DNA of 64,000 bases from a virus. Taxonomy: Duplodnaviria; Caudoviricetes. Positions within the stretch are counted from its first letter, which is position 1, and every line of letters starts with the position of its first letter. Positions 1 through 64,000 of the stretch are shown here, piece after piece. The notes under the pieces were generated by a model, which did no database searches, was not told the origin of the DNA, and was given only the letters and a program-made list of their open reading frames with translations. The stretch lies in the IMG/VR virus record IMGVR_UViG_3300028797_000093; one strand, given 5' to 3'. The position numbers were made by a program, and so were the translations under genes.

Positions 1-1
1 T

Positions 2-496
2 CTGCACAAGATCAAACTTCTTAGAGAGTTTACTGTTAACAACAAACTCCATTACATGTCTAATAGGAGCTACTTTAGGATATGATCTATAATGAATAGA
101 AGGATAGAACTTACCAGAGAATGAAAGATAAATACAAGCAAGATCAGTTTGTTTCTTATCATTCTTCTCTATAAAGTATCTAATTACACAAAGCTGCATA
201 ACAGTAAGCTCATCCTTGGCTGCTCTGGGATTGAAATTATCTATTACACCATAATAGGTTTTATCTATATATTCTTTAATCTCTGTATCAGAGATATTGA
301 ATACTTTAAAATAATTATCTTTATCCTGTTCTCCAAAGTATAGTCTAGAACATGGTACTATATCATAAAGATCATTAGATCTATATTCCATGAATTTATT
401 CAGCATATTTTTATATGCATCCATTGTCTTCTTTTCATTAAGCTTCTTTTCAATAATAGGATATATATTATCTAGAACAGATGTTGTATTATTCAT
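2..496 (-). CDS. Hypothetical phage protein, N-terminal part (runs off the window start)
   Basis: Not in ORF track. ATG at 496 after GAGGTG RBS; open frame MNNTTSVLDNIYPIIEKKL...KKFDLVQ to the window edge with no stop. Confidence 0.75.
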   Translation of the reverse strand, partial: MNNTTSVLDNIYPIIEKKLNEKKTMDAYKNMLNKFMEYRSNDLYDIVPCSRLYFGEQDKDNYFKVFNISDTEIKEYIDKTYYGVIDNFNPRAAKDELTVMQLCVIRYFIEKNDKKQTDLACIYLSFSGKFYPSIHYRSYPKVAPIRHVMEFVVNSKLSKKFDLVQ

Positions 497-579
497 TTAT
501 ATTAACACCTCATTCATCATAGATGTATTTATTTAATATAATGTGCTCTGTTATAATAACAAAAAATAAACCACAGAAA

Positions 580-603
580 GGGAGGGAGCAATTGCTCCCT
601 CCC
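580..603 (-). terminator. Intrinsic terminator (perfect 24-bp palindrome)
   Basis: gggagggagcaa/ttgctccctccc just downstream of 624..1208, followed on the minus strand by a T-rich tract. Confidence 0.75.
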
Positions 604-623
604 ATCGTTGTTCTGTGTTGAGA

Positions 624-1208
624 TCAGAAGATCTCGGGAAGCTTCTCCCGGATGTACCATTCGGGGAACATGCTGCCACGCTTTCCGATCCAGCTGAGGA
701 CTTCGTCGCCGACCTTTCCGATTTCTTTGGTGATGGTGAAAGAGACAGGCTTCAGATGAAGCTGCCCTTTCTCGTTCACCTGGGGGTCGAAATAGAAGCT
801 CAGGCCATCGGCCAGGTCGTATTTCAACGCCGTCTTCGGGATGTTGGCGTCTCTCATCTTGGGGTTGAATCCCAGGACCAGCACAAGCCGGTCCTCCAGA
901 GTATCAGGCAACTGATACTTCTGGACGAAGGGGAAACTGTCATTCCCCTTCATGAAAGAAGCGCGATACATTTCGCCTTCTTCATAGGCGAAATGGCGGG
1001 TGCGATATTCATCGTCACCCTCATACGTAATGTCAAACTTCACCTGCACTCCTTCCTCATTGAGGATGGGTTTGCTGGAGACAGTCCGAGTGAGCTGGAC
1101 CTCCTGCTTGGGATCGAAGATCCTCCAGAAGGCCGGCTTTTTGTACTCAGGCCTCCGGTCAAAGGTCTTCTCTTCCTCGATGTTGGTGTTGTTCTTCTTT
1201 GCTGCCAT
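624..1208 (-). CDS. Hypothetical protein with GC-rich codon usage
   Basis: 194 aa ORF, AAAGGGG RBS, own terminator; no family recognised. Confidence 0.75.
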   Translation of the reverse strand: MAAKKNNTNIEEEKTFDRRPEYKKPAFWRIFDPKQEVQLTRTVSSKPILNEEGVQVKFDITYEGDDEYRTRHFAYEEGEMYRASFMKGNDSFPFVQKYQLPDTLEDRLVLVLGFNPKMRDANIPKTALKYDLADGLSFYFDPQVNEKGQLHLKPVSFTITKEIGKVGDEVLSWIGKRGSMFPEWYIREKLPEIF

Positions 1209-1369
1209 TTTTTATACCCCTTTCTAAGTGTGAGTAAAATAATGATTTTGAAAATTTGTAATGAATAATCTCACACTCATATATATTATATATAATTGAA
1301 AATATTAATTATTACAAAAGATTTGTAATTAGGGATACTGAATGATCAGTATCCCTATAGTTTTAATTT

Positions 1370-1873
1370 TTATTCTTCAGAATCAATAGATTCATCAGCT
1401 GCTTCAACAGCACCATGTTCTGCAAAGAGAGTGCTATATTCGCAGATAAGGAAGGAGAGAATGGTATTAAGAGTATTCTCTTTAACAATACCATTCACCT
1501 GAATAGTAGGCTCTTTGATCTTTTTGTAAGCATCAACATACTTAGCATTAATAGTGACTGCAATATCACCATTATCAGTAATGCCACGAATGTAACCAAC
1601 AGTCACATTACCACGAGCATTATCTGCATCGGTGAATACGTCAGACTTCTTCATGCTAACAGGATGACTCATCTGCCGGAAAGCATTATGGTCATTCAGA
1701 TTTGCAAGAATCTCATCGAGAGATTCGATGTCAAAATTGATTCCATTTGGAGTAAAACTCCCCACTCCTTCAATATAGAATACAGGGATATTAGCCTTGT
1801 AATTCATAGGCTTATCACTGTTTCTATTATTATTCTTCTGAAAACGACGCTTAGTGTCCTGATAACCGCTCAT
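1370..1873 (-). CDS. Hypothetical protein
   Basis: 167 aa ORF, GGAGG RBS, AACA-N6-TA motif at 1916-1927, terminator hairpin 1330-1357. Confidence 0.75.
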   Translation of the reverse strand: MSGYQDTKRRFQKNNNRNSDKPMNYKANIPVFYIEGVGSFTPNGINFDIESLDEILANLNDHNAFRQMSHPVSMKKSDVFTDADNARGNVTVGYIRGITDNGDIAVTINAKYVDAYKKIKEPTIQVNGIVKENTLNTILSFLICEYSTLFAEHGAVEAADESIDSEE

Positions 1874-2045
1874 TTTAACAAACCTCCAATTAAGATATAA
1901 AGATAATAATGTTTGTACTATAGTGTTATAATACGTAATTCTATTAATATGTATCTATATAATTATTTTTGTAATTTTTTATTAAAATAATTATATATTA
2001 TATATATGATACTCTCACCCGACCAATACCAAAAATATTAGAAAG

Positions 2046-3365
2046 GTGGATTTTAAATTGAAACTAAAAAGGTTCATTCCCATAGTGATGGTATTTGTTA
2101 TTTTCTTTCTCACCATCACCAACTTCCAGATGTTGTTTGGAACCAATGTGTACGCATCTTCAAAAGAAATCGAAAGAAAGGAGAACGAAGAGATCATTGC
2201 TACTGAAGAAGTAGTAAACAATTCCCTTATTACAGCAATCCCTTGTTCCTATGAAGAAACAGAGAGTATCGAAATATCAACCTTGGGATCAAAGGCTAAT
2301 TCCGAAGATTCTGACGATTTGTTCGAGACAGAAGATATTGCTGTAGATGTCTATGAAACAGCTAATATCTATCTTGTTAATGAACTCAAAGAAGCTGAAG
2401 AATACAAACTCTTTTATAGTGGAGATATTGAAGACTTCTCAAACTATATCTCTGTAAAAGAGTATTATGATCTTCTATATCGTGCTTATATGAATATCTG
2501 CAACAACAATGATGTAGAGATCAACGTAGAATCTAAACCATTCTATGATACTGATGATAGGGCAATCGGAAGATTGCACTATATAGGTATCATTGATACA
2601 GAGTATAAATACATATATCCAAATCAGCATGTTACAAAAGAGACAATTGCTGACAGTATATTCAATATGTATCTATACTTTGCATTGGTACCAGCAGAAA
2701 AAATCAATTATACTGAATTTATCAATCCAGCAGACTCTCAGTATATAGCAGATGCTCATAAAGCTTCTATGGAGTTTTGTATGAATCTTCACATCTTCAA
2801 TCTTGATGAGCAATCATACATTAATCCTAAGAAGAATCTCAGATATGATGAAGCTATCTGCTTTATTCTGAGGTCTTACAAGTATATCAATAAATACTGC
2901 TCTGAGGCTGATCCTTTGTTTACAGACAAAGTAAATTGCTACAGACTCCTCAAGAAAGTTACTGGTCTTAACAATGCTGCTATCAGTGGTATTATGGCTA
3001 GTCTTCAGGAAGAGACAGGAGATACCTTTAATCCTGACATTCACCAATGGGGCGGAGGTCCAGGATATGGTATTTGCCAGTGGACAACTGATGGTCGTAA
3101 GAAAGGTCTATATGATTACCCCAGTGTATGTGGATATCCATACGACACCCTTGAGTGTCAGACCAGATATCTTATGTATGAGCTTGAAACTATGTTTCCA
3201 AAACTTTTAGAGGAGCTAAGAAATGTTCCTGATACAGAAGATGGAGCATATAAAGCAGGATATAGATTCTGTAAGATATTTGAAGCCCCAAGAGATCTAG
3301 AAGGATGCAGTAACTCAAGAGCAAATAAAGCAATTGATTACTTCAGAGAGTACAATAACTATTAA
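2046..3365 (+). CDS. Secreted cell-wall hydrolase with C-terminal phage tail lysozyme (Phage_lysozyme2-like) domain
   Basis: Signal-peptide-like N-terminus; SLH-like middle segments; C-terminal motifs AAISGIMASLQEETG, GPGYGICQWT, QTRYLMYEL, FCKIFEAP. Start may be the TTG at 2058 after the AAAGGTGG RBS. Confidence 0.7.
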   Translation: MDFKLKLKRFIPIVMVFVIFFLTITNFQMLFGTNVYASSKEIERKENEEIIATEEVVNNSLITAIPCSYEETESIEISTLGSKANSEDSDDLFETEDIAVDVYETANIYLVNELKEAEEYKLFYSGDIEDFSNYISVKEYYDLLYRAYMNICNNNDVEINVESKPFYDTDDRAIGRLHYIGIIDTEYKYIYPNQHVTKETIADSIFNMYLYFALVPAEKINYTEFINPADSQYIADAHKASMEFCMNLHIFNLDEQSYINPKKNLRYDEAICFILRSYKYINKYCSEADPLFTDKVNCYRLLKKVTGLNNAAISGIMASLQEETGDTFNPDIHQWGGGPGYGICQWTTDGRKKGLYDYPSVCGYPYDTLECQTRYLMYELETMFPKLLEELRNVPDTEDGAYKAGYRFCKIFEAPRDLEGCSNSRANKAIDYFREYNNY

Positions 3366-3367
3366 AG

Positions 3368-3410
3368 AAAAAAGAAAGTGGGTCTCTTATTTAAGGCTCA
3401 CTTTCTTTTT
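3368..3410. terminator. Bidirectional intrinsic terminator
   Basis: aaaaagaaagtgggtc...ggctcactttcttttt inverted repeat with A and T tracts, just after the lysozyme stop. Confidence 0.7.
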
Positions 3411-3460
3411 TATAATGAAGATAAGCCTTGTTATCTATAGATATTATTATACAATCATCA

Positions 3461-4402
3461 CTGGTTTAAATGATAAGGCAGCGCCAAGATACCAAACAGT
3501 CCCAGAAGACAAAGCTGTAAGGCGAACAGAGAAAATCCCACAATAAAAGCCATTGCCTGAGGCACCACCACGATAAGAATAGTGAGTACCACTATTTTGA
3601 TAAAAATAATCACTTATTGGTTTAAATGATAGAGCAGCACCACAATAGTAAGAGGCAAGAGCAGAGTACGATATATCAATACAGAAAACACCACAACGGA
3701 ATCCAGCGTACGAGTGGCCACCATAACGAGCATAATGAGTACCACTACTTTGATAAAAATAATACCATGGTTTAAATGATAAGGCGGCGCCATAGTACCA
3801 GTAGCCCCCAGAAAACGAACTACTGAGGCTAACAAAGGCGAAACCACAACGAGAGCCATTACTACAGCTACCACCACGAAGAGCATAATGAGTACTACTA
3901 CTTTGATAAAATATATTATATAATATGGTTTAAATGATATGGCTGCGCCAAAGTGCCAATGGGTAACAGCAGCAGAAGGCGATTCAGTAACAAAGAAAGC
4001 ACCACAAATAAAACCACTAGTACAGTAACCACCACGAAGACTATACTTAGTTCCAGATTCTTGATAAAAATAATCACAATAATAGCTGCCTTAGTTTAAA
4101 TGATAGAGAGGCGCCACTATCCCAATAGGCAGAACTAGCAGAAGCCGATGTGTAAACAGAGAAAGCACCACAAGCTAGTCCACGGCCCGAGTCACCACCA
4201 CGAAGAATATAGTGAGTACCACTACTTTGATTAAAATAATACTATAAGTTAAATGATAGGGCGGCGCCACGATACCAGCCATACCCAGAAGCAGCACCGT
4301 TCAGAGAAACACAGAAAGCACCACAATAGAGCCCACGGTCCGAGTGACCACCACGATATGCATATACAACTATTGTATTTTGATAAAAATAATCACAATA
4401 AA
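3461..4402 (-). repeat. Array 1: six tandem DGR variable-region-like cassettes (period 150-166 bp)
   Basis: Units begin (plus coordinates) near 3462, 3618, 3768, 3926, 4092, 4245. Conserved minus-strand ends (TGT)GATTATTTTTATCAAAGTAGTGGTACTCATTAT...CGTGGTGGT and GGCGCCGCCYTATCATTTAAA; each translates without stops to a motif close to DYFYQSSGTHY-x2-RGG-x4-G-x2-CGxF-x14/15-GAALSFK. Confidence 0.9.
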
Positions 4403-4406
4403 AAGA

Positions 4407-4434
4407 AAGAGGTAGACCAAAAGATCTACCTCTT
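4407..4434 (-). terminator. gyrB terminator abutting cassette array 1
   Basis: aagaggtaga-ccaaaaga-tctacctctt stem-loop followed by TCTTTTTATT on the minus strand. Confidence 0.8.
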
Positions 4435-4439
4435 ATTAT

Positions 4440-6950
4440 TTATTCTATATCTTGTCTTGTAATATTGACACCTTTAAGCAACATAGCTCTATTAGAGTCA
4501 ATATATCTGATTAGTTCTATATCATTTTTAACATCTTCTATTGTATATCTAACCAATGTTCTAACAGAATCAGGTCTTAATGCAGACTCTCCTAACTGTT
4601 TAGGATCTTGTTCACCTAAGCCTTTATAACGAGTCAATCCGTTAGGAACACATGAGTTAAACATAGTCATGACTTCATAAATACTCTTCTGTTCACCATC
4701 TACTTTATAAAAGAGATATCTATTACTATTGATCAACTCAATGATATCAGAACAAGCAGAGATGAATCTATTGTTTAACAAGAAGTAATGATATTTACCA
4801 CTTTCTAATCCTTCAATAGTAATACATCCATCTTTATTTCTATATACTTTAATAAATCTAAACTCTTGTTCTATAACTTTCTTGAAAGTATTGAAATTAA
4901 AGTCTTTAGATACATTATATTTATATATTGTATTAGCACTCTTATTAATTATTGGAAATACATTATCATTAGTTCCAGCAGATATATTGTTGGAGAAGTT
5001 ATTGATAATATCATTATAGATAACTATTTTCTTTTGTTTATCAGTAAACTTGATATAAGGAGCAATTCTATATAGAATAGCTTCTAATAGATTACTGTTG
5101 ATAGCAAATGTATTGCCCACATAGTCCATCAAATAAAGATATTCTATATTCTTAACGAATAATCCAGATATCTCCACATTACTCATCTTATTATTTGTGA
5201 GAGTAGTTAGAGTATGTGTCTTAATAAAGATAGATTGAATATACTTAGTAAACTCAATCTTATCAGTAAAATACTTCATACCTTTACCTACTTTAAGACC
5301 ATAAAGTGGAGGTAAAGATCCATATACTCTACCATCTTGAATCAACTCAGGCATATACATCAAGAAGAATCTCAATAGCAGAGTTCTGATATGAGCACCA
5401 TCAGGATCAGCATCTGCCATAAAGATAATCTTCTCCCATTTTACTTTAGAGAGGTTAAAGTTCTTACCATAACCTCCACCTATAATAGTTATAATAGCTG
5501 CTACTTCTTCATTAGATAGAAAAGCTGCTTTTGATGTATTAAATGCATTTGGTAATTTACCTCTAATTGGATAAAGACCTTGACAAGTATAATCTCTACT
5601 ATTTTTAGCAGCCCCAAGAGCTGAATCACCTTCTACTATAATAAGCTCTAGATTCTTATTACCAGAAGGTTGTAAATACTTCTTGGGTTTACCAGTAAGA
5701 AGATTAGATTGATATTTAGTAGATAGTTTAACCTTTTCATTATCCTCTTTACTACGAACTTCAGCAATATCTTTAATAAACTTACAGATTTTCTGAAGAT
5801 CATTACTATTCCTCTTAGACCAATCATTAAGAGCTTTAATTGTAGTATTCTTAATAAAATCAATCATATCCCTATTAGACAAAATAGCCTTAGACTGACC
5901 AATAAAGATAGGATCAATATGAGCAGCTACTACTACAGCTTTCAATGCAGTCTTTACATCAGAATTTATAATACTAAGTTTCTTATTATTGGATAGATAG
6001 ATATTATTCATATAATCTCTAAAGAATAGAGATACGCCATCAGTAAATCCTTGTACATGAGTGCCTCCCATAGTACAAGTAAAGTTACTGAAAGAAGTTA
6101 TATCTTCATTACTTGATAGATCACTGGAATCCCAAGTAAAACAAATTTCACATTTAGTAGTACCATTATCTGCTTTATAATAAATAGGAGCTATAACAGG
6201 ACTCTTACACTTATTATAAAGACCTGTCATAATACCATCTTTATTTACAAGATTTTCATCAATGATTGTTTTACCTTTCTTATCAACAGCTTTAAAAGAA
6301 AGTTTAGTTCCAATATTAGTTAGAGGTAGAATCTTAATAACCATATCAAATAACTCTGCAGCTGTAAGTTCTACAGGTCCAAGAGCATCAAAAGATGGTC
6401 TAAGATATACAGTAGTTCCTTGTCTATTTTTTGGGCAATGAATATCCTGTTCTACAGGATTCTTATTCCATGGATATCCTTCAATAAATTCTACATGTTT
6501 AGCTTTTCCTAGAACATAAGAATCTACAATGAAGATAGAACTAAATGCAACAGCACATACAGCTCCTATACCATGAACACCAGATGAATATTCTCCTGGT
6601 TTCTTATTATAGTTTGATGAGCTATGCTCTGTATTATATACTTTAAGAATCTGTCCATGAGGAATTCCTCTACCATTATCCTCGATAGTACAGGAACAAT
6701 CTTTCTCATTATAGAATATCTTAATATAATTACATGGAGAATCTTCCTTAATAGCCTCATCGACAGCATTCTGGAAAATCTCTCTAAGACAAGTCATCCA
6801 ACCAGAAGTTCCAATACTACCAATATACATTCCAGGAAGCTTTCTAATAGCTTCTATAATAGAATCTATAGAGGTAATCTGATTTGCATAATTCTTAATA
6901 TTATCTATATAAGCTTCATTATTGGTTACATTCTTTTTATCTGTAGCCAT
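4440..6950 (-). CDS. gyrB: Type IIA topoisomerase / DNA gyrase subunit B
   Basis: GHKL ATPase motifs IRKLPGMYIG, EIFQNAVDE, DNGRGIP, GVHGIG; TOPRIM motifs VEGDSA, PIRGK, DADPDGAHI; C-terminal RYKGLGE. Confidence 0.95.
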   Translation of the reverse strand: MATDKKNVTNNEAYIDNIKNYANQITSIDSIIEAIRKLPGMYIGSIGTSGWMTCLREIFQNAVDEAIKEDSPCNYIKIFYNEKDCSCTIEDNGRGIPHGQILKVYNTEHSSSNYNKKPGEYSSGVHGIGAVCAVAFSSIFIVDSYVLGKAKHVEFIEGYPWNKNPVEQDIHCPKNRQGTTVYLRPSFDALGPVELTAAELFDMVIKILPLTNIGTKLSFKAVDKKGKTIIDENLVNKDGIMTGLYNKCKSPVIAPIYYKADNGTTKCEICFTWDSSDLSSNEDITSFSNFTCTMGGTHVQGFTDGVSLFFRDYMNNIYLSNNKKLSIINSDVKTALKAVVVAAHIDPIFIGQSKAILSNRDMIDFIKNTTIKALNDWSKRNSNDLQKICKFIKDIAEVRSKEDNEKVKLSTKYQSNLLTGKPKKYLQPSGNKNLELIIVEGDSALGAAKNSRDYTCQGLYPIRGKLPNAFNTSKAAFLSNEEVAAIITIIGGGYGKNFNLSKVKWEKIIFMADADPDGAHIRTLLLRFFLMYMPELIQDGRVYGSLPPLYGLKVGKGMKYFTDKIEFTKYIQSIFIKTHTLTTLTNNKMSNVEISGLFVKNIEYLYLMDYVGNTFAINSNLLEAILYRIAPYIKFTDKQKKIVIYNDIINNFSNNISAGTNDNVFPIINKSANTIYKYNVSKDFNFNTFKKVIEQEFRFIKVYRNKDGCITIEGLESGKYHYFLLNNRFISACSDIIELINSNRYLFYKVDGEQKSIYEVMTMFNSCVPNGLTRYKGLGEQDPKQLGESALRPDSVRTLVRYTIEDVKNDIELIRYIDSNRAMLLKGVNITRQDIE

Positions 6951-6956
6951 TAATAC

Positions 6957-7337
6957 TTACTCCTCTTTCTTTTCCATATATTCTTCCAATGCTTTTAATA
7001 TTGCCTCTTTACTATAAGCTCTATTATTTCTATTAACTTCAGTAAGATTAAAAATAGTATTAAGAGCAGTATCCATCTTATTGAATCTATACTTAAAAGG
7101 ATTTCCTTCAATATCAATATCAGACATAAATTCATCATAATGTCTGATCCATACTTTCTTTTCCCCATACAGAGCTTGGTATACTACACATTTAATAGGC
7201 TCATCGTCTGTAGTATATGCTTCTGGATAAATAATCATATATAAATACTTTTTATCAGCAAAATCTGCATCTGTATTGTAAAAACTCTTATAATGGGCTA
7301 CAATGTCACCTTGCTTAAATTGTGTAGGATTAGACAT
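6957..7337 (-). CDS. DUF1653-like protein
   Basis: HYK...Y.I...VVYQALYG...WIR.YDEFMS pattern; start moved to MSNPT (ATG at 7337) after GGAGG. Confidence 0.7.
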   Translation of the reverse strand: MSNPTQFKQGDIVAHYKSFYNTDADFADKKYLYMIIYPEAYTTDDEPIKCVVYQALYGEKKVWIRHYDEFMSDIDIEGNPFKYRFNKMDTALNTIFNLTEVNRNNRAYSKEAILKALEEYMEKKEE

Positions 7338-7385
7338 ACAAAAACCCTCCAAAATGAATTTAGACTAATATAGTGTTATCTACAC

Positions 7386-7462
7386 CACAAAAGTTAATTT
7401 TATGCATATTTCACCATTTTGCCCTCTCTCAGCCTATTCAATTGAATAGGCTCAGAAAGAGG
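7386..7462. promoter_or_regulatory. Dispersed palindromic intergenic element, copy 1
   Basis: Perfect palindrome agcctattcaattgaataggct (7431-7452) within a longer imperfect inverted repeat; related copy at 41421-41497. Confidence 0.5.
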
Positions 7463-7500
7463 ATGTTTAACTAATTTTATGATATGCAATTAAAAAATAA

Positions 7501-7536
7501 AATAGGATGGAGAGATATTATTCTCTCCATCCTATT
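7501..7536 (-). terminator. Intrinsic terminator
   Basis: aataggatggagaga...tctctccatcctatt after 7543..8397. Confidence 0.8.
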
Positions 7537-7542
7537 AAATGT

Positions 7543-8397
7543 TTACAGGTTGAAAGCCTTGTTCTGAGCTACATCCTGAGCTTCAGGAGCAGGCTGAACA
7601 GGGGCTGCCTGAGGAGCAGGAGCTGCTACAGGCTGAGGAATCACACCAGGAGCAGGAGCATTCGCTACGAAAGGATTGGCCTGCACAGGTGCTGCATAAG
7701 CCTGGGGTGCAGCATACTGCTGAGGGGGATACTGATAAACTACCTGAGGCTGGGGCTGCGGATAAGCATAACCAGCTACAGGCTGCTGGGGATAGGCATA
7801 GCCGACAGGCTGGCCATAATAAGGCTGAGCAGTCAGGCTGCCAAGAAGACCCCAGTTGTTCTGCATGTAGGTGTTCCCTGCATACACACCGCCCGCATTC
7901 TCAACATTCGCATAACGCTGGAAGTTGCGAACAGAACGATCGTACATTACAGGAAGCATATTCAGCAGAGGCATGAACTGGAAGTATGCACTGGCCAGTT
8001 CCGCAGGGATATCGAGGTTGACCGTCTTGCAGGTCTGCAGAATGTCATTGACAGTCTTGAGTGCAGCCTTGACATCTTCAACGGTACCGTCGAACATAGT
8101 GAACTGTGCACCACAGATAGAGCACTTATAGTCTTCCCTGATCAGATTTCCATCCCTGTCATAAACAGGAACCTTGGTCAGAGTGGAAGCACCATTGTGC
8201 TTATGAGTGCACTGAGCCCTCCAGATATCCTTCTCATCGACCTTTACAGTCAGTGCATCTTCCTCCTGCCTCAGGGCATTGATCTGCCCATCGGTAAGAG
8301 GCTGAGTGTACTTGGCAGTAGGACGATTCTGATAGAAGGTTGCCTGGGGCTGCGCGAAATAGGGATTTTGCTGTACGCCATAGATGTTGTCTGCCAT
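7543..8397 (-). CDS. Hypothetical putative Zn-binding protein with Gln/Pro/Ala/Tyr low-complexity C-terminus
   Basis: CTHK...CSICG ligands; QPVAGYAYPQ-type repeats; GGAGG RBS; strongly G/C-ending codons. Confidence 0.75.
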   Translation of the reverse strand: MADNIYGVQQNPYFAQPQATFYQNRPTAKYTQPLTDGQINALRQEEDALTVKVDEKDIWRAQCTHKHNGASTLTKVPVYDRDGNLIREDYKCSICGAQFTMFDGTVEDVKAALKTVNDILQTCKTVNLDIPAELASAYFQFMPLLNMLPVMYDRSVRNFQRYANVENAGGVYAGNTYMQNNWGLLGSLTAQPYYGQPVGYAYPQQPVAGYAYPQPQPQVVYQYPPQQYAAPQAYAAPVQANPFVANAPAPGVIPQPVAAPAPQAAPVQPAPEAQDVAQNKAFNL

Positions 8398-8565
8398 GGT
8401 TGAGGATCCTCCTTGATTAGATTTGAGTTGTATGCATACTCGATTTTATAATATACTTTTATTTTTTAGTTTAGATGATTATTTTTTACTAAAAACGTGA
8501 AAGTATATTTCTCCTCAGTATTTGATAGTTATAATAATTTTATTTCTAAATATACAATCTTTCAG

Positions 8566-10971
8566 TTAAGTATTATAAACAGTAACTTGAAGTATAGGAA
8601 GCTTCTTCTTAAAAATCTTAATACCAGGACTAATAGAACTTCCATAAGGAATCTCTCTTACAGGAACATCTACTGTCTCTTCTGTATTAACAACTCTAAG
8701 AACTTCTCTATCATTATTATTAATAGCTAGAATAGTTTTGATCTTATCATCTTTTCCAAGCTTAATTACATTAAACCCATTTTTTGCTCTCTTATCTCTA
8801 GGAAGAGCATCTATAGGAACTCTATTAATCTTATTACCGTCTGTAATAACTACTATATCTTTAGTAATAGGACTTATAATAGCTATACCGTCTATCTTAT
8901 CTGTATTCATTGATTTCATACCCCTACTATTTCTCTTCTGAGTAGGAATATCATTAATACTGAGTCTTATAGCTTTATGATCAGAATAGATAATAGTGTC
9001 TACTCCAGCTGAAGATAGAAATACACGCTCTACTCTATCATTTTGATCTACCTTAGAATATACAAGTCCAGATCCAGTAATATTAAGTAATTCTGTTAAT
9101 AGAATCTTCTTTACCATACCAGTTTTTGTAATTACTATGATATAAGTAGACTCATTAGTCTGATTTTGTTTATCTAGTACTCTAATATTCTCTTCAGATT
9201 GTACACCAACAATAGTAGAGATCATTCCTTTAGCAAGAATCTTCACATCAATACCATCATTAGCTTTATCAGATAGAGGAATATTGTTTACTGGAATCTT
9301 ATAAGCTTTACCAATATCATCAAATAGAATTAGATTATCTCTATTATCAATCTTAATAAAAGATTTTGCAGATTCGTTTCTATTAAGTTTTACATTAACC
9401 CCTTCAGGGAATTTCTTGATAATATTTTTATCTGTAGTAATAATAGTCATCATACCTGCAGGTACATCATCTGATACTTTATTAGCCCTAATTAGTTTAC
9501 AAGTTCTAGGTGTATTATACTTATTCTTAATATATAAAAGTTCCTCTCTGATCTCTTGATCAATATAAGAGTCATTAGAGAGTTTCTTCATAACTTCTTT
9601 CATTTCACTATTTAATTCTTTAGCTTCTTCTTTATATTTATTTAGATAACCAATAGATAGTTTCTTTGTATTTACATTGATAATATAAGAAGCTTGTAAA
9701 TCAGTGATCTTAAACTTCTTGATCAACCACTCTGTAAGCCCTTCATCATCAATAGTTTTCTGAGACATTATTTTCTTCAATACAGTATCAATTTCTCCAG
9801 ATTCTAGAATCTTAATATAAGCTTCTTTCTCATGAAGTTTAGTCTGAATCTGTTGGAGCATATTAGAATAAATTCTGAACTTTGTCATTCTTCTGAAATC
9901 TATCCAGCTGAGAATATATCCTTTATAAGATAATCTAATAGGTTCCAGTCCATTAAGAACTAAGAAGTTCTCTCTAATTCTATCTTCTAATTTAGTATTC
10001 TTATATAGTACTTCTCTCACATACTCTGCATTACTACCAGGCTTTAGTACTATTACATATCTTAGTTGTTCTTTTCCATTAGGGCCAAGAGAAGATTCAT
10101 CAAAACAGTTCTCTATCTGAACTAACTTCTTCTTGGCTACAAGATTCTCTATATCATCTGTAATACTATTGAGATATAGAAGGTCATGAGTACTCTTAAT
10201 AACAAGAGCTTTCTTACCCTTATAATCTTCAATATCAATTCTAGATCTTATTTTATAATATCCAAATCCAAGATCACACAGAGACTTCCAGTCAGTATCA
10301 TCTACTATATAACACTCTTGACAGTGATCAGGAATAAGAATAATTTCACTATTTGGATTATCCATTAACTGTAGAGTAGCATCAATTACTTCACCAAGAT
10401 TATGAGAACTAATCTCACACTTAGTTCCAACTGCGATACCAAAACATCCATTAACCAACAGAATAGGAACCTTACAAGGAAGATATTCTGGCTCCATATA
10501 TCTTCCATCATAATTCTCGGTATAATCAATACAGTTCTGACTTTTCACTATATCATCTATATAAATATCATAAGCAAATTGTGTTAATCCAGCTTCTGTA
10601 TATCTTTGATTTGAAGCTTCATCAGGACCTCCCTGAGGAGATCCCATATTACCCTGACTCATTATCAAGGGAACTTTACAACTATACCAAGATCCCATAG
10701 TTAACATAGCACTATAAACGCCAGTATCACCATTAGGATGATACTTCTTCATAACGTCTCCTATGACTGCAGAAGACTTAACTTTTCTATCAGGAGATCC
10801 AGGATACACTTTAGTATCCTTATACATACAATAGACTATTCTTCTATTTACACATTTTAACCCATCCCTGATCCCAGGGAGTACTCTTTTATATGTAATA
10901 TAAACTGCATATCTTTGATAATCTGAAATAAAAGTTTCACCAGCATTTTTATTAATTATATTCTCGGCCAT
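8566..10971 (-). CDS. gyrA: Type IIA topoisomerase / DNA gyrase subunit A
   Basis: RDGLK.V.RRI, KSSAVIGDVMKKYHPNGD, catalytic RYTE, P.LLVNG..GIAVG, HNLGEVIDA; beta-pinwheel-like C-terminal repeats. Confidence 0.95.
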   Translation of the reverse strand: MAENIINKNAGETFISDYQRYAVYITYKRVLPGIRDGLKCVNRRIVYCMYKDTKVYPGSPDRKVKSSAVIGDVMKKYHPNGDTGVYSAMLTMGSWYSCKVPLIMSQGNMGSPQGGPDEASNQRYTEAGLTQFAYDIYIDDIVKSQNCIDYTENYDGRYMEPEYLPCKVPILLVNGCFGIAVGTKCEISSHNLGEVIDATLQLMDNPNSEIILIPDHCQECYIVDDTDWKSLCDLGFGYYKIRSRIDIEDYKGKKALVIKSTHDLLYLNSITDDIENLVAKKKLVQIENCFDESSLGPNGKEQLRYVIVLKPGSNAEYVREVLYKNTKLEDRIRENFLVLNGLEPIRLSYKGYILSWIDFRRMTKFRIYSNMLQQIQTKLHEKEAYIKILESGEIDTVLKKIMSQKTIDDEGLTEWLIKKFKITDLQASYIINVNTKKLSIGYLNKYKEEAKELNSEMKEVMKKLSNDSYIDQEIREELLYIKNKYNTPRTCKLIRANKVSDDVPAGMMTIITTDKNIIKKFPEGVNVKLNRNESAKSFIKIDNRDNLILFDDIGKAYKIPVNNIPLSDKANDGIDVKILAKGMISTIVGVQSEENIRVLDKQNQTNESTYIIVITKTGMVKKILLTELLNITGSGLVYSKVDQNDRVERVFLSSAGVDTIIYSDHKAIRLSINDIPTQKRNSRGMKSMNTDKIDGIAIISPITKDIVVITDGNKINRVPIDALPRDKRAKNGFNVIKLGKDDKIKTILAINNNDREVLRVVNTEETVDVPVREIPYGSSISPGIKIFKKKLPILQVTVYNT

Positions 10972-11093
10972 AAAAAGTAACTCCTCTTATTCTCAGATTG
11001 ATTATTTTTAAGTTATTTAAGATATATTATGTAATTAAATATAAATATAAATGGGTGATAGAGCACTAAACTCTATCACCCATATAGTTTGTT

Positions 11094-11726
11094 TTAGCTA
11101 TGAAGAGCAACAGTCAGTACATCAGTAGCAGAAATATTGTCACCAATGGCATGGACATTAGTTACAATAAAACTGTCACCTTCTGCAGCATCACCAGTGA
11201 TGGTAATAGCATAATCAGTAAGATCAACAATCTTATCATTGAGCATCCATACCAGATCTTCGTCAGCAGTAGCTGCAGTGAAGAGCCAGCTTCCACTCTT
11301 GTTTCCAATAGCATCAGCAAAATCCTCATCATCTACAGAGACAGAGACATCAGCAGTCACGATACCAGAGTCGTCTACAGTTACAGTATCACTGGAATCA
11401 CCATAGACGAGCAGAAGCTTGACAAGATTATCAATTTCATCAGGGCGTACTACATCAGGGAGACTATGATAGAAACCCTCATCTAGGCACTGGCAGTACT
11501 GATCAGGGCTACTACCATCAGAGCACTCCACAGAATTAAAAGCTTTATTGCTCAGAGTTGCAGAAGCACCGCTAGAATTACGATAAGTGATATCATACTT
11601 AGTGGCTCCATTAGCAATCAGCTCCATTGGAACCTCTTCACTATAAGCTTTAATGAAAGTTACTTTATATTTTCCATCGGGCTGTTTCCAGCATAGAATC
11701 TTCTGTAGTGGCATAAAAAAAGACAT
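11094..11726 (-). CDS. Hypothetical, probable virion protein
   Basis: 210 aa; C-terminal W...LTDYAITITGDAAEGDSF segment resembles repeats in the adjacent 2509 aa protein; late motif at 11775-11786; terminator 11051-11083. Confidence 0.6.
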   Translation of the reverse strand: MSFFMPLQKILCWKQPDGKYKVTFIKAYSEEVPMELIANGATKYDITYRNSSGASATLSNKAFNSVECSDGSSPDQYCQCLDEGFYHSLPDVVRPDEIDNLVKLLLVYGDSSDTVTVDDSGIVTADVSVSVDDEDFADAIGNKSGSWLFTAATADEDLVWMLNDKIVDLTDYAITITGDAAEGDSFIVTNVHAIGDNISATDVLTVALHS

Positions 11727-11805
11727 ATCAACATTTTCCTTTCTTTAATTACATGATTTAATAGAATTAGACTCTATTTAAATGTTAAAATCAATCTTAT
11801 ATAAA

Positions 11806-14800
11806 CTATTTTACCATCATTAATTCGCTAGAACCATATAATGCATAAACACCCTCACTAATATAGTTCCATTCGGTACCATAATTAGTTGTGGTTAGAT
11901 CAATTTCTTCATCTGGATTATAGATTGCACTCGGAACCCTAATATAAAGTCCAGAATTACAATCTTTAAACCAAGCATTATCTGCTACAGAACATTTGTC
12001 TATAGATGATACAAATCCAAATTCTACATATGACAAACTGGTACATCCACTGAAGATGAGATTACCAAGATTATTAATACCTATCATGGTACTATTAGGA
12101 GCCTGGAATGCAGCATACAATAGATCTACACAGTTTGCGAATGCACTAGATTCTATTTCATTAATATTATTTGGAATATAAATTTCAACCAATCCAGATC
12201 CAGCAAATGTATTTTCTTTTATGGTTGTAAGATCTACATTGGTAGGAATATGAATAGAAGTAAGGGAAGCGCAACCATAGAAAGCTTTCTCTCCAATATA
12301 AGTAATATTATCAGACAACTCAATATATTCAAGAGCTATACATCCACTAAAACATTCTAATCCAAGATTAGTTATGCTGTTAGGAAGTACAACACTAGTG
12401 AGACTTGTACAACCCTCAAACATAGTTTGAGAAATAGATGTTAAACTATTAGAAATTAATATACTTGCAAGAGATGTACATCCTCTAGCTACACTAATAC
12501 CAATAGCCATTACACTATTAGGAATGGTTAGACTAGTGAGATTGACACAATCTTTAAATGCCCCATCCCCAATAGTTAATACTCCCTTATTAATAGATAT
12601 AGTAGTAGCACTACATCCAGAGAATGAATAATCTCCTATATCATATATATTAATACCTAGACTGATACTATTGATACCGTCTAGATTTCTAAATGCATTA
12701 TCTGTTATACCTTTAACAGGATATACTATATTATTTTGTACATCAAAAATTGTATCTGGAATAGTGATAATACCACTTTCAGGAATAGCACTTAAACCAG
12801 ATCCATTAGTACCATCACCAATAAGATAATAAGTTCCGTCATTACTCAGTGTGTAATTCAACTCTGGAGTTGCATATAGTACACTGATAGGAACAGTGAT
12901 AGTATAATCAAAGTAATCACTGTCTCTATAATTAACAATTATTTCTGTAATGTCAGTAGTCAGTAATTCATTAGCATGATTATATGTATAATCAGTTAAG
13001 TATTCAGAACTACCGTCAGTCCAGTGAATCACAATAACCATACCGGCAGGATCAAATTTCTCTGTTGTATAATAGAGAGTTTTATTTGGTGGTTGAACCA
13101 TTTCCATATAAGATACTCTTTCACCATAAGCTGTAACAGTAAAGTTATCAGTAATACTAAAGATAACAACCTGCCCATTTATGTTATTGTAAGAGTATCC
13201 TCTATCTTTCTCTAAAATAACTCCTGTACTATCTATTCTGATAACAATATCTTCAGGAAGAATACTGCCATTTACAGAATAGAGATAGAAGCTATAATCA
13301 GACTCACCAGGATTAATTACAGTCCTGGCATTAGTAGTAAGATTATGAAGATTGTAGGTTCCAAAAATAACGTCAAATCTATAGTCTTGTAGTACAGGAT
13401 ATACATAAGTATTTGTTGTATCATTAGCATATCTTGTATTACTGGTAAGACCTTCAGATTTAGCAGCTATATTATCATGATAAGAGAATGTAGGAGCTGG
13501 ATTTTCATGTGTATTGTAAGGAACCAGAGTATTTTCAATATAGAATTCTCTAATTAATTTTACTGTAGCTTCAATGAATTTATTATTATTTGCAAATGAG
13601 TCGATATCATCCATATTAATAGCATCATAATCGAATACTGTCAGTTTTTGATTAGATGTTGTAGACATATCGTTATACAACCAATATACAAACTCAGACA
13701 TACCAGATCCATAGTTATTAAGAGTAAGACTATCATCTATATAATAACTTGTACCAGTACTTGCATATCTATGTCTGTATGCTAGTTTTTCGATAATATT
13801 CAGTATATCTTCTTTACTCAATCCGACTTTAATTATATATTTCATAAACTCATCATCCGTAATGGTTTCGAGTTCATTAGAATCTATATAAGTGTCAAAT
13901 CTGGACTGTAAAGTTGATGGAATATATTTTACAATAGAAATATTATTATAAGATATAGTTCCAGTATTATTAGGATCTCTAATGGCTAATCTATCAGGAC
14001 CGATTTTTTCAATCCAAGATTGAGGGATCTTCTTTCCATCAGAGAATACCATATACATCTCACTATTGAAAGTATAATGAAGATCTTTTTTAGCTTCATA
14101 AGATATATCAAATATAACTGTACCATCCTGATACTCTGCTCTTTGTTGAAACTCAACAGTTTGCATAGACATAGGAACAAAAAATACAGCTACATAAGCA
14201 CCTTGAGGAATATCAAAAGTAAAGAATATTTTTCTCTTATAATATGGAGCATTGTAATCATTAGGAATACTTACCCTATACTGATCAGATGATATATATC
14301 TATAATCAGTATGTGTATTACCAGATTTATTTGCTATAAATACTAAGTATCTAGAAGAATCATCACAATACTTAAACAAGTCATTGTTATAAATATCCTC
14401 TAGAACTATACTATTCATATCATTATCTATAGCACCATAATCTCCTGTAGGAGCATAATATTGAAATTGATGATACATAAATCTATTATTGGATACGATA
14501 GTAAGATCTGTATCATATAGACTACTATCTTCCAGTTCTATATTTATATATTCTTGATCAAGCACAAGCATAGAATAATCATTGGCTGTAATCCCATCAA
14601 TTAAATTAGGACCACTGATCAATTTCCAACTTGTACTATTATCAGTGCTAGGTTTAATCTCATTAAACAATGCTTCTTCAGCATCATATACGTCTCTAAT
14701 ACAGAGTAGAATTCTATAAGATGATGCATTGACACTTACACCATTTACATATCCATTATTATTCAAATAATAAAAGTCACCCTTAGCAGCAGCTGGTGTG

Positions 14801-17800
14801 TATATAGTCTTTGCCGCATTAGCACCAGGTTTTAAAATACCTCTATATTTGATTCTATTAATATTATATTTTACATTAAATTCCATAGTAATAGGATAAC
14901 CATTCTCTGATTCAGGATATGTAAACTCGTTATCCTGTCTCATTGCTGTAGTATATAGTCTCATATCCTCATTAAATATTGAAGGATCATATTTCTTATA
15001 TTTAACAGTATTAGAAAAACTTGTTGTATACTCACTGTTGTTTATATTATCAAAGAACATAAACTCTATAGGAGCTTTATTATTACTAAATCTATCAAGA
15101 GAAAGCTGATATCTAAAGATATTAGAATCAATATCACTAAATCTATCAAGGTTATTACCAATATAGAAATTCAAGAACATATTTTCAAAATCCAGCATAT
15201 AAGCATATCTGTTTTTAATAGGAATATCTATATAGTAACTTCCACTAATAAGTTTAGCAATATTATTAATAATATAATCTCTATCATATTCAGCAAATCT
15301 CAAATTGCTAGAGAAAGATTGCTTTAGATATTTATCAAAAATAGATTGGTTATTCAAGAGCATCGTACTGAGTTGATACTCATATAACTTATAATTCTTC
15401 AGTATATCAGAAATCTTATCATTATAAGACTCATATGTATCCATATAAGTATCTTCAACGTAAGACTCGTCTGTTTTAAATGCATCATAATAATTAAACT
15501 TATTAATCAATAGATTCAGTATATATCTAGGAATTCCTACTACGTTGCTATATTCAAAGATAATCTTATCATTACCCTTGATATTCCCAACATATTCAGA
15601 TATATCTGCTCCATAAGAATTGAGAATAATCTCTGCTGCTATTTCTTTATTGTAATAAGTACCATCAGGAAATTCCATACAGTTAACATTAGTTTCATAG
15701 ATTGTAACAAATACAGAATCCATCCATGAAGGTTCATTGGTTGTATTAATCTCTGTAATTATGTAATCTCCATCTACTGGAATAGATCCATTGATATCAA
15801 TACCATAATCACTCAGAGAAGATATTGCTTCATTCTGATAATACCATCCATTATCTGATCCGCTATATCTAAAGATATAAGTACCAGAACTACCATCAAA
15901 CTTCTCAGCAAGAAGATCTTCATTGTAAATCTTAGCATTTATAATACTGGTTTGAGTAATAGTAGCTGTTAAACCAATACCATAATCAACTAAATTTATA
16001 TCTTCTGCTGTTGGTTCTTCTGGGTATATATAACCATCATTAAAATCATCACTATTAGTAGGAACAGCTTTATACATGTTCCACTTGAAAACAGGAGGTT
16101 CATAATATACAATAATAGTATCTCCATTTACAGGAGATCCTTCGTATTCTATAGCAAATCCTTCAAGATTAGCATATTCAAAACTAATCTTATATACAAG
16201 ATCATCACTGATATATCTATAAACAGTTACTGTCCAGTTGTGAGAACTAGAATTGTATACAAATTCAATTCTACCAGGATATTCATGATAAGGATTTACA
16301 TTAGTATAGATAAGATAATTATCATATACTACATTAGTAACGCCATCTACAAGTTTAAGCTGTAGATAATCATTCATAACTGTCTTACAATTAATAGCAT
16401 CTGGATCATAAGTATCCTCAATCATCCCAGTAACAGTTTTGGTAAAGGTGATAGAAAGAGTATTACCAACACTACAGATACCATTAAATTTAATACCATA
16501 AACCTCTTCAACATCAACAGCAGAGCCACCAACTGTCCAAGTTGGATAGGTGCTATTTTTAATAGTTATAACAAAACTATCAGTACCACTATAAGTAATA
16601 CCACACTCAGTAAGAGTAGCATATGTGAGAGATTCATTTACAATCCACTGAGAGCTATCTGTATCATATTCAAATTGATAAGTTCCTACTCTATTACCAA
16701 ATGTGTTATAGAGAAGTTCTTCATCACTTACTGTTACTGTAGCTCCAGTATTTACATAAGTAAGAGATCCACCATTAGTACAAACAAAGTTTGTAATGAT
16801 AGAACCACTTGCTATATTATAATCAAAATTTGAAGTATATTTATTTACATTAATCTGAAGATCAACCTCAGAAAGGTTTACTGTGGTTGAAGAATTTGGA
16901 TATACAGAAATCTCTGTATTAGATAGCTGGACATTATTCATCCTGGCTTCATTTATTACAGTAGCATTCTTATCATAAGTAATAGTCATGATACCAGAAT
17001 AGTCCATATATTCTTTATCTAACTGATATACACCAGTCTTACGAACTACTTTCCCTTCAGTTGGATCATAGTATTCATTAGAATATTCTTTTACATAATA
17101 AGATGAAGTACCTACAGTGAAATAATAAGAATCATGCTCAGTATCAGGAAATACTTCTACTGGAATGAGTAGCTTACCATCACTTGCAGTATAGTCTGGA
17201 ATATTAGCTGCAACTGTTGCATATGTATAATCTGTATAAGCTGTATAGTTTATCTTAGCATTATACTGATAACCTTTAAATCCAACCTCTAGTCCAAGAG
17301 GAGAATCTACATCATCTTTCATTAGATCTGCTACAAACTTAGCAGATCTCATTTTAATACTATCAGGATCAATAGTAGACCCTGGTTTGAGTTCAGAGTC
17401 TATAGTAGTATAGCCATATCTATCATTTCTAGGATTATCTACAATATAAGTAAACTTATATTTACCAATAGCAGATCCTAATGTACTATTAACTTTATCT
17501 GTGAATGTATCATCATTAAAAGACATATTTTTTAGAGTAAGATTTTGTCCTACATAATAAGAATAAATAGAATTGAGAGTACCAAGATCTTTAATCTCAA
17601 AAGTTTGATCATTAATAACAGTCTGATTCATAATAGGGAGTTTACCCCTATTCTTATTATAAATATCATAATGATAAATTTTATTATAGAGATTAAAGAA
17701 AGTGCTTTTATTTACAGGAATTTGAGTTTTTGTATTATTAGTAGAATTATAATAATAACAGTTCAACTCATCAAAGTCATACTGATCCATATCCATAGAA

Positions 17801-19335
17801 TATCTAACCAGCAGAGATCCAGAGTTTAACTGTTCAGAAATATAGTTATCATTTATTACCAGTTTATTTGGATTAAGTTCATCGAACTCTAAGCATAGAA
17901 TACCCTCTTTAATAGTATATCCCAGCTGAGTAGCATCAGTTAGATCAAAACTATCAGAAGCTTTTGGATCAAATTCTGCATTAAGAATTCCATCTACAAC
18001 TCTAAGACCTATAGGTCTATTTTCATTAGTGTGAACTTCCTGTTCACCACTATCTACATAATTAACTCCATTGATAGCATAGAAGTTTACCAATGTATCT
18101 GTATAATTCTTTAACCAAGATTGAGAAACAAACTCTAGATTGGTTAAGCTAAGAGCAGCATTGTAATCAAAGAATATTTTAATATGCTGGTCATAGTATG
18201 TGGTACCATTACCAACATAGACTATATTATTGTAGATACGAATAGTATCAGTACAAAGAGTTAGATTAAGTGTATTATTCTCAGTTTTATTGAATACAAT
18301 AATATTTGCTGGGAATATTTTTCTCATTCTATTTAATTTATTGAAGTTAACAACAGTTCTACCAAGAGAACTATAATTTCTTGGATTTCCAGAGTTTACT
18401 TCACAATAGAAGAGATCAGATACTTGATCATACATATCTGTACTACTAACTTCTGCTATATTCTTAATATTAATAGCAGCTTCTATATAAGTAACTTTAG
18501 CATTATCAGATATATTGGAATAGGTCATATAAGATCTTCCATAAGAGTCAAAAGTGAAAATAGTCTTATTCTTATTTGCATTAGAATAATTTACATTCTC
18601 TTCATAGTTGACTTCAAAGGGAAGTATATAAAATACCGGATTGATTTCTCCTGTAATCAATCTAGTTCTTACTTTATCAATAAGATAAGAAGAAGAATTA
18701 TACTTAAGATCTTCCATATTGATATAGATATTAAATTCTTCATAAGAGATAGCAAAATAACATCTAGACCAAGGAATGAAAAATCCATCTACAAATACTA
18801 ATATTGGATAAATAATTTTATCATCAATAATAGCAGTCTTGAATGGGACTAAGTAATTATTAATAACCTCATCAGGTCTGATATAATATTTGTTTCCTAC
18901 AATAGTACCATCAGTACCATCACCTAAAAAATAATAGTAAATACTAGTACCATTATTCTCTACATTAAGGTATCTATTAACTCCAAGAGGTGTTCCATTA
19001 GAAAAAGATGGGGAAGAATAATATTTCTTTACCCCATCTTCATAAACACTATTGCCAGCTTTGACGAATGGCTTACAATAAGTAGAAGACTGCAACTTAT
19101 TGTAAGTATTCACTCTGAGAGGTATGCTAGACAATCTAAAGACTATATCTCGCTTACCATCTATATATTGTGTACCATTATCAGAGAAATAAGTACCAGA
19201 AGTTCCCAGATAAGTATCTAGTCTATAAGGAATTCTACTTTTCTGTACATCCTCTGTAATGCTGTCGGATTTAGTTATGACTTGTTTTACATTGGAGTTA
19301 AAGACCTCAAATTCTGTGGGTCTTCTAGGTTTCAT
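11806..19335 (-). CDS. Giant virion (baseplate/tail-associated) protein with Ig-like domain and C-terminal BspA-type leucine-rich repeats
   Basis: 2509 aa; internal repeats (W...L..YGI..xG....GDxI); PNKTLYYTTEKFDPAGM Ig-like motif; about 8 LRR_5-like units (I...AF.GC.SLTSI.IPNSV). Confidence 0.65.
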   Translation of the reverse strand: MKPRRPTEFEVFNSNVKQVITKSDSITEDVQKSRIPYRLDTYLGTSGTYFSDNGTQYIDGKRDIVFRLSSIPLRVNTYNKLQSSTYCKPFVKAGNSVYEDGVKKYYSSPSFSNGTPLGVNRYLNVENNGTSIYYYFLGDGTDGTIVGNKYYIRPDEVINNYLVPFKTAIIDDKIIYPILVFVDGFFIPWSRCYFAISYEEFNIYINMEDLKYNSSSYLIDKVRTRLITGEINPVFYILPFEVNYEENVNYSNANKNKTIFTFDSYGRSYMTYSNISDNAKVTYIEAAINIKNIAEVSSTDMYDQVSDLFYCEVNSGNPRNYSSLGRTVVNFNKLNRMRKIFPANIIVFNKTENNTLNLTLCTDTIRIYNNIVYVGNGTTYYDQHIKIFFDYNAALSLTNLEFVSQSWLKNYTDTLVNFYAINGVNYVDSGEQEVHTNENRPIGLRVVDGILNAEFDPKASDSFDLTDATQLGYTIKEGILCLEFDELNPNKLVINDNYISEQLNSGSLLVRYSMDMDQYDFDELNCYYYNSTNNTKTQIPVNKSTFFNLYNKIYHYDIYNKNRGKLPIMNQTVINDQTFEIKDLGTLNSIYSYYVGQNLTLKNMSFNDDTFTDKVNSTLGSAIGKYKFTYIVDNPRNDRYGYTTIDSELKPGSTIDPDSIKMRSAKFVADLMKDDVDSPLGLEVGFKGYQYNAKINYTAYTDYTYATVAANIPDYTASDGKLLIPVEVFPDTEHDSYYFTVGTSSYYVKEYSNEYYDPTEGKVVRKTGVYQLDKEYMDYSGIMTITYDKNATVINEARMNNVQLSNTEISVYPNSSTTVNLSEVDLQINVNKYTSNFDYNIASGSIITNFVCTNGGSLTYVNTGATVTVSDEELLYNTFGNRVGTYQFEYDTDSSQWIVNESLTYATLTECGITYSGTDSFVITIKNSTYPTWTVGGSAVDVEEVYGIKFNGICSVGNTLSITFTKTVTGMIEDTYDPDAINCKTVMNDYLQLKLVDGVTNVVYDNYLIYTNVNPYHEYPGRIEFVYNSSSHNWTVTVYRYISDDLVYKISFEYANLEGFAIEYEGSPVNGDTIIVYYEPPVFKWNMYKAVPTNSDDFNDGYIYPEEPTAEDINLVDYGIGLTATITQTSIINAKIYNEDLLAEKFDGSSGTYIFRYSGSDNGWYYQNEAISSLSDYGIDINGSIPVDGDYIITEINTTNEPSWMDSVFVTIYETNVNCMEFPDGTYYNKEIAAEIILNSYGADISEYVGNIKGNDKIIFEYSNVVGIPRYILNLLINKFNYYDAFKTDESYVEDTYMDTYESYNDKISDILKNYKLYEYQLSTMLLNNQSIFDKYLKQSFSSNLRFAEYDRDYIINNIAKLISGSYYIDIPIKNRYAYMLDFENMFLNFYIGNNLDRFSDIDSNIFRYQLSLDRFSNNKAPIEFMFFDNINNSEYTTSFSNTVKYKKYDPSIFNEDMRLYTTAMRQDNEFTYPESENGYPITMEFNVKYNINRIKYRGILKPGANAAKTIYTPAAAKGDFYYLNNNGYVNGVSVNASSYRILLCIRDVYDAEEALFNEIKPSTDNSTSWKLISGPNLIDGITANDYSMLVLDQEYINIELEDSSLYDTDLTIVSNNRFMYHQFQYYAPTGDYGAIDNDMNSIVLEDIYNNDLFKYCDDSSRYLVFIANKSGNTHTDYRYISSDQYRVSIPNDYNAPYYKRKIFFTFDIPQGAYVAVFFVPMSMQTVEFQQRAEYQDGTVIFDISYEAKKDLHYTFNSEMYMVFSDGKKIPQSWIEKIGPDRLAIRDPNNTGTISYNNISIVKYIPSTLQSRFDTYIDSNELETITDDEFMKYIIKVGLSKEDILNIIEKLAYRHRYASTGTSYYIDDSLTLNNYGSGMSEFVYWLYNDMSTTSNQKLTVFDYDAINMDDIDSFANNNKFIEATVKLIREFYIENTLVPYNTHENPAPTFSYHDNIAAKSEGLTSNTRYANDTTNTYVYPVLQDYRFDVIFGTYNLHNLTTNARTVINPGESDYSFYLYSVNGSILPEDIVIRIDSTGVILEKDRGYSYNNINGQVVIFSITDNFTVTAYGERVSYMEMVQPPNKTLYYTTEKFDPAGMVIVIHWTDGSSEYLTDYTYNHANELLTTDITEIIVNYRDSDYFDYTITVPISVLYATPELNYTLSNDGTYYLIGDGTNGSGLSAIPESGIITIPDTIFDVQNNIVYPVKGITDNAFRNLDGINSISLGINIYDIGDYSFSGCSATTISINKGVLTIGDGAFKDCVNLTSLTIPNSVMAIGISVARGCTSLASILISNSLTSISQTMFEGCTSLTSVVLPNSITNLGLECFSGCIALEYIELSDNITYIGEKAFYGCASLTSIHIPTNVDLTTIKENTFAGSGLVEIYIPNNINEIESSAFANCVDLLYAAFQAPNSTMIGINNLGNLIFSGCTSLSYVEFGFVSSIDKCSVADNAWFKDCNSGLYIRVPSAIYNPDEEIDLTTTNYGTEWNYISEGVYALYGSSELMMVK

Positions 19336-20273
19336 ACTACCTCACTTCCAATATCCAGAATTTCCTTGGCGAACATTACCATATTCTTACCAGTGATCTT
19401 CTCGATAGTCTTCTGATTATTAATATAACAACCAACATAAGCATCAAGAATCATAGTGGTAAAGCTTGGGAAATGTTCAAGAGCGAAAACGGTTCCTTCA
19501 CCATAGAGATACATCCACTTCTCTATGATAACGTCAAAGGAGATCTTAGAGATCTTCATTACATTGGCCAGATTCTCACAGAAGAACTTGATATTAACAA
19601 AAGCATCTTCATTGATCTGGAGTTCAATTATATCAGCTTCTCTGTTAGAAATTTCTGCAATCTTACAAGCTAGACCCTTAACACTTTCACTATTAGGATC
19701 TTTACCAGCAATATTGCACATGAAATACATAGAAGCCATATACATGCATTTATTTCTAGCTCCACTGATAGTAGAAATCTTGCACAGATAATCTACTACA
19801 TGAGTGAATAGTTTAGCAAAACAAATTGCTCCTTGTTCCATAATACTATGAGAATTAATGATAATAGAATCATTGATATAATAAATATAGTTTACCATAG
19901 CAGAAGCCAGGTAAGCAATAAGAATGTCAATATCTCTACACTTGATATTACCAGTATTCTTATCTACTGTAAAGATATCAGAGCAATCAATATAGATCTT
20001 CTTATCCTTCTTAGCACCATTCCTAACATCCTTAATACAATTAACTTTAAAAGGTTTAGGAAGTCTTTTACCCATAAGAAGAATAACCTTATCAGACATA
20101 AGAATTTTAGAAAGAGCAGAAGAGATTTGTCTCCTCTTTACATCATGAACAATCTCTTCAAACCCAGGATTTTTCTTATCTACAATTTCACCATTCATAG
20201 CAAAATCAAAAATTGCTTTCTCATATTCTCCATATTTAGAATAGAGATAAGTACCAGCAATTGTTTTAGACAT
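19332..20273 (-). CDS. Hypothetical, probable structural protein
   Basis: 313 aa, GGAGG RBS, 4-bp overlap with the giant gene, late motif at 20315-20326. Confidence 0.7.
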   Translation of the reverse strand: MSKTIAGTYLYSKYGEYEKAIFDFAMNGEIVDKKNPGFEEIVHDVKRRQISSALSKILMSDKVILLMGKRLPKPFKVNCIKDVRNGAKKDKKIYIDCSDIFTVDKNTGNIKCRDIDILIAYLASAMVNYIYYINDSIIINSHSIMEQGAICFAKLFTHVVDYLCKISTISGARNKCMYMASMYFMCNIAGKDPNSESVKGLACKIAEISNREADIIELQINEDAFVNIKFFCENLANVMKISKISFDVIIEKWMYLYGEGTVFALEHFPSFTTMILDAYVGCYINNQKTIEKITGKNMVMFAKEILDIGSEVV

Positions 20274-20389
20274 TTATATTATACCTCCACATCAGTAGAA
20301 TTTTTAAAGTATTTTACTACTATGTTGAACTAAACCCATAAGAATCAATATAAATAAAAGTAGGCCAATGAAGACCTACTTTTATTGAT

Positions 20390-21235
20390 TTACAAATGGA
20401 GACTACCACTACAACTTCCTGTACATCCTGGCCAGGCACAACCTTGTACACATGTAACTGAGCAATCTGCTGTACATGCAGATGAACATATTGCACAAAC
20501 TTGTGTACAACCTACACCACATGCTGTTCCACAATTTCCCATACATACATGTGCACAATCTGTTCCACAACCTGAAGAACATGATTTTGCACAATTTGTA
20601 GTACAAGTATCGTCACAATCGCTTAAACATGCAACAACACAAGTATTTGTACAATTTAATCTACAAGCTCCTGTACATTCATCTGCACAAGCATTTGCAC
20701 ATGCGTTTACACAACCACCCGTACAACTAGTACAAACATTACTACAAGTACCTGTGCAAGTTCCTGTACAACTAGCACAACCACCAGTACAACTAGTACA
20801 AGCATTAGTACAAGAACCTTGACAAGCACCTTGACAAGTGCCAGTACAAGTATCAAAGCATAATCCTGTACAAGAAGATTTACATCCAGTTTTACCAGCA
20901 AAATCATTTGCTGTTCCTTTTGTAAATCCTTCTAGAGTAGTTATTTCAGTTCCAACTTTAGTTAGTGCATTATAGTCTATTCTTTTATAATTTGGTAAGT
21001 TTGTATCTGATAATGTTTTAATATAAGATATTTGATTAACTAATTTTGTATAATGTTCTTGAATAGCTTTTCTATCTTTTAAAGGAGAAGTAGCAGCAAC
21101 GTATTTATATGTATCATTATCAGGTAGAGCGGCAACAGATCCTTTGCCATTCCTTCTTTTACATTCATTATCAATTCTTGTTTTTAAACCATTTATATCT
21201 GCAGCGGCTATTGTATTTCCCGATTTTAAAGCCAA
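20390..21235 (-). CDS. Cys-rich CxxxC-repeat protein, probable radical SAM modification target
   Basis: TTG start immediately after the rSAM stop; ~115 aa N-terminal domain then about 40 Cys spaced mostly CxxxC (CTGTCQGACQGSC...), as in the TIGR04114-type targets. Confidence 0.8.
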   Translation of the reverse strand: MALKSGNTIAAADINGLKTRIDNECKRRNGKGSVAALPDNDTYKYVAATSPLKDRKAIQEHYTKLVNQISYIKTLSDTNLPNYKRIDYNALTKVGTEITTLEGFTKGTANDFAGKTGCKSSCTGLCFDTCTGTCQGACQGSCTNACTSCTGGCASCTGTCTGTCSNVCTSCTGGCVNACANACADECTGACRLNCTNTCVVACLSDCDDTCTTNCAKSCSSGCGTDCAHVCMGNCGTACGVGCTQVCAICSSACTADCSVTCVQGCAWPGCTGSCSGSLHL

Positions 21236-21236
21236 C

Positions 21237-22853
21237 TTACATCACCTTTAGCCTTTCATATTCCTTTTTTCCTATAATGGGTAGAGCCCATACTTCAGGA
21301 ATATTTAGTTTAAATTCTTTATCACCTTTTTTTCTAAAGTAATAGTAAGTAGCCATTACTCTAGCTTTATGCATCTCACAAATAAAAGTAGCTCTTTTAT
21401 CTGGAGTTCCATATATCTCATAATTATATCCAGAGCACCAAGCACAACCAGATGCTATAGGGCAATAAAAACATAGATCTGTACTCTGAGTACGTCTATC
21501 AATCTTTGCCATACAATCAATTCTAGCACAGTGCTCTGGAGTACAATTAATACCATCCTTTAGATTTCCGATAATATATGGTTCTTGGTCCTTACCAATA
21601 GCATTTTCCATATATCTAATACAAGGATACATATCTCCTTTATAATCCATTGCCAGCATTAAACCAAGTCCACCACACCAGTTTTGTAATTCGTTCTCTG
21701 GTAATGGTTTTCCTATATAATTATCAAACATTGAGATGTAAATATCATTAAGATGATTATTCTCTTCTAACCAGTCTACTAAATTTTTCAATTCATTATA
21801 AAGAATAGTAGCGTGTTCTGGTTCCCAACCTTTTTCATATACACAATTCATCATAATATCTTTATAATCATTCTCTATTAAAGATTTAACTGCTTCTGAT
21901 AAATATATAATATTATCAGGTGAAAGAGTAACTTTACTTTCTATATTTTTACCTGTTTTAGCAGTATAATCTTTTACAGCTGCCATGGCTCTATCATATG
22001 TAGGATTACCAAACTTATCTATTCTACAAGAGTCATGTAGTGTTTTATTACCATCTATAGTCACACCATAACTAAGGTGATTTTTATGAAGTCTTACAAA
22101 TTCTTGGAATTCTGGTTCAAAGTAGAGTAGTCCATTCGAAGACATAGAAATCATAAAATTAATAGCCCATCTATGTTTCCTTTTAAAGACTTCTCCTATG
22201 AAATATTTACAAATCTTAGACATTACATCAGTACAGAGAAGAGGCTCTCCTCCTATAAATTCTAAAACACATCCTAAAGCTTTATTAGCATTTATATATG
22301 AACTAACTCTTTCATCAGAGTTAAGAATTAAATCAATAAATGTCTTAGCAGTTTCAAATGACATTTTATGATTGCCCTTATCATGTTGATAACAATAGGT
22401 ACATCTCATATTACAGTCATCTGTTAACTGAAGAGTGATGTTTCTACAAAAATTTCCACCTATTTTCATAGGTCCATTATTTTCATAATCGTCATATAGC
22501 ATTGCTAGTTGATTACTAAAATCTATAGGACGATTTCTTGCTGTAATTTTATATCCATTTAAGACAATACAACTAAATCCAAAATTTATATCCCAAGGAG
22601 CATCTTTTATTTGATCTTTATACATATCATATATTGATTCCATACAGAAATCAAATGATAGTATAGCTTCATTTAATTTATTTTCAAAATATTGATAGGA
22701 GTCATTCCATTCTTCATCTGTGAAGTTGGTAAAACTCCTATCAATAGTATTCATAAGATCTATCAGTCTATACTTTTCATAGTATAATCTATTTACATAA
22801 CTATTTAAAGATTCCGGTATGCTGATAATATTTGGATTATTAATGTCCACCAT
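21237..22853 (-). CDS. Radical SAM/SPASM peptide maturase, CXXX-repeat target type
   Basis: CNMRCTYC (CxxxCxxC), FIGGEPLL, SPASM cysteines CGG...YPC...CFYCPIASGCAWC...C; start set at MVDINN (22853) after AAAGGA. Confidence 0.88.
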   Translation of the reverse strand: MVDINNPNIISIPESLNSYVNRLYYEKYRLIDLMNTIDRSFTNFTDEEWNDSYQYFENKLNEAILSFDFCMESIYDMYKDQIKDAPWDINFGFSCIVLNGYKITARNRPIDFSNQLAMLYDDYENNGPMKIGGNFCRNITLQLTDDCNMRCTYCYQHDKGNHKMSFETAKTFIDLILNSDERVSSYINANKALGCVLEFIGGEPLLCTDVMSKICKYFIGEVFKRKHRWAINFMISMSSNGLLYFEPEFQEFVRLHKNHLSYGVTIDGNKTLHDSCRIDKFGNPTYDRAMAAVKDYTAKTGKNIESKVTLSPDNIIYLSEAVKSLIENDYKDIMMNCVYEKGWEPEHATILYNELKNLVDWLEENNHLNDIYISMFDNYIGKPLPENELQNWCGGLGLMLAMDYKGDMYPCIRYMENAIGKDQEPYIIGNLKDGINCTPEHCARIDCMAKIDRRTQSTDLCFYCPIASGCAWCSGYNYEIYGTPDKRATFICEMHKARVMATYYYFRKKGDKEFKLNIPEVWALPIIGKKEYERLKVM

Positions 22854-22876
22854 GAGTCCTTTATCCTTTCTATCTA

Positions 22877-23893
22877 TTAGGTAGTATAAGCAACAGGTAC
22901 ATGTACCCATTTATCGGTTGCATTTTTATAATACTTTAAACCACCTGTAGTGGCAGTTGTATCAATCCATAATATACTAGTATTTGTAGGAGCAGTAGTT
23001 CCAGCTTGCCAAACTGTACTAGGTCCCTGAGGACCAGTCGGACCTGTAGCACCTGTTGCACCTTTAGCACCTGTCGGACCTGTTGGACCAGTCGGACCTG
23101 TTGGACCAGTGGGACCTGTCGGACCTGTTGGACCAGTGGGACCAGTAGCACCCGTTGCACCTTTAGCACCTGCAGCGCCATTAGCACCCGCAGCACCAGT
23201 TGGACCTGTTGGACCTGTAGGACCAGTGGGACCAGTAGCACCCGTTGCACCTTTGGCACCTGTCGGACCTGTAGCTCCTTTAGGACCTTGAACACCTTGC
23301 TCACCAGCAGGACCTGTAGGGCCTACAGCAGGAACTTGGATTATTGTTGTAGTACCAGTAGGGCCTGGTATACCTTGAGGACCAGTTTGACCAGTAGGAC
23401 CCATCTTACCAGTAGAACCAATAGCTCCAGTAGGACCTTGTCTGCCCGTTGGACCTGTTGGGCCTTGTCTGCCCGTTGGACCTGTTGGACCTAAGTTACC
23501 TTGAGGACCTGTTGGACCTTTAGCTCCCATTGCTCCAGTAGCACCAGTAGGGCCTATTTTACCCGTTGCACCTGTTGGACCTAAGTTACCTTGAAAACCA
23601 GTAGGACCCATCATACCAGTAGGACCAATAGCTCCAGTAGGGCCATGAGCCCCTTGGGGACCAGTAGGACCCAATGAACCAGTCTGACCAGTAGGTCCAG
23701 GACCACCAGTAGGACCCAATGCACCAGTGGGTCCAGCAGGGCCTATAGGACCACTATCGAAAGGAACAATATTACCATTTCCATCAGAAGCATATATAGT
23801 TTTATTTTCATAATCTACTAATAATTCTCTTGGTACAGCTTTATCTCTATCCTTATATTCCAAAGGTCTAATAGGAAATCTTCCTGAAGACAT
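22877..23893 (-). CDS. Collagen-like (Gly-Pro-Thr-rich) fibre protein
   Basis: About 240 aa of G-X-Y repeats dominated by GPT/GAT with one interruption; C-terminal [12 protein letters not shown] motif typical of phage fibre/minor structural proteins; late motif at 23935-23946. Confidence 0.85.
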
Positions 23894-24018
23894 ATCTTAT
23901 ATTCACTCCTTATATAAACCAAATGAAGAGTATTTACTTGAATGTTAAAATAGTACATATGTATCTTAATCTATAAAAAATAAAGCAATGGGGATGGATT
24001 TTAACCCATCCCCAATAC

Positions 24019-24666
24019 TCATCTTCTGATAACCCTGATGATAAGTTCATTACCAGGGAAGTCCTGATCAGCATAGCTTAAAAGCTGTTCGGCTATATCA
24101 GAATAGCCAGTAGCAGTGATCTGGATTGTAGAAGAGATTATGATAGGTCTTTTGGCTTCCACTTCTTCAGACACTGTATCCTCAGACTCCATGATATTAG
24201 AGAACCTCTCATCTCTACTGAAGAAGTTCTTCCAATCATCATAATACTTCTTGTATCTGGTGGATCTATCATTGGGATATTTCACACCAGATTTCTTAAT
24301 GATGTTGGCCACAGTAGGATAGCTGCAGCCAAACATCTTGGCCATAATGTCTCTGCTCATATGAAAGACATTGAGCAGCCTATCCAGATACTCCTTCTGG
24401 AGATCTTCAGGAAGAGACTTGAACTCTTCCAACTTCATGGGCATGTTTATTGAAAACTTCTGAACCTTGCCGCATTTCTTCTTGTACTCCTTGGCAGAGA
24501 CATCTAAGTCTCTAGGAGTTCCGTTCTTTCTTGTCTTGCCAGAGGTATGATGTGCCCCACACACCATACCTTTCTTTTCTCTTATTGCTTCATTGAAGCA
24601 ATATTCTGCGTCACTCATTAATACTTCCCCTTTACTTATAGTATATGATAGCATACCCTCTATCAA
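24019..24666 (-). CDS. Hypothetical protein, possible helix-turn-helix
   Basis: SRDIMAKMFGCSYPTVANII resembles an HTH; start may be MSDAEY at 24618. Confidence 0.55.
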   Translation of the reverse strand: MIEGMLSYTISKGEVLMSDAEYCFNEAIREKKGMVCGAHHTSGKTRKNGTPRDLDVSAKEYKKKCGKVQKFSINMPMKLEEFKSLPEDLQKEYLDRLLNVFHMSRDIMAKMFGCSYPTVANIIKKSGVKYPNDRSTRYKKYYDDWKNFFSRDERFSNIMESEDTVSEEVEAKRPIIISSTIQITATGYSDIAEQLLSYADQDFPGNELIIRVIRR

Positions 24667-24737
24667 TACTATAATATATAATTAAAAATTATTAGAATAA
24701 CAGCTGGAGTTATTATACTCCAGCTGTTTATTATATA

Positions 24738-25940
24738 TTATAGATAATCTTTATCTTCCATAACAGCAAGAATTTCTTCCACATTATTTTTTAATCTTTC
24801 ATCTGCTTTATTCATATTATAAGCTTTTACTGCATATACAAGAGCTTCCTTTTTATTTCCAATATAATAATATGCTAAGCTTAATAAATCATAAGGTTCA
24901 TCTAGCCAAGATCTATCTCTCTCAAGCCATGTATAATGTCTATAAGAATTTCTCAATCCTTGTTTTATATACCCTATAGCTTGTTCATGATTACCTTTTT
25001 CAATAAGTAGTTTAGCTAAATTAAGATAAGGTTCTCTATATGTAGGTTCTATTTCTATAGATTTTTCATAACTAATTATAGCTTCATAATTTTTATTCAT
25101 AATTCTATAGTTATCACCCATAAATAGATAGCAACTAGCTTCCTCTATAGAATTAGGTGAAAAATTTTCTAATACTTTTCTTAGAGTTTCATTACTTTTT
25201 CCATAATTACCAGTATAATTATATTCATGAGCTAAATAAATTAATCCATAATAATCGTCATCATATTCTTCTGCTCTTAATTCCAATAATGGTAGATAAC
25301 TACTTCTAGATTTATTAAGATCAGGATAATGATGTAATATTATAGAATCTCCATACTGTACTTCTGTACTAACATTATAAAATTCTGATTTAGTATCTTT
25401 ATCACATAAAAACTCATGAACAGGACATTTCCATATCCAATTCTTAGTATGAATTTTATTATACATAAATATTCTACCAGGAGTTCCATCAGCCATATGT
25501 GACCATATATAAGTATAACTTCCCCTTTGAGAAACTCCTTTTACCCATTTAGATATAAGAGTATTATACCACCCTGGTTCTAATAACTCATCAAGATCAG
25601 TACTAAAATATATATCAGTATCTCTAGGACACAACATCATAGCATCATTACGAGGAGTATCGAATCTCCATGGATTATACTTCTTTTGAGCTACTATATA
25701 TTTTCTTGGATTTTGTTTTGCATATTCTAATAGTTTCTCATAAGTACCATCTGTAGATCCAGTATCTAATATTACAACATAATCAGCTTCACTCATAGAT
25801 TCTATCCACTTATCTACGAATTGCAGCTCATTCTTACAAATAGCATATATAGATACTTTCAATTTATTATCTTCAATTAGTTTATCTTCATCTTCTCTTA
25901 TATCTTGCAATATAATATTATTCAAAGGTAGTTCAGCCAT
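24738..25940 (-). CDS. GT2-family glycosyltransferase with TPR repeats
   Basis: YAICKNE, LDTGSTDGT, WRFDTPRN, DLDE, VHE, HYPDLNKSRSSYLPLL; TPR-like C-terminus. Confidence 0.9.
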   Translation of the reverse strand: MAELPLNNIILQDIREDEDKLIEDNKLKVSIYAICKNELQFVDKWIESMSEADYVVILDTGSTDGTYEKLLEYAKQNPRKYIVAQKKYNPWRFDTPRNDAMMLCPRDTDIYFSTDLDELLEPGWYNTLISKWVKGVSQRGSYTYIWSHMADGTPGRIFMYNKIHTKNWIWKCPVHEFLCDKDTKSEFYNVSTEVQYGDSIILHHYPDLNKSRSSYLPLLELRAEEYDDDYYGLIYLAHEYNYTGNYGKSNETLRKVLENFSPNSIEEASCYLFMGDNYRIMNKNYEAIISYEKSIEIEPTYREPYLNLAKLLIEKGNHEQAIGYIKQGLRNSYRHYTWLERDRSWLDEPYDLLSLAYYYIGNKKEALVYAVKAYNMNKADERLKNNVEEILAVMEDKDYL

Positions 25941-25944
25941 ACTC

Positions 25945-28167
25945 TTACTCCTCTAATTCACATTTTGGAACCATTGCGATTCCTGTATTAATATATACAT
26001 CAATAGCATCACAATCAGGATATTTCTCTTTAGCATCTTTGAGTATTTGTTCTTTCAACTCTTCTGCATCAAAATGCTCTGTTAAGAGTTTTAGTAGATG
26101 TAATTCTACATAAGCATTATTATAATACCAATCATCTTCAATCCAACAATATGGTCTTTGATTGATGGTAAGAGCTGTTAGATACTCTTTTAGAGTATCA
26201 GTAAAATCTCCCTTAATTTCTGAAATATAAGCTCTTATACAGTGGATTCTTCTATAATCAAATCCAAGATCTAAAGAACTTGCTATATTAAAATAACTAC
26301 TTGCTACATCTATAGATCCTTCTTTATAACAATACTTACCAAGATTAATAGATACATTAGCTTGTAATTCTTTATCATTATAAGATGGATCATTATAAAA
26401 CTTATCTTCATTAAACATAGAGAAAGCTGTAAGATTAGCATCATATGCATCATGATCATTACCAGCTAATCTACTTTCCCATGCAAAGTATACACAGTCT
26501 AATATACTTCTTTCTTTTCGATAATATGCTCTTTTTGTATATTCATAATAATTTCTATTCTTCTCAATATCTTGATTGTGTATATATGAGATACTACTCA
26601 TTTTAAGATTCTTATTAGAATAATCTATATACTCATGTATATCTCTAACCCATTTAACTCTATTTAGATCAGCTACATGGATTTTATTATTACTATCACA
26701 ATTAGAGGTTCTATCTATATTTAGACTATGAGTAATCATACCATCATATGAAGGGTCCCACTCTTGTTGTATTTTCGCATACCAATCATATCTTAAATAT
26801 TCATCGAAGTCTACTGTTACACATACGTCTATATCAGGATATTTTTCTAGTATCATTTCTAGAGCATCTTGTCTGGCTTTACCAAATGAAAATTCTTCAT
26901 ATGTCTTAACTTCTACATCTACACCTAAATTTTTTAATTTCTCTACACTATCATCAGTAGATCCAGTATCTAGAATAAAAGTATAATCGGTTTGCTTAAC
27001 AGTAGCAAACCAAGTGTCTATGTTTTTACTTTCATTCTTACAAATAGCGTAAACTCCTACTTTATATTTTGATAACTCTTCTTTATATACATCTAAATTA
27101 TAAAGATAAGTTTCATTATCAGGAGAATAAATAGTTGCTACATACTCATGTAAATAAGCATTATAATAATCTTTTAGGGAAAATTCATTATAAGCTAATA
27201 GATCATATATATTACTTGGATTAGAGAAGAGATAAACATCTTCTCTCCAATCTTTTAGATTATATTTTATAGCCAATGCCTCTATACAATATTTAATAGA
27301 ATTATGATAATCATTCATATGATTATAGATAATAGCTATTAGATAATTTATTTTTCTTGTATTAGGTCCTACATTCTTAGCATCAAGAGCATACTTTAGA
27401 GCAGTTTCAGGTTCTCCTCTATCTTTATACTCTATAGCTATATTGATATTAGTCTGATATAAAACTTCTGGATGATCTGAGAAGTCACACTCTTCCAATC
27501 CTCTTAGAAAGACTTCATGAGCCTCTTCATTTCTATCATGAAATGATAACTCACAGCCATAATATATCATACACATAGGATCTGTTCTATTTTCTTGGTA
27601 TTCTAATTCTAATAGACCTAAATAGTTTGCTCTGGACTTAGTTCTATCAGGATGATGTTCTATAATAAACTTATCTGATACCACAGATTTTATTTGATTG
27701 GTTCCATTATAATGAAGTCCTTCATGTATAGGTCTCTCCCAATGCCAACCGGGATCATTGCCATGAACATTCTTTGATAGAAATCTTTTTATTTCATTTC
27801 CGTCATCATCATAATCTATAATATCACCAGAGATATCATTATATCCTTCTCTGAATAGTCTCTTTAACTCTTCATCCCATCCATCAACCCATATCTGATC
27901 AAAATCTGCTACACAACAAATATCAGCATCTTCAGGTATGTGTTTCATACTGAGATTTCTTGCTACATCAAATCTCCAAGGACTAATAATTCCTATATGA
28001 ACTTCCACTTTATCTAACTTAGATAATTTCTCTACACTATCATCAGTAGATCCAGTATCTAAGATTCTTATATAATCTGCTTTCTGTGCCCATTTATACC
28101 ATCTGTCTATGAGTTTACTCTCATTTTTACATATACCATATATACATATTTTCAAATCATCAGACAT
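25945..28167 (-). CDS. Tandem double GT2-TPR glycosyltransferase
   Basis: Two copies of ICKNE / LDTGSTDDSVEKL / DFD(Q/E) / IHE, each followed by a helical TPR-like region. Confidence 0.9.
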   Translation of the reverse strand: MSDDLKICIYGICKNESKLIDRWYKWAQKADYIRILDTGSTDDSVEKLSKLDKVEVHIGIISPWRFDVARNLSMKHIPEDADICCVADFDQIWVDGWDEELKRLFREGYNDISGDIIDYDDDGNEIKRFLSKNVHGNDPGWHWERPIHEGLHYNGTNQIKSVVSDKFIIEHHPDRTKSRANYLGLLELEYQENRTDPMCMIYYGCELSFHDRNEEAHEVFLRGLEECDFSDHPEVLYQTNINIAIEYKDRGEPETALKYALDAKNVGPNTRKINYLIAIIYNHMNDYHNSIKYCIEALAIKYNLKDWREDVYLFSNPSNIYDLLAYNEFSLKDYYNAYLHEYVATIYSPDNETYLYNLDVYKEELSKYKVGVYAICKNESKNIDTWFATVKQTDYTFILDTGSTDDSVEKLKNLGVDVEVKTYEEFSFGKARQDALEMILEKYPDIDVCVTVDFDEYLRYDWYAKIQQEWDPSYDGMITHSLNIDRTSNCDSNNKIHVADLNRVKWVRDIHEYIDYSNKNLKMSSISYIHNQDIEKNRNYYEYTKRAYYRKERSILDCVYFAWESRLAGNDHDAYDANLTAFSMFNEDKFYNDPSYNDKELQANVSINLGKYCYKEGSIDVASSYFNIASSLDLGFDYRRIHCIRAYISEIKGDFTDTLKEYLTALTINQRPYCWIEDDWYYNNAYVELHLLKLLTEHFDAEELKEQILKDAKEKYPDCDAIDVYINTGIAMVPKCELEE

Positions 28168-28205
28168 GCATAATCATATCCTTTCTGATAGTTTATATTA
28201 CTTTT

Positions 28206-28237
28206 TAATTAACTGTTTAGTCTATAACATTTTAATA
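28206..28237. promoter_or_regulatory. Back-to-back AACA-N6-TA late promoters
   Basis: Minus AACAGTTAATTA (28206-28217) towards the glycosyltransferases; plus AACATTTTAATA (28226-28237) towards 28267. Confidence 0.65.
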
Positions 28238-28266
28238 AATTTAAGCATATAAAGGAGATATATTCA

Positions 28267-28866
28267 ATGGATACAAAAGGTGTTATTACACTAGTCTTTG
28301 TTATTCTAATTCTTGCTGTTGGACTTGCAGTAGCAATCTCTAAGTATATTCAGCAAAAGAAGAAATATCAGGACTATACTTTCTCCAAGTTCATTGCCGA
28401 CTATGGTGCAAATGTACTTGCATTGCTGAAAGATGTCTATGAGACATACATTAAAGATACCACATATGTTGATGAGAATGCACTTATCAAAGATCTTGTA
28501 GAACATGGTATTGATACTATCAGTGATCAATTCGCTAAGTATGATATCGACTCTGATGTAATGAAGATCCTGTCTGATGATATGGTTAAAGAAATCATTA
28601 CAAAAGTAGCCATCGAATTCAAGGATCAAATCATTAATGTTATTAATGATGATCCTGATAAGCTTGAGCCTATGGCTATTCCAAGAGAAACTGAAGAGAA
28701 CTACTATTCTGCAGAAGAAGAACCTGAAGTTGTAGAAGATGTTGGTAAGGAAGAAGCAGAAGAGATGATTAACCTCACCAATGAGTTTAAGAGCTATCTC
28801 AATGAGGAAGATTATAAGTATGCTCCTCCTGAGAGTGATACTACAAGTAGCAGTATTGATGTATAA
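28267..28866 (+). CDS. Membrane-anchored hypothetical protein
   Basis: N-terminal hydrophobic helix, acidic C-terminus, AAGGAG RBS; bidirectional hairpin 28873-28901. Confidence 0.75.
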   Translation: MDTKGVITLVFVILILAVGLAVAISKYIQQKKKYQDYTFSKFIADYGANVLALLKDVYETYIKDTTYVDENALIKDLVEHGIDTISDQFAKYDIDSDVMKILSDDMVKEIITKVAIEFKDQIINVINDDPDKLEPMAIPRETEENYYSAEEEPEVVEDVGKEEAEEMINLTNEFKSYLNEEDYKYAPPESDTTSSSIDV

Positions 28867-28907
28867 AATACTAAGGGTAATCTCTATATGAGATTACCCT
28901 TTTATAA

Positions 28908-30347
28908 TTATACCTTCTTATCTTTACTTAAATCATGTTCTTTATCTATTCTGTTATTCTTACCCTTAGACAGATATAGAATCATTTCATTGAAATAATT
29001 CTGATCTACATAGATTCCTATACTGGTATTTGCTCCAGTTACTTCTGTATGTGTAGTAAGTTGCATAGTAGGCCAATCCATGTTATACTTAATAAGTTTA
29101 CCATTATTAACCAATACAAAACTAATCCACATATCAGGAGATACACCAGTATCTATAGAATGTTTAATAACCTCTTTCAAATCTCCCTCAAAGAGATTAG
29201 AAAAGTCTATAGTAAGTTTTTTGTCTATAGATTCTTCATCTTCATACATAGTAGTCAGATGGAGTCTCCATCCATATGCATTAACATCAGGAATTTCAGT
29301 AGCTTTAAATGTAGCAAAATTAACTACACTACCAGTTCCATATACAGGTTTGATCTCTTCAGCATTAAATAGTCTGTGAAGATAATGTTCAGAGCTAGAA
29401 TAATAAGCATATAGTCTAGGAGCAGGGAATCTTACTTCACACTCATAAGTGACTATAAAATTATTTCTAGTTTTTCCTTCCATTTCTCCATCATCAGCTT
29501 CCAATGCTGTAGGTCTAATATGTACATATAGACCACTCATTCTAATAAAGAACTCACTATTACCATTAATAGTCCTAAACTTATATACAAAAGGCATATC
29601 ACTATTCTGATTCAGATACTTTAAGAAAGCAGGGATATTCTTAATCTTATTTTCTGGAGTTACACAGTAACCAGCGTCTCTGGCAACTTGCATTACCAAA
29701 TCGTAAGGAATATGAATATCCATATCTGAATACTCACCAGTAGAATATGATACTCTATAAGCAAGTCTCATAAACTCATATAGATCCATCTGTTCAGCTC
29801 TAGTTTCTACTCTGATTCTGAATTGGAACTGCATCATAAGAACTTTCATGATAACTCCAAGATACATATCATGATCATAGTCCTTAAAGAAAGATCCTTT
29901 CCAAAATCCTGTAGGAGAATATACATTGAGTCCAAACATATCTGTATCTATCTTATCATTATCAAACTCCCAATTGATATTGGGAACTATAGTAAGAGAA
30001 GGCTTCTTTCTAGTGATAATCTCTTGCTTAGTAAGCCTTTTATAATCATCAAATATATTCTTTCCATCTATATTAATAGACTCTTCAGGAAACATATGAG
30101 GAGGAAGTTTTGATAAAAACCATTGCTTCATATATTCTATAGCAAGGGAATATCCATTAATAGCTGATGGAATACAAATACTCTTATAGAGTACTTTATT
30201 TTCTGTAGGATGCTTTACATTATATTCTGGAACAATATCTTTAATATCAAGAACAAAATACTTATCATCAATTAACTCTTTATCTTTTGTATCTTCAAGA
30301 GCTTTAGCTTTTAAAGCAGCTATCTCTCTAGGAGTCAATACCTTCAT
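28908..30347 (-). CDS. Hypothetical, probable virion structural protein
   Basis: 479 aa, GGAGG RBS, late motif at 30390-30401. Confidence 0.65.
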   Translation of the reverse strand: MKVLTPREIAALKAKALEDTKDKELIDDKYFVLDIKDIVPEYNVKHPTENKVLYKSICIPSAINGYSLAIEYMKQWFLSKLPPHMFPEESINIDGKNIFDDYKRLTKQEIITRKKPSLTIVPNINWEFDNDKIDTDMFGLNVYSPTGFWKGSFFKDYDHDMYLGVIMKVLMMQFQFRIRVETRAEQMDLYEFMRLAYRVSYSTGEYSDMDIHIPYDLVMQVARDAGYCVTPENKIKNIPAFLKYLNQNSDMPFVYKFRTINGNSEFFIRMSGLYVHIRPTALEADDGEMEGKTRNNFIVTYECEVRFPAPRLYAYYSSSEHYLHRLFNAEEIKPVYGTGSVVNFATFKATEIPDVNAYGWRLHLTTMYEDEESIDKKLTIDFSNLFEGDLKEVIKHSIDTGVSPDMWISFVLVNNGKLIKYNMDWPTMQLTTHTEVTGANTSIGIYVDQNYFNEMILYLSKGKNNRIDKEHDLSKDKKV

Positions 30348-30437
30348 TTATATATAAACCTCCAATCAATAGAGAAAAAATAAATCCATTACTACAATGT
30401 TTTACTCTAGAGTAATGGATTTATTATGTTAGATACA

Positions 30438-30698
30438 TTAAGTATATGTCAACTGTACTTCAGTTGACTTTCTTATATTTGCATATTTGATTACAGATCC
30501 ATCAGGTAGAATTTTAGTCTTATCATTAGAAGATATATCTTCATCATCTGTAAGATAGACAAATACTACACCTTCTTCTAATCTATCATCAGGTTCTGCA
30601 TAGACTATAGTTCCAATAACTCTATATCCCAGAAAGTCTTCATATTGGACTTCTGATCCTTTAAGACTTTCTATACTTCTATGAATCTTACTCTTCAT
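30438..30698 (-). CDS. Hypothetical protein
   Basis: 86 aa ORF closely spaced in the rtcB operon. Confidence 0.65.
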   Translation of the reverse strand: MKSKIHRSIESLKGSEVQYEDFLGYRVIGTIVYAEPDDRLEEGVVFVYLTDDEDISSNDKTKILPDGSVIKYANIRKSTEVQLTYT

Positions 30699-30700
30699 TT

Positions 30701-31024
30701 TTAGATATCAATAAAGTATAGATCAGTACCAAAGTACTTATAATCCATAATAATAACTTCTTCTTTATTTACATCAAAGTTACCAGCAATAATAAATTTA
30801 GCATCTTCAATATAACCATCAATATCAGAATGGTCATTATCAAGACCAATAATTTCATCTCTGATCAGTTTTAATTGATCAATACGATAATGAACATAGA
30901 TATATTTCTTATCCGATTTAATTATCTTAATCATATCTTGTTCTACAATATTATTATCAACACCGATGTGTACCATATCCGTTTTTGGATACTTCAATCC
31001 GTCATGTTCAATAATATGTATCAT
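30701..31024 (-). CDS. Hypothetical protein
   Basis: 107 aa, overlaps rtcB stop (ATGA). Confidence 0.7.
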   Translation of the reverse strand: MIHIIEHDGLKYPKTDMVHIGVDNNIVEQDMIKIIKSDKKYIYVHYRIDQLKLIRDEIIGLDNDHSDIDGYIEDAKFIIAGNFDVNKEEVIIMDYKYFGTDLYFIDI

Positions 31025-32139
31025 GCTTTACCTCCTGCTTTGAAATTATATATAGGATGTAAGATATCTGTTACTTCTACAGTATCTTTGATGTTCTCTA
31101 ATACATAATCTAAACTTCTATATGCAAAAGGAGATTCATCAAGAGTAGAAGCATCTATAGAAGTACTATATACTCCCTCCATACACTTCTTAAAAGCAGA
31201 TACTGTGAACTGCTCTTTTGTTTCTTTTCTGCTATAAAGTCTACCAGCTCCATGAGGAGCAGAATAGTTCCAATCTTTATTTGCTTTACCTTTACCAAGT
31301 ATTACCCCATCTTTCATATTGATAGGAATAATAACTTTATCTGTATAATAAGCAGATATAGCACCTTTTCTAATAGTATATCTATTATGATATAGATCTA
31401 TATAGTTATGAGGACAAGAATATACATCATTAGAATCATATTTCCATTTCATATTACTGCATATCTCATCAATAATAGCATCTCTATTATATTTAGCATA
31501 AGTTCTAAGATAACAAACATCTGCTATATAATCATACATCAAATCTCCAGTGAGTGTAGTCATCTCATATGGAATACTAGGATCACATACTTTATGTCCT
31601 TCATTCATATAATAAGTAGCAACTTCTACACCAAGATGTCTACTACCAGAATGAACAACAAGATATACATCACCATCATTAGACTTATCCAACTCTATAA
31701 AGTGATTACCACCACCAAGAGTTCCAATAGACAGTCTAGCTTTATTCAAATCAATATGCTTACGACAACGTAATGAATCAAAATCAAAACAATCAGCATA
31801 TTTGTGTGCTGTAGACCTGATTTTGAATCCAGCAGGCACATTCTCTCTAATGACCTTATCCAGCTTATTGAAATCAATGCCTTTAGGGGCTTTTATTTTA
31901 ACATAAGATACACCACAACCAATATCTACACCTATCAATCCAGGTATAATAGAATCTTTAAAAGTAGCAGTAAATCCTATAGGACCAATCTTACCTGTAT
32001 GAATATCAGGCATTAATCTTATAGAAGATCCTTCAAATACAGGATTATCAACCAATAATTTAACTTGATTTACAGCTGTTTCTTCTACATCATCAGTAAA
32101 AATTTTAGCTATAGTATATTTACCAGCTATCTCTATCAT
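31021..32139 (-). CDS. rtcB: RtcB family RNA ligase
   Basis: MPDIH, GVDIGCG, GTLGGGNHFIE, HSGSR, HNY, RKGA, SAPHGAGR, DESPFAY; start at MIEIAG (32139) after GGAGG. Confidence 0.93.
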   Translation of the reverse strand: MIEIAGKYTIAKIFTDDVEETAVNQVKLLVDNPVFEGSSIRLMPDIHTGKIGPIGFTATFKDSIIPGLIGVDIGCGVSYVKIKAPKGIDFNKLDKVIRENVPAGFKIRSTAHKYADCFDFDSLRCRKHIDLNKARLSIGTLGGGNHFIELDKSNDGDVYLVVHSGSRHLGVEVATYYMNEGHKVCDPSIPYEMTTLTGDLMYDYIADVCYLRTYAKYNRDAIIDEICSNMKWKYDSNDVYSCPHNYIDLYHNRYTIRKGAISAYYTDKVIIPINMKDGVILGKGKANKDWNYSAPHGAGRLYSRKETKEQFTVSAFKKCMEGVYSTSIDASTLDESPFAYRSLDYVLENIKDTVEVTDILHPIYNFKAGGKA

Positions 32140-32246
32140 AATATAAACCTCCAAATATACTTACTAATATAATATATAACCATTTAATAGAATAAAAAAT
32201 AAATCGAGGGGTATTTAAACTAATACCCCTCTACTAATTATATTAT

Positions 32247-32804
32247 TTATTTGCCAAATTTATCAATATAGTATTTGGTTGCCATATCTATATTTTTTCC
32301 TGGATTTCTTATTTGCCACTCATGATTTGCAGCGGCTTTTAAATTATTTAGATTTTTATATCCATATTTTTCTTTATCATAGAATATTAAATTTATACTG
32401 GTATCTAATTTAGATTCATATATTGATACATTCTTTCCATTGATTATTTTACTATTTCTATCATATATAAAATTAAGAATTGTAGTTCTTAAAATAACAG
32501 AAACAGCAATAATACCATTTAAATATTGATCAGTTTCATCATTATATTCAATATGAGATACTTTTTCATTAGCAAGTGCATCAAATGGAATATCATAATC
32601 AGTAAAAAATCCTACAGATGTCCCATGTTTATCTGAACCTATTGCAAATTTAATTCTATAATTATGAGGGTAAGTTATTCTATTCGTTTCATTTGTAATA
32701 TCAATTCTTACTTTTTTATCTTGATCAAGTGTACCAATAGAAACTTCTAATAAAGGTTTCTGTTTAATTTTACTAATAATATCTTCAATTCTAAATACTG
32801 ACAT
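32247..32804 (-). CDS. Hypothetical protein, paralog family B
   Basis: Shares H.(Y/F)R.K...GT.V.F...YD.PF and IA.SV..R..IL.(F/Y)I with 34824..35402. Confidence 0.7.
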   Translation of the reverse strand: MSVFRIEDIISKIKQKPLLEVSIGTLDQDKKVRIDITNETNRITYPHNYRIKFAIGSDKHGTSVGFFTDYDIPFDALANEKVSHIEYNDETDQYLNGIIAVSVILRTTILNFIYDRNSKIINGKNVSIYESKLDTSINLIFYDKEKYGYKNLNNLKAAANHEWQIRNPGKNIDMATKYYIDKFGK

Positions 32805-32832
32805 TATTTTTTCCTCTTTTAATTTATTTTTT

Positions 32833-33336
32833 TTAATAGTTTTCTTTTAATAGAAATTCTTTATATGGGTATTTTTCTGACATTAACGAGGCTCTTCTTG
32901 GTTCTATTGTTTTATTATTGTATACTAGGTAATCAACATAGACATTTTCTATAACATCTCCTTTCATATGAATAGTCATTAGGGTGGAATTTGCGATTAG
33001 TTTTTTGTAGATTTCTATAGCCTCGTCTCTATCAGATATAAGTCCTAGATCAATTTCTTGGTCTAGGACTTTCATTTCACCAATTCTAGTAACAAATATA
33101 AATCCAGTAAATGATTTATCCTTTATAGAATAATCACTTATTTCTGTTCTAGATTTAAAATATTTAATTCCATCATTCCCACTATAATTCATAATATAAT
33201 GATACGGGAGTAATATTTCATAATTAAAATATGGAGATTTATATCCTGTTAATTTATATTCTCCATAATTAATTTCTCTTAAATTTATAATCTCTTTATT
33301 GTTTAAATATTCATTAAGAACATCTTCGAAACTCAC
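32833..33336 (-). CDS. Hypothetical protein, paralog family A
   Basis: YKLTGYKSPYFNYEILLP motif. Confidence 0.7.
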   Translation of the reverse strand: MSFEDVLNEYLNNKEIINLREINYGEYKLTGYKSPYFNYEILLPYHYIMNYSGNDGIKYFKSRTEISDYSIKDKSFTGFIFVTRIGEMKVLDQEIDLGLISDRDEAIEIYKKLIANSTLMTIHMKGDVIENVYVDYLVYNNKTIEPRRASLMSEKYPYKEFLLKENY

Positions 33337-33337
33337 T

Positions 33338-33841
33338 TCAATATTCCTCTCTAGCTATATTATAATAATCATCATATAATAAAGAAACAAAATCAGATGT
33401 TCCATAATCAAACATATTTTCTAATTCATCAAGATTAGAATACAACTGTGTGTAATATACATAAACATTATTTATTGAATGATCTTTATTAAATGAAATT
33501 ACAATAATAGATGATTTATTTACCCTATTTTTATACTCATCTAATATTTCTTCATCGTTATCAATCTCTTCAAAATCCCTTATATAGTGATCAAATCTAG
33601 ATTGGTTTAAATTGAAAACTATAATCTCATTACCAAATTTATCAGAGTTAATTAGATTATAATCTAAATCTTCATTGATATGAGAAAGCCCTAAATGCTC
33701 ATATCCACAATATATCATATAATAATTCTCAGGAAGAAGAATTTCATATTGAAATAATGGAGTTTTTATTCCTCTTAATATGAAATCTTTATATTCAATT
33801 ATTCTAGTAGACATTATTAAATACTCCTTTTGTTTATTCAC
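33338..33841 (-). CDS. Hypothetical protein, paralog family A
   Basis: ILRGIKTPLFQYEILLPENYYMIY motif; start may be the internal MSTRII. Confidence 0.7.
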   Translation of the reverse strand: MNKQKEYLIMSTRIIEYKDFILRGIKTPLFQYEILLPENYYMIYCGYEHLGLSHINEDLDYNLINSDKFGNEIIVFNLNQSRFDHYIRDFEEIDNDEEILDEYKNRVNKSSIIVISFNKDHSINNVYVYYTQLYSNLDELENMFDYGTSDFVSLLYDDYYNIAREEY

Positions 33842-33905
33842 TCATATTATATATAATTAATTTAAAAATAAATAGGGAGTATTTTCACACTCCCTAACAT
33901 ATCTA

Positions 33906-34808
33906 TCAATATTCTATTCTAGCTAGTCTATTCTCTTTAAGATCATCAGATCTATTTACATATATAAATTCACTATGGCAATTATCACCATTTGCATTCA
34001 TAATATATTCTGTAATAATATTAGTTATATATTTATTTTCTTCATCAAATTTAATATAAGTTATAAATCCAAATATACAAATGTGTTTATATAAAGATAG
34101 TGCATCTTCATCGCCATCAATATAATCCACATCAGTACAAACTATTGGAATAGATTTTGGATTTAAATTAATTATTGTGATTAACCCATTAAATCTTTCA
34201 GAGTTAATTATACTATTATCAATGCTACAACTTCTATATATATTTCCTTGATCTTCATATCCACCATAGATCATAACGTACTCTCCAGGTAGAAGAATTT
34301 CATAAGGAAACAATGGAGTTTTGATACCAGTTAATACATGATTATCATATATAAACTGTTTAATTTGCTTCGTATTATTATCTATTTCTAATAAAGATAC
34401 TGATTCCTCATATTTAAAACAACCAATATTATATTTAAAAGATTCTGGTGATATATACCTAAAATAAATATCAATATCAGAAATCTTTTTATTATCATTA
34501 AATTTTATGAGAATATACTCACAATCTCTAATGATTCTATAATACTTATCTGGATCTTTAGGATCTTCTTCTATTTGTTTAACTTCATGTATATTTAATG
34601 GATGAGAATCAAAATTAACAATTATTATTCTATCTTTTATATATTCTAATTTTAAATCATCGTTAAAACTTTCAATAAAATCTAAATCTGAATCAATTCC
34701 TATATATATTATTTTATATCTATTCGGAAGAATAAGCGAATAATCATATAGATCTGTTTTTAATTTGGTTAAAACATTACCATAATATTCAATTTTCTCT
34801 ATAGACAA
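33906..34808 (-). CDS. Hypothetical protein, two fused family A domains
   Basis: LTKLKTDLYDYSLILP and LTGIKTPLFPYEILLP. Confidence 0.7.
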   Translation of the reverse strand: MSIEKIEYYGNVLTKLKTDLYDYSLILPNRYKIIYIGIDSDLDFIESFNDDLKLEYIKDRIIIVNFDSHPLNIHEVKQIEEDPKDPDKYYRIIRDCEYILIKFNDNKKISDIDIYFRYISPESFKYNIGCFKYEESVSLLEIDNNTKQIKQFIYDNHVLTGIKTPLFPYEILLPGEYVMIYGGYEDQGNIYRSCSIDNSIINSERFNGLITIINLNPKSIPIVCTDVDYIDGDEDALSLYKHICIFGFITYIKFDEENKYITNIITEYIMNANGDNCHSEFIYVNRSDDLKENRLARIEY

Positions 34809-34823
34809 ATACCATCATCCTTT

Positions 34824-35402
34824 TTAATAAGTATTACCTTTATATGAAACAGTTCTAATATCTATACCTTTATTCCTTGCTTTCCACCAAGGATCTAAAA
34901 TTTTTTGTATTTCATCATCATCTGCATTTTCAATACTTTTTAAAGTTCCACCTAATTTATTAAATAGATCAGTAATAGCACTTGCGCAGAAAAATCTATT
35001 TGAATATTCTGTTGTACCACTAGAATTAATATACATCAATATTTCACTTCTAGCATAAACAGAAATAGCAATAGCAAAATATAAATAATTTTTTGTTGAT
35101 GGATAAGTTCCAGATGCTATATCATCATTTTCAATTGATTTCTTAATGACAGAAAACGGTAAATCATAATTTTCCATAAACTCTACAAAAGTTCCTAAAG
35201 TAGTATCACCTTTTAATATTTTTACTCTAAAATCGTGTTTATATTTTTGCAATTCTGACCTTGTTGGAATATGTATTCTAATATATTCAGTAGCTTTTTT
35301 ACTATCTTTTAAATCGACTATTCTACCTTCTGTTAGTATTACATCTCCATTTTCATCAATGTTTTGATTAATTAATTTTATTGGCTCTTTAGGATAAATC
35401 AT
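34824..35402 (-). CDS. Hypothetical protein, paralog family B
   Basis: Paralog of 32247..32804. Confidence 0.7.
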   Translation of the reverse strand: MIYPKEPIKLINQNIDENGDVILTEGRIVDLKDSKKATEYIRIHIPTRSELQKYKHDFRVKILKGDTTLGTFVEFMENYDLPFSVIKKSIENDDIASGTYPSTKNYLYFAIAISVYARSEILMYINSSGTTEYSNRFFCASAITDLFNKLGGTLKSIENADDDEIQKILDPWWKARNKGIDIRTVSYKGNTY

Positions 35403-35433
35403 TTTATTTTCCTTCCTTTACTTTAATATCTTT

Positions 35434-35916
35434 TTAATAATATTCTTTACACAAAAATCTGTTACGTTCTTCTGTATAAGCATCATCAATCAACATATCC
35501 CAAGACGTTCCTCCATCATAAAAATCACCATCACCTCCTACAATATATTCGATTGATGTGTTTTCTATATATCTATTTTCATTAAAATAGATATATATAA
35601 TACTAGAACAACGTGTTATCTTTTTTAATATATTAATACAGTTGTCCTGGGATTCCATATCAGGGAAAATACTTATATTTGGTGTATTATCATGTATAAT
35701 TATAGGATTCATATTGATTACACCAATAGTATTTTCAAATTTATCATTACTGATTAAACTATAATTAAAATCAGTATTGATACTTTGTGGTCCTAAAAAT
35801 TCTAATCCTTTATAAATCATATAATAATTCTCAGGTAAAAGAATCTCATAAGGAAAAAGATGTGACTTTAATCCTGTGAGTATATATCCTTCATAATTTA
35901 TCTTTCTAATTGGCAT
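35434..35916 (-). CDS. Hypothetical protein, paralog family A
   Basis: ILTGLKSHLFPYEILLPENYYMIY motif. Confidence 0.7.
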   Translation of the reverse strand: MPIRKINYEGYILTGLKSHLFPYEILLPENYYMIYKGLEFLGPQSINTDFNYSLISNDKFENTIGVINMNPIIIHDNTPNISIFPDMESQDNCINILKKITRCSSIIYIYFNENRYIENTSIEYIVGGDGDFYDGGTSWDMLIDDAYTEERNRFLCKEYY

Positions 35917-36358
35917 TTTCTTTTTCCTTTCTATGTAAGAAATCTTTTCCTATATATTTATCGTCAGGGTTTATAATAAACTCTACACATGTATATTGAT
36001 CTATTAAATAATATATAGATATTTTTTCTATATATTTATTTTTATTAAAATGAAGTGTTATCATGATAGAAGAATCTATTAATTTCATATACTCTTCTTC
36101 ATTAAATTCATCTATATTAATTTCTTTTCCAAATATTTTAAAATCACCAATTCTATGAACCATCATATCTCCAGTGAATTCTTTTTCATCATTAATCTCT
36201 TCTAAATAAATATCTGTTCTTGTTTTGAAATCTATATTTCCTGTAAAACTGCTATATGTAACAAAATAATTTCCAGGTAAAATTATTTCATATGGATAAA
36301 GATTAGTTGATAAAATTGTATATTCTGTTCCATTATAATATAATCTTTTAAGAGACAT
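35906..36358 (-). CDS. Hypothetical protein, paralog family A
   Basis: LYPYEIILPGNY motif; FTG...V.RIG..K....EI shared with 32833..33336. Confidence 0.7.
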   Translation of the reverse strand: MSLKRLYYNGTEYTILSTNLYPYEIILPGNYFVTYSSFTGNIDFKTRTDIYLEEINDEKEFTGDMMVHRIGDFKIFGKEINIDEFNEEEYMKLIDSSIMITLHFNKNKYIEKISIYYLIDQYTCVEFIINPDDKYIGKDFLHRKEKENAN

Positions 36359-36462
36359 AATATATTCCTTTCTTATTTAATAAACATGATATGATATATT
36401 TATATTATATAATTGATAATAAAAATAATGGGTATAGTCATATAAGACTATACCCATATATT

Positions 36463-37971
36463 TTACAGCATATTCTTTATAGAATCAAATATACGGAGAT
36501 CATCTTGAGTATAATTAGATCTAGATAGTTGTAGAAGAGTATTTACATTAATAAGAGTATCTCTCTGTTGACTATAATCATTAGAGAAATATCCATCATT
36601 CTTAGAGATATACATATTACGTGGGTTAAATACAGTCTCAGAGATATTAAGAAAATCTTGATTAATGATATAAAGAATATTAAGAGTATCACCATCAAAA
36701 TCTGCTCCAAGTCCTTTAATAACTTGAAGAGATATATTCATAGTATACCCTGTAGATATTCCAATACAATAACACTGTAGAATACCACCATAAGATATGG
36801 TAGGATTTCTATTGATAATAATAGGAATCCCTCTTGGAGAATCTTTGATAATTCCAAGAATAATATTTCTTACTAGAGGATTCTCTTGTACAAGAGAATC
36901 TGTTACTAGCATCTTATAAGCATCATCATATCCAATAGAATATGTCTTATGAAGGATATTGATAATAACTTGTTGCAGAAGTCCTACAAGAGATTGATAG
37001 GATAGTCTAATCTCATCAATCTTTAAATCAGGACCAGGAGTAATAACACTTCTAGAAGTAAAGTTAAATCTACCACCAAATACAGATCTAACTGTACCTT
37101 TCTTACCAGATATAATCTTTACAATCTCATCATAGAGTTCATTATACTTAGACTGTAGATTATAAAGCAGTTCATTCTTGGGCTTCTTCTTTCTGAAGAT
37201 CTTAAGAGAGTCTTGATTTATATTAGCTGCTAGTCTAGCCATAATATTATAAAGAGCATTAGTACCCTCATAGTTCAAATTACGACCATCAATCTTAAAT
37301 GGCCTCAAATGAGTAGTATATACAGGAATAGATTGAATGAAGATATTATCCCTATTAGCAATAATATCATCATAATAATCTCTCTTAGTGTTATAATATC
37401 TACTCTTATAATACTCTAATATTTCATCAAACTTATCATAGAAGTCTAACATTCCTAAACCATAATAAGGCTCATCTTTAGGCTTCTTTATATTCTCAAT
37501 TTCCAGTCCGTCTTCATCTTTCTTATTAACTGGATTGATAATATTATTGAAAGCAGTACTACCAATGAAGTATGATAGTGTCTTAAACAAATTAGGATGA
37601 ATAATATGATAAGGATCTTTTAAAGTAATATAACCAAAATATCCGAACTGATCGTCTACATAACGTACAGGTTCTCCACATTTGGGACACACTATACCAT
37701 TATACAATTTAGAATCATAAAATCCACATTTACACTTATATCTATTAGCAAATGGGTTAATATCCTGAAGAGTCTGTCCGAATCTAGAGGAATAAATACC
37801 ATTAGGATCTTTAATATCATCTTTTACAGCTTTAGGACTAGATACAATAAATCCATTCCCTGTAGCAAGATCGTGTTCTCTTTCTTTATCTAAATTAAGT
37901 CTTACAAGTTTAGTTTCAAAATCATAATTAGGATCATTAGGATAATGTAGAGATACATTCAATTCGGCCAT
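36463..37971 (-). CDS. rpoC: Phage multisubunit RNA polymerase beta' subunit, N-terminal/catalytic part (split subunit)
   Basis: GIYSSRFG, Zn finger CKCG...CPKCG, FGYI, KKGTVR...GGRFNFTSRSVI, NRNPTI, catalytic GADFDGD; only ~500 aa; start at MAELNV (37971) after GGAGG. Confidence 0.88.
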   Translation of the reverse strand: MAELNVSLHYPNDPNYDFETKLVRLNLDKEREHDLATGNGFIVSSPKAVKDDIKDPNGIYSSRFGQTLQDINPFANRYKCKCGFYDSKLYNGIVCPKCGEPVRYVDDQFGYFGYITLKDPYHIIHPNLFKTLSYFIGSTAFNNIINPVNKKDEDGLEIENIKKPKDEPYYGLGMLDFYDKFDEILEYYKSRYYNTKRDYYDDIIANRDNIFIQSIPVYTTHLRPFKIDGRNLNYEGTNALYNIMARLAANINQDSLKIFRKKKPKNELLYNLQSKYNELYDEIVKIISGKKGTVRSVFGGRFNFTSRSVITPGPDLKIDEIRLSYQSLVGLLQQVIINILHKTYSIGYDDAYKMLVTDSLVQENPLVRNIILGIIKDSPRGIPIIINRNPTISYGGILQCYCIGISTGYTMNISLQVIKGLGADFDGDTLNILYIINQDFLNISETVFNPRNMYISKNDGYFSNDYSQQRDTLINVNTLLQLSRSNYTQDDLRIFDSIKNML

Positions 37972-38125
37972 AAAAACATATACCTCCAACTTCTATTTAA
38001 GATATAATATGTGTTTAATTATCTGTTTAAATTGAATTAGAATACTAAAAATAAACCACGTAGAGCAGATAATAAACTCTCTATTATGATCAAGAATATA
38101 AACCACTCTACGTGGTTATTATATC

Positions 38126-38494
38126 TTAGAAGCTCTGGACTTCCAGCCCAGGCTTCTTACTCTTGATCATTGTTTCAACCTCATTAACCAAAGAATGTAC
38201 TTTAGAGATAGTTTGAGTCTCTTTGGCAAACTCAAGAACTTCGATCAGTCCATCTCCGATATCAATAATCTTCTCAGGAATTCTAGTATATTCAGGAACC
38301 TCGTTATTAGCAATTTTATTATGAGTAAACTCAAGCAGCTTATTATGATTACTCTTATCATATTCATTACACAGTTTGATAAGACCTCTACGAGAGAAAG
38401 AATTATAAGCAGATACTTTCTCAGCTGAGGTTAGTCTTTTTTCACTTTCCATAATATGAACCTCCTGAAAATATAATAGATACATAAGTATCAA
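38126..38494 (-). CDS. Hypothetical protein
   Basis: ORF; real start probably the internal MESEKR after a GGAGG RBS. Confidence 0.6.
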   Translation of the reverse strand: MILMYLLYFQEVHIMESEKRLTSAEKVSAYNSFSRRGLIKLCNEYDKSNHNKLLEFTHNKIANNEVPEYTRIPEKIIDIGDGLIEVLEFAKETQTISKVHSLVNEVETMIKSKKPGLEVQSF

Positions 38495-38517
38495 TATAAT
38501 ATTATATTATTGATTAA

Positions 38518-38828
38518 AAGTTTAAATGATAAGGCGGCGCCATAGATCCAGCCGGTAGCACCAGAGTAGTAGTAGAGATAAACACAGAAAACGCCGCAAG
38601 TGAGCCCAGAGGCAGAATAACCACCACGACGAGCATAATGAGTACCACTACTTTGAGAAAAATAATTATTATTAATTTAAATGATAGGGCGGCGCCATTG
38701 ACCCAGCTGGTATTACCAGAGTAGAAGAGAGTAACACAGAAAGTACCACAAGCAATACTAATGTTCGAGGCACCACCACGAAGAGCATAATGAGTACCAC
38801 TACTTTGAGCAAAATAATCACAATAAAA
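38518..38828 (-). repeat. Array 2: two DGR variable-region-like cassettes
   Basis: Translate to FYCDYFAQSSGTHYALRGGASNISIACGTFCVTLFYSGNTSWVNGAALSFK and NYFSQSSGTHYARRGGYSASGLTCGVFCVYLYYYSGATGWIYGAALSFKL. Confidence 0.9.
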
Positions 38829-38829
38829 G

Positions 38830-38857
38830 AAGAGATAGGAAATTAATCCTATCTCTT
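38830..38857 (-). terminator. Terminator abutting cassette array 2
   Basis: aagagatagga-aattaa-tcctatctctt stem-loop then CTTTTATT on the minus strand. Confidence 0.8.
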
Positions 38858-38864
38858 AATATTT

Positions 38865-40070
38865 TTAATATCTATTAGGAACAATGTCAGGATAGTTTAC
38901 AAAGACTCCATATTGTTTTCCCTTATAGACAGTAGTCTTGAGCAAATCATCTCTTAGATCTTTGTATTTATCCAGTAGCTTACTCCATTTCTTGAAGTCA
39001 TCAGGACTAATCTTTTCTGTATTGATATAATCATCAATAATAGATACTCTAGTATTGATCTTTCTCATCAGATAGATAGCATCGTCTTCTTCTTCTACAT
39101 TTTTACATCTCATAGCAATCTCGAAGTAATCTTCATCAAATTGCTTCATAGTATTATACTTAAATTTATGAAGAGTACCTTCATTTACAGGAATGATTCT
39201 TACATGTTCTAGTCCTCTAATAAGAGATTTCATATAATTCTGCTCAAGAACACTAGCAGATAGATCAATAGCTTTTTTAAGAGTCTTAATAGCCATGATC
39301 TTACGAGTAGATAGACTACTAAGAATTCTTAGAGTCCATAGCATTGTAGCAAACGGATTATCTACATCTTCATGTAGCCTAAAGTTATTCTTAGCAATCT
39401 TAGAGATAAGATTCTCAAGCTGATCATCAAGATCTGCATAATGAATAAACTCATCTGCTGTAAACTTATCTCCACTATTAGTGAATAGAGAACTATGCTT
39501 AGAGATATATTCTGCTACAGCAAAAGCCATAAAGTCAATAGCATCTTTATCCTTAAGATTTGCAATTACCTGATCATTAGCAGCACAGTAAGCATCTACC
39601 TGAACTCTTAGATCATCTACAGGAGCAGAGCTATTTACTACATGACCAACCTCATATAGAATAACTGCCATCATTTCATTAGCAGTCATTCCAACAAGAG
39701 GACTGAACATCTTACTATCAAACTCTACATCTACAGTCTTAATTCTTACAGGTTTTTCTTCGAATAGAATATCATCAAGAAGATATCTATCCATAAACTT
39801 GTGAGAAGGCATAACCTTAACACCAAAGAACATCTTATCAGTATTCTCAGTTACAATGAAATTCTCACAACTACTATCAGGACCAAATGTCATATCTTGA
39901 GTAGTATGATAATCAAATACAGAATTGATAGCATCCTGCATTTCTTTTCTCTCTTTCATAGAGACTTTTCCTTGTTTCTCTACATAGAGAGCACAACTAT
40001 CACGAAGCCTAGAGAAGTCATTAGAGATTCTCTTAGGAATAAATCCGCCTCTCAATTCTTCTTTATCCAT
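38865..40070 (-). CDS. Probable head-associated protein with degenerate zincin-like motif
   Basis: EMMAVILYEVGHVV (HExxH with first His replaced by Tyr) and downstream ADEF; late motif at 40118-40129. Confidence 0.55.
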   Translation of the reverse strand: MDKEELRGGFIPKRISNDFSRLRDSCALYVEKQGKVSMKERKEMQDAINSVFDYHTTQDMTFGPDSSCENFIVTENTDKMFFGVKVMPSHKFMDRYLLDDILFEEKPVRIKTVDVEFDSKMFSPLVGMTANEMMAVILYEVGHVVNSSAPVDDLRVQVDAYCAANDQVIANLKDKDAIDFMAFAVAEYISKHSSLFTNSGDKFTADEFIHYADLDDQLENLISKIAKNNFRLHEDVDNPFATMLWTLRILSSLSTRKIMAIKTLKKAIDLSASVLEQNYMKSLIRGLEHVRIIPVNEGTLHKFKYNTMKQFDEDYFEIAMRCKNVEEEDDAIYLMRKINTRVSIIDDYINTEKISPDDFKKWSKLLDKYKDLRDDLLKTTVYKGKQYGVFVNYPDIVPNRY

Positions 40071-40196
40071 AATATATCTTAATCCTCCTGGAAAAAATAA
40101 TATTTGGGTATTCTATTTAATTAATTGTTGATTCAATTAGATCCTCTTATAAAAAATAGTAGGTGAATCTGAGTAATTCACCTACTATTATATACA

Positions 40197-41381
40197 TTAC
40201 ATAAGTTGATCAAGAAGCTTTACAGTGGAAAATCCACTAGCTCCAGCATGTCCTCCACCACCAAAATCTTTGGCAATGACAGATGCATCATATCCTTGCT
40301 CAAGATACTTCTTATGACAATAGATAGAATACTTCCACACATCTCCATCAAAGTGATAAAGAAGACAGAAAGGATAATCTTCAAACTTATCTCCAAATAC
40401 GAAACTATTACCTCTACCATTTACACACAATACGTCAACCATACCATGTTCTTCATCATAGAAGAACCTTCTTACAAAACTATATTTGGTAGAGATCTCT
40501 TCATTTTGAAGATCAATATATCTCTTAATTATATCACCAGCATCAAGAATATCAAGATATTTACCTTCTCTATTATTATGATAATCTCTCATAAGATCAG
40601 TATAAATACTATTATTAAACATTTCAAGACCATAATGGAATGGAAGAGTATCTACATACTCATGCTTCCAAATATCATAGTCATCAATAAGCTTAATATA
40701 CATAGGAGGTTCTATATCATCATATGTATAATTATAAAATATTCTATTATATTTAGATTTATTATAAGTCTCTGTATATACATCAACTGTTCTTCTAGCA
40801 GCCTCTTCAACAGTATATGTATCTAAAGAGTTTCTGAATAGATTAAAGATCTCTTTGATCCTCTCTTCAGTAATATCTATATCATGTATTGGTTTACCAT
40901 TGTCTCTATTATCAAGAATCAATCCATCCATATAAATAGAAAAGAATCTATTCATATACCATGAAGTCATAGAAGATGAAGTTCCATCTACAAGAATAGG
41001 AATAATCTTATAATGCATATCTTCTACTGGTTGTTTCTTATACCACATAGAAGTTTTATGATGATCAGTCCATACTACAAGTCTAGACTTCTCAGCAATT
41101 TTATATAGAATATCAATAGTATCTTCAGTAAAAGAATAGTCTGTAATAAAGACTATTCTATTCTCAGGAATTTTATCAAATGGAAACTCTAAAGGATAGT
41201 TTAAGTTAAGGAATAGATCAGGATCATCGAGAAACTCGATAGCCATTCTCTTATCACTTTCAATATAATGATTTCCAAGACAATCAATACCAATAACAGC
41301 ATCAAACATATTTACCATAGAAGCATATCCATCAGCATCAATATGACTGATGAAAAATACATCATTTAGTCCAATTCTCAT
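40197..41381 (-). CDS. DHH family phosphoesterase (DHH + DHHA1)
   Basis: SHIDADG, TDYS, TDHH, DDYDIW, GGGGHAGASGF. Confidence 0.9.
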   Translation of the reverse strand: MRIGLNDVFFISHIDADGYASMVNMFDAVIGIDCLGNHYIESDKRMAIEFLDDPDLFLNLNYPLEFPFDKIPENRIVFITDYSFTEDTIDILYKIAEKSRLVVWTDHHKTSMWYKKQPVEDMHYKIIPILVDGTSSSMTSWYMNRFFSIYMDGLILDNRDNGKPIHDIDITEERIKEIFNLFRNSLDTYTVEEAARRTVDVYTETYNKSKYNRIFYNYTYDDIEPPMYIKLIDDYDIWKHEYVDTLPFHYGLEMFNNSIYTDLMRDYHNNREGKYLDILDAGDIIKRYIDLQNEEISTKYSFVRRFFYDEEHGMVDVLCVNGRGNSFVFGDKFEDYPFCLLYHFDGDVWKYSIYCHKKYLEQGYDASVIAKDFGGGGHAGASGFSTVKLLDQLM

Positions 41382-41420
41382 TAATTTCCCTCCTTTTTAG
41401 TAGTTTACTGTGTAAATAGA

Positions 41421-41497
41421 CACAAAATGCCTTTTAAACGCATTTCATGCAAAAATGGCTTCCCAAGTTAATTCAATTGAATGCTCTCAGGAAGGGG
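41421..41497. promoter_or_regulatory. Dispersed palindromic intergenic element, copy 2
   Basis: cacaaaa...atttca...attcaattgaat-nnn-ctcag.aag.gg with the same spacing as 7386-7462. Confidence 0.45.
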
Positions 41498-41506
41498 TAT
41501 ATCAAT

Positions 41507-41758
41507 TTATTTATCAGATTTGTATAAAATAATCATCATAATATTTTGAGCTATAACTACTAAAACCATAAGAAAAATAGTTACTAAAAATGGAATTCTT
41601 GGATTAATAATATTAAAAACTGAAAGTAGTCCAAGGGTAAACATAATGAATATATACAATAAGCAAAAGATTAATAATATATTTAAAATAGCTTTATGAG
41701 TTATCTTTTTCTTATTGTTTCTTGAATTCTTCAACATCTTCTTCATTATATAGATCAT
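41507..41758 (-). CDS. Small membrane protein (two TM segments)
   Basis: Two hydrophobic stretches; start uncertain. Confidence 0.5.
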   Translation of the reverse strand: MIYIMKKMLKNSRNNKKKITHKAILNILLIFCLLYIFIMFTLGLLSVFNIINPRIPFLVTIFLMVLVVIAQNIMMIILYKSDK

Positions 41759-42029
41759 ATTTTACATTATCAAAATATTTAGAAATATCTATTTCTTTTT
41801 TGATCTCTTTCTCTAATTTATAACGCTTATGTGAGATATGAATATCATATATTATATAAACAACTGAAGTAACTATAGTCAGGATTCCTATAATAAATCC
41901 TCCTATAGTTTTATTAAAGAATAGTATAATAATTCCTATCCATAGAATAATAATATAAGGATAAAAGAATTTATTCGCTATAAAAGATACTACTTTATCT
42001 ATAAAAGGTTTATACTCTTCATCATTCAA
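41712..42029 (-). CDS. Small membrane protein (two TM segments)
   Basis: Two hydrophobic stretches; TTG start after AAAGGGG. Confidence 0.65.
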   Translation of the reverse strand: MNDEEYKPFIDKVVSFIANKFFYPYIIILWIGIIILFFNKTIGGFIIGILTIVTSVVYIIYDIHISHKRYKLEKEIKKEIDISKYFDNVKYDLYNEEDVEEFKKQ

Positions 42030-42102
42030 TATTAATTATCCCCTTTCGATATAAATCTATTATTATAATATATAATTAAATCTAAAAATAAAAAAGAAGA
42101 GA

Positions 42103-42735
42103 TGATTTAAATGATAGGGCGGCGCCATGAGACCAGTCGGCCGCCCCAGAATTGCGACTGAGAGCAATAAAGAAAACGCCACAAATAGAGCCATTACCAC
42201 AGCCACCATTACGAAAAGCATAACGAGTACCACTATTTTGATAAAAATAATCACAATAAAAACACATAGTTTAAATGATAGGACTGCGCCATAGTTCCAG
42301 CCAGTCCCAGAAGACGAATAGAGTAGAGCAACAGAAGTGAAACCACAATAAAAATCAATAACACAGGAACCACCACGTCTAGCATATGCAATACTCGTAG
42401 CTTTATATATAGATATTTAAGATACTGGTTTAAATGATAGGGCGGCGCCACGATACCAGGAAGTATTAGTAGCAACAACATTTAGAGAAACATAAAAAAC
42501 ACCACATCTAGAACCATCGTTTGAATGACCACTACGAAGACTATAATGAGTACCACTACTTTGATAAAAATAATCACTTATTGGTTTAAATGATAGGGAG
42601 GCGCCACTGAACCAGTAGGTAGAACCAGAGCCGACGTTGAGATAAACATAGAAAGCACCACAAAGGAGCCCAGTGTTCGAGGCACCACCACGAAGAGAAT
42701 AATATGTAGTACTCGTAGCTTTATATATAGATAAA
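42103..42735 (-). repeat. Array 3: four DGR variable-region-like cassettes
   Basis: Units near 42103, 42267, 42426, 42582, e.g. CDYFYQNSGTRYAFRNGGCGNGSICGVFFIALSRNSGAADWSHGAALSFK and SIYKATSTTYYSLRGGASNTGLLCGAFYVYLNVGSGSTYWFSGASLSFKP. Confidence 0.9.
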
Positions 42736-42746
42736 AAAATAAAAGA

Positions 42747-42773
42747 GGAGGGTACTCATAAAGAGTACCCTCC
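42747..42773 (-). terminator. Major capsid gene terminator abutting cassette array 3
   Basis: ggagggtactc-ataaa-gagtaccctcc stem-loop then TCTTTTATTTTTTT on the minus strand. Confidence 0.85.
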
Positions 42774-42820
42774 AAAATAGTGCTTAACTATTACAGTCAA
42801 TCACTCGGCTACAGTGTCAA

Positions 42821-44695
42821 TTATGCCTGATAAGGAGCGTTGGCAGTGTAGTCGTTGTAGTCACTGGTCCCGATGGGATTGGTGTTGGGAACCTCAGACC
42901 GCAGGCCAGTGGGGTTCAGGATCTGGAGACGGCCCTGGACAGGCTGATACTCAACAGTCTTGAACCGCTCGAAGGCATGGATTGCGGGGAGTGCAGGATT
43001 CTTAGCGTTGCGGATTTCGTTGCTGACGTACATCTGGTAATCGTAGATACGATACACGATACGGTCAGTGTTCTTGGGGCAGAGGACAACGATCATGTTG
43101 TTGTTGTCACGGAGCTTGTCGCTGGAGATGAACTGATATACACGATTGTCACTGGAGACAACGGTCTTCTTGAAGTCAAGAGTAGCAGGACCGATGTTGG
43201 CAGGAGTCTCATAGGTGTACTCAGTAGGAGTGATCTTACGGATCAGGTCGGGGCGACCAAAGACGCTGATAGTCATGTTGGGATCGTTCAGTACCTGGAG
43301 CAGGTAGGTCACATGAGTATCAAGAGCGTCCATGAAGGTCTTACGACGCCACTCGACATGGTCGAGAGCATAACCGGCACGAGGAGCGAAGTCGAAGGTG
43401 CTAGCCAGCTTCTGGGTGCTGGGGATATGCATGAAGGACTCGTCAAGGAAAGACTTGATCTTGTCGTCCTTGTAGTTGCCAAGAACGCTCTTAACCAGAG
43501 ACAGGATCTTGGACAGCTGGTTGACCTGATAGAGGGCGGAGATGTCCTTTACCTCTTCAGGGCTGACAGTGGTGTTGATGGGAATAGCTTCGGGGATCTC
43601 CACGATGTCAGTACGAACCTTCCAGCTGACGGAGCAGGTGGGCAGGTTGGCGCTACTGGTGTCGAGACGAGCCTTCAGCTTAACCTTGGTGATAGCACCG
43701 TTGGTGGAAGACAGAACGAAAGCGTTCTTCTTTACGTAACCAGCGATGACATCATCCTTGTGCTGCTCGGCATTGTTGTTATCGAAGTAAGTCAGATGGA
43801 AGCCTTCCATGATCTGACGATCGTACTCGCCGTAAGCAGGAGTGAACTTCATTACTGCAGGATACCAGAGGTCCTTGGAGCCAGCGGTAACAGTGGTGCC
43901 GTCGACATAAGTGCCATCAGGCAGATAGTCACCAACACGATAATACACACCAGGTACATAGACCTCGGAGATGTAGGACTCGATGGAGATGTTGTCACCA
44001 TTGCTGCCACCGATAGCGGTGACACAAACAGGAGTACCATGGCCATCAGGAGTTACAGCAGTGCCACCAACCTTGATGTAGCTGTTGGCATTGGTCTGGT
44101 TGTCAACTTCCTTGATGGGCAGAGTCATCTCGATCTCGGTGAAAGGAGCGGTGCTGTCAATGGCAGCAGTCAGCTTGTACTGCTCCTTGTAGAAGTCGAT
44201 CTCTTCACCAGCTGGAGTAGTCAGGATACGCTGCTCCATGGAAAGAGTGAACTTGGGCTCACGTGCGACAAACTTAGGAATGCCACCATTGTCGAACACG
44301 TTGTTCATCATGATGTTCTTGTGGATGGGAAAGGTCATACCAATGACGGGGTTTACAGCACCAAGAGCTGCATTCTCAAGAATGGCCTCACGGTCATTCA
44401 GATACATCTCTTCTGCATCCTCGCACAGGTCTTCCAGTTCCTCATGAGTGATCAGTCCAGCCTCAACCTCAGGCTGATACAGCTGGGCAACACCCTCTAC
44501 AAAGTAGTTCTTCAGAGCATTGTCAGTACTCTTCAGCATCATAGCCTTGTAGGGCTCGGAGAATACGTCGATTCCAGCTTCATGAAGCATGGACTCGCAC
44601 AGATTCTTATACTCTTCAGCATACTTGCGAATGGGATCCTTGGAATAACCACGGCCCATGTTCGCAGTGCTAGCACGATTACCAACACTAGGCAT
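42821..44695 (-). CDS. Major capsid protein precursor (jumbo phage type)
   Basis: 624 aa; very strong C-ending codon bias; late promoter motif and strong terminator; acidic N-terminal propeptide-like region ending near ILE|NA; surrounded by head-like genes. Assignment from context, not a unique motif. Confidence 0.72.
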   Translation of the reverse strand: MPSVGNRASTANMGRGYSKDPIRKYAEEYKNLCESMLHEAGIDVFSEPYKAMMLKSTDNALKNYFVEGVAQLYQPEVEAGLITHEELEDLCEDAEEMYLNDREAILENAALGAVNPVIGMTFPIHKNIMMNNVFDNGGIPKFVAREPKFTLSMEQRILTTPAGEEIDFYKEQYKLTAAIDSTAPFTEIEMTLPIKEVDNQTNANSYIKVGGTAVTPDGHGTPVCVTAIGGSNGDNISIESYISEVYVPGVYYRVGDYLPDGTYVDGTTVTAGSKDLWYPAVMKFTPAYGEYDRQIMEGFHLTYFDNNNAEQHKDDVIAGYVKKNAFVLSSTNGAITKVKLKARLDTSSANLPTCSVSWKVRTDIVEIPEAIPINTTVSPEEVKDISALYQVNQLSKILSLVKSVLGNYKDDKIKSFLDESFMHIPSTQKLASTFDFAPRAGYALDHVEWRRKTFMDALDTHVTYLLQVLNDPNMTISVFGRPDLIRKITPTEYTYETPANIGPATLDFKKTVVSSDNRVYQFISSDKLRDNNNMIVVLCPKNTDRIVYRIYDYQMYVSNEIRNAKNPALPAIHAFERFKTVEYQPVQGRLQILNPTGLRSEVPNTNPIGTSDYNDYTANAPYQA

Positions 44696-44764
44696 AGTAG
44701 TTTTTTCTCCCTTCGATAAATAAGTTATTAAATAATCCTAAGACTATACATTTAGTCAAAGTTT

Positions 44765-44776
44765 TACTAATATGTT
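44765..44776 (-). promoter_or_regulatory. AACA-N6-TA late promoter of the major capsid gene
   Basis: AACATATTAGTA 70 bp upstream of the start; same motif upstream of 13 other genes. Confidence 0.7.
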
Positions 44777-44798
44777 TAATTGAAGTGATTGAATTGTG

Positions 44799-45386
44799 TT
44801 ATTTATTTTCCTCTTTTGGCTCAATTTCTTTCAAAATAAGGGCTATACCTTCTAAAACAGAGTAGCATTGTTTATAATAGATAAGATTTTCTATATAAGA
44901 TTTACTATCATAGATATAATTCAGATAGTCAACCAATCTATCCTTCATATCTTCCATCTTACCAGTAATATATTCAGATACTTTAATAATAGATTCATTC
45001 TTATTAATAAAGATCACTCTATTCATAATCACATTACAAAGATCATATAGAGTAGCCATATCTTGTCTAAGCTTTCTATCTCTAGCAGCTAATTCTGTAG
45101 CAGATAGATCACCAAACATATTGTTATCTAGTTGCTGTATTTCAGAAGGTGGTTCTTCCTCTATAGGTTCTTCCATACCAACCTCTTCTCCAGCATTAGG
45201 ATCCTCTTCAGGATCTTGCTGTAGATAATCATCATCTACTTGAACTTCATCTTCCTGTGGAGGCTGATTATTCTCTTCTTGTTCTCCACCAGTAGTAGGT
45301 TGAGTTTCATCAATATCATTATTTGCAATCAGCTCATCTACTTCATCTTCGGGAGCTTCATGAATATATCTATTAATAACAGGCAT
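44799..45386 (-). CDS. Acidic head-assembly (scaffold-like) protein
   Basis: Very acidic N-terminal half, helical C-terminal half, directly upstream of the capsid gene; late motif at 45429-45440. Confidence 0.5.
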   Translation of the reverse strand: MPVINRYIHEAPEDEVDELIANNDIDETQPTTGGEQEENNQPPQEDEVQVDDDYLQQDPEEDPNAGEEVGMEEPIEEEPPSEIQQLDNNMFGDLSATELAARDRKLRQDMATLYDLCNVIMNRVIFINKNESIIKVSEYITGKMEDMKDRLVDYLNYIYDSKSYIENLIYYKQCYSVLEGIALILKEIEPKEENK

Positions 45387-45493
45387 ATCATTTATTCCTT
45401 TCTATTAGAGTATTATTGTATTATCTATTATAAAGATGTTGACCTATATAGATTAATAAAGAGGTAATCCTATAAGGACTACCTCATATATAT

Positions 45494-45982
45494 TTAAAGA
45501 TGTTTAATCATAACAGAAATTGTATTGATTAGTCTGTAATAATCAGAAACTACTTCTTTATTATTCATAAAATCAACAACTTTCATATCCTTTGATTCTA
45601 GTTTAGTTTTTGACTTATTTAAGAAATTAATCCATTCTTTTTTGCTCTTTTTACTCTTGCCATTAGATAACTCTTCTGATATAAATTCAATGGATCCAAT
45701 AATACCAGAAATGGCATAAGATATATATGGTTCTTCATACTTTCCACCATACATATTTTCAAGTAATTGAGCTTCTTTTATACTTGCGCAAATAATATTA
45801 ATTGATTTATTAAAAACAGAAATCTGTTCTCTTTGAAGAGGTTTATCTTCTTTTACATCTTTTTCTGCTGACTTAATAATTTTTTCATATTTATCTATAT
45901 ATTTATTAAAATCATCTTCAAATAGAACCTGATTTATATTATTAATCTTGATAGGATTCTTAGCTGCTTCTACTATATACAT
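45494..45982 (-). CDS. Putative internal head protein (NPI leader family)
   Basis: Starts MYIVEAAKNPIKINN. Confidence 0.6.
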   Translation of the reverse strand: MYIVEAAKNPIKINNINQVLFEDDFNKYIDKYEKIIKSAEKDVKEDKPLQREQISVFNKSINIICASIKEAQLLENMYGGKYEEPYISYAISGIIGSIEFISEELSNGKSKKSKKEWINFLNKSKTKLESKDMKVVDFMNNKEVVSDYYRLINTISVMIKHL

Positions 45983-46000
45983 ATATCTTTACCTTTCTAT

Positions 46001-46501
46001 CTATTTATTAATTCTATTAACTCTGCAATATGATTTTACACTATCATATTTCACTTCATATTCAGCAATACCAAGATCATCAGATACAACTACAAAATCT
46101 GTAGCAGGATTACCTTCATAGTCTAGTAGATAGTATCTTAAAATTTTATAATTTTTAACCTTTAGATCTTTGGTATACTCTTCTTTAATAATACTATTTA
46201 TCATATTAATTTCTAAATTAAAATACTTAGGGTGATTAAACATATGCTCTTCTTTTACATATTTCTCAGACTCTTCCTGGAGAGGAAATACAATGAATAC
46301 GTTATCAGCGAGTTCACACTTATATACATGATCTCCAGCATCTTTTAGATATAGATATAATTCAGAATCATTTTCATAATTACTTCTAATTGAAATATGA
46401 TTCTTCTTATAAAAATTCTTTAGTTCAGACTGCCATTTAGTTTCTTTATTAACAGTTTCCATAAGAATAATAGGATTCTTTGCAGCTTCTACTATATACA
46501 T
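46001..46501 (-). CDS. Putative internal head protein (NPI leader family)
   Basis: Starts MYIVEAAKNPIILME. Confidence 0.6.
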   Translation of the reverse strand: MYIVEAAKNPIILMETVNKETKWQSELKNFYKKNHISIRSNYENDSELYLYLKDAGDHVYKCELADNVFIVFPLQEESEKYVKEEHMFNHPKYFNLEINMINSIIKEEYTKDLKVKNYKILRYYLLDYEGNPATDFVVVSDDLGIAEYEVKYDSVKSYCRVNRINK

Positions 46502-46528
46502 AAATTAATCTCCTTTTACATATCAAAA

Positions 46529-46577
46529 TCTATTACTAAATCGTCATCTATACAAAAAAAAAACGAAAAAATAGTAA
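46529..46577 (-). repeat. ~50-bp upstream element, inverted copy at 52224-52272
   Basis: tctattactaaatcgtcatctatacaaaaaaaaaacgaaaaaatagtaa, near-identical to the reverse complement of 52224-52272. Confidence 0.85.
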
Positions 46578-46627
46578 AGAAAATAGAATAAAGTTGAGGA
46601 TAACCATAGTAGGTTATCCTCTATATA

Positions 46628-46954
46628 TCATTTATTAATCTTAATAGGGTTCTTATAAGACTCTACCAGTACAGTAGATTCTTTCTTAGGAGACTTATAG
46701 TACTTACTGAGTCTATTATCTTCTCCTACATTAATATCTAGATCCAGCTCTCTGATTCTCTTAATAATTCTTCTTGCTAGAGATTCTTCATATTTGGGTT
46801 CTACTTTATTGAAGAACTTAACAGCTGCTCTTACATGAGCTTCATCATTTAGAGGATATTTCCTCTCTTCAGGAATACCAAACTCTTTATCATCCAGCTT
46901 ATTTCTTTCTTTAGATGTAAGAGCTTTCTCTTGTAGATTAATAGTATATACCAT
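46628..46954 (-). CDS. DUF6582-like small protein
   Basis: LTSKERNKLDDKEFGIPEERKYPLNDEAHVRAAVKFF; C-terminal VESYKNPIKINK. Confidence 0.6.
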   Translation of the reverse strand: MVYTINLQEKALTSKERNKLDDKEFGIPEERKYPLNDEAHVRAAVKFFNKVEPKYEESLARRIIKRIRELDLDINVGEDNRLSKYYKSPKKESTVLVESYKNPIKINK

Positions 46955-46972
46955 CTTAATTACTCTCCTCTA

Positions 46973-47191
46973 TTATTTGAAATGATCTAGAATATAAAAA
47001 TAGTCTGTAATACAAGTTCCAATATCTGGATTTGTATACTCTATTTTAAACTTATTATCAAGTTGATTATAAGAGATTGTATAATTCATATCTTCAATAC
47101 ATATACCATCATTATGCTTAGCTATATTAATTAATTCTTCTCTTGATATAGTTTTTTCAGCAAACTCTTTACCAGTCAATGGACTTCTCAT
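46973..47191 (-). CDS. Hypothetical protein
   Basis: 72 aa, AAGGGG RBS. Confidence 0.6.
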   Translation of the reverse strand: MRSPLTGKEFAEKTISREELINIAKHNDGICIEDMNYTISYNQLDNKFKIEYTNPDIGTCITDYFYILDHFK

Positions 47192-47308
47192 ATATAAATT
47201 CCCCTTTTACTAATACACTTATTATTTAAATGTGAATGAATATAAAAAAGAAATATGGAGAGCCTAAACTAATAGACTCCCCATATTTCATTGTATAGTA
47301 TTTCTCTC

Positions 47309-48220
47309 TTACTTATTAGTTACAGCTTTGATAGCATTTTCTTTGGTATCAAAGACTGCAATAAACCCAGACTGATGGCAGAACAACAATCCTTCAACAG
47401 GAGGATCTGATTCTCTGTTGAACCCATACCACTCTTCAGGAAGAGGTTTAATGAATTCTCCAGTTTCATTTTTCTGAACAGAGAGATTCCATCCCTCTTC
47501 TCTCTGAGAAGGAAAGATTACATATTCAGTATCAGGATTGAGTTTACCAAGATAAGGAACATATTTATCAAAAACTATGATATGATTAATCTCATTCTTC
47601 TTAGCTTCTTCAATGATCACTTCAGCATCCTTGCTGGCTTTAATATTTTCCAGTTTCTTATTAATAATAAACATACAGAAGCAGATGGCATCCATAAAGT
47701 TAAATGGAACTTCCTCTTCAGGGTCTCCTACCCATTCGATTTCTGCATTCCATACAGGATTCATCTCATTCAACAAATTGGAGAAATCAGAATTATAAGA
47801 TCTGTCTCCATTATCATAACCATCAATCTTACAGACAAAGTTACGATCAAAGAATCTGTAATCTCTATTGTCCTTGATGACATCAATAAGGTTATGATAT
47901 GCTCTTACCACCTTACCAAAAGAAGCAAAGTTATAAGTCTTATATTCCTTTTCTCCATTGGCATTCTTTCTATAATAACCTCTCCACTCTGCACGAGTAC
48001 CATGGTGATCAAATTCACCACCACCAATATCTACAATAATAACATCTTCTCTATCTTTATATTGATCGACGTTATTATTATTAACCCTAATTACATGAAA
48101 GAGATCTCTTACAGTTCTTCCTGCAGCAATATTGAGGAAAGCAATAGCAAATACTTCATCTGCATGAAATACACCATTGTGAGTTACAATATGATTAATC
48201 TTAGAAAGATCAGGAATCAT
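47309..48220 (-). CDS. MYG1 family (DHH-like) exonuclease/hydrolase
   Basis: THNGVFHADEVFA, VDIGGGEFDHH, ASFG, DGYDNG, FCHQSGFI. Confidence 0.88.
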   Translation of the reverse strand: MIPDLSKINHIVTHNGVFHADEVFAIAFLNIAAGRTVRDLFHVIRVNNNNVDQYKDREDVIIVDIGGGEFDHHGTRAEWRGYYRKNANGEKEYKTYNFASFGKVVRAYHNLIDVIKDNRDYRFFDRNFVCKIDGYDNGDRSYNSDFSNLLNEMNPVWNAEIEWVGDPEEEVPFNFMDAICFCMFIINKKLENIKASKDAEVIIEEAKKNEINHIIVFDKYVPYLGKLNPDTEYVIFPSQREEGWNLSVQKNETGEFIKPLPEEWYGFNRESDPPVEGLLFCHQSGFIAVFDTKENAIKAVTNK

Positions 48221-48645
48221 ACATCTATATCCTCCTCTTTATTGGTTATAGTATTATAGTAAGCGTAACCAGAATCTTTGGTATAATAAACATCTACTAT
48301 ACCAAGATCTTTAATCATTGCTATACAGGATGCACAAGGTTTAGACATTCTTGGCTCTCCTCTTTTATTCTCTCTATAAATATAAAGTTCCACAGAACTC
48401 CAGTCTATATCACTTCTATTCTTAATCAAACAGAGAGCAGCAATCTCTGCATGAAGACTATGAGGAGTATTATCTGCACTAAATCTCTCTTTATTATAAA
48501 TCTTCTGTATAGGATGAGTCTTGTTACTATTAAACCCAACAGAAAGTATGTAGCCTTTATAAACAGCTACACATCCAACATGATATCTTTTAAAAGTACT
48601 AAATTCAGAAGCTTTCTTTGCTTTTGTAAAGAAATGGACATTCAT
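48217..48645 (-). CDS. Zn-dependent cytidine/deoxycytidylate deaminase family protein
   Basis: HVGCV...GFN, LHAEIAAL, SKPCASC. Confidence 0.88.
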   Translation of the reverse strand: MNVHFFTKAKKASEFSTFKRYHVGCVAVYKGYILSVGFNSNKTHPIQKIYNKERFSADNTPHSLHAEIAALCLIKNRSDIDWSSVELYIYRENKRGEPRMSKPCASCIAMIKDLGIVDVYYTKDSGYAYYNTITNKEEDIDV

Positions 48646-49034
48646 ATATGCTCACCCATGTAACTCCTATCATCAGTTAAACCTATCATATACAGAGGAG
48701 ATATATCCAATACTACAGACACTATAAATAGATAGTATCTATAAGCAGATATTCTTACATACTTTCTATCCTTATTTGCTTTATCAACCTTATGATTTCT
48801 AGCTTCAAGATAATATATATGAGATCTATCTATATTCAATTCTTTAGCCAATGCAGCATAGGTTAAGTTTTGATCTTTTCTCTCTTCTTTCAGTCTTTTT
48901 CCAAAGAGTCCTACAGAGTAATAATCAAATACTTCATCTTCTATAGAGTCTACTTGTTTCTTATACAAATGAAAGTTATCAGGATAATCTTTTTCTAATT
49001 TCTTTAAATACTCCTGCTTGCTAATCAAGATCAA
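48642..49034 (-). CDS. XRE-family helix-turn-helix protein
   Basis: FGKRLKEERKDQNLTYAALAKELNIDRSHIYYLE...LDISPLYMIGLTD. Confidence 0.8.
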   Translation of the reverse strand: MILISKQEYLKKLEKDYPDNFHLYKKQVDSIEDEVFDYYSVGLFGKRLKEERKDQNLTYAALAKELNIDRSHIYYLEARNHKVDKANKDRKYVRISAYRYYLFIVSVVLDISPLYMIGLTDDRSYMGEHI

Positions 49035-49074
49035 TCACTCCTAATAGTGATTCTATTTAATATATGATATATAA

Positions 49075-49410
49075 TCATATAACAGTATCCTTAGAGTAAG
49101 AATACTCTCTAGTAAGTTTATCATTATGATACTCATAAATGATTCTAAAATGTTTATCAAATATATAAGTATAAAAATTAGAGTATATATAGTTTCTATC
49201 ATATACTACTATAGTATCTGATTTGATAGAATAGTATATATGATTAGCCTTACCTTTAATGAGTCTAAAAGGAATTTTATCAAAAGAAGATCCTATACCT
49301 TCAATAGATATTACATCATTAGCATAATTCTTCTTTATAATAAATTTATTGCCATTATGAGAATTCTCTAGAGTAATAGTGATTTCAATATCATTATAAT
49401 CAATATCCAT
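49075..49410 (-). CDS. Hypothetical protein
   Basis: 111 aa, AAGGGG RBS. Confidence 0.6.
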   Translation of the reverse strand: MDIDYNDIEITITLENSHNGNKFIIKKNYANDVISIEGIGSSFDKIPFRLIKGKANHIYYSIKSDTIVVYDRNYIYSNFYTYIFDKHFRIIYEYHNDKLTREYSYSKDTVI

Positions 49411-49520
49411 ACTATTATCCCCTTGTATTCTTTTTTATTATTAAAAAGTTGAGGATACTGTATCTGTATAAAAAATAAAAAAATAGAGAGATAGAGAATT
49501 AACTCTATCTCTCATTTAAT

Positions 49521-52085
49521 TTAATAAGATTTACCAACAATAGTATCAGACACAGGAATAACTTTTTGTCCGGATACTTTCATACCATACTGGATTCTCT
49601 GTTTATCTCTTTCTAGAGATCTCTTGATTGTAATTAGCTGTTTGTAAGCAACAAGATCTTCTTTTCTTTCTGCAAGTTCTAGATATTTGTCAACCATCTG
49701 TAATTCAATATCAATCTCATCCAGTACCATCATTCTCTCTTTATTCTTAAACTTTTTAGAGCAGATAATGAATGCTAGAATAGAGATAATAGCAAGTACA
49801 GGGAATTTCATTGCTCCTAGAACTTTAGCAGCACTAGTTAAAGTAGCAGCAGTCTTTGTACCTGCAGCAGCTCCAGCAGCTGCTTTTGCAACAGCACCAG
49901 CTGCAGCTTTAGTACCAACAGATCCAACAGCAGATAGACCTGTAGCACCTAATAGAATCTTTAGTGCTTGAGAAGCAGAAGGACATATAGTACCTTTAAT
50001 AACAGCTTCCCTCTGATTAGTTGTAAATAGTCTTCTGAGTCCTTCAACAAATCTATTTACAGCAGAGTCTATAGATCTTGAAGCTTCTTTCTCTTTATCT
50101 CCAAGATTGGCAACAGCATGAGCCATTCTCTCTTTTGCCATCTTTAGAGTATTACCAAAAGAGGTTTCTAGAATAGATCCATATGTATTATAGGAAGATT
50201 CAATAAGAACCAATACACTATTGATTGTATTATATGCTTTAATATAAGCATAAGCTTCTTCAACAGTCATTACAGGATTCTTCTGTTCTTCTTTAAGAAT
50301 ATTAATACAATCATTGTATGTACTCATAGTACTATATTTATCGGTAATAGTAGCAGAAGATACTCTACCCATTTTAATAGCAGTCAGTCTATTCTCCAGT
50401 AGATTGATTACATGCTCAGGATCTACCAATGGAGCATAGTCTCTATTAAACTTACAAATCTCAACAAGTATATCGTTAGGAATAATAGATATATTTCTAT
50501 CTAAATAAGAATCTATATCTATATACTCATCTACTTTTAATTCATTAAGAATAGCAGGGATATAAGCTAGTATTTGTAGATCTTGTTCTGTTAATTCTTC
50601 TTCATTACCTTCAGTCTTTTCAATACTAATGATATCATCAGAAGACTTACCAGTTACATTAGAGATATAGGTCTCTAGATCTTCAATAAAGTTCTCTATA
50701 TACTTTACATATATAGACAGTCTCTCTTTTTGTTCATCATCCTGTTCTTCAGAGATCTTATCGTGTACAATATCTTTTTCTTTATTAAGAGCTACATTAA
50801 GATCTTCTGCTATATTAACAGGATAATCCATTTCTATAAATCTAGATGATAGGAAGTATAGCCATTCCTTGATTTTATCTAGAGAAGTAAGAGAGTATTC
50901 TACAAGATAAATTCTCATATACTCTATTACTGTCATAATATTAGGAACTAGATCAGACTCTTTATTCTTGAAAAGAATATCAAGCATCTTTAGATAACCA
51001 TCATCTTTATCTTCACTCTTTTTAAATTCATTAAAAGAGTCAATAAAGACTAATGGCTTCTTAGTATTATCAGTAATCATTACAGATTCTTTGGTAATAA
51101 AATTAAAGATAGAATCTTCTACAGTCTTACCAATAATACTATTATTAAACTTATCCTTAACTTCAGGATCTTCCATAATATATGAGAGTCCTAATTTATA
51201 GGGATCAGTTATCACAGTAGCATCTAGTACTAGCTTACAAGTATTAGCACCATCATGCTTCAGCATAAAGTAATTACAAGCTGATTCAAACATAGTAGAC
51301 AAATCAATATTATAACCAAATTTACTAAGTCCATACCATACTGTTTCCAGTGTAGTATTCAATTTAATAGTATCTGAAGTATTATATGTATCAATAAGAT
51401 TACATATAGACAGTACTGTTTCTTGAATATTATCTCCATTATAATTCTCAATCAGTACTTTATCTAAATTAAATCTCTTAGATATCATATCATAATTCTT
51501 CAGAATTCTATCTATATGAACCATCTTAGTAGTTTGCTCAAGAATGCTTAAATAAGCAGATTCCATATTAACGAAATCTGCACCAACATCATTAATCTCA
51601 CCAGTATCTGCAGCAACAGCTGTAGAAGAATTATTTGCTTGAGTATTATTATCTATATCACTGATTTTATTGATAATATTTTGAATAGAGTCATCTACAC
51701 CAGAAGTACCAAAAGACTTGCCAACCTCTATTTTGATCTTTCTATTAAACCATCCTAGTTTAGAAGATATAGATCTTTGTAGAGAATCAGCATCTCTAAA
51801 CTTTAGTACTATAGCCTCATTAATAATATCTACACATCTATCAATCTGGTATTTAGATGCTTTAGATTCAGACAATCTATCTATTAGAGCAATAGCTTTG
51901 TATGCTCTTTCTTCTATAGTTCTTCCAGGTAATCTATACCATTGCTCTAAACAGGTAATAATAGAAGAGAATTTACCTGTTTTAACTGCCATATTATACA
52001 CAGAATCTATAGTATTATTGGTCATACTAACAGATTCCGATAGTGCTTTGAGACGCTTATTTATGTCAACGAGTTTAATAATCAC
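49521..52085 (-). CDS. Large probable virion head protein
   Basis: 854 aa with several (I/L)xE sites (ALSE, IILE-like SILE, VLIE); Ala-rich and hydrophobic C-terminal segment followed by coiled coil. Confidence 0.55.
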   Translation of the reverse strand: MIIKLVDINKRLKALSESVSMTNNTIDSVYNMAVKTGKFSSIITCLEQWYRLPGRTIEERAYKAIALIDRLSESKASKYQIDRCVDIINEAIVLKFRDADSLQRSISSKLGWFNRKIKIEVGKSFGTSGVDDSIQNIINKISDIDNNTQANNSSTAVAADTGEINDVGADFVNMESAYLSILEQTTKMVHIDRILKNYDMISKRFNLDKVLIENYNGDNIQETVLSICNLIDTYNTSDTIKLNTTLETVWYGLSKFGYNIDLSTMFESACNYFMLKHDGANTCKLVLDATVITDPYKLGLSYIMEDPEVKDKFNNSIIGKTVEDSIFNFITKESVMITDNTKKPLVFIDSFNEFKKSEDKDDGYLKMLDILFKNKESDLVPNIMTVIEYMRIYLVEYSLTSLDKIKEWLYFLSSRFIEMDYPVNIAEDLNVALNKEKDIVHDKISEEQDDEQKERLSIYVKYIENFIEDLETYISNVTGKSSDDIISIEKTEGNEEELTEQDLQILAYIPAILNELKVDEYIDIDSYLDRNISIIPNDILVEICKFNRDYAPLVDPEHVINLLENRLTAIKMGRVSSATITDKYSTMSTYNDCINILKEEQKNPVMTVEEAYAYIKAYNTINSVLVLIESSYNTYGSILETSFGNTLKMAKERMAHAVANLGDKEKEASRSIDSAVNRFVEGLRRLFTTNQREAVIKGTICPSASQALKILLGATGLSAVGSVGTKAAAGAVAKAAAGAAAGTKTAATLTSAAKVLGAMKFPVLAIISILAFIICSKKFKNKERMMVLDEIDIELQMVDKYLELAERKEDLVAYKQLITIKRSLERDKQRIQYGMKVSGQKVIPVSDTIVGKSY

Positions 52086-52223
52086 TATTAAAACCCCCTA
52101 ATTAACGAGAAAGTTTATTTATTAATTAGTTATAATTTATGATTATTCAAATAGATTCATATACGTACAATTAGAACACATGTAAGTCTAATAAGACTTA
52201 CATGTAATTTTATAATGAAATCA

Positions 52224-52272
52224 TTACTATTTTTGCGTTTTTTTTTTGTATAGATGACGATTTAGTAATAGA
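52224..52272 (+). repeat. ~50-bp upstream element, inverted copy of 46529-46577
   Basis: ttactatttttgcg-T-run-gtatagatgacgatttagtaataga. Confidence 0.85.
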
Positions 52273-52298
52273 CTTTAATTAAGTGAGGTTAAATATAA

Positions 52299-52838
52299 AT
52301 GAATCAAAATACAATGAAACTTATTGAAAATGTTTTAGATACTACAATACAAGAGTCTAGATTAGGTAAATATTATAAACATTATGAAGATAGAACTAAA
52401 GAAATTGAAGGCAAATATAAGGACCTTGAAGATAAAGAAAAAAGAAAAATAAAATATTTTAATGGAAATCCAGAAAAGCTAGAGGATCTCCAAAGAAAGA
52501 AAGAATTAGAGTTAGAAGATCTAAAAACGAAATTCTCAGGAAGACCTGGATATCGTTTAGGTATGGAAAATTATAAATATGCAGCAAATGGAGAACTTGA
52601 TCCAAAGTTTGTTAGAACTACTGCTAAAAGAATAAAAAATACAAATAGTGATACATCTGATCTAAATGATAAGCAAGTTAAAGAACTCCTTCTGATTAAT
52701 CAAAACAATAGACCTCAAGGCAAAGCAGCAGGTCTTCATGATAGAATCAATAAGAGAACAGCTGCTTTTGATACTACAGCTAAACATGAAGCTGCTCTTA
52801 TCTTAATTGAAGCTCTTAATACTCTCCTTAATGAATGA
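52299..52838 (+). CDS. Basic hypothetical protein, putative internal head protein
   Basis: MKLIENVLDTTIQE at the start and HEAALILIEALNTLLNE at the end resemble motifs in 56422..57222; terminator 52852-52877. Confidence 0.65.
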   Translation: MNQNTMKLIENVLDTTIQESRLGKYYKHYEDRTKEIEGKYKDLEDKEKRKIKYFNGNPEKLEDLQRKKELELEDLKTKFSGRPGYRLGMENYKYAANGELDPKFVRTTAKRIKNTNSDTSDLNDKQVKELLLINQNNRPQGKAAGLHDRINKRTAAFDTTAKHEAALILIEALNTLLNE

Positions 52839-52886
52839 GATATAGATATAAGAGGATAACCTACTATGGTTATCCTCTATATCAAT

Positions 52887-53357
52887 TTATTGATGAGTGG
52901 TCACTATAGTTTTTCTGTAATTAAAATTCATATTACTATCATTATCTATAGTTCCAGTAAAAATAGAAGAGATAGATCCTGGCATGTCATATGCTAATAT
53001 TACATATGGATCTCCATACTTCTTTCCTTCATATTTATTTCCCAATATACTACTAGGAGCGATTTCTATATGTAGTCTTTTAAATACACTTTCAATAATT
53101 TTATTTTTCTTTTCTTGATTTCTCATCTGAGATGCAGTCATAAAATATTCTGCTGCACTAGGTATGGATTTATCAAGAATAGGAAGTATATTTGATTCTA
53201 TATAATCTATTGCTTTATCTATATCAATATTCTTTATTCTCTTTGAGATAACTAATTTTGTATTACTATATTTTCCATCAAAAGGTTTATCAGTATATTG
53301 ACTAAAGAGACCTTCATTAAGTACAATAGGATTCTTAGCAGCTTCTACTATATACAT
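52887..53357 (-). CDS. Putative internal head protein (NPI leader family)
   Basis: Starts MYIVEAAKNPIVLNE. Confidence 0.6.
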   Translation of the reverse strand: MYIVEAAKNPIVLNEGLFSQYTDKPFDGKYSNTKLVISKRIKNIDIDKAIDYIESNILPILDKSIPSAAEYFMTASQMRNQEKKNKIIESVFKRLHIEIAPSSILGNKYEGKKYGDPYVILAYDMPGSISSIFTGTIDNDSNMNFNYRKTIVTTHQ

Positions 53358-53392
53358 ATATTATAATCTCCTTGTAATAGTCTTTATTAATC

Positions 53393-53734
53393 TTATCCTT
53401 TAGTGAATGGATTGGTATCGTCGTCAATAGTATTACTATTATTCCAACCAGCTAGTTGGGAAATGATTTGATGTACACCTGTAGAAGCTAAACCAGATAG
53501 AAGTCCTACTGTAAGAGTAGATAGATATCTAGCATCACCTGTTAGATAGAATGGATCAATAAAGTAAATAATACTGGCAATCAATCCACCCAATAGAGAA
53601 CAGATTACAGGCAGTAGTTTTCTACCCATACTATTCTTAGTCTTACAGATAAAAGCTTTATATAGTTCAGCTAGCAGATAGCACATGATTACAATGAATA
53701 CAGAACTGCTTTCAAATGGAAGTGCGTAACTCAT
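53393..53734 (-). CDS. Phage holin
   Basis: Three hydrophobic segments; LLPVICSLLGG and GLLSGLASTGVHQI typical of Firmicute phage holins. Confidence 0.75.
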   Translation of the reverse strand: MSYALPFESSSVFIVIMCYLLAELYKAFICKTKNSMGRKLLPVICSLLGGLIASIIYFIDPFYLTGDARYLSTLTVGLLSGLASTGVHQIISQLAGWNNSNTIDDDTNPFTKG

Positions 53735-53846
53735 ATCTTAAACCTCCTAACTTTAATAGATTTAATACTTATTATATAGTTAATCTTATTACTACCATTA
53801 ATATTGACATTATAATAAAACTATTTTAAGGAGAGAATATAAATAT

Positions 53847-54458
53847 ATGATAGTACATTCTTCAAAAAATCCTATTATTTTAAAAGAATCTAGAAGATGG
53901 CAATATAAATATGCAGAAAAATTTGGTATAGATCCAAGTGATGTAAAAAGTAGTGCTAAGCTAAATGGTAGAGATTATGATAAGTTAGAAAATAAAGGAT
54001 TACAACACCTAAAAGATCAAGAAAAAGGAAATAAAATATATGCAGGTAAAGGAAAACCTGTATCTGGTGGTAAAGAATACTATAAACCAACAAATTTAGT
54101 TGCAGGTCAAAGAATGACTACAGAAAGAATTACAGTTCCAGAATATATTCCTGGTAAAGAATATGATAAAACTAAACCAAAAGATAAATCTTTTGGATTA
54201 ATTAATTTAAATAGAAGAGTTGATAGCCATGCCTACAGGGATTCAAAAGAAAATAGAAAGAAACTAATTTCAGAATTAATTAATATTAATAGTTTACCAG
54301 AAAATAATCCAGAGAAAATTGCTCTGAAAAAATATTATAGTACAGATGATATAAAGAGACTTATTAATCAACAAAAGAAATTTGATAAGAATAGCAATAA
54401 TAGATTACCAAAAGAGTTTAAACAAGATCCTGGAGAAGAAGGTATTTTACAGAAATAA
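53847..54458 (+). CDS. Putative internal head protein (NPI leader family), Lys-rich
   Basis: Starts MIVHSSKNPIILKE. Confidence 0.6.
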   Translation: MIVHSSKNPIILKESRRWQYKYAEKFGIDPSDVKSSAKLNGRDYDKLENKGLQHLKDQEKGNKIYAGKGKPVSGGKEYYKPTNLVAGQRMTTERITVPEYIPGKEYDKTKPKDKSFGLINLNRRVDSHAYRDSKENRKKLISELININSLPENNPEKIALKKYYSTDDIKRLINQQKKFDKNSNNRLPKEFKQDPGEEGILQK

Positions 54459-54503
54459 TATAGAAAATAGGAGTGAGGTAGATTTACCTCACTCCCATTA
54501 ATT

Positions 54504-55037
54504 TTACTTCTTGAGCATCTGACGGAGCAGTGCAACAGCAGCAGATTCCTTGACTTCGCACTCGCCGTTAGCAGCAGCCACATCTACATCAGTGGGCTTC
54601 TTCTCGCCGACGACTACACAAGTCTCTTCTTTCTCTTCGCTCTCACAAGCCTCTTCAGGAAGACCACCGTCGGTCTCTTCGATACCGGCCTCTTCCATGA
54701 TCTTCTTCAGGGACTTGTTGAGGATGTTGGTAGCCTCTAGCTTAGCTTCGACGCTAGCAGTGCTTTCCATAACAGCACCCATGGCCTTTACAAGAATCTG
54801 AGCAGACTCCTTGCAGGTCTCGGCGTCGACTTCGATCTCCTCAGTCTCCTCCTCATCAGCAGGAGCAGGCTCTTCAACCTTCTCTTCTGCTTCTTCACAC
54901 TCACCAGTGAGCTTGCAGAGCAGTTCTTTTACCAGATCAATGGCAGCCTGCTTGGTCTCAGGTGCAACCTCGACCTCAGTTTCTACCTTCTTTTCGATTT
55001 CAGCTTCTTCATTGAGCTTCTTATAACTAAATACCAT
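54504..55037 (-). CDS. Glu-rich protein, possible scaffold/internal head protein
   Basis: Very acidic, GC-rich codons, repeated short helices (KQAAIDLVKELL, KESAQILVKAM, KESAAVALLRQML). Confidence 0.65.
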   Translation of the reverse strand: MVFSYKKLNEEAEIEKKVETEVEVAPETKQAAIDLVKELLCKLTGECEEAEEKVEEPAPADEEETEEIEVDAETCKESAQILVKAMGAVMESTASVEAKLEATNILNKSLKKIMEEAGIEETDGGLPEEACESEEKEETCVVVGEKKPTDVDVAAANGECEVKESAAVALLRQMLKK

Positions 55038-55067
55038 TTTTAGTAGGCCTCCTAAAATCCTTTTATT

Positions 55068-55229
55068 TTATTTATTGTTTGATTTGGACTTTTTATCGCA
55101 AGCTTTATCAGCAATGCTTTTGGAACTTTTCTTGACAACACTCTGAATGGCAGCTTCTACTAGAGCAGTTGCCTTATCAGAATGTTCTTTCTTAACGGCA
55201 TTTTCATGCACATAAGCAAAAACTGGCAT
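55068..55229 (-). CDS. Small basic protein (53 aa)
   Basis: Below the ORF track cutoff. AAGGAG RBS; MPVFAYVHENAVKKEHSDKATALVEAAIQSVVKKSSKSIADKACDKKSKSNNK. Confidence 0.65.
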   Translation of the reverse strand: MPVFAYVHENAVKKEHSDKATALVEAAIQSVVKKSSKSIADKACDKKSKSNNK

Positions 55230-55371
55230 TCTTAGTATTCTCCTTTATGAAATGATGCTCAATATTATATGACAAAAATCAGTTAATATTGATTTAAGTC
55301 TTTACTAAAAAGTTAAGTCTTATAATCATCAAATCATAAAAAATAATATTATTTGAAGTGATTATGACTAA

Positions 55372-55959
55372 TTAAGACCGTTTCTTACGTAGAGATTTGA
55401 TATCATTATCAACTTCTACCATAAGATCATTATATTTCTTAGTTAGATTCTCATTATCAAACTTAGAGATATCTAGCTTCTTAAGATTACTTTTAATTTT
55501 ATTTAGAGCATCAAAAGCTTCATTAATAGAACTTGATTTAGAATATATAGAAACAGACTTTACGACATTATATACAAAAGATAATACTTCAGTTAGAAGA
55601 ACAATAAATTCTATTGGAATAACTACTGCTCCGAAGATGATAGCTGCAGGAGCAAAGATAATTGCAATAGAGCTTAGAATAAAAATAGCTAAACTGATAA
55701 GTAGCTTTCTTCCCTCTTTAGATGTACTATATTTAGAAAGATCTACATCTAGAGCTTTATAGATCTCTTTAAATGATTTCTCATTTTTGTCGATGAATTC
55801 TTTAACTTCATCTTCATCATCTTTATTCTTAATTTTTACACTACCGTCAATGATCTTTCTAACAGTGGCTTTAATCTCATCTTTCTTTACATTGAGTTTC
55901 TCAAATAGAGCAAACTCATTTAGAATAATAGGATTCTGAGTAGCTTCAACAATTACCAT
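55372..55959 (-). CDS. Putative internal head/ejection protein with hydrophobic hairpin (NPI leader family)
   Basis: Starts MVIVEATQNPIILNE; paralog of 57352..57906. Confidence 0.6.
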   Translation of the reverse strand: MVIVEATQNPIILNEFALFEKLNVKKDEIKATVRKIIDGSVKIKNKDDEDEVKEFIDKNEKSFKEIYKALDVDLSKYSTSKEGRKLLISLAIFILSSIAIIFAPAAIIFGAVVIPIEFIVLLTEVLSFVYNVVKSVSIYSKSSSINEAFDALNKIKSNLKKLDISKFDNENLTKKYNDLMVEVDNDIKSLRKKRS

Positions 55960-55972
55960 ATTTATTTACCTC

Positions 55973-56326
55973 TTATTTCTTAACAACAGGTACAAGAGCA
56001 GTCTCTTTAGTCTTTTTTTCCTTAGGAGGTTTTACCTCTTTAAATTTAACAGTCTTAGCATCCTTAAACTTATCTTTAAGTTCTTTATTTTCTTTTGGTT
56101 TACCTTGTACACTCTTATCAACATTGATAAAGCTGCCATTATCAATATCTTCAATCATCTGCTTGGCATCTTTACCTTTGAGTACTCTCTTATTCTTCAC
56201 ATCAATAATAGTAGGGTTATATTTCTTAAGAGGATTACCAGAAAAGTCTGGAGTATTCTTAAGAATCTTACCCATTAAAGATTCATTAATAACAATAGGA
56301 TTATCTTTAGCTTTTACATATCCCAT
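55973..56326 (-). CDS. Putative internal head protein (NPI leader family), Lys-rich
   Basis: Starts MGYVKAKDNPIVINE. Confidence 0.6.
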   Translation of the reverse strand: MGYVKAKDNPIVINESLMGKILKNTPDFSGNPLKKYNPTIIDVKNKRVLKGKDAKQMIEDIDNGSFINVDKSVQGKPKENKELKDKFKDAKTVKFKEVKPPKEKKTKETALVPVVKK

Positions 56327-56421
56327 ATATCTATAACTCTCCTTAATCTGTGGATTTATTAATATGTGAATAAGAAAGGGATAAGATCATAAAAGATCTT
56401 ACCCCTAATAATATTACTTCT

Positions 56422-57222
56422 CTAGAAACTATCGCACTTCTCGATAGCCTTTTCGAGAGTAGCATCAATCTTATCCAGCTCTTCATCAGTAAACTTAGTC
56501 TTCTGGCTGCTGGTATAAGTGATAATACCAGTAGAAAGAGGCCAAGGAGCTAGCAGGAACAGTAGCCATTCGGGAACTTCCCAATAATGCTTTCCATCAG
56601 GCAGTTTCTTCTTGCCCCTAGCAGCTTTGATGAGAGCACGAGCTTTTACATACTGGTCTTTCAGTTTCTTAACTTTCTTCTCATCATCTTCTTCAATAGC
56701 CTTATCAAGATCATACTCGGCTTTTACTTCAGCCTTTTCAATAGACTTATCCTGATAACGGCCTTCCTTAAGAACCTGCTCAATGAGCTTTACAGCAGCT
56801 TCATGAGTAGCTTCCTTTTCTTTTACAAAGAACTCTTCGACTTTGGCATGAGCCTTCTCTAGAGACTCTCCCATCTTCTCAAGTTCATCCTTTGTAAACT
56901 TGGTTTTACGACTGCTCATATAAGCAGTAATAGCAGCACCAACGGGAGAAAGAACAATAGTGGACAGAACAGCGAGAATCCATTCAGGAGCTTCCCAGTA
57001 CTTTCCATTTGCAACATATTTCAGGGTTTTGGCTTCTTCGATATACTTCAGAGCTTTTTCATATTTAGCTCTTAGATCACGAAGCTTCTTGATGTCTTTG
57101 TTTTTGAGGGCAGTTTCCAGATCATCTTTAACAGACTTATCTGCAACTTCGATATCTTTATCATGGAAACGGCCTTCATTTAGTACCTTGTTAATTAGCT
57201 TAACAGCTTTCTCACTAGCCAT
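56422..57222 (-). CDS. Internally duplicated protein, putative head protein
   Basis: Two ~130 aa repeats AVKLI..VL.EGR..DK.IE.A...YWE.PEW.L...Y.SS.KTKFT..EL.K; late motif at 57276-57287. Confidence 0.7.
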   Translation of the reverse strand: MASEKAVKLINKVLNEGRFHDKDIEVADKSVKDDLETALKNKDIKKLRDLRAKYEKALKYIEEAKTLKYVANGKYWEAPEWILAVLSTIVLSPVGAAITAYMSSRKTKFTKDELEKMGESLEKAHAKVEEFFVKEKEATHEAAVKLIEQVLKEGRYQDKSIEKAEVKAEYDLDKAIEEDDEKKVKKLKDQYVKARALIKAARGKKKLPDGKHYWEVPEWLLFLLAPWPLSTGIITYTSSQKTKFTDEELDKIDATLEKAIEKCDSF

Positions 57223-57351
57223 AATATATAATACTCTCCTTCTTAATTAGAATACGAATAATCAATGTTTATATTTATTAATTTGTTATAATATATAAAA
57301 ATAAGTTAATGAGAAAAAGGAGTAGTATGAATTCATACTACTCTATTAATT

Positions 57352-57906
57352 TTAATTATCTCTAGCTCCAACCTGATCTAGAGTATTTTCCATTTCATCC
57401 ATCAGCTTTACAAATCTCTCTTGAAGATTCTTATTTTTGATTTTCTTGATATCTACTTTTTTCATTTCTTTATAAATCTTCTTAACAGCATTTATAGCTG
57501 TTGACATTTTACTACTATTATCTACATTTTTAATGAGAACTAGGATAGATTCAAGAAGAGCAATACAAGAAACAATCAATCCAGCAATAGGATTAATTGC
57601 AACAAGTACACCAGATACTATTACTAGTCCAATAGTAATTATAAAATCATTAATACTAGTCTTCTCTTTATAAAGCTTTTCTACATCTACACGTAGAGCT
57701 TTATTTAACTTATTAAGATCATTCTCATGATCATTCATCCAAGAATCTAGCTCTTTTTGGTTTTCAGGATCCTTGATCTTAAGATCACCAGATAAAATAC
57801 CTGTAATTTTATCTTTTACAGCATCAATTTTAGTTTTTACTAACAGAACTGATGCTGCTTCATTTAGTATAATTGGGTTATTATGTGCAGATTCAATAAT
57901 AATCAT
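57352..57906 (-). CDS. Putative internal head/ejection protein with hydrophobic hairpin (NPI leader family)
   Basis: Starts MIIIESAHNNPIILNE; paralog of 55372..55959. Confidence 0.6.
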   Translation of the reverse strand: MIIIESAHNNPIILNEAASVLLVKTKIDAVKDKITGILSGDLKIKDPENQKELDSWMNDHENDLNKLNKALRVDVEKLYKEKTSINDFIITIGLVIVSGVLVAINPIAGLIVSCIALLESILVLIKNVDNSSKMSTAINAVKKIYKEMKKVDIKKIKNKNLQERFVKLMDEMENTLDQVGARDN

Positions 57907-58078
57907 TATTCTATAACTCTCCTTATTCTATAAAGTATTAATAATATGTCATATATAAAAAATAGAGTAGGAAATAAACCTACTCTATTTCTATATATTA
58001 TTACTCGTTAAGGAGAGTATAATGAATAAAAAGAAATAAAAGTTGAGGTACTCTACATAGAGTACCTCATGTATATAT

Positions 58079-58738
58079 TTATTTAAAATATTGTTTATAT
58101 TTAGGAGACTGAGTAATATTTGAGATACTAATATATCCAGAATATTTACTAATATCAATATCTACTTTACCATATCCTAATTTAGATAATTCATTTTCAA
58201 TATCAAGCATTGCTTGACCTGACTGTTTCTGGAATTCAACATCTTTTACTAGATCATTATAAATATCATTATAAGTTTTTGTATTATTTTTTGAATACAT
58301 AATTTCATCAATAGCGTAATCTAATTCAATATTTCCAATTTCAAAAGCATTATTATAACTATTTACATATGAATCTTTTTTAGATTCATCATTTAGGTAT
58401 ACATAAATAAATTCATTAAAATTAATCATATCATTTAATTCAACGATATAATTTAGATCAGTAATACTAAACATATCCTTTACTTTAGGATATTTGGTTA
58501 GAATTTTATTTAATGCTTTTTCTATATCATTTAGCATTTTACTAATAAAAGCTTTATATTTATTCTGTTCTTCAGAAGAAAGTTTTGGAATTCTTTGCAT
58601 ATATTCTTCAAACTCCTGTTTTGAATTATCTACAGTAACAGGAGTGGTTTTATTGTCTTTATTTAAAGACTTTTTATTTCTTCTAAAACCAAATAGTTCA
58701 TTCAATATAATAGGACTCTTAGAACTATGTATAATCAT
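58079..58738 (-). CDS. Putative internal head protein (NPI leader family)
   Basis: Starts MIIHSSKSPIILNE. Confidence 0.6.
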   Translation of the reverse strand: MIIHSSKSPIILNELFGFRRNKKSLNKDNKTTPVTVDNSKQEFEEYMQRIPKLSSEEQNKYKAFISKMLNDIEKALNKILTKYPKVKDMFSITDLNYIVELNDMINFNEFIYVYLNDESKKDSYVNSYNNAFEIGNIELDYAIDEIMYSKNNTKTYNDIYNDLVKDVEFQKQSGQAMLDIENELSKLGYGKVDIDISKYSGYISISNITQSPKYKQYFK

Positions 58739-58820
58739 CTTATATATTCTCCTTATTAGTAATCTTATTATTATGTAAAATAGAATTACCCATATACCTA
58801 AAGAGGTATATGGGTTTATA

Positions 58821-59126
58821 TTATGCTTTATTGAAAGAGACTTTAATTCTGTTTTTGTTCATCATCATCTGGAGAAGATATTTACAATCATATGCTTGCA
58901 TGACAGTACCATTGAGATAATTATACAGTTTAGATGCATCTTCATGAGTTTCCATTAAGAGTTCAAACTGTATTTTATCCCCCTTATCATCCAACACTAG
59001 AACGTCAATATCATCTCTTCTACCTATTATATTATATAGTGCCATAACTTCATCAAAGTACTTCTTCAATATATTGATTAAGTTATTTGTATCAATGTTT
59101 TTTGCAAATTCTGGAGCTGAAATCAA
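58821..59126 (-). CDS. Hypothetical protein
   Basis: 101 aa, TTG start after GGAGG. Confidence 0.6.
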   Translation of the reverse strand: MISAPEFAKNIDTNNLINILKKYFDEVMALYNIIGRRDDIDVLVLDDKGDKIQFELLMETHEDASKLYNYLNGTVMQAYDCKYLLQMMMNKNRIKVSFNKA

Positions 59127-59130
59127 ATCA

Positions 59131-59340
59131 TCAACCTCCTTCTTCTATCATATCTACAATATCTTCTATATTAGAAGGGGATTGAATTGGTTGTTGCTGC
59201 TGTCTTCTATTATTATTTTTTGCTTCTTCTTGTTCCTTCTTTTTATTTTCTTCATCAGCTTGGATCTGAAGGAGATTTTGATTGTAAGCACTCCTAACAA
59301 ATTCCTGAAAGAGTTCTACAGGGGCATTGAATAAATCCAT
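59131..59340 (-). CDS. Hypothetical protein
   Basis: 69 aa ORF downstream of the hub-like gene; start uncertain. Confidence 0.5.
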   Translation of the reverse strand: MDLFNAPVELFQEFVRSAYNQNLLQIQADEENKKKEQEEAKNNNRRQQQQPIQSPSNIEDIVDMIEEGG

Positions 59341-59387
59341 AATATTTATTCTACCCCTGTAGAAGCTTACTATACTTTCACAAATGT

Positions 59388-61196
59388 TTAGGTAGCTGCG
59401 ATAGCTCCGAGCTGATGCCGTGTAAAAAGCAGTTCATCTGCAGTGGCAGACTCAGCTTCAATCTTAGTTCCACACTTAGGACATGTGCACTCAGGAACCT
59501 GATAGGTAATAATAATATTATCATTATCCATTTTCCTGATATGACCCAATAGAGTAATATATTCATCAGAGGAAAGAGAATTGATGATATTATAACATAC
59601 TCTAATCTTATTGGCAATAGTCTTAGTCTGATCGTTTGCTACAGGCTTAAAGTCTACTGGAATAAGCTCTTCATTTTCTCCATCAATGAAGTAAATCTCA
59701 TCAATGAAAGAATAAATATCAATTAGGTCAGCATACTTCTCCAGGAATTGCTGACTTAGAGATGCAGCCTCAATAACAACAGACCAAATTGTTGGCATAG
59801 TGAGACTTACAGCATAATTATCAGAGATCTGAACTAGATCATTTTCAATCTCGTGATTTCTCGTTGTAGTATCATGCTCAAAGATCTTCTTTACAAGACT
59901 TTCAGCATCATCATTTACATACTTAATCATATCATCAATATTAATATCTGCAATAAAAGTATGTTTACACTTTGGATTAGTGCATTCTCTATTCATAAAG
60001 TTATTTTTTCCAAAGGTAGCTTTATAAATGCAAAAATAATAATGCTCCAGATCATGATATGGAGTGGTCTTAAGCCAAGCTTCAAACTCAGGCTTATTGT
60101 TATCAATAATATGATCATAGATAATTCTATAGATATCTCTGTAAGTATTCAATCTATTTCTATTGCTATTTCTAGGATCAAGTTTAATAATCTCAGTACC
60201 ACTGATAGCACTACAAGAGATAGATCTCCTAGATACAGGAAGTACCCAGTCAGCAATATTAGTCTCTGCCTTAGTAATCTTCATAATAGAACTAATACTG
60301 ACAGGCTTCTTCTTAATCTTAAACCTCTCTAGATCAAATTTCTTAATTGGATTAATATTGTTCTTGATCTGAGTCTTGATCTCATCGACAACTTTCTGTC
60401 TATCTTCTTCAGACATATCCTCAAGATCAGGAGCATCAGGAGTTTCATCTTCATCAGAAGAATATGAATCCCCATCTTCTTCATCTACATCATCTTTAAA
60501 GATATCATCTTCCTCATCGGCAAGATCTTCAAGAATAGTATTTGTACTATTCTTATATTCTTCATATTCATCTTTCTCTTCAACAGGAGCTACAGGTTCC
60601 TGTTTCTTTTCTTCTACAACAGGAGTTTTCTTCTTAGAGCTATGAGCCCTTACAAACTCCTCATCAACATCATCTTCGTTCTCTTCAAGAGAACCTGCTT
60701 CATCATCCTTAAAGAGATCATCAAATTCAGAAGATGTTTGTCCTTCAGGAGCATCAGGTACATTGGAAGCACCATCAACAGGATCTACACCCATTTCAAA
60801 TGCTTCTTCCTGAGCTTCCTCAATAATTCCTTCATGAAGTTCTTGAGTCTGTCTCTTTGTTCTCTCAAGAGCTTCATCCAGCTGATCAAACAGAGCATTC
60901 TCCATTGTAGGACCCTGGAGATCTTCATCCTTAGCAGCAAATACTTTAGGATTAATAGGATTCAGGTCAGCAAGACTGATAGCTTTCTGACTTGGAACTG
61001 ACTGAGTGACAGGTACAAAAGTCTTAAACTCATTAGCTGCCTTTTCAGCAGCTTCTTCTACTTTCTTCTCAAGATCCAGCTTAGGAATATCTTCTACGTT
61101 ATCATATACTGGTGATCTACGAACACCTCTATATTCCTTAGCTGCTTTTTCAGTTCTATTGTCCGATTCTGGTGGTGTAATTTTCTTTGTTGCCAT
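59388..61196 (-). CDS. Baseplate hub assembly-like protein with acidic N-terminal half
   Basis: Zn ligands CTNPKC and CPKC near the C-terminus as in T4-like hub assembly proteins; next to a gp25-like gene. Confidence 0.5.
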   Translation of the reverse strand: MATKKITPPESDNRTEKAAKEYRGVRRSPVYDNVEDIPKLDLEKKVEEAAEKAANEFKTFVPVTQSVPSQKAISLADLNPINPKVFAAKDEDLQGPTMENALFDQLDEALERTKRQTQELHEGIIEEAQEEAFEMGVDPVDGASNVPDAPEGQTSSEFDDLFKDDEAGSLEENEDDVDEEFVRAHSSKKKTPVVEEKKQEPVAPVEEKDEYEEYKNSTNTILEDLADEEDDIFKDDVDEEDGDSYSSDEDETPDAPDLEDMSEEDRQKVVDEIKTQIKNNINPIKKFDLERFKIKKKPVSISSIMKITKAETNIADWVLPVSRRSISCSAISGTEIIKLDPRNSNRNRLNTYRDIYRIIYDHIIDNNKPEFEAWLKTTPYHDLEHYYFCIYKATFGKNNFMNRECTNPKCKHTFIADINIDDMIKYVNDDAESLVKKIFEHDTTTRNHEIENDLVQISDNYAVSLTMPTIWSVVIEAASLSQQFLEKYADLIDIYSFIDEIYFIDGENEELIPVDFKPVANDQTKTIANKIRVCYNIINSLSSDEYITLLGHIRKMDNDNIIITYQVPECTCPKCGTKIEAESATADELLFTRHQLGAIAAT

Positions 61197-61203
61197 ATCC
61201 TTG

Positions 61204-61590
61204 TTATCCTCCCATGATTTCGTTTAGAGATCTATAGTCTGTATTAATTCTAAAAGCTTCATCTACAGAAATCATATATACAGTCTTATTGAAAGTAGCT
61301 GTGATATAATACATTCTTTGAAACTCTCTTACATTAATAACTATACCAGTCAATACTGGTATATACTTAGTAATCTGATTTTGGAAATCTCTCTGCAGTT
61401 CATCTGCATGTCCCAAAAAACTATATCTATATTTAGATACAATACCAACACCCATTTCAGGATGTGTATCAAAAGTATTAGGTTCTAACAGTAGTAATTG
61501 AACCAATAATTTACAAACTGCATCAGGACCTGATTTAACCTCAGGTTCCAGAAAAGTGTTTACAGATAATGTATATTCATTTAGAGCCAA
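61204..61590 (-). CDS. gp25-like baseplate wedge protein
   Basis: 128 aa; LLLLEPNTFDTHPEMGVGI resembles the gp25 pattern; late motif at 61622-61633. Confidence 0.55.
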   Translation of the reverse strand: MALNEYTLSVNTFLEPEVKSGPDAVCKLLVQLLLLEPNTFDTHPEMGVGIVSKYRYSFLGHADELQRDFQNQITKYIPVLTGIVINVREFQRMYYITATFNKTVYMISVDEAFRINTDYRSLNEIMGG

Positions 61591-61729
61591 TTGAATATCA
61601 ACTCCTCTCTTCTAATTATATTACCAAATTGTTTAGTGAATTAAAAAATTATAAGAGATAAAAATAATATATGAAATTAGTATTAGATTATATATCATAA
61701 GATAGAAATTTAATAATGGAGGAAACGTA

Positions 61730-62575
61730 ATGAATGATTTAACTGATAATATTAAACAGACATACGTTTGTACAGAATGTAATCATAGTGTATCTTTTAA
61801 TATCAGTAATAGTTTAAATATAACTGATGAGAATGGCAATGATATTGATCCTAAATATAAAATTGATATTCTTAAAGACTATATTCGTAATGATATTATT
61901 AGTGGAAAATATGTAGATGTATTTTGCCCCAAATGTGGATATTCTATGAAGCCTATTAGATCTAAGTTTATTACTATATATAAAGCTTTTAATAGAAAAG
62001 GATATAATGTAGATACAGATCCGAGTTCTGATACTGTATATTGGTATAACTATAAAGAAAATAAACGGGTTGAAGTTAAAGCAAATATTGTAATTTTCAA
62101 TATTCATGATATTCTATATGATATTTTCTATAGACTATTTTATCTTCCATCATTTGAAAATAATAAAAAGAAGCTTACAGAAGAGAATTTTAAATTCTTA
62201 TATGATGATATTGCCAATGGTTTTTGTAAACCCTTTAAACAAGATCCTAAACATAAAGTAAAATATGATGATCTTATAGAAGGATATATTGAAACGATAT
62301 TAGATATTATGATTGATCACCTACTCAATCATCCTATTAGATTCTTTGAATTGCTTAACTTTAAAGAAGAAGAAGAGTTTAATAATCAGCTCACCCCATA
62401 TAATTATCAACCTCGCATAGAAGAAGATATTATTACTGTAACTTGTGAAACTAATAAAACTCTTCTAGAATTGTGTAAGAAACTTCCTAATCTGAGAGAC
62501 ATAAATGAAGTAGTTGATCTATTCAGGAAGTGGATTCCTATGTATGAAGAAGACTTTAGAAAAGATTATTTCTAA
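61730..62575 (+). CDS. Hypothetical protein with N-terminal Zn ribbon
   Basis: CTEC...CPKCG; GGAGG RBS. Confidence 0.7.
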   Translation: MNDLTDNIKQTYVCTECNHSVSFNISNSLNITDENGNDIDPKYKIDILKDYIRNDIISGKYVDVFCPKCGYSMKPIRSKFITIYKAFNRKGYNVDTDPSSDTVYWYNYKENKRVEVKANIVIFNIHDILYDIFYRLFYLPSFENNKKKLTEENFKFLYDDIANGFCKPFKQDPKHKVKYDDLIEGYIETILDIMIDHLLNHPIRFFELLNFKEEEEFNNQLTPYNYQPRIEEDIITVTCETNKTLLELCKKLPNLRDINEVVDLFRKWIPMYEEDFRKDYF

Positions 62576-62634
62576 TAATAAAAATAAAGGAGTAACCTAT
62601 TATGGTTACCCCTTTATTTTTTCTATATTAAATT

Positions 62635-63024
62635 TTATTTCTTTCTACTGTGGAATAGTCTTCTTAGAAAACTCAGTATATTATTTCTAATATATCTGAT
62701 TTTCTTATCGCTAAAGAATAGTTGTGAATACTTTTCATTTTCTATGTATATGGATACTGTAGAAGGAGAATGGTCAATTACATTAGACACATTGTTGAGA
62801 TTGAATGAAGTTATATGACACATATCTGTATAGTTATTTTTATCACATTCACAAACTATATATAGAGTACGTATCATATAATATTGAAATACTCCATTTT
62901 TGGTCCTTTTATATATCCTCTTAAAAAAGAAATTATCACCATCTGATTTTATCTCATATACATAGTTCATTGAAGATATTCTATTAAGAATATCATTAAT
63001 TTCTTCCCTGGTATAAGTCTTCAA
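62635..63024 (-). CDS. Hypothetical protein
   Basis: 129 aa, TTG start after AAAGGTGG. Confidence 0.6.
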   Translation of the reverse strand: MKTYTREEINDILNRISSMNYVYEIKSDGDNFFFKRIYKRTKNGVFQYYMIRTLYIVCECDKNNYTDMCHITSFNLNNVSNVIDHSPSTVSIYIENEKYSQLFFSDKKIRYIRNNILSFLRRLFHSRKK

Positions 63025-63148
63025 TATGTATATTAAACCACCTTTCTCTTACTACTTATACAGAAATAAGCGATTTGGTGAGTTTATCTATTGCTATTAT
63101 GTTATAAAAAAGAAAGTAATAGACGTTAATCTATTACTTTCTATAATA

Positions 63149-63625
63149 TTACCAAGACATCTTAAATATCATTCCATCCTGCCAAGCTTCAATGAAAGTA
63201 TTAAAGGCTTCTACTCCTTTAAACTTATCATCAAAGTATCTGGCTTGAGGATATTTATCTTTAAAATCAATATATTTCTTCATAGCATTTATCATACCCT
63301 TCTTTGTAGTACAAATACATGTAGTGGGTTTCTTATGATAAAAGAATTTATTAGTAAAGAACCATCCTTGTCTATATCGTACTATATCACAAGCAATATA
63401 TTGCATCTTTCCAAATTCATCATCATATAATGTATTCCAATCTAATTTATCAAGAAGCTTCTTATATCTATGATAAGACTTATACCCCTTAAACATACGA
63501 AGCTCATCACTTTTTATGAGAAATGAACTTTCATTAAGACTCATTATTTCCCAATTAAACAGAGCATCAAAAGAACTAAAGAGTTTATCATACTTAGGTT
63601 TTAAAAGAACCATGTAAGCACTCAT
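63149..63625 (-). CDS. Hypothetical protein, paralog of 63632..63988
   Basis: Shared P...I.T.K..M...K.Y...G...F...W..GM.F.M C-terminus. Confidence 0.65.
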   Translation of the reverse strand: MSAYMVLLKPKYDKLFSSFDALFNWEIMSLNESSFLIKSDELRMFKGYKSYHRYKKLLDKLDWNTLYDDEFGKMQYIACDIVRYRQGWFFTNKFFYHKKPTTCICTTKKGMINAMKKYIDFKDKYPQARYFDDKFKGVEAFNTFIEAWQDGMIFKMSW

Positions 63626-63631
63626 GTTAAT

Positions 63632-63988
63632 TTACTCCTTATACATTTCAAAATACATGCCATTCTCCCATTTAATAGACATAAATTTATCATATATAGC
63701 TCTGCCATCTTCATCATCTAGCAAATAATTCTTAAGAAGTCTACTCATATCTCTCTTACTGGTTCCAATAGCATATTGGATAGGTCTTCTAAAGAATTTG
63801 TTTATGTCAATACCATGTCTCCTATGATGATATTTCATTAGTTCTATTATTTCTATACTACTTGTAATTATTTCATCACCATCATATAGTATATATCTCT
63901 TTGCTACATCATCATTTAACAGAAAACTGGATAGTTTCTGTTCAAGTCTCATATAGGTCTTTTTATGATTAAGCTCTTTTTTAAACAT
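63632..63988 (-). CDS. Hypothetical protein, paralog of 63149..63625
   Basis: Shared C-terminal pattern; may extend beyond the window end. Confidence 0.6.
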   Translation of the reverse strand: MFKKELNHKKTYMRLEQKLSSFLLNDDVAKRYILYDGDEIITSSIEIIELMKYHHRRHGIDINKFFRRPIQYAIGTSKRDMSRLLKNYLLDDEDGRAIYDKFMSIKWENGMYFEMYKE

Positions 63989-64000
63989 AAGAAGATTATT

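Follow-up and report, generated by a model that had tools for sequence, protein, structure and literature searches.

The radical SAM (rSAM) enzyme and the cysteine-rich protein encoded behind a collagen-like fibre gene in the window, which is the whole 64,000-nucleotide stretch of DNA from a giant gut phage analysed here, are interpreted as a phage-borne protein-maturation module tied to the fibre, a reading towards which the evidence leans slightly. Dozens of phages that infect anaerobes carry the same module among their tail-fibre genes, and its probable task is therefore the enzymatic cross-linking of a protein of the virus particle. A more specific proposal is put forward tentatively: phages of strict anaerobes may use radical chemistry to make part of the apparatus with which they recognise their hosts, the rSAM enzyme stapling the hypervariable ladder of cysteines into a rod on the fibre that withstands reduction and proteases. 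The three genes lie on the minus strand in the order collagen-like fibre, rSAM/SPASM enzyme, cysteine-ladder protein, and the open reading frames and coordinates given for this locus (20390-22853) by a sequence-only reading were reproduced. The features of the region, from high to low coordinates, are the following.

23989..24014, minus strand: terminator-like hairpin, 11-bp stem with 6 GC pairs, then a T-run; closes off the preceding gene, ahead of the three-gene unit
22877..23893, minus strand: collagen-like fibre protein, 338 aa; Pfam Collagen 1.6e-35 and matches to many PHROG tail-fibre families
22554..22853, minus strand: N-terminal domain of the rSAM protein, ~100 aa; putative fused distant homologue of a stand-alone small partner (TIGR04116 kind)
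21237..22553, minus strand: linker and radical SAM/SPASM core (residues ~101-538 and stop codon); TIGR04115 match
20888..21235, minus strand: conserved helical N-domain (ladder protein residues 1-116, starting with TTG); three helices in the AF2 model, pLDDT 90-96
20390..20887, minus strand: cysteine ladder (residues 117-281 and stop codon); 41 Cys, unit C-[TS]-G-x
20353..20386, minus strand: terminator-like hairpin, 14-bp stem, then a T-run; directly 3' of the ladder gene
19332..20273, minus strand: downstream virion structural protein (phiKZ gp28-like); phrog_21032 'virion structural protein' 1.6e-18
11806-19335: LRR protein, 2509 aa, after the gp28-like gene

The fibre gene stands immediately upstream of the enzyme gene, as had been described from the letters, and a single base separates the enzyme's stop codon (21237-21239) from the TTG start of the ladder gene at 21235, in agreement with the 1-bp spacing noted before. 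This TTG is common to the relatives L056 and L057 and is preceded, 7 nt upstream, by AAGGTGA; translation of the ladder gene may be coupled to that of the enzyme gene. The hairpins at 24014-23989 and 20386-20353, the second of which is kept in L056, bracket the three genes as one unit, and the enzyme and ladder genes would be transcribed together with the fibre gene. For the late promoter motif reported earlier at this locus, a sigma-70 scan was uninformative and a motif search gave nothing usable; the unit may be expressed late. The longest open reading frame for the enzyme, 21237-22910, was rejected as the true gene, and the start was placed at the ATG at 22853, because nine fused relatives begin at the equivalent MVDYNNPNII/MENIY, because a GGA-rich ribosome-binding site precedes that ATG, and because the longer frame would overlap the collagen gene.

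The enzyme is thus a protein of 538 aa (21237-22853, minus strand), and its assignment to the TIGR04115 maturases, previously proposed from the sequence, holds under an HMM check: it scores 412.5 bits against a cut-off of 350 (E 1.9e-123), over model positions 2-359 of 359 and residues 156-524 of the long open reading frame. Its CX3CX2C motif (C147/C151/C154) is invariant in 29 sequences, as are seven SPASM cysteines (C393, C411, C461, C464, C470, C473 and C492). The next-best families, PapB (161 bits), the SCIFF maturase (81) and QhpD (80), are all thioether-forming; the scores for PapB (NF047865, cut-off 340) and SCIFF (TIGR03974, 80.7 against 425) lie far below the thresholds for membership. 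For the AF2 model of the enzyme (pLDDT 88.8), the closest solved structure is CteB (5WHY/5WGG, E 7e-18), followed by anSME, an enzyme that oxidises Cys or Ser and forms no cross-links. A search of the literature, with subscription journals outside its coverage, found no demonstrated reaction for any TIGR04115 member. It is very likely that the enzyme acts on the ladder protein; that the modification is a thioether is given about an even chance, since this is extrapolated from relatives whose family cut-offs the enzyme does not reach.

The N-terminal extension of the enzyme had been thought to be a fused TIGR04116 partner. Homology and gene position support this, and a direct match to the TIGR04116 model does not: no hit to TIGR04116 or other NCBIfam models was obtained with hmmscan even at E 10. 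An alignment of free partners (stand-alone proteins of ~95 aa, including one true TIGR04116 protein at 104.6 bits) was compared by hhalign with a profile of the extension, giving 87.7%, E 3.4e-6 and 92 colinear columns over the full length. Free partners are always found directly upstream of the rSAM gene (about 40 loci), and one phage partner itself matches TIGR04116 only at E 0.058. We read the extension as a probable distant homologue of TIGR04116, outside the family as defined by its curated cut-off. Its AF2 model shows a strand-helix-helix-hairpin arrangement (pLDDT 85-96). A complex prediction between the extension (residues 1-140 of the enzyme) and the ladder protein (1-150) scored 0.00 and was counted neither way.

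The ladder protein has 281 aa (20390-21235, minus strand) and 42 Cys in all, of which 41 fall in residues 118-275, confirming the roughly 40 cysteines in CxxxC register that had first drawn attention to it. Successive cysteines are 4 residues apart in 35 of 40 gaps, the others being four of 3 residues and one of 5, and across the family (n=2535 gaps) 84% are of 4 residues and 14% of 3; this periodicity is far from chance. The ladder opens with a GCKSSCTGLC junction that is invariant across the family. The earlier assignment to the CXXX-repeat targets stands in that the repeat is present, with a weak HMM match: the scores are 14.6 bits for TIGR04114 (cut-off 20) and 13.6 for TIGR04117 (cut-off 50). 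The protein matches phrog_6085 at 1.9e-7, and PF27846 (tSAM_targ_Cxxx_rpt) is precomputed on homologues 58-63% identical and on its Atlas clusters. No fold is predicted for the ladder tail (AF2 pLDDT <50). The N-domain carries conserved LKxR[IV]xxExxRR, GSV, EHYxK and LE motifs and is 67-92% identical in near relatives, among which the tail diverges. A fold search with the N-domain gave a best Z of 6.4 (Lon N-domain), below the meaningful level for helical bundles, and no fold was assigned; in BFVD it matched only other uncharacterised phage ladder proteins. With the N-domain alone, phmmer against 1.8 billion representatives returned 9 matches, all short ladder proteins, which makes the search uninformative about other architectures. 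In longer relatives (n=158), the ladder is joined to Laminin_G_3, CBM_4_9, ALK/LTK glycine-rich, Flg_new or Peptidase_G2 domains.

In bacteria, the CXXX-repeat system comprises a TIGR04115 maturase, TIGR04114/04117/04118 targets (equivalent to PF27846), a TIGR04116 partner and a second maturase, TIGR04119. It is defined bioinformatically, and the literature search found no experimental paper on it. The phage module shares with it the TIGR04115 enzyme, a C-x-x-x target and a TIGR04116-like partner, here fused. In a bacterial example (L001), the target has a Tat signal and is accompanied by a TIGR04119 protein and by TatA/TatC, whereas the phage form is without TIGR04119 and Tat, has a folded helical domain of ~115 aa before the ladder, and lies in fibre-gene surroundings; in the lineage of the window, gene order is also reversed and the partner fused to the enzyme. 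By tblastn with the L001 protein, TIGR04119 was found next to the rSAM gene in the bacterial-type loci L063-L080 and was absent from the window and the other phage-type loci, save for two borderline matches, one within the rSAM gene (L018) and one within a stretch matching the window's rSAM (L055). The Tat route, with its own TatA/TatC, is typical of cofactor-bearing or pre-folded proteins and lends some weight to the idea that the ladder is a metal or iron-sulfur carrier. The cysteines would then bind metal ions or clusters in a metallothionein-like or wire-like rod, and the rSAM/SPASM enzyme would load metal or perform another modification, such as Cys oxidation, instead of cross-linking. 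The composition of the ladder (~25% Cys, with small neighbouring residues) and the predicted likeness of the enzyme to anSME agree with this idea, and the T4 gp37 tip is a phage fibre with metal-binding repeats. However, we know of no Fe-S or metallothionein motif with C-x3-C spacing and Gly/Ser/Thr, metal binding does not require a radical enzyme, the characterised close relatives of the enzyme all make C-S or C-C cross-links, and pre-folding by cross-links accounts equally well for Tat export. Metal carriage is therefore considered quite improbable, and cross-linking is retained as the preferred chemistry.

The same Tat-exported bacterial proteins, which stand alone and are rich in cysteine, can also be taken to suggest that the module is cargo: the N-domain would be a large leader and the tail a modified RiPP or bacteriocin unrelated to the particle, freed at lysis or by lysogens and acting on competing bacteria or phages. 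A conserved N-terminal part with a hypervariable C-terminal part recalls a leader and core, the enzyme family is filed as 'peptide maturase', and the ends of tail operons often hold morons; since such an end is a classic cargo slot, position alone is no proof of a structural role. The anatomy of the locus argues against cargo. No protease, exporter or signal peptide is encoded in the three-gene unit; the genes around it in the window encode the fibre, glycosyltransferases and virion proteins, and neither a peptidase nor an ABC transporter is among them; and the locus showed neither the short leader of a classical RiPP cluster nor the protease or transporter that goes with one. Protease, exporter and immunity gene are missing from the recurring module as well, and in the window the terminators enclose the unit together with the fibre gene. 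The sequence-only reading had judged that the N-terminus of the substrate resembles a virion attachment segment more than a RiPP leader. That the substrate would be a protein whose N-terminal domain folds, in place of a leader peptide, agrees with the AF2 model, in which the 116-residue N-domain is confidently predicted to be a bundle, with the fibre-gene context and with fusions to adhesin-type domains; the ladder is also found within proteins that are 500-2000 aa long and carry lectin, CBM or glycine-rich domains. The module moreover persists next to fibre genes in phages of unrelated types, with P2/Mu-like tail operons at one end and a jumbo phage at the other. All this makes the cargo explanation unlikely, and the fibre-tied maturation module remains the favoured reading. 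Genomic context also makes it somewhat better than even that the ladder product sits in the particle.

Relatives of the module were collected from IMG/VR, where a single-sequence query with the ladder protein found nothing and an alignment-based query gave 43 loci; with six Clostridia genome contigs, these carry the module of fibre, ladder protein, small partner and rSAM. The rSAM gene lies within 3 kb of the ladder protein in 39 of the 43 viral loci and in all six genome loci (6/6). A gene of the tail-fibre cluster ends within 120 nt of the ladder gene in 28 of 43 loci; the module is preceded by genes for the tape measure, the baseplate hub, the wedge and a tail fibre, and a further tail fibre often follows the rSAM gene. 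The window lacks the ~200-aa accessory gene that many loci carry between ladder and partner. A blastn search of the phage collection with the locus gave no match. Two metagenome contigs (L056 and L057) show full synteny with the window's module, including the gp28-like neighbour. Identity to these relatives is 99.7% for that neighbour, 92% for the ladder N-domain and 69% for the whole ladder protein, and is estimated at roughly 45% for the ladder tail, which thus diverges fast. This synteny, with a GC content of 0.30 in the rSAM gene against 0.32 in the window, indicates that the module is native to the phage and rules out the recent bacterial insertion raised as a counter-explanation in the initial reading. 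The gp28-like protein also gives a weak match, below cut-off, to PF25614 (PhiKZ_VTX).

At the fibre itself, the PHROG tail-fibre matches include phrog_5073 (4e-53). The last ~45 residues (about 22880-23015) form a conserved fibre-end element, GTTAPxNTxxLWIDT...LKYYxxxxxWVxVPxAY, that also closes the module-adjacent gene in at least 10 other loci. Across loci, the fibres next to the ladder protein have C-termini of two unrelated kinds, which gives no sign of one conserved docking site. The ladder protein occupies the slot of the tail-fibre assembly chaperone of P2/Mu-type phages, the order baseplate J-like, I-like, fibre, ladder mirroring J-I-H-G of P2, and its conserved N-domain with a variable C-terminal part presumably resembles Tfa proteins. 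It could accordingly be an assembly factor that aids the folding or trimerisation of the neighbouring fibre, is rendered functional by the rSAM modification, and is afterwards discarded or left only at the tip. In one fusion to a fibre (P0141), the ladder is C-terminal to an auto-cleaved Peptidase_G2 chaperone domain, so that it would leave the mature fibre there. No similarity to known Tfa proteins was found in sequence or fold, though, and it is hard to see why a chaperone should require 20-40 modified cysteines with an Fe-S enzyme of their own; the large lectin and CBM fusions point instead to a surface-exposed part. The assembly role is accordingly held to be improbable beside a matured part of the fibre. 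The adhesins and assembly proteins T2/S16 gp38, P2 gpG and Mu U are likewise encoded directly after a fibre gene and combine a conserved attachment with a variable part, and their homology to the ladder protein is not detectable. Gp38 is built as a glycine-rich repeat scaffold bearing variable loops, with which the ALK/LTK glycine-rich domains of some long ladder proteins may be compared. To our knowledge, no fibre adhesin relies on a radical SAM enzyme or periodic cysteines.

Among enzymes of characterised function, PapB (freyrasin) and CteB (SCIFF) share with the window's enzyme a SPASM domain, two auxiliary clusters and substrates with repeated Cys motifs. They act on peptides of ~40-50 aa, whose short leader they bind through an N-terminal RRE, whereas the substrate here is a protein of 281 aa, and the order of elements in the extension is one that we take to be unlike that of an RRE. 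QhpD forms several intramolecular Cys thioethers in QhpC, the small Cys-rich gamma subunit of quinohemoprotein amine dehydrogenase. Because QhpC is no secreted natural product, this pair is the closest precedent for protein maturation over RiPP synthesis; unlike the ladder protein, QhpC carries few cross-links, is part of a periplasmic enzyme, and is non-repetitive and non-viral. Under the maturation reading, the enzyme would recognise the ladder protein in the anaerobic host cytoplasm, with the fused TIGR04116-like domain probably serving as a docking element, and would move processively along the C-x-x-x repeats. The most likely product would be many intramolecular cross-links from Cys sulfur to carbon (thioethers), as made by PapB, CteB and QhpD, giving a rod or knob that resists protease and reductant and leaves the non-Cys residues free to vary. 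The conserved helical N-domain most likely would anchor this rod to the virion fibre, or to the fibre during assembly.

If this is correct, radical SAM 'RiPP' chemistry also matures structural proteins of virus particles, beyond small antibiotics, and does so widely, in Clostridia phages of the gut and rumen and in phages as large as jumbo phages. The CXXX-repeat system (TIGR04114-04119), so far uncharacterised, would gain a first biological context, the unannotated genes that recur together in tail-fibre modules would be accounted for, and host range or particle stability in anaerobic ecosystems would have a new determinant, a hypervariable one. Should the stapled rod in particular prove true, it would be the first case of a virus structural protein whose covalent cross-links are put in by an enzyme, and the ladder a fast-evolving receptor-binding or shielding surface for reducing environments, where disulfides fail. 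The literature search, again with subscription journals outside its coverage, found no paper on a phage CXXX/rSAM fibre module.

The hosts named among the carriers, Ruminococcus, Gemmiger and Faecalibacterium, are strict anaerobes, which fits both an oxygen-sensitive enzyme and the value of cross-links that resist reduction. A prophage copy of the module is present in a cultured strain of Gemmiger formicilis, DFI.6.10 (L048), and in the cultivable Salmonella phage SPN3US, unannotated related ladder genes (L051:6067-6459, 6470-6874 and 6890-7096) adjoin two rSAM genes.

The window comes from a phiKZ-like jumbo phage: it encodes a gp28-like virion protein, RtcB, subunits of topoisomerase II and one piece of the split beta' subunit of a multisubunit RNA polymerase. 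Almost every long ORF is on the minus strand, and GC is about 0.32. Two terminator-like hairpins enclose exactly three genes of the same orientation:

24014-23989, terminator-like hairpin, upstream bracket of the three-gene unit
22877-23893, minus strand, collagen-like protein gene
21237-22853, minus strand, radical SAM/SPASM maturase (rSAM) gene
20390-21235, minus strand, gene of the 281-aa Cys-rich (ladder) protein
20386-20353, terminator-like hairpin, downstream bracket of the three-gene unit

The arrangement described in the sequence-only reading, an rSAM gene and a CxxxC protein spaced by 1 base behind a collagen gene, is borne out by the ORFs, their coordinates and the Cys spacing. The rSAM starts at the ATG at 22853, behind a ribosome-binding site and at the residue equivalent to that which starts nine fused relatives, and the ladder gene starts 1 base past the rSAM stop codon at a TTG that is kept in relatives and has AAGGTGA ahead of it. 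Just upstream of the Thr-rich collagen-like gene stand two GT2-TPR glycosyltransferase genes (phrog_13126; 24738-28167, minus strand), one of them an internal duplication; this synteny is kept in two metagenome contigs (L056 and L057) and hints at fibre glycosylation.

In L056 and L057, which carry rSAMs 90% and 85% identical to that of the window, the order GT2-TPR, GT2-TPR, orf215, collagen, rSAM, ladder, gp28-like, 2509-aa protein is kept in full. This synteny, together with an rSAM gene GC of 0.30 against 0.32 for the window, rules out a recent bacterial insertion, the origin that the earlier reading had named as counting against its proposal. The module is real and native to this phage lineage; its function is what we infer. 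Divergence from L056 is sharply local, the gp28-like gene (19332-20273, minus strand) being near-identical (99.7% at the protein level) whereas the adjacent ladder tail (20390-20887, minus strand) is strongly diverged (an estimated ~45% identity, with internal repeat duplications rearranging the tail); the ladder N-domain is 92% identical, and the whole ladder protein 69% over 235 aligned residues. Across the ladder family, the N-domains of near relatives share 67-88% identity, and the non-Cys residues of the tail 20-33%.

The window rSAM scores 412.5 bits against TIGR04115 (cut-off 350) and falls far under the family cut-offs of PapB (161 bits), SCIFF maturase (81) and QhpD (80). Its CX3CX2C motif and seven further Cys are invariant across 29 homologues, and its AF2 model (pLDDT 88.8) best matches the thioether-forming CteB (E 7e-18), followed by anSME. 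That the rSAM and the ladder protein are enzyme and substrate is highly probable, and the case for thioether chemistry is about evenly balanced. The first ~136 residues of the rSAM have no direct NCBIfam match. Related loci invariably have, immediately upstream of the rSAM, a separate ~95-aa gene. When the products of these genes were aligned together with one bona fide TIGR04116 protein of a bacterial locus (scoring 104.6 bits), the alignment matched the profile of the N-terminal extension along its whole length (hhalign 87.7%, E 3.4e-6). Predicted secondary structure agrees as well: a strand is followed by two long helices and then by a hairpin, which falls at a common WDINFxF / YxFDFD motif. 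On these two grounds, the proposal that the extension is a fused TIGR04116 partner holds as distant homology, though by the curated cut-off the extension is not a member. Several phage loci also have a TIGR04115-type rSAM gene that carries an intein (Hint/Intein_splicing): L018:11688-14030, L025:17081-19042 and L039:11424-13814, two of which include LAGLIDADG. The L018 and L025 sequences were read, and in both the intein sits exactly at the CX3CX2C motif, apparently with the third Cys as its +1 residue.

The ladder protein holds 41 Cys within residues 118-275; the 40 gaps between them comprise 35 of four residues, four of three and one of five. With such a tail it might be a metal or cluster carrier, a reading to which we give little credence. 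Matches to TIGR04114 and TIGR04117 are sub-threshold only, phrog_6085 is also matched, and many of 380 homologues carry PF27846 (named tSAM_targ_Cxxx_rpt in Atlas output), with Atlas clusters 67-89% viral. The N-terminal 115 residues form a confident three-helix domain (pLDDT 90-96), for which a fold search yields no standout solved fold, and the tail is left unmodelled by structure prediction. Because the junction GCKSSCTGLC holds the family's most conserved columns, it is a candidate recognition or nucleation site. In 158 relatives of 495-2000 aa, ladders are combined with Laminin_G_3, CBM_4_9, ALK/LTK glycine-rich, Flg_new and Peptidase_G2 domains, standing ahead of them, behind them or in between, so the ladder behaves like a building block of large adhesin-like proteins rather than a peptide core that depends on a leader. 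The three-gene unit contains no protease or exporter, and a cargo RiPP or bacteriocin is unlikely. Bacterial-type loci (L001, L063-L080) have a Tat-signal target and a second maturase, TIGR04119, with TatA/TatC also in L001, all of which are absent from the window and the other phage-type loci. L001 itself (MT837480.1, labelled 'Bacteriophage sp.') encodes in 6.8 kb a Tat-signal Cys-repeat protein, TIGR04115, TIGR04119, TIGR04116, TatA and TatC; it looks like a bacterial CXXX system and, since it has no phage genes, may be mis-binned. Its dedicated Tat genes suggest that in bacteria the target has been folded or modified by the time it is exported.

An alignment-based IMG/VR scan gave 43 loci with a ladder protein, 39 of them with an rSAM within 3 kb. 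Typically a tail fibre gene is followed by the ladder gene, optionally by a gene for a ~200-aa protein, then by the small partner, the rSAM and often a second tail fibre; genes for the tape measure, baseplate hub, wedge and baseplate lie upstream. In 28 of the 43 loci, a gene of the fibre cluster has its end within 120 nt of the ladder. The same module occurs on six genome contigs from Ruminococcus, Gemmiger formicilis (a cultured isolate), Faecalibacterium and other Clostridia. Fibres near the module are of two types, ending either in a Peptidase_G2 intramolecular chaperone or in a ~40-residue element; the latter, carried by the window collagen protein (22880-23015, minus strand; GTTAPxxTxLLWIDT...LKYYNGSxWVxV), is a candidate docking or trimerisation knob. 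It is also seen in L002, L007, L009, L032, L037-L039, L043 and L044; the proteins ending in it, that of the window included, are otherwise unrelated, 88-338 aa long and within a few genes of the ladder module, mostly directly before it.

Presence of the ladder protein in the virion is modestly favoured; that it is a fibre assembly factor, discarded after use, is improbable. Overall, opinion leans slightly towards an rSAM that is docked through its TIGR04116-like domain and modifies the ladder, giving a rod attached to the particle fibre by the N-domain. The ladder, co-translated with the enzyme, would be modified in the anaerobic cytoplasm, most likely by multiple thioether cross-links, and the stapled hypervariable rod would then be held by its N-domain on the fibre.

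A full-text literature search returned no paper on TIGR04115 chemistry or on a phage ladder/rSAM fibre module, and the families are present in NCBIfam, Pfam and PHROGs without tested function. What the window adds is a fusion of partner and enzyme, a reversed gene order, a jumbo phage whose fibre partner is of the collagen type, an operon with terminators at both ends, a ladder longer than any other among the 115 family members of similar length (154-492 aa) that were aligned, and a near-identical neighbour gene beside a strongly diverged ladder tail.

Other architectures were seen among relatives. In P0141 (one contig) a tail fibre of the Peptidase_G2 type runs directly into a ladder protein, and in P0110 (two contigs) a ladder protein continues into the C-terminal SPASM portion of an rSAM. 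Either these fusions are genuine, or the gene calls are frameshifted or merged. The 141-kb viral contig L025 has five successive ladder ORFs (9932-16342; 100-968 aa) ahead of its rSAM, the 968-aa one combining two ladders with an internal N-domain and, at the C-terminus, a non-Cys domain of ~400 aa that matches no known family. Salmonella phage SPN3US (NC_027402.1), which offers a cultivable test system for the module, has three unannotated C-x-x-x ladder ORFs (6067-6459, 6470-6874 and 6890-7096) between a virion structural protein gene and two rSAM genes; at the second, the RefSeq annotation is in another frame (gp100).

Follow-up and report, generated by a model that had tools for sequence, protein, structure and literature searches.

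The cassette arrays of this phage begin directly behind hairpins that are most likely the ordinary Rho-independent terminators of unrelated upstream genes. We favour, with a probability of about 0.55, the reading that the arrays sit in the usual accessory-DNA slot of this lineage, running from an older terminator to the next promoter, and that similarity between the T-rich cassette leader and terminator T-tails, together with selection for silence, may contribute to this placement.

The window, by which we mean the whole 64-kb stretch of DNA analysed, belongs to a jumbo-type phage found in rumen metagenomes (31.7% GC). Its major capsid protein has 33 relatives with 44-59% identity, encoded on viral contigs of 160-290 kb. 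Megablast against phage records gave no matches for the window, and the IMG/VR relatives are distant (capsid at most 59% identical), with arrays near the capsid gene in none of them. Other genes of the window encode a topoisomerase II, a 2509-aa ORF, an Rpb1-like RNA polymerase piece, RtcB and a collagen-like tail fibre. The tail fibre has GXY repeats, and its gene (22877-23893) overlaps with the beginning of a co-oriented radical-SAM gene (21237-22910). The RtcB RNA ligase is encoded at 31021-32154, yet there is no tRNA gene within the 64-kb window.

Cassettes, hairpins and the spacers around them

Twelve copies of a unit of ~150 nt form the three arrays (six, two and four units), all on the minus strand (Table 1). 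Every unit can be read in one frame as (D)YFYQSSGTHYxxRGG-x6-CGxF-x12-WxxGAALSFKP, with no stop codon among 12 x 48 codons, the chance of an open frame being 0.022 per unit at the base composition of the window. Translation of an array as a single protein was considered and rejected, as the reading frame is kept across 3 of 9 internal junctions, which is the chance level. Some cassettes have a different 5' end, TATATAAAGCTACGAGTA (IYKATSTTY), in place of the YYCDYFYQ leader. This second class is seen in the units at 42582-42725 and 42267-42410 and in L063, L111, L116 and L158; no full-length gene with this junction was found.

Table 1. Positions of the arrays, of the hairpins and promoter-like sites next to them, and of the surrounding genes
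Feature	Position	Strand	Remarks
Array 1, six VR cassettes	3462-4406	-	T-rich leader of the first cassette abuts hairpin 1
Cores of array 1	3462-3605, 3618-3761, 3768-3911, 3926-4069, 4092-4235, 4245-4388	-	
Array 2, two VR cassettes	38518-38829	-	Cores 38518-38661, 38673-38816
Array 3, four VR cassettes	42103-42746	-	Preceded by a 17-nt T-tail
Cores of array 3	42103-42246, 42267-42410, 42426-42569, 42582-42725	-	
Predicted terminator hairpin 1	4407-4434	-	12-bp stem, loop UUUU, dG -21.5 kcal/mol, z -7.2; 5 nt past gyrB stop codon
Predicted terminator hairpin 2	38830-38857	-	11-bp stem, loop UUAAUU, dG -15.9 kcal/mol, z -4.2; 7 nt past stop codon of 401-aa gene
Predicted terminator hairpin 3	42747-42773	-	11-bp stem with 7 GC pairs, loop UUUAU, dG -22.2 kcal/mol, z -6.2; 47 nt past capsid stop codon
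Predicted terminator hairpin of lysozyme-domain gene	3368-3411	+	dG -22.5; closes array 1 on its far side
Spacer after array 2	38453-38517	-	T-run, AT-rich promoter-like spacer, AGGAGG ribosome site; ATG of next gene at 38452; L109 homology resumes here
Promoter-like motif AATTATATATTATAA	42063-42077	-	Directly after array 3, before next gene
Further AATTATATATTATAA sites	24669-24683, 33844-33858, 36400-36414, 1989-2003		
gyrB-like gene	4440-6950	-	Pfam DNA_gyraseB, Toprim, HATPase_c, DNA_gyraseB_C; upstream of array 1
401-aa gene, no family matched	38865-40070	-	Orthologs in L165-L169 and L109; upstream of array 2
Major capsid protein gene	42821-44695	-	phrog_20655; upstream of array 3
Lysozyme-domain gene	2046-3365	+	Phage_lysozyme2; convergent to array 1
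ORFs of block 33857-36412	33906-34808, 34824-35402, 35434-35916, 35906-36358		

The cassettes are related to the end of a tail protein. The unit aligns with the final 55 residues of phrog_5302 ('tail protein', positions 490-544 of 548) and also with the C-terminus of full-length proteins of 316-532 aa, such as P0135; cassette repeats occur in 571 protein clusters. On two contigs (L001 and L008) a gene with such a VR C-terminus is followed by an adenine-rich template repeat and then by a reverse transcriptase, which is the classical DGR layout. The cassettes of the window have 22 hypervariable codons, with entropies of 1.38, 1.47 and 0.82 at codon positions 1, 2 and 3, and this variability is the NNY mark of adenine mutagenesis. 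Moreover, a contig of the same sample series (L143) has two full-length genes, the second with a VR that is 96.8% identical over 155 nt to the window cassette at 4094-4247. All cassettes retain the gene-specific 3' end ATCATTTAAACCA, one of them running through the stop codon, and in relatives the homology between template and variable repeats (TR/VR) stops before this end. It follows that the cassettes are DNA copies of the gene end (the DGR VR) and not template cDNA; retro-insertion of such cDNA is not supported, since the gene-specific end is kept up to the stop codon and a TR-type end is absent. Twenty ORFs of the window compared with Pfam and 10 compared with PHROGs, a selection without the 2509-aa ORF, included no reverse transcriptase.

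The preliminary description had stated that all three arrays begin at a strong hairpin closing an unrelated gene, which was confirmed, with 0-17 nt between hairpin and array in the three cases and all of them on the minus strand. Each hairpin combines a stable GC-containing stem, a short loop, a T-tract and a location after a stop codon, the features of Rho-independent terminators, and the T/U-tract directly 3' of the stem reads TCTTTTTA, CTTTTATT and TCTTTTAT, respectively. Most likely they are the ordinary terminators of the upstream genes, termination itself being predicted from sequence. In capsid orthologs without cassettes, a hairpin occurs at the same post-stop site in 17 of 17 cases (13 by the automatic criterion and four by eye in the printed sequences), and in the cassette-free orthologs of the 401-aa gene one is found right past the stop codon in all five. 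Empty sites, that is, terminators without cassettes, are thus present in related phages, and as the orthologous sites of phages without arrays already have a terminator, the hairpins are ancestral and older than the arrays. Families of hairpins specific to arrays were also considered and rejected, as terminators without an array have the same types of stem: GAGGTAG-/GAGATAG-type hairpins are found at 45461, 49486 and 54466 of the window and at the capsid terminators of L041, L044 and L046. Units inside the arrays have no hairpins. tRNA or Rfam elements at the arrays were likewise discarded, with no Rfam family at the gathering score and no tRNA in the window.

In arrays 1 and 2 the terminator T-tract had been described as running into the cassette. 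The junction is indeed direct, with the stem passing straight into TCTTTTTATTGTGATTAT (array 1) or CTTTTATTGTGATTAT (array 2), but the tract comes from the cassette leader and not from a tail of the terminator; the apparent fusion arises because each cassette unit begins with its own T-rich leader. This leader, TTCTTTTTATTGTGATTAT, corresponds to codons SFYCDY of the full-length tail gene, as seen inside gene 1 of L143. It also occurs at internal junctions of array 3 in L070 and follows other hairpins, in L062 and L150.

On the opposite side, each array stops at a promoter-like spacer, with 65-75 nt left to the following start codon, so the non-array spacer is as long as in array-free gaps and contains no extra DNA. 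The AT-rich motif AATTATATATTATAA, a candidate promoter of the phage, has 15 sites in the window when up to two mismatches are allowed, against 5.7 expected; they lie mostly right after terminator T-tails and ahead of gene starts, and none is inside the arrays. Moreover, the arrays have no Shine-Dalgarno sequence with a start codon on their sense strand, where 4.4 would be expected (p = 0.012). The proposal that placement behind terminators keeps the cassettes silent fits these data, and, as judged from such signals, the arrays would be untranscribed.

Array loci and relatives

Further arrays were obtained by a DNA pattern scan of metagenome contigs, and all counts of loci refer to the matches listed. 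Of the 11 distinct array loci among these, nine have a strong hairpin directly before the array, namely the three arrays of the window (with L109 representing the array 2 locus of a relative), L158/L063, L062/L138, L150/L161/L163, L111, L123 and the minus strand of L151. The other two, on the plus strand of L151 and in L116, lie in divergent gaps without a hairpin. In addition, the array of L057 comes directly after a full-length gene, and the start of the array in L120 is lost at the contig end. Contig L158 matches 59656-64000 with 97.9% identity and shows that the same genome has a fourth array, just past the end of the window, which is also behind a hairpin. At all nine hairpin-linked loci among the matches listed the spacing from hairpin to array is 0-27 nt, and the arrays are always past the hairpin, never between it and the stop codon (9 of 9, p = 0.002-0.04).

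The weight of this pattern depends on the null that is applied. When the non-coding positions of the window are counted by strand, 6.4% are 0-27 nt past a hairpin, and under this position-level null three of three has p = 2.6e-4; at the level of gaps, 59% of which have a hairpin, the same count gives p = 0.2. For the 9 of 11 loci among the matches listed, the values are 9e-10, 1.3e-4 and 0.11 under nulls of 0.064, 0.25 and 0.59, respectively. The window has 38 terminator-like hairpins in total, placed after 21 of its 65 genes and present in 24 of the 41 gaps of at least 40 nt, and since they are so common in gaps, the statement that a gap contains a terminator is weak evidence. Chance does not predict, on the other hand, that arrays invariably start in the T-tail and invariably stop at the promoter-like spacer. 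The claim that three of three amounts to a targeting rule has to be divided: the pattern extends to nine of the 11 loci among the matches listed, but a hairpin is not obligatory, as seen on the plus strand of L151, in L116 and in L057. The orientation of the arrays is inseparable from strand bias, because the minus strand carries 56 of the 65 genes of the window and GC skew is uniform. DGR editing is known to favour targets that are co-directional with replication (PMC12875486).

Two of the loci have particular layouts. L151 has two opposed arrays with 11 short-type cassettes each, at 2194-3596 (minus) and 10002-11387 (plus), as well as an AAY-rich template repeat (11775-11918) and a reverse transcriptase gene (12203-13480). 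Its plus-strand array, with no hairpin upstream, sits where the DGR target gene would normally be. An upstream gene of 594 aa in L151 was examined as a truncated tail gene and rejected, being a DnaB-like ATPase. In the second case, L057 (1-1546) and L116 (379-1376) have in common 998 nt with four cassettes, 100% identical in both contigs. In L057 the first shared cassette forms the last part of a full-length tail gene, and in L116 the second unit of a silent array, with the breakpoint at TATTGTGATTAT; either gene and array have truly recombined or the assembly is chimeric.

In three near-complete relatives (199-259 kb) the cassette motif is confined to full-length genes. Together with the array-free orthologous terminators, this indicates that empty sites exist and that the arrays are derived in one sublineage. 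Among the relatives no near-identical pair was found in which one strain has the site empty and the other has it filled, and we therefore infer the exact insertion junctions. A relative with ~88% identity (L109) differs at the array 2 locus, with another hairpin and six short-type cassettes; homology with the window ends there at the stop codon of the 401-aa gene and resumes at the promoter spacer. Hairpin 2 has been replaced along with the array, while four hairpins nearby that have no array (40155, 38101, 36428 and 32206) are conserved at 94-100%. This suggests that an array-linked hairpin may form part of what is exchanged instead of being a fixed ancestral landmark. A block of four genes (33857-36412, 2.5 kb) is also absent from L109, which has a tiny different ORF there, and the block ends exactly at a hairpin T-tail and a promoter-like motif. 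From both differences it follows that accessory DNA of any kind is exchanged at terminator/promoter boundaries.

In a closer relative (L070) the flanks are 94-96% identical to those of the window, and the end junctions and hairpins are identical. Array 3 has four units in the window versus seven in L070, with cores that are 58-81% identical, the two phages differing by internal units and replaced cores. Growth of the arrays by polar addition at the terminator end was for this reason rejected: the differences between window and L070 are internal, both end junctions are kept, and no addition at the terminator end was seen. Array 1 is identical (99.7%) in L061.

Explanations for the placement

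According to our preferred reading, the arrays would be promoterless tandem DNA copies of the 3' end of the tail-protein gene, the DGR variable region. The spacer between a terminator tail and the next promoter would represent a standard slot, similar to PeSL or moron insertions, where ordinary gene blocks may also be gained and lost. Short-homology recombination between the leader and a T-tail could seed an array, whose position may then be kept because nothing was disrupted and the cassettes would remain untranscribed, as for a DNA-level donor library. With regard to seeding, an exact match of at least 7 nt to the leader is found in 11 of 18 array-free terminator tails versus 18.6% of other non-coding 30-mers (p = 8e-5) and 8.7% of coding 30-mers. 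Array-free terminator tails are therefore the most leader-like of the non-coding sites, making recombination between leader and T-tail a plausible route, and T-runs are present at both ends of the arrays. As T-runs are of low complexity in a genome with 32% GC, the microhomology may nevertheless be incidental, which weakens the argument. Consequently, from the earlier proposal that cassettes are inserted by microhomology at hairpin/T-tract sites, the T-rich microhomology survives as plausible (11/18 versus 19%), not so a T-tract belonging to the terminator. Both leader/T-tail microhomology and selection for silence are possible contributing factors.

A more specific scenario, possible in our opinion but rather doubtful, gives the terminator hairpin and its T-tail the role of a landing pad, on which cassette circles or gene-end copies would enter by a leader/T-tail crossover, perhaps aided by replication stalled at the hairpin, with hairpin and array moving afterwards as a module. 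If true, the phage would have a dedicated means of seeding transcriptionally insulated libraries of receptor tips, a new route to recombination libraries.

The joint replacement of hairpin and array between the window and L109, with ~88% identical flanks and conserved array-free hairpins, can also be taken to mean that both form one self-contained mobile module, in which the array carries its own terminator, either via recombination between stop spacer and promoter or via excised circles. In the same direction point the similar GAGGTAGATC-type hairpins and AATAATATA spacers that precede arrays at three loci (window array 1, L062/L138 and L109), and the T-runs flanking arrays on both sides, as a single circle crossover would leave. 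This similarity between hairpins is however generic, because the same types occur at array-free terminators; window and L070 share their hairpins while array cores change; and the orthologous genes had terminators before any array. We regard such a module as unlikely.

A third alternative is that no rule exists: arrays would need non-coding DNA, most gaps hold a terminator, and three of three would be a coincidence. The frequency of hairpins in gaps (24/41), the strand bias of the genes (56/65) and the gap-level p of 0.2 are what this explanation can offer, and it looks quite improbable against the facts that all nine hairpin-linked arrays start at most 27 nt past the hairpin and never before it (p = 0.002-0.04), that the pattern recurs at nine distinct loci in several phages among the matches listed, and that leader/T-tail similarity is enriched.

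Finally, active structure-directed targeting, with a DGR reverse transcriptase and cDNA or a hairpin-recognising recombinase inserting cassettes past terminators in the manner of group IIC introns, would suit the tight spacing of 0-27 nt and constant orientation at nine loci among the matches listed, the kinship of DGR reverse transcriptases with group II intron enzymes, the insertion of group IIC introns after terminators (as cited in PMC3240598), and the reverse transcriptase and template beside an array in L151, but it is very improbable given the gene-type and not template-type 3' end of the cassettes, the lack of an intron or other RNA family in the window and of a reverse transcriptase among the ORFs scanned (which did not include that of 2509 aa), the two arrays without a hairpin and the one that follows a full-length gene, and hairpins that are not of DGR form (AT-only loops, upstream site) and are missing from the units inside arrays.

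How a jumbo phage arranges its DGR-diversified library of spare receptor tips is defined by the placement rule, which also speaks for cassettes that act as DNA and not through expressed products. The rule points to where new arrays arise, and it provides a search rule for more of them: a terminator, a T-rich leader, VR-like repeats and a promoter, in this order.

Comparison with known systems

A tempting but wrong link, that to the DGR target hairpin, can now be removed. In the Bordetella phage BPP-1 this hairpin is located 4-34 bp downstream of the VR and consists of a GC-rich stem of 7-10 bp and a GRNA loop of 4 nt, the sequence upstream being dispensable (Guo et al. 2011, PMC3240598). The arrays resemble a DGR target site in that an inverted repeat adjoins DGR-type variable repeats, but their hairpins are upstream, at least about 150 nt from the 3' end of the first cassette, and have AT-only loops of 4-6 nt and mixed AT/GC stems. 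After each of the two full-length tail genes of L143 the same GC-rich pair of hairpins is found (2893-2935 and 4668-4710, minus strand), with a 7-bp stem and a 4-nt loop followed by an 8-bp stem, which resembles DGR target-recognition hairpins. This 6.6-kb contig has no template or reverse transcriptase within it, and array cassettes are without such GC-rich hairpins. The analogy with the hairpin of DGR retrohoming made in the preliminary description is therefore abandoned, since hairpins of this type are downstream of expressed genes and absent at the arrays.

Group IIC introns, as cited in PMC3240598, insert shortly downstream of intrinsic terminators, and the arrays are like them in position and orientation relative to the terminator hairpin. 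They are unlike them in having no intron RNA, intron-encoded protein or Rfam match, the cassettes being coding gene fragments of 150 nt.

Lambdoid phages carry additional genes known as 'morons'. In T4-type phages, modular shuffling at gene boundaries has been described for promoter-early stem-loop (PeSL) elements (Arbiol et al. 2010, PMC2839356). Like PeSLs and morons, the window has repeated terminator and promoter modules between genes, and, as for PeSLs, its differences from L109 (the 2.5-kb gene block and the segment of hairpin plus array) are bounded by such modules. In contrast with PeSLs, the DNA inserted here is a promoterless tandem array of gene fragments and not a gene with its own promoter; moreover, the short homology seems to be the T-rich leader of the cassette instead of a shared promoter.

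Silent-cassette libraries also serve antigenic variation in bacteria, as pilS does in Neisseria. The vls system of Borrelia is another library of this kind (PMC11499132). Similar to vls and pilS, the phage cassettes are partial copies, apparently promoterless, in which the flanks are conserved and the cores vary, and a near-identical segment is present in a full-length, presumably expressed gene of a relative. Unlike them, they are phage-borne and DGR-diversified (NNY), in arrays dispersed at many loci behind terminators.
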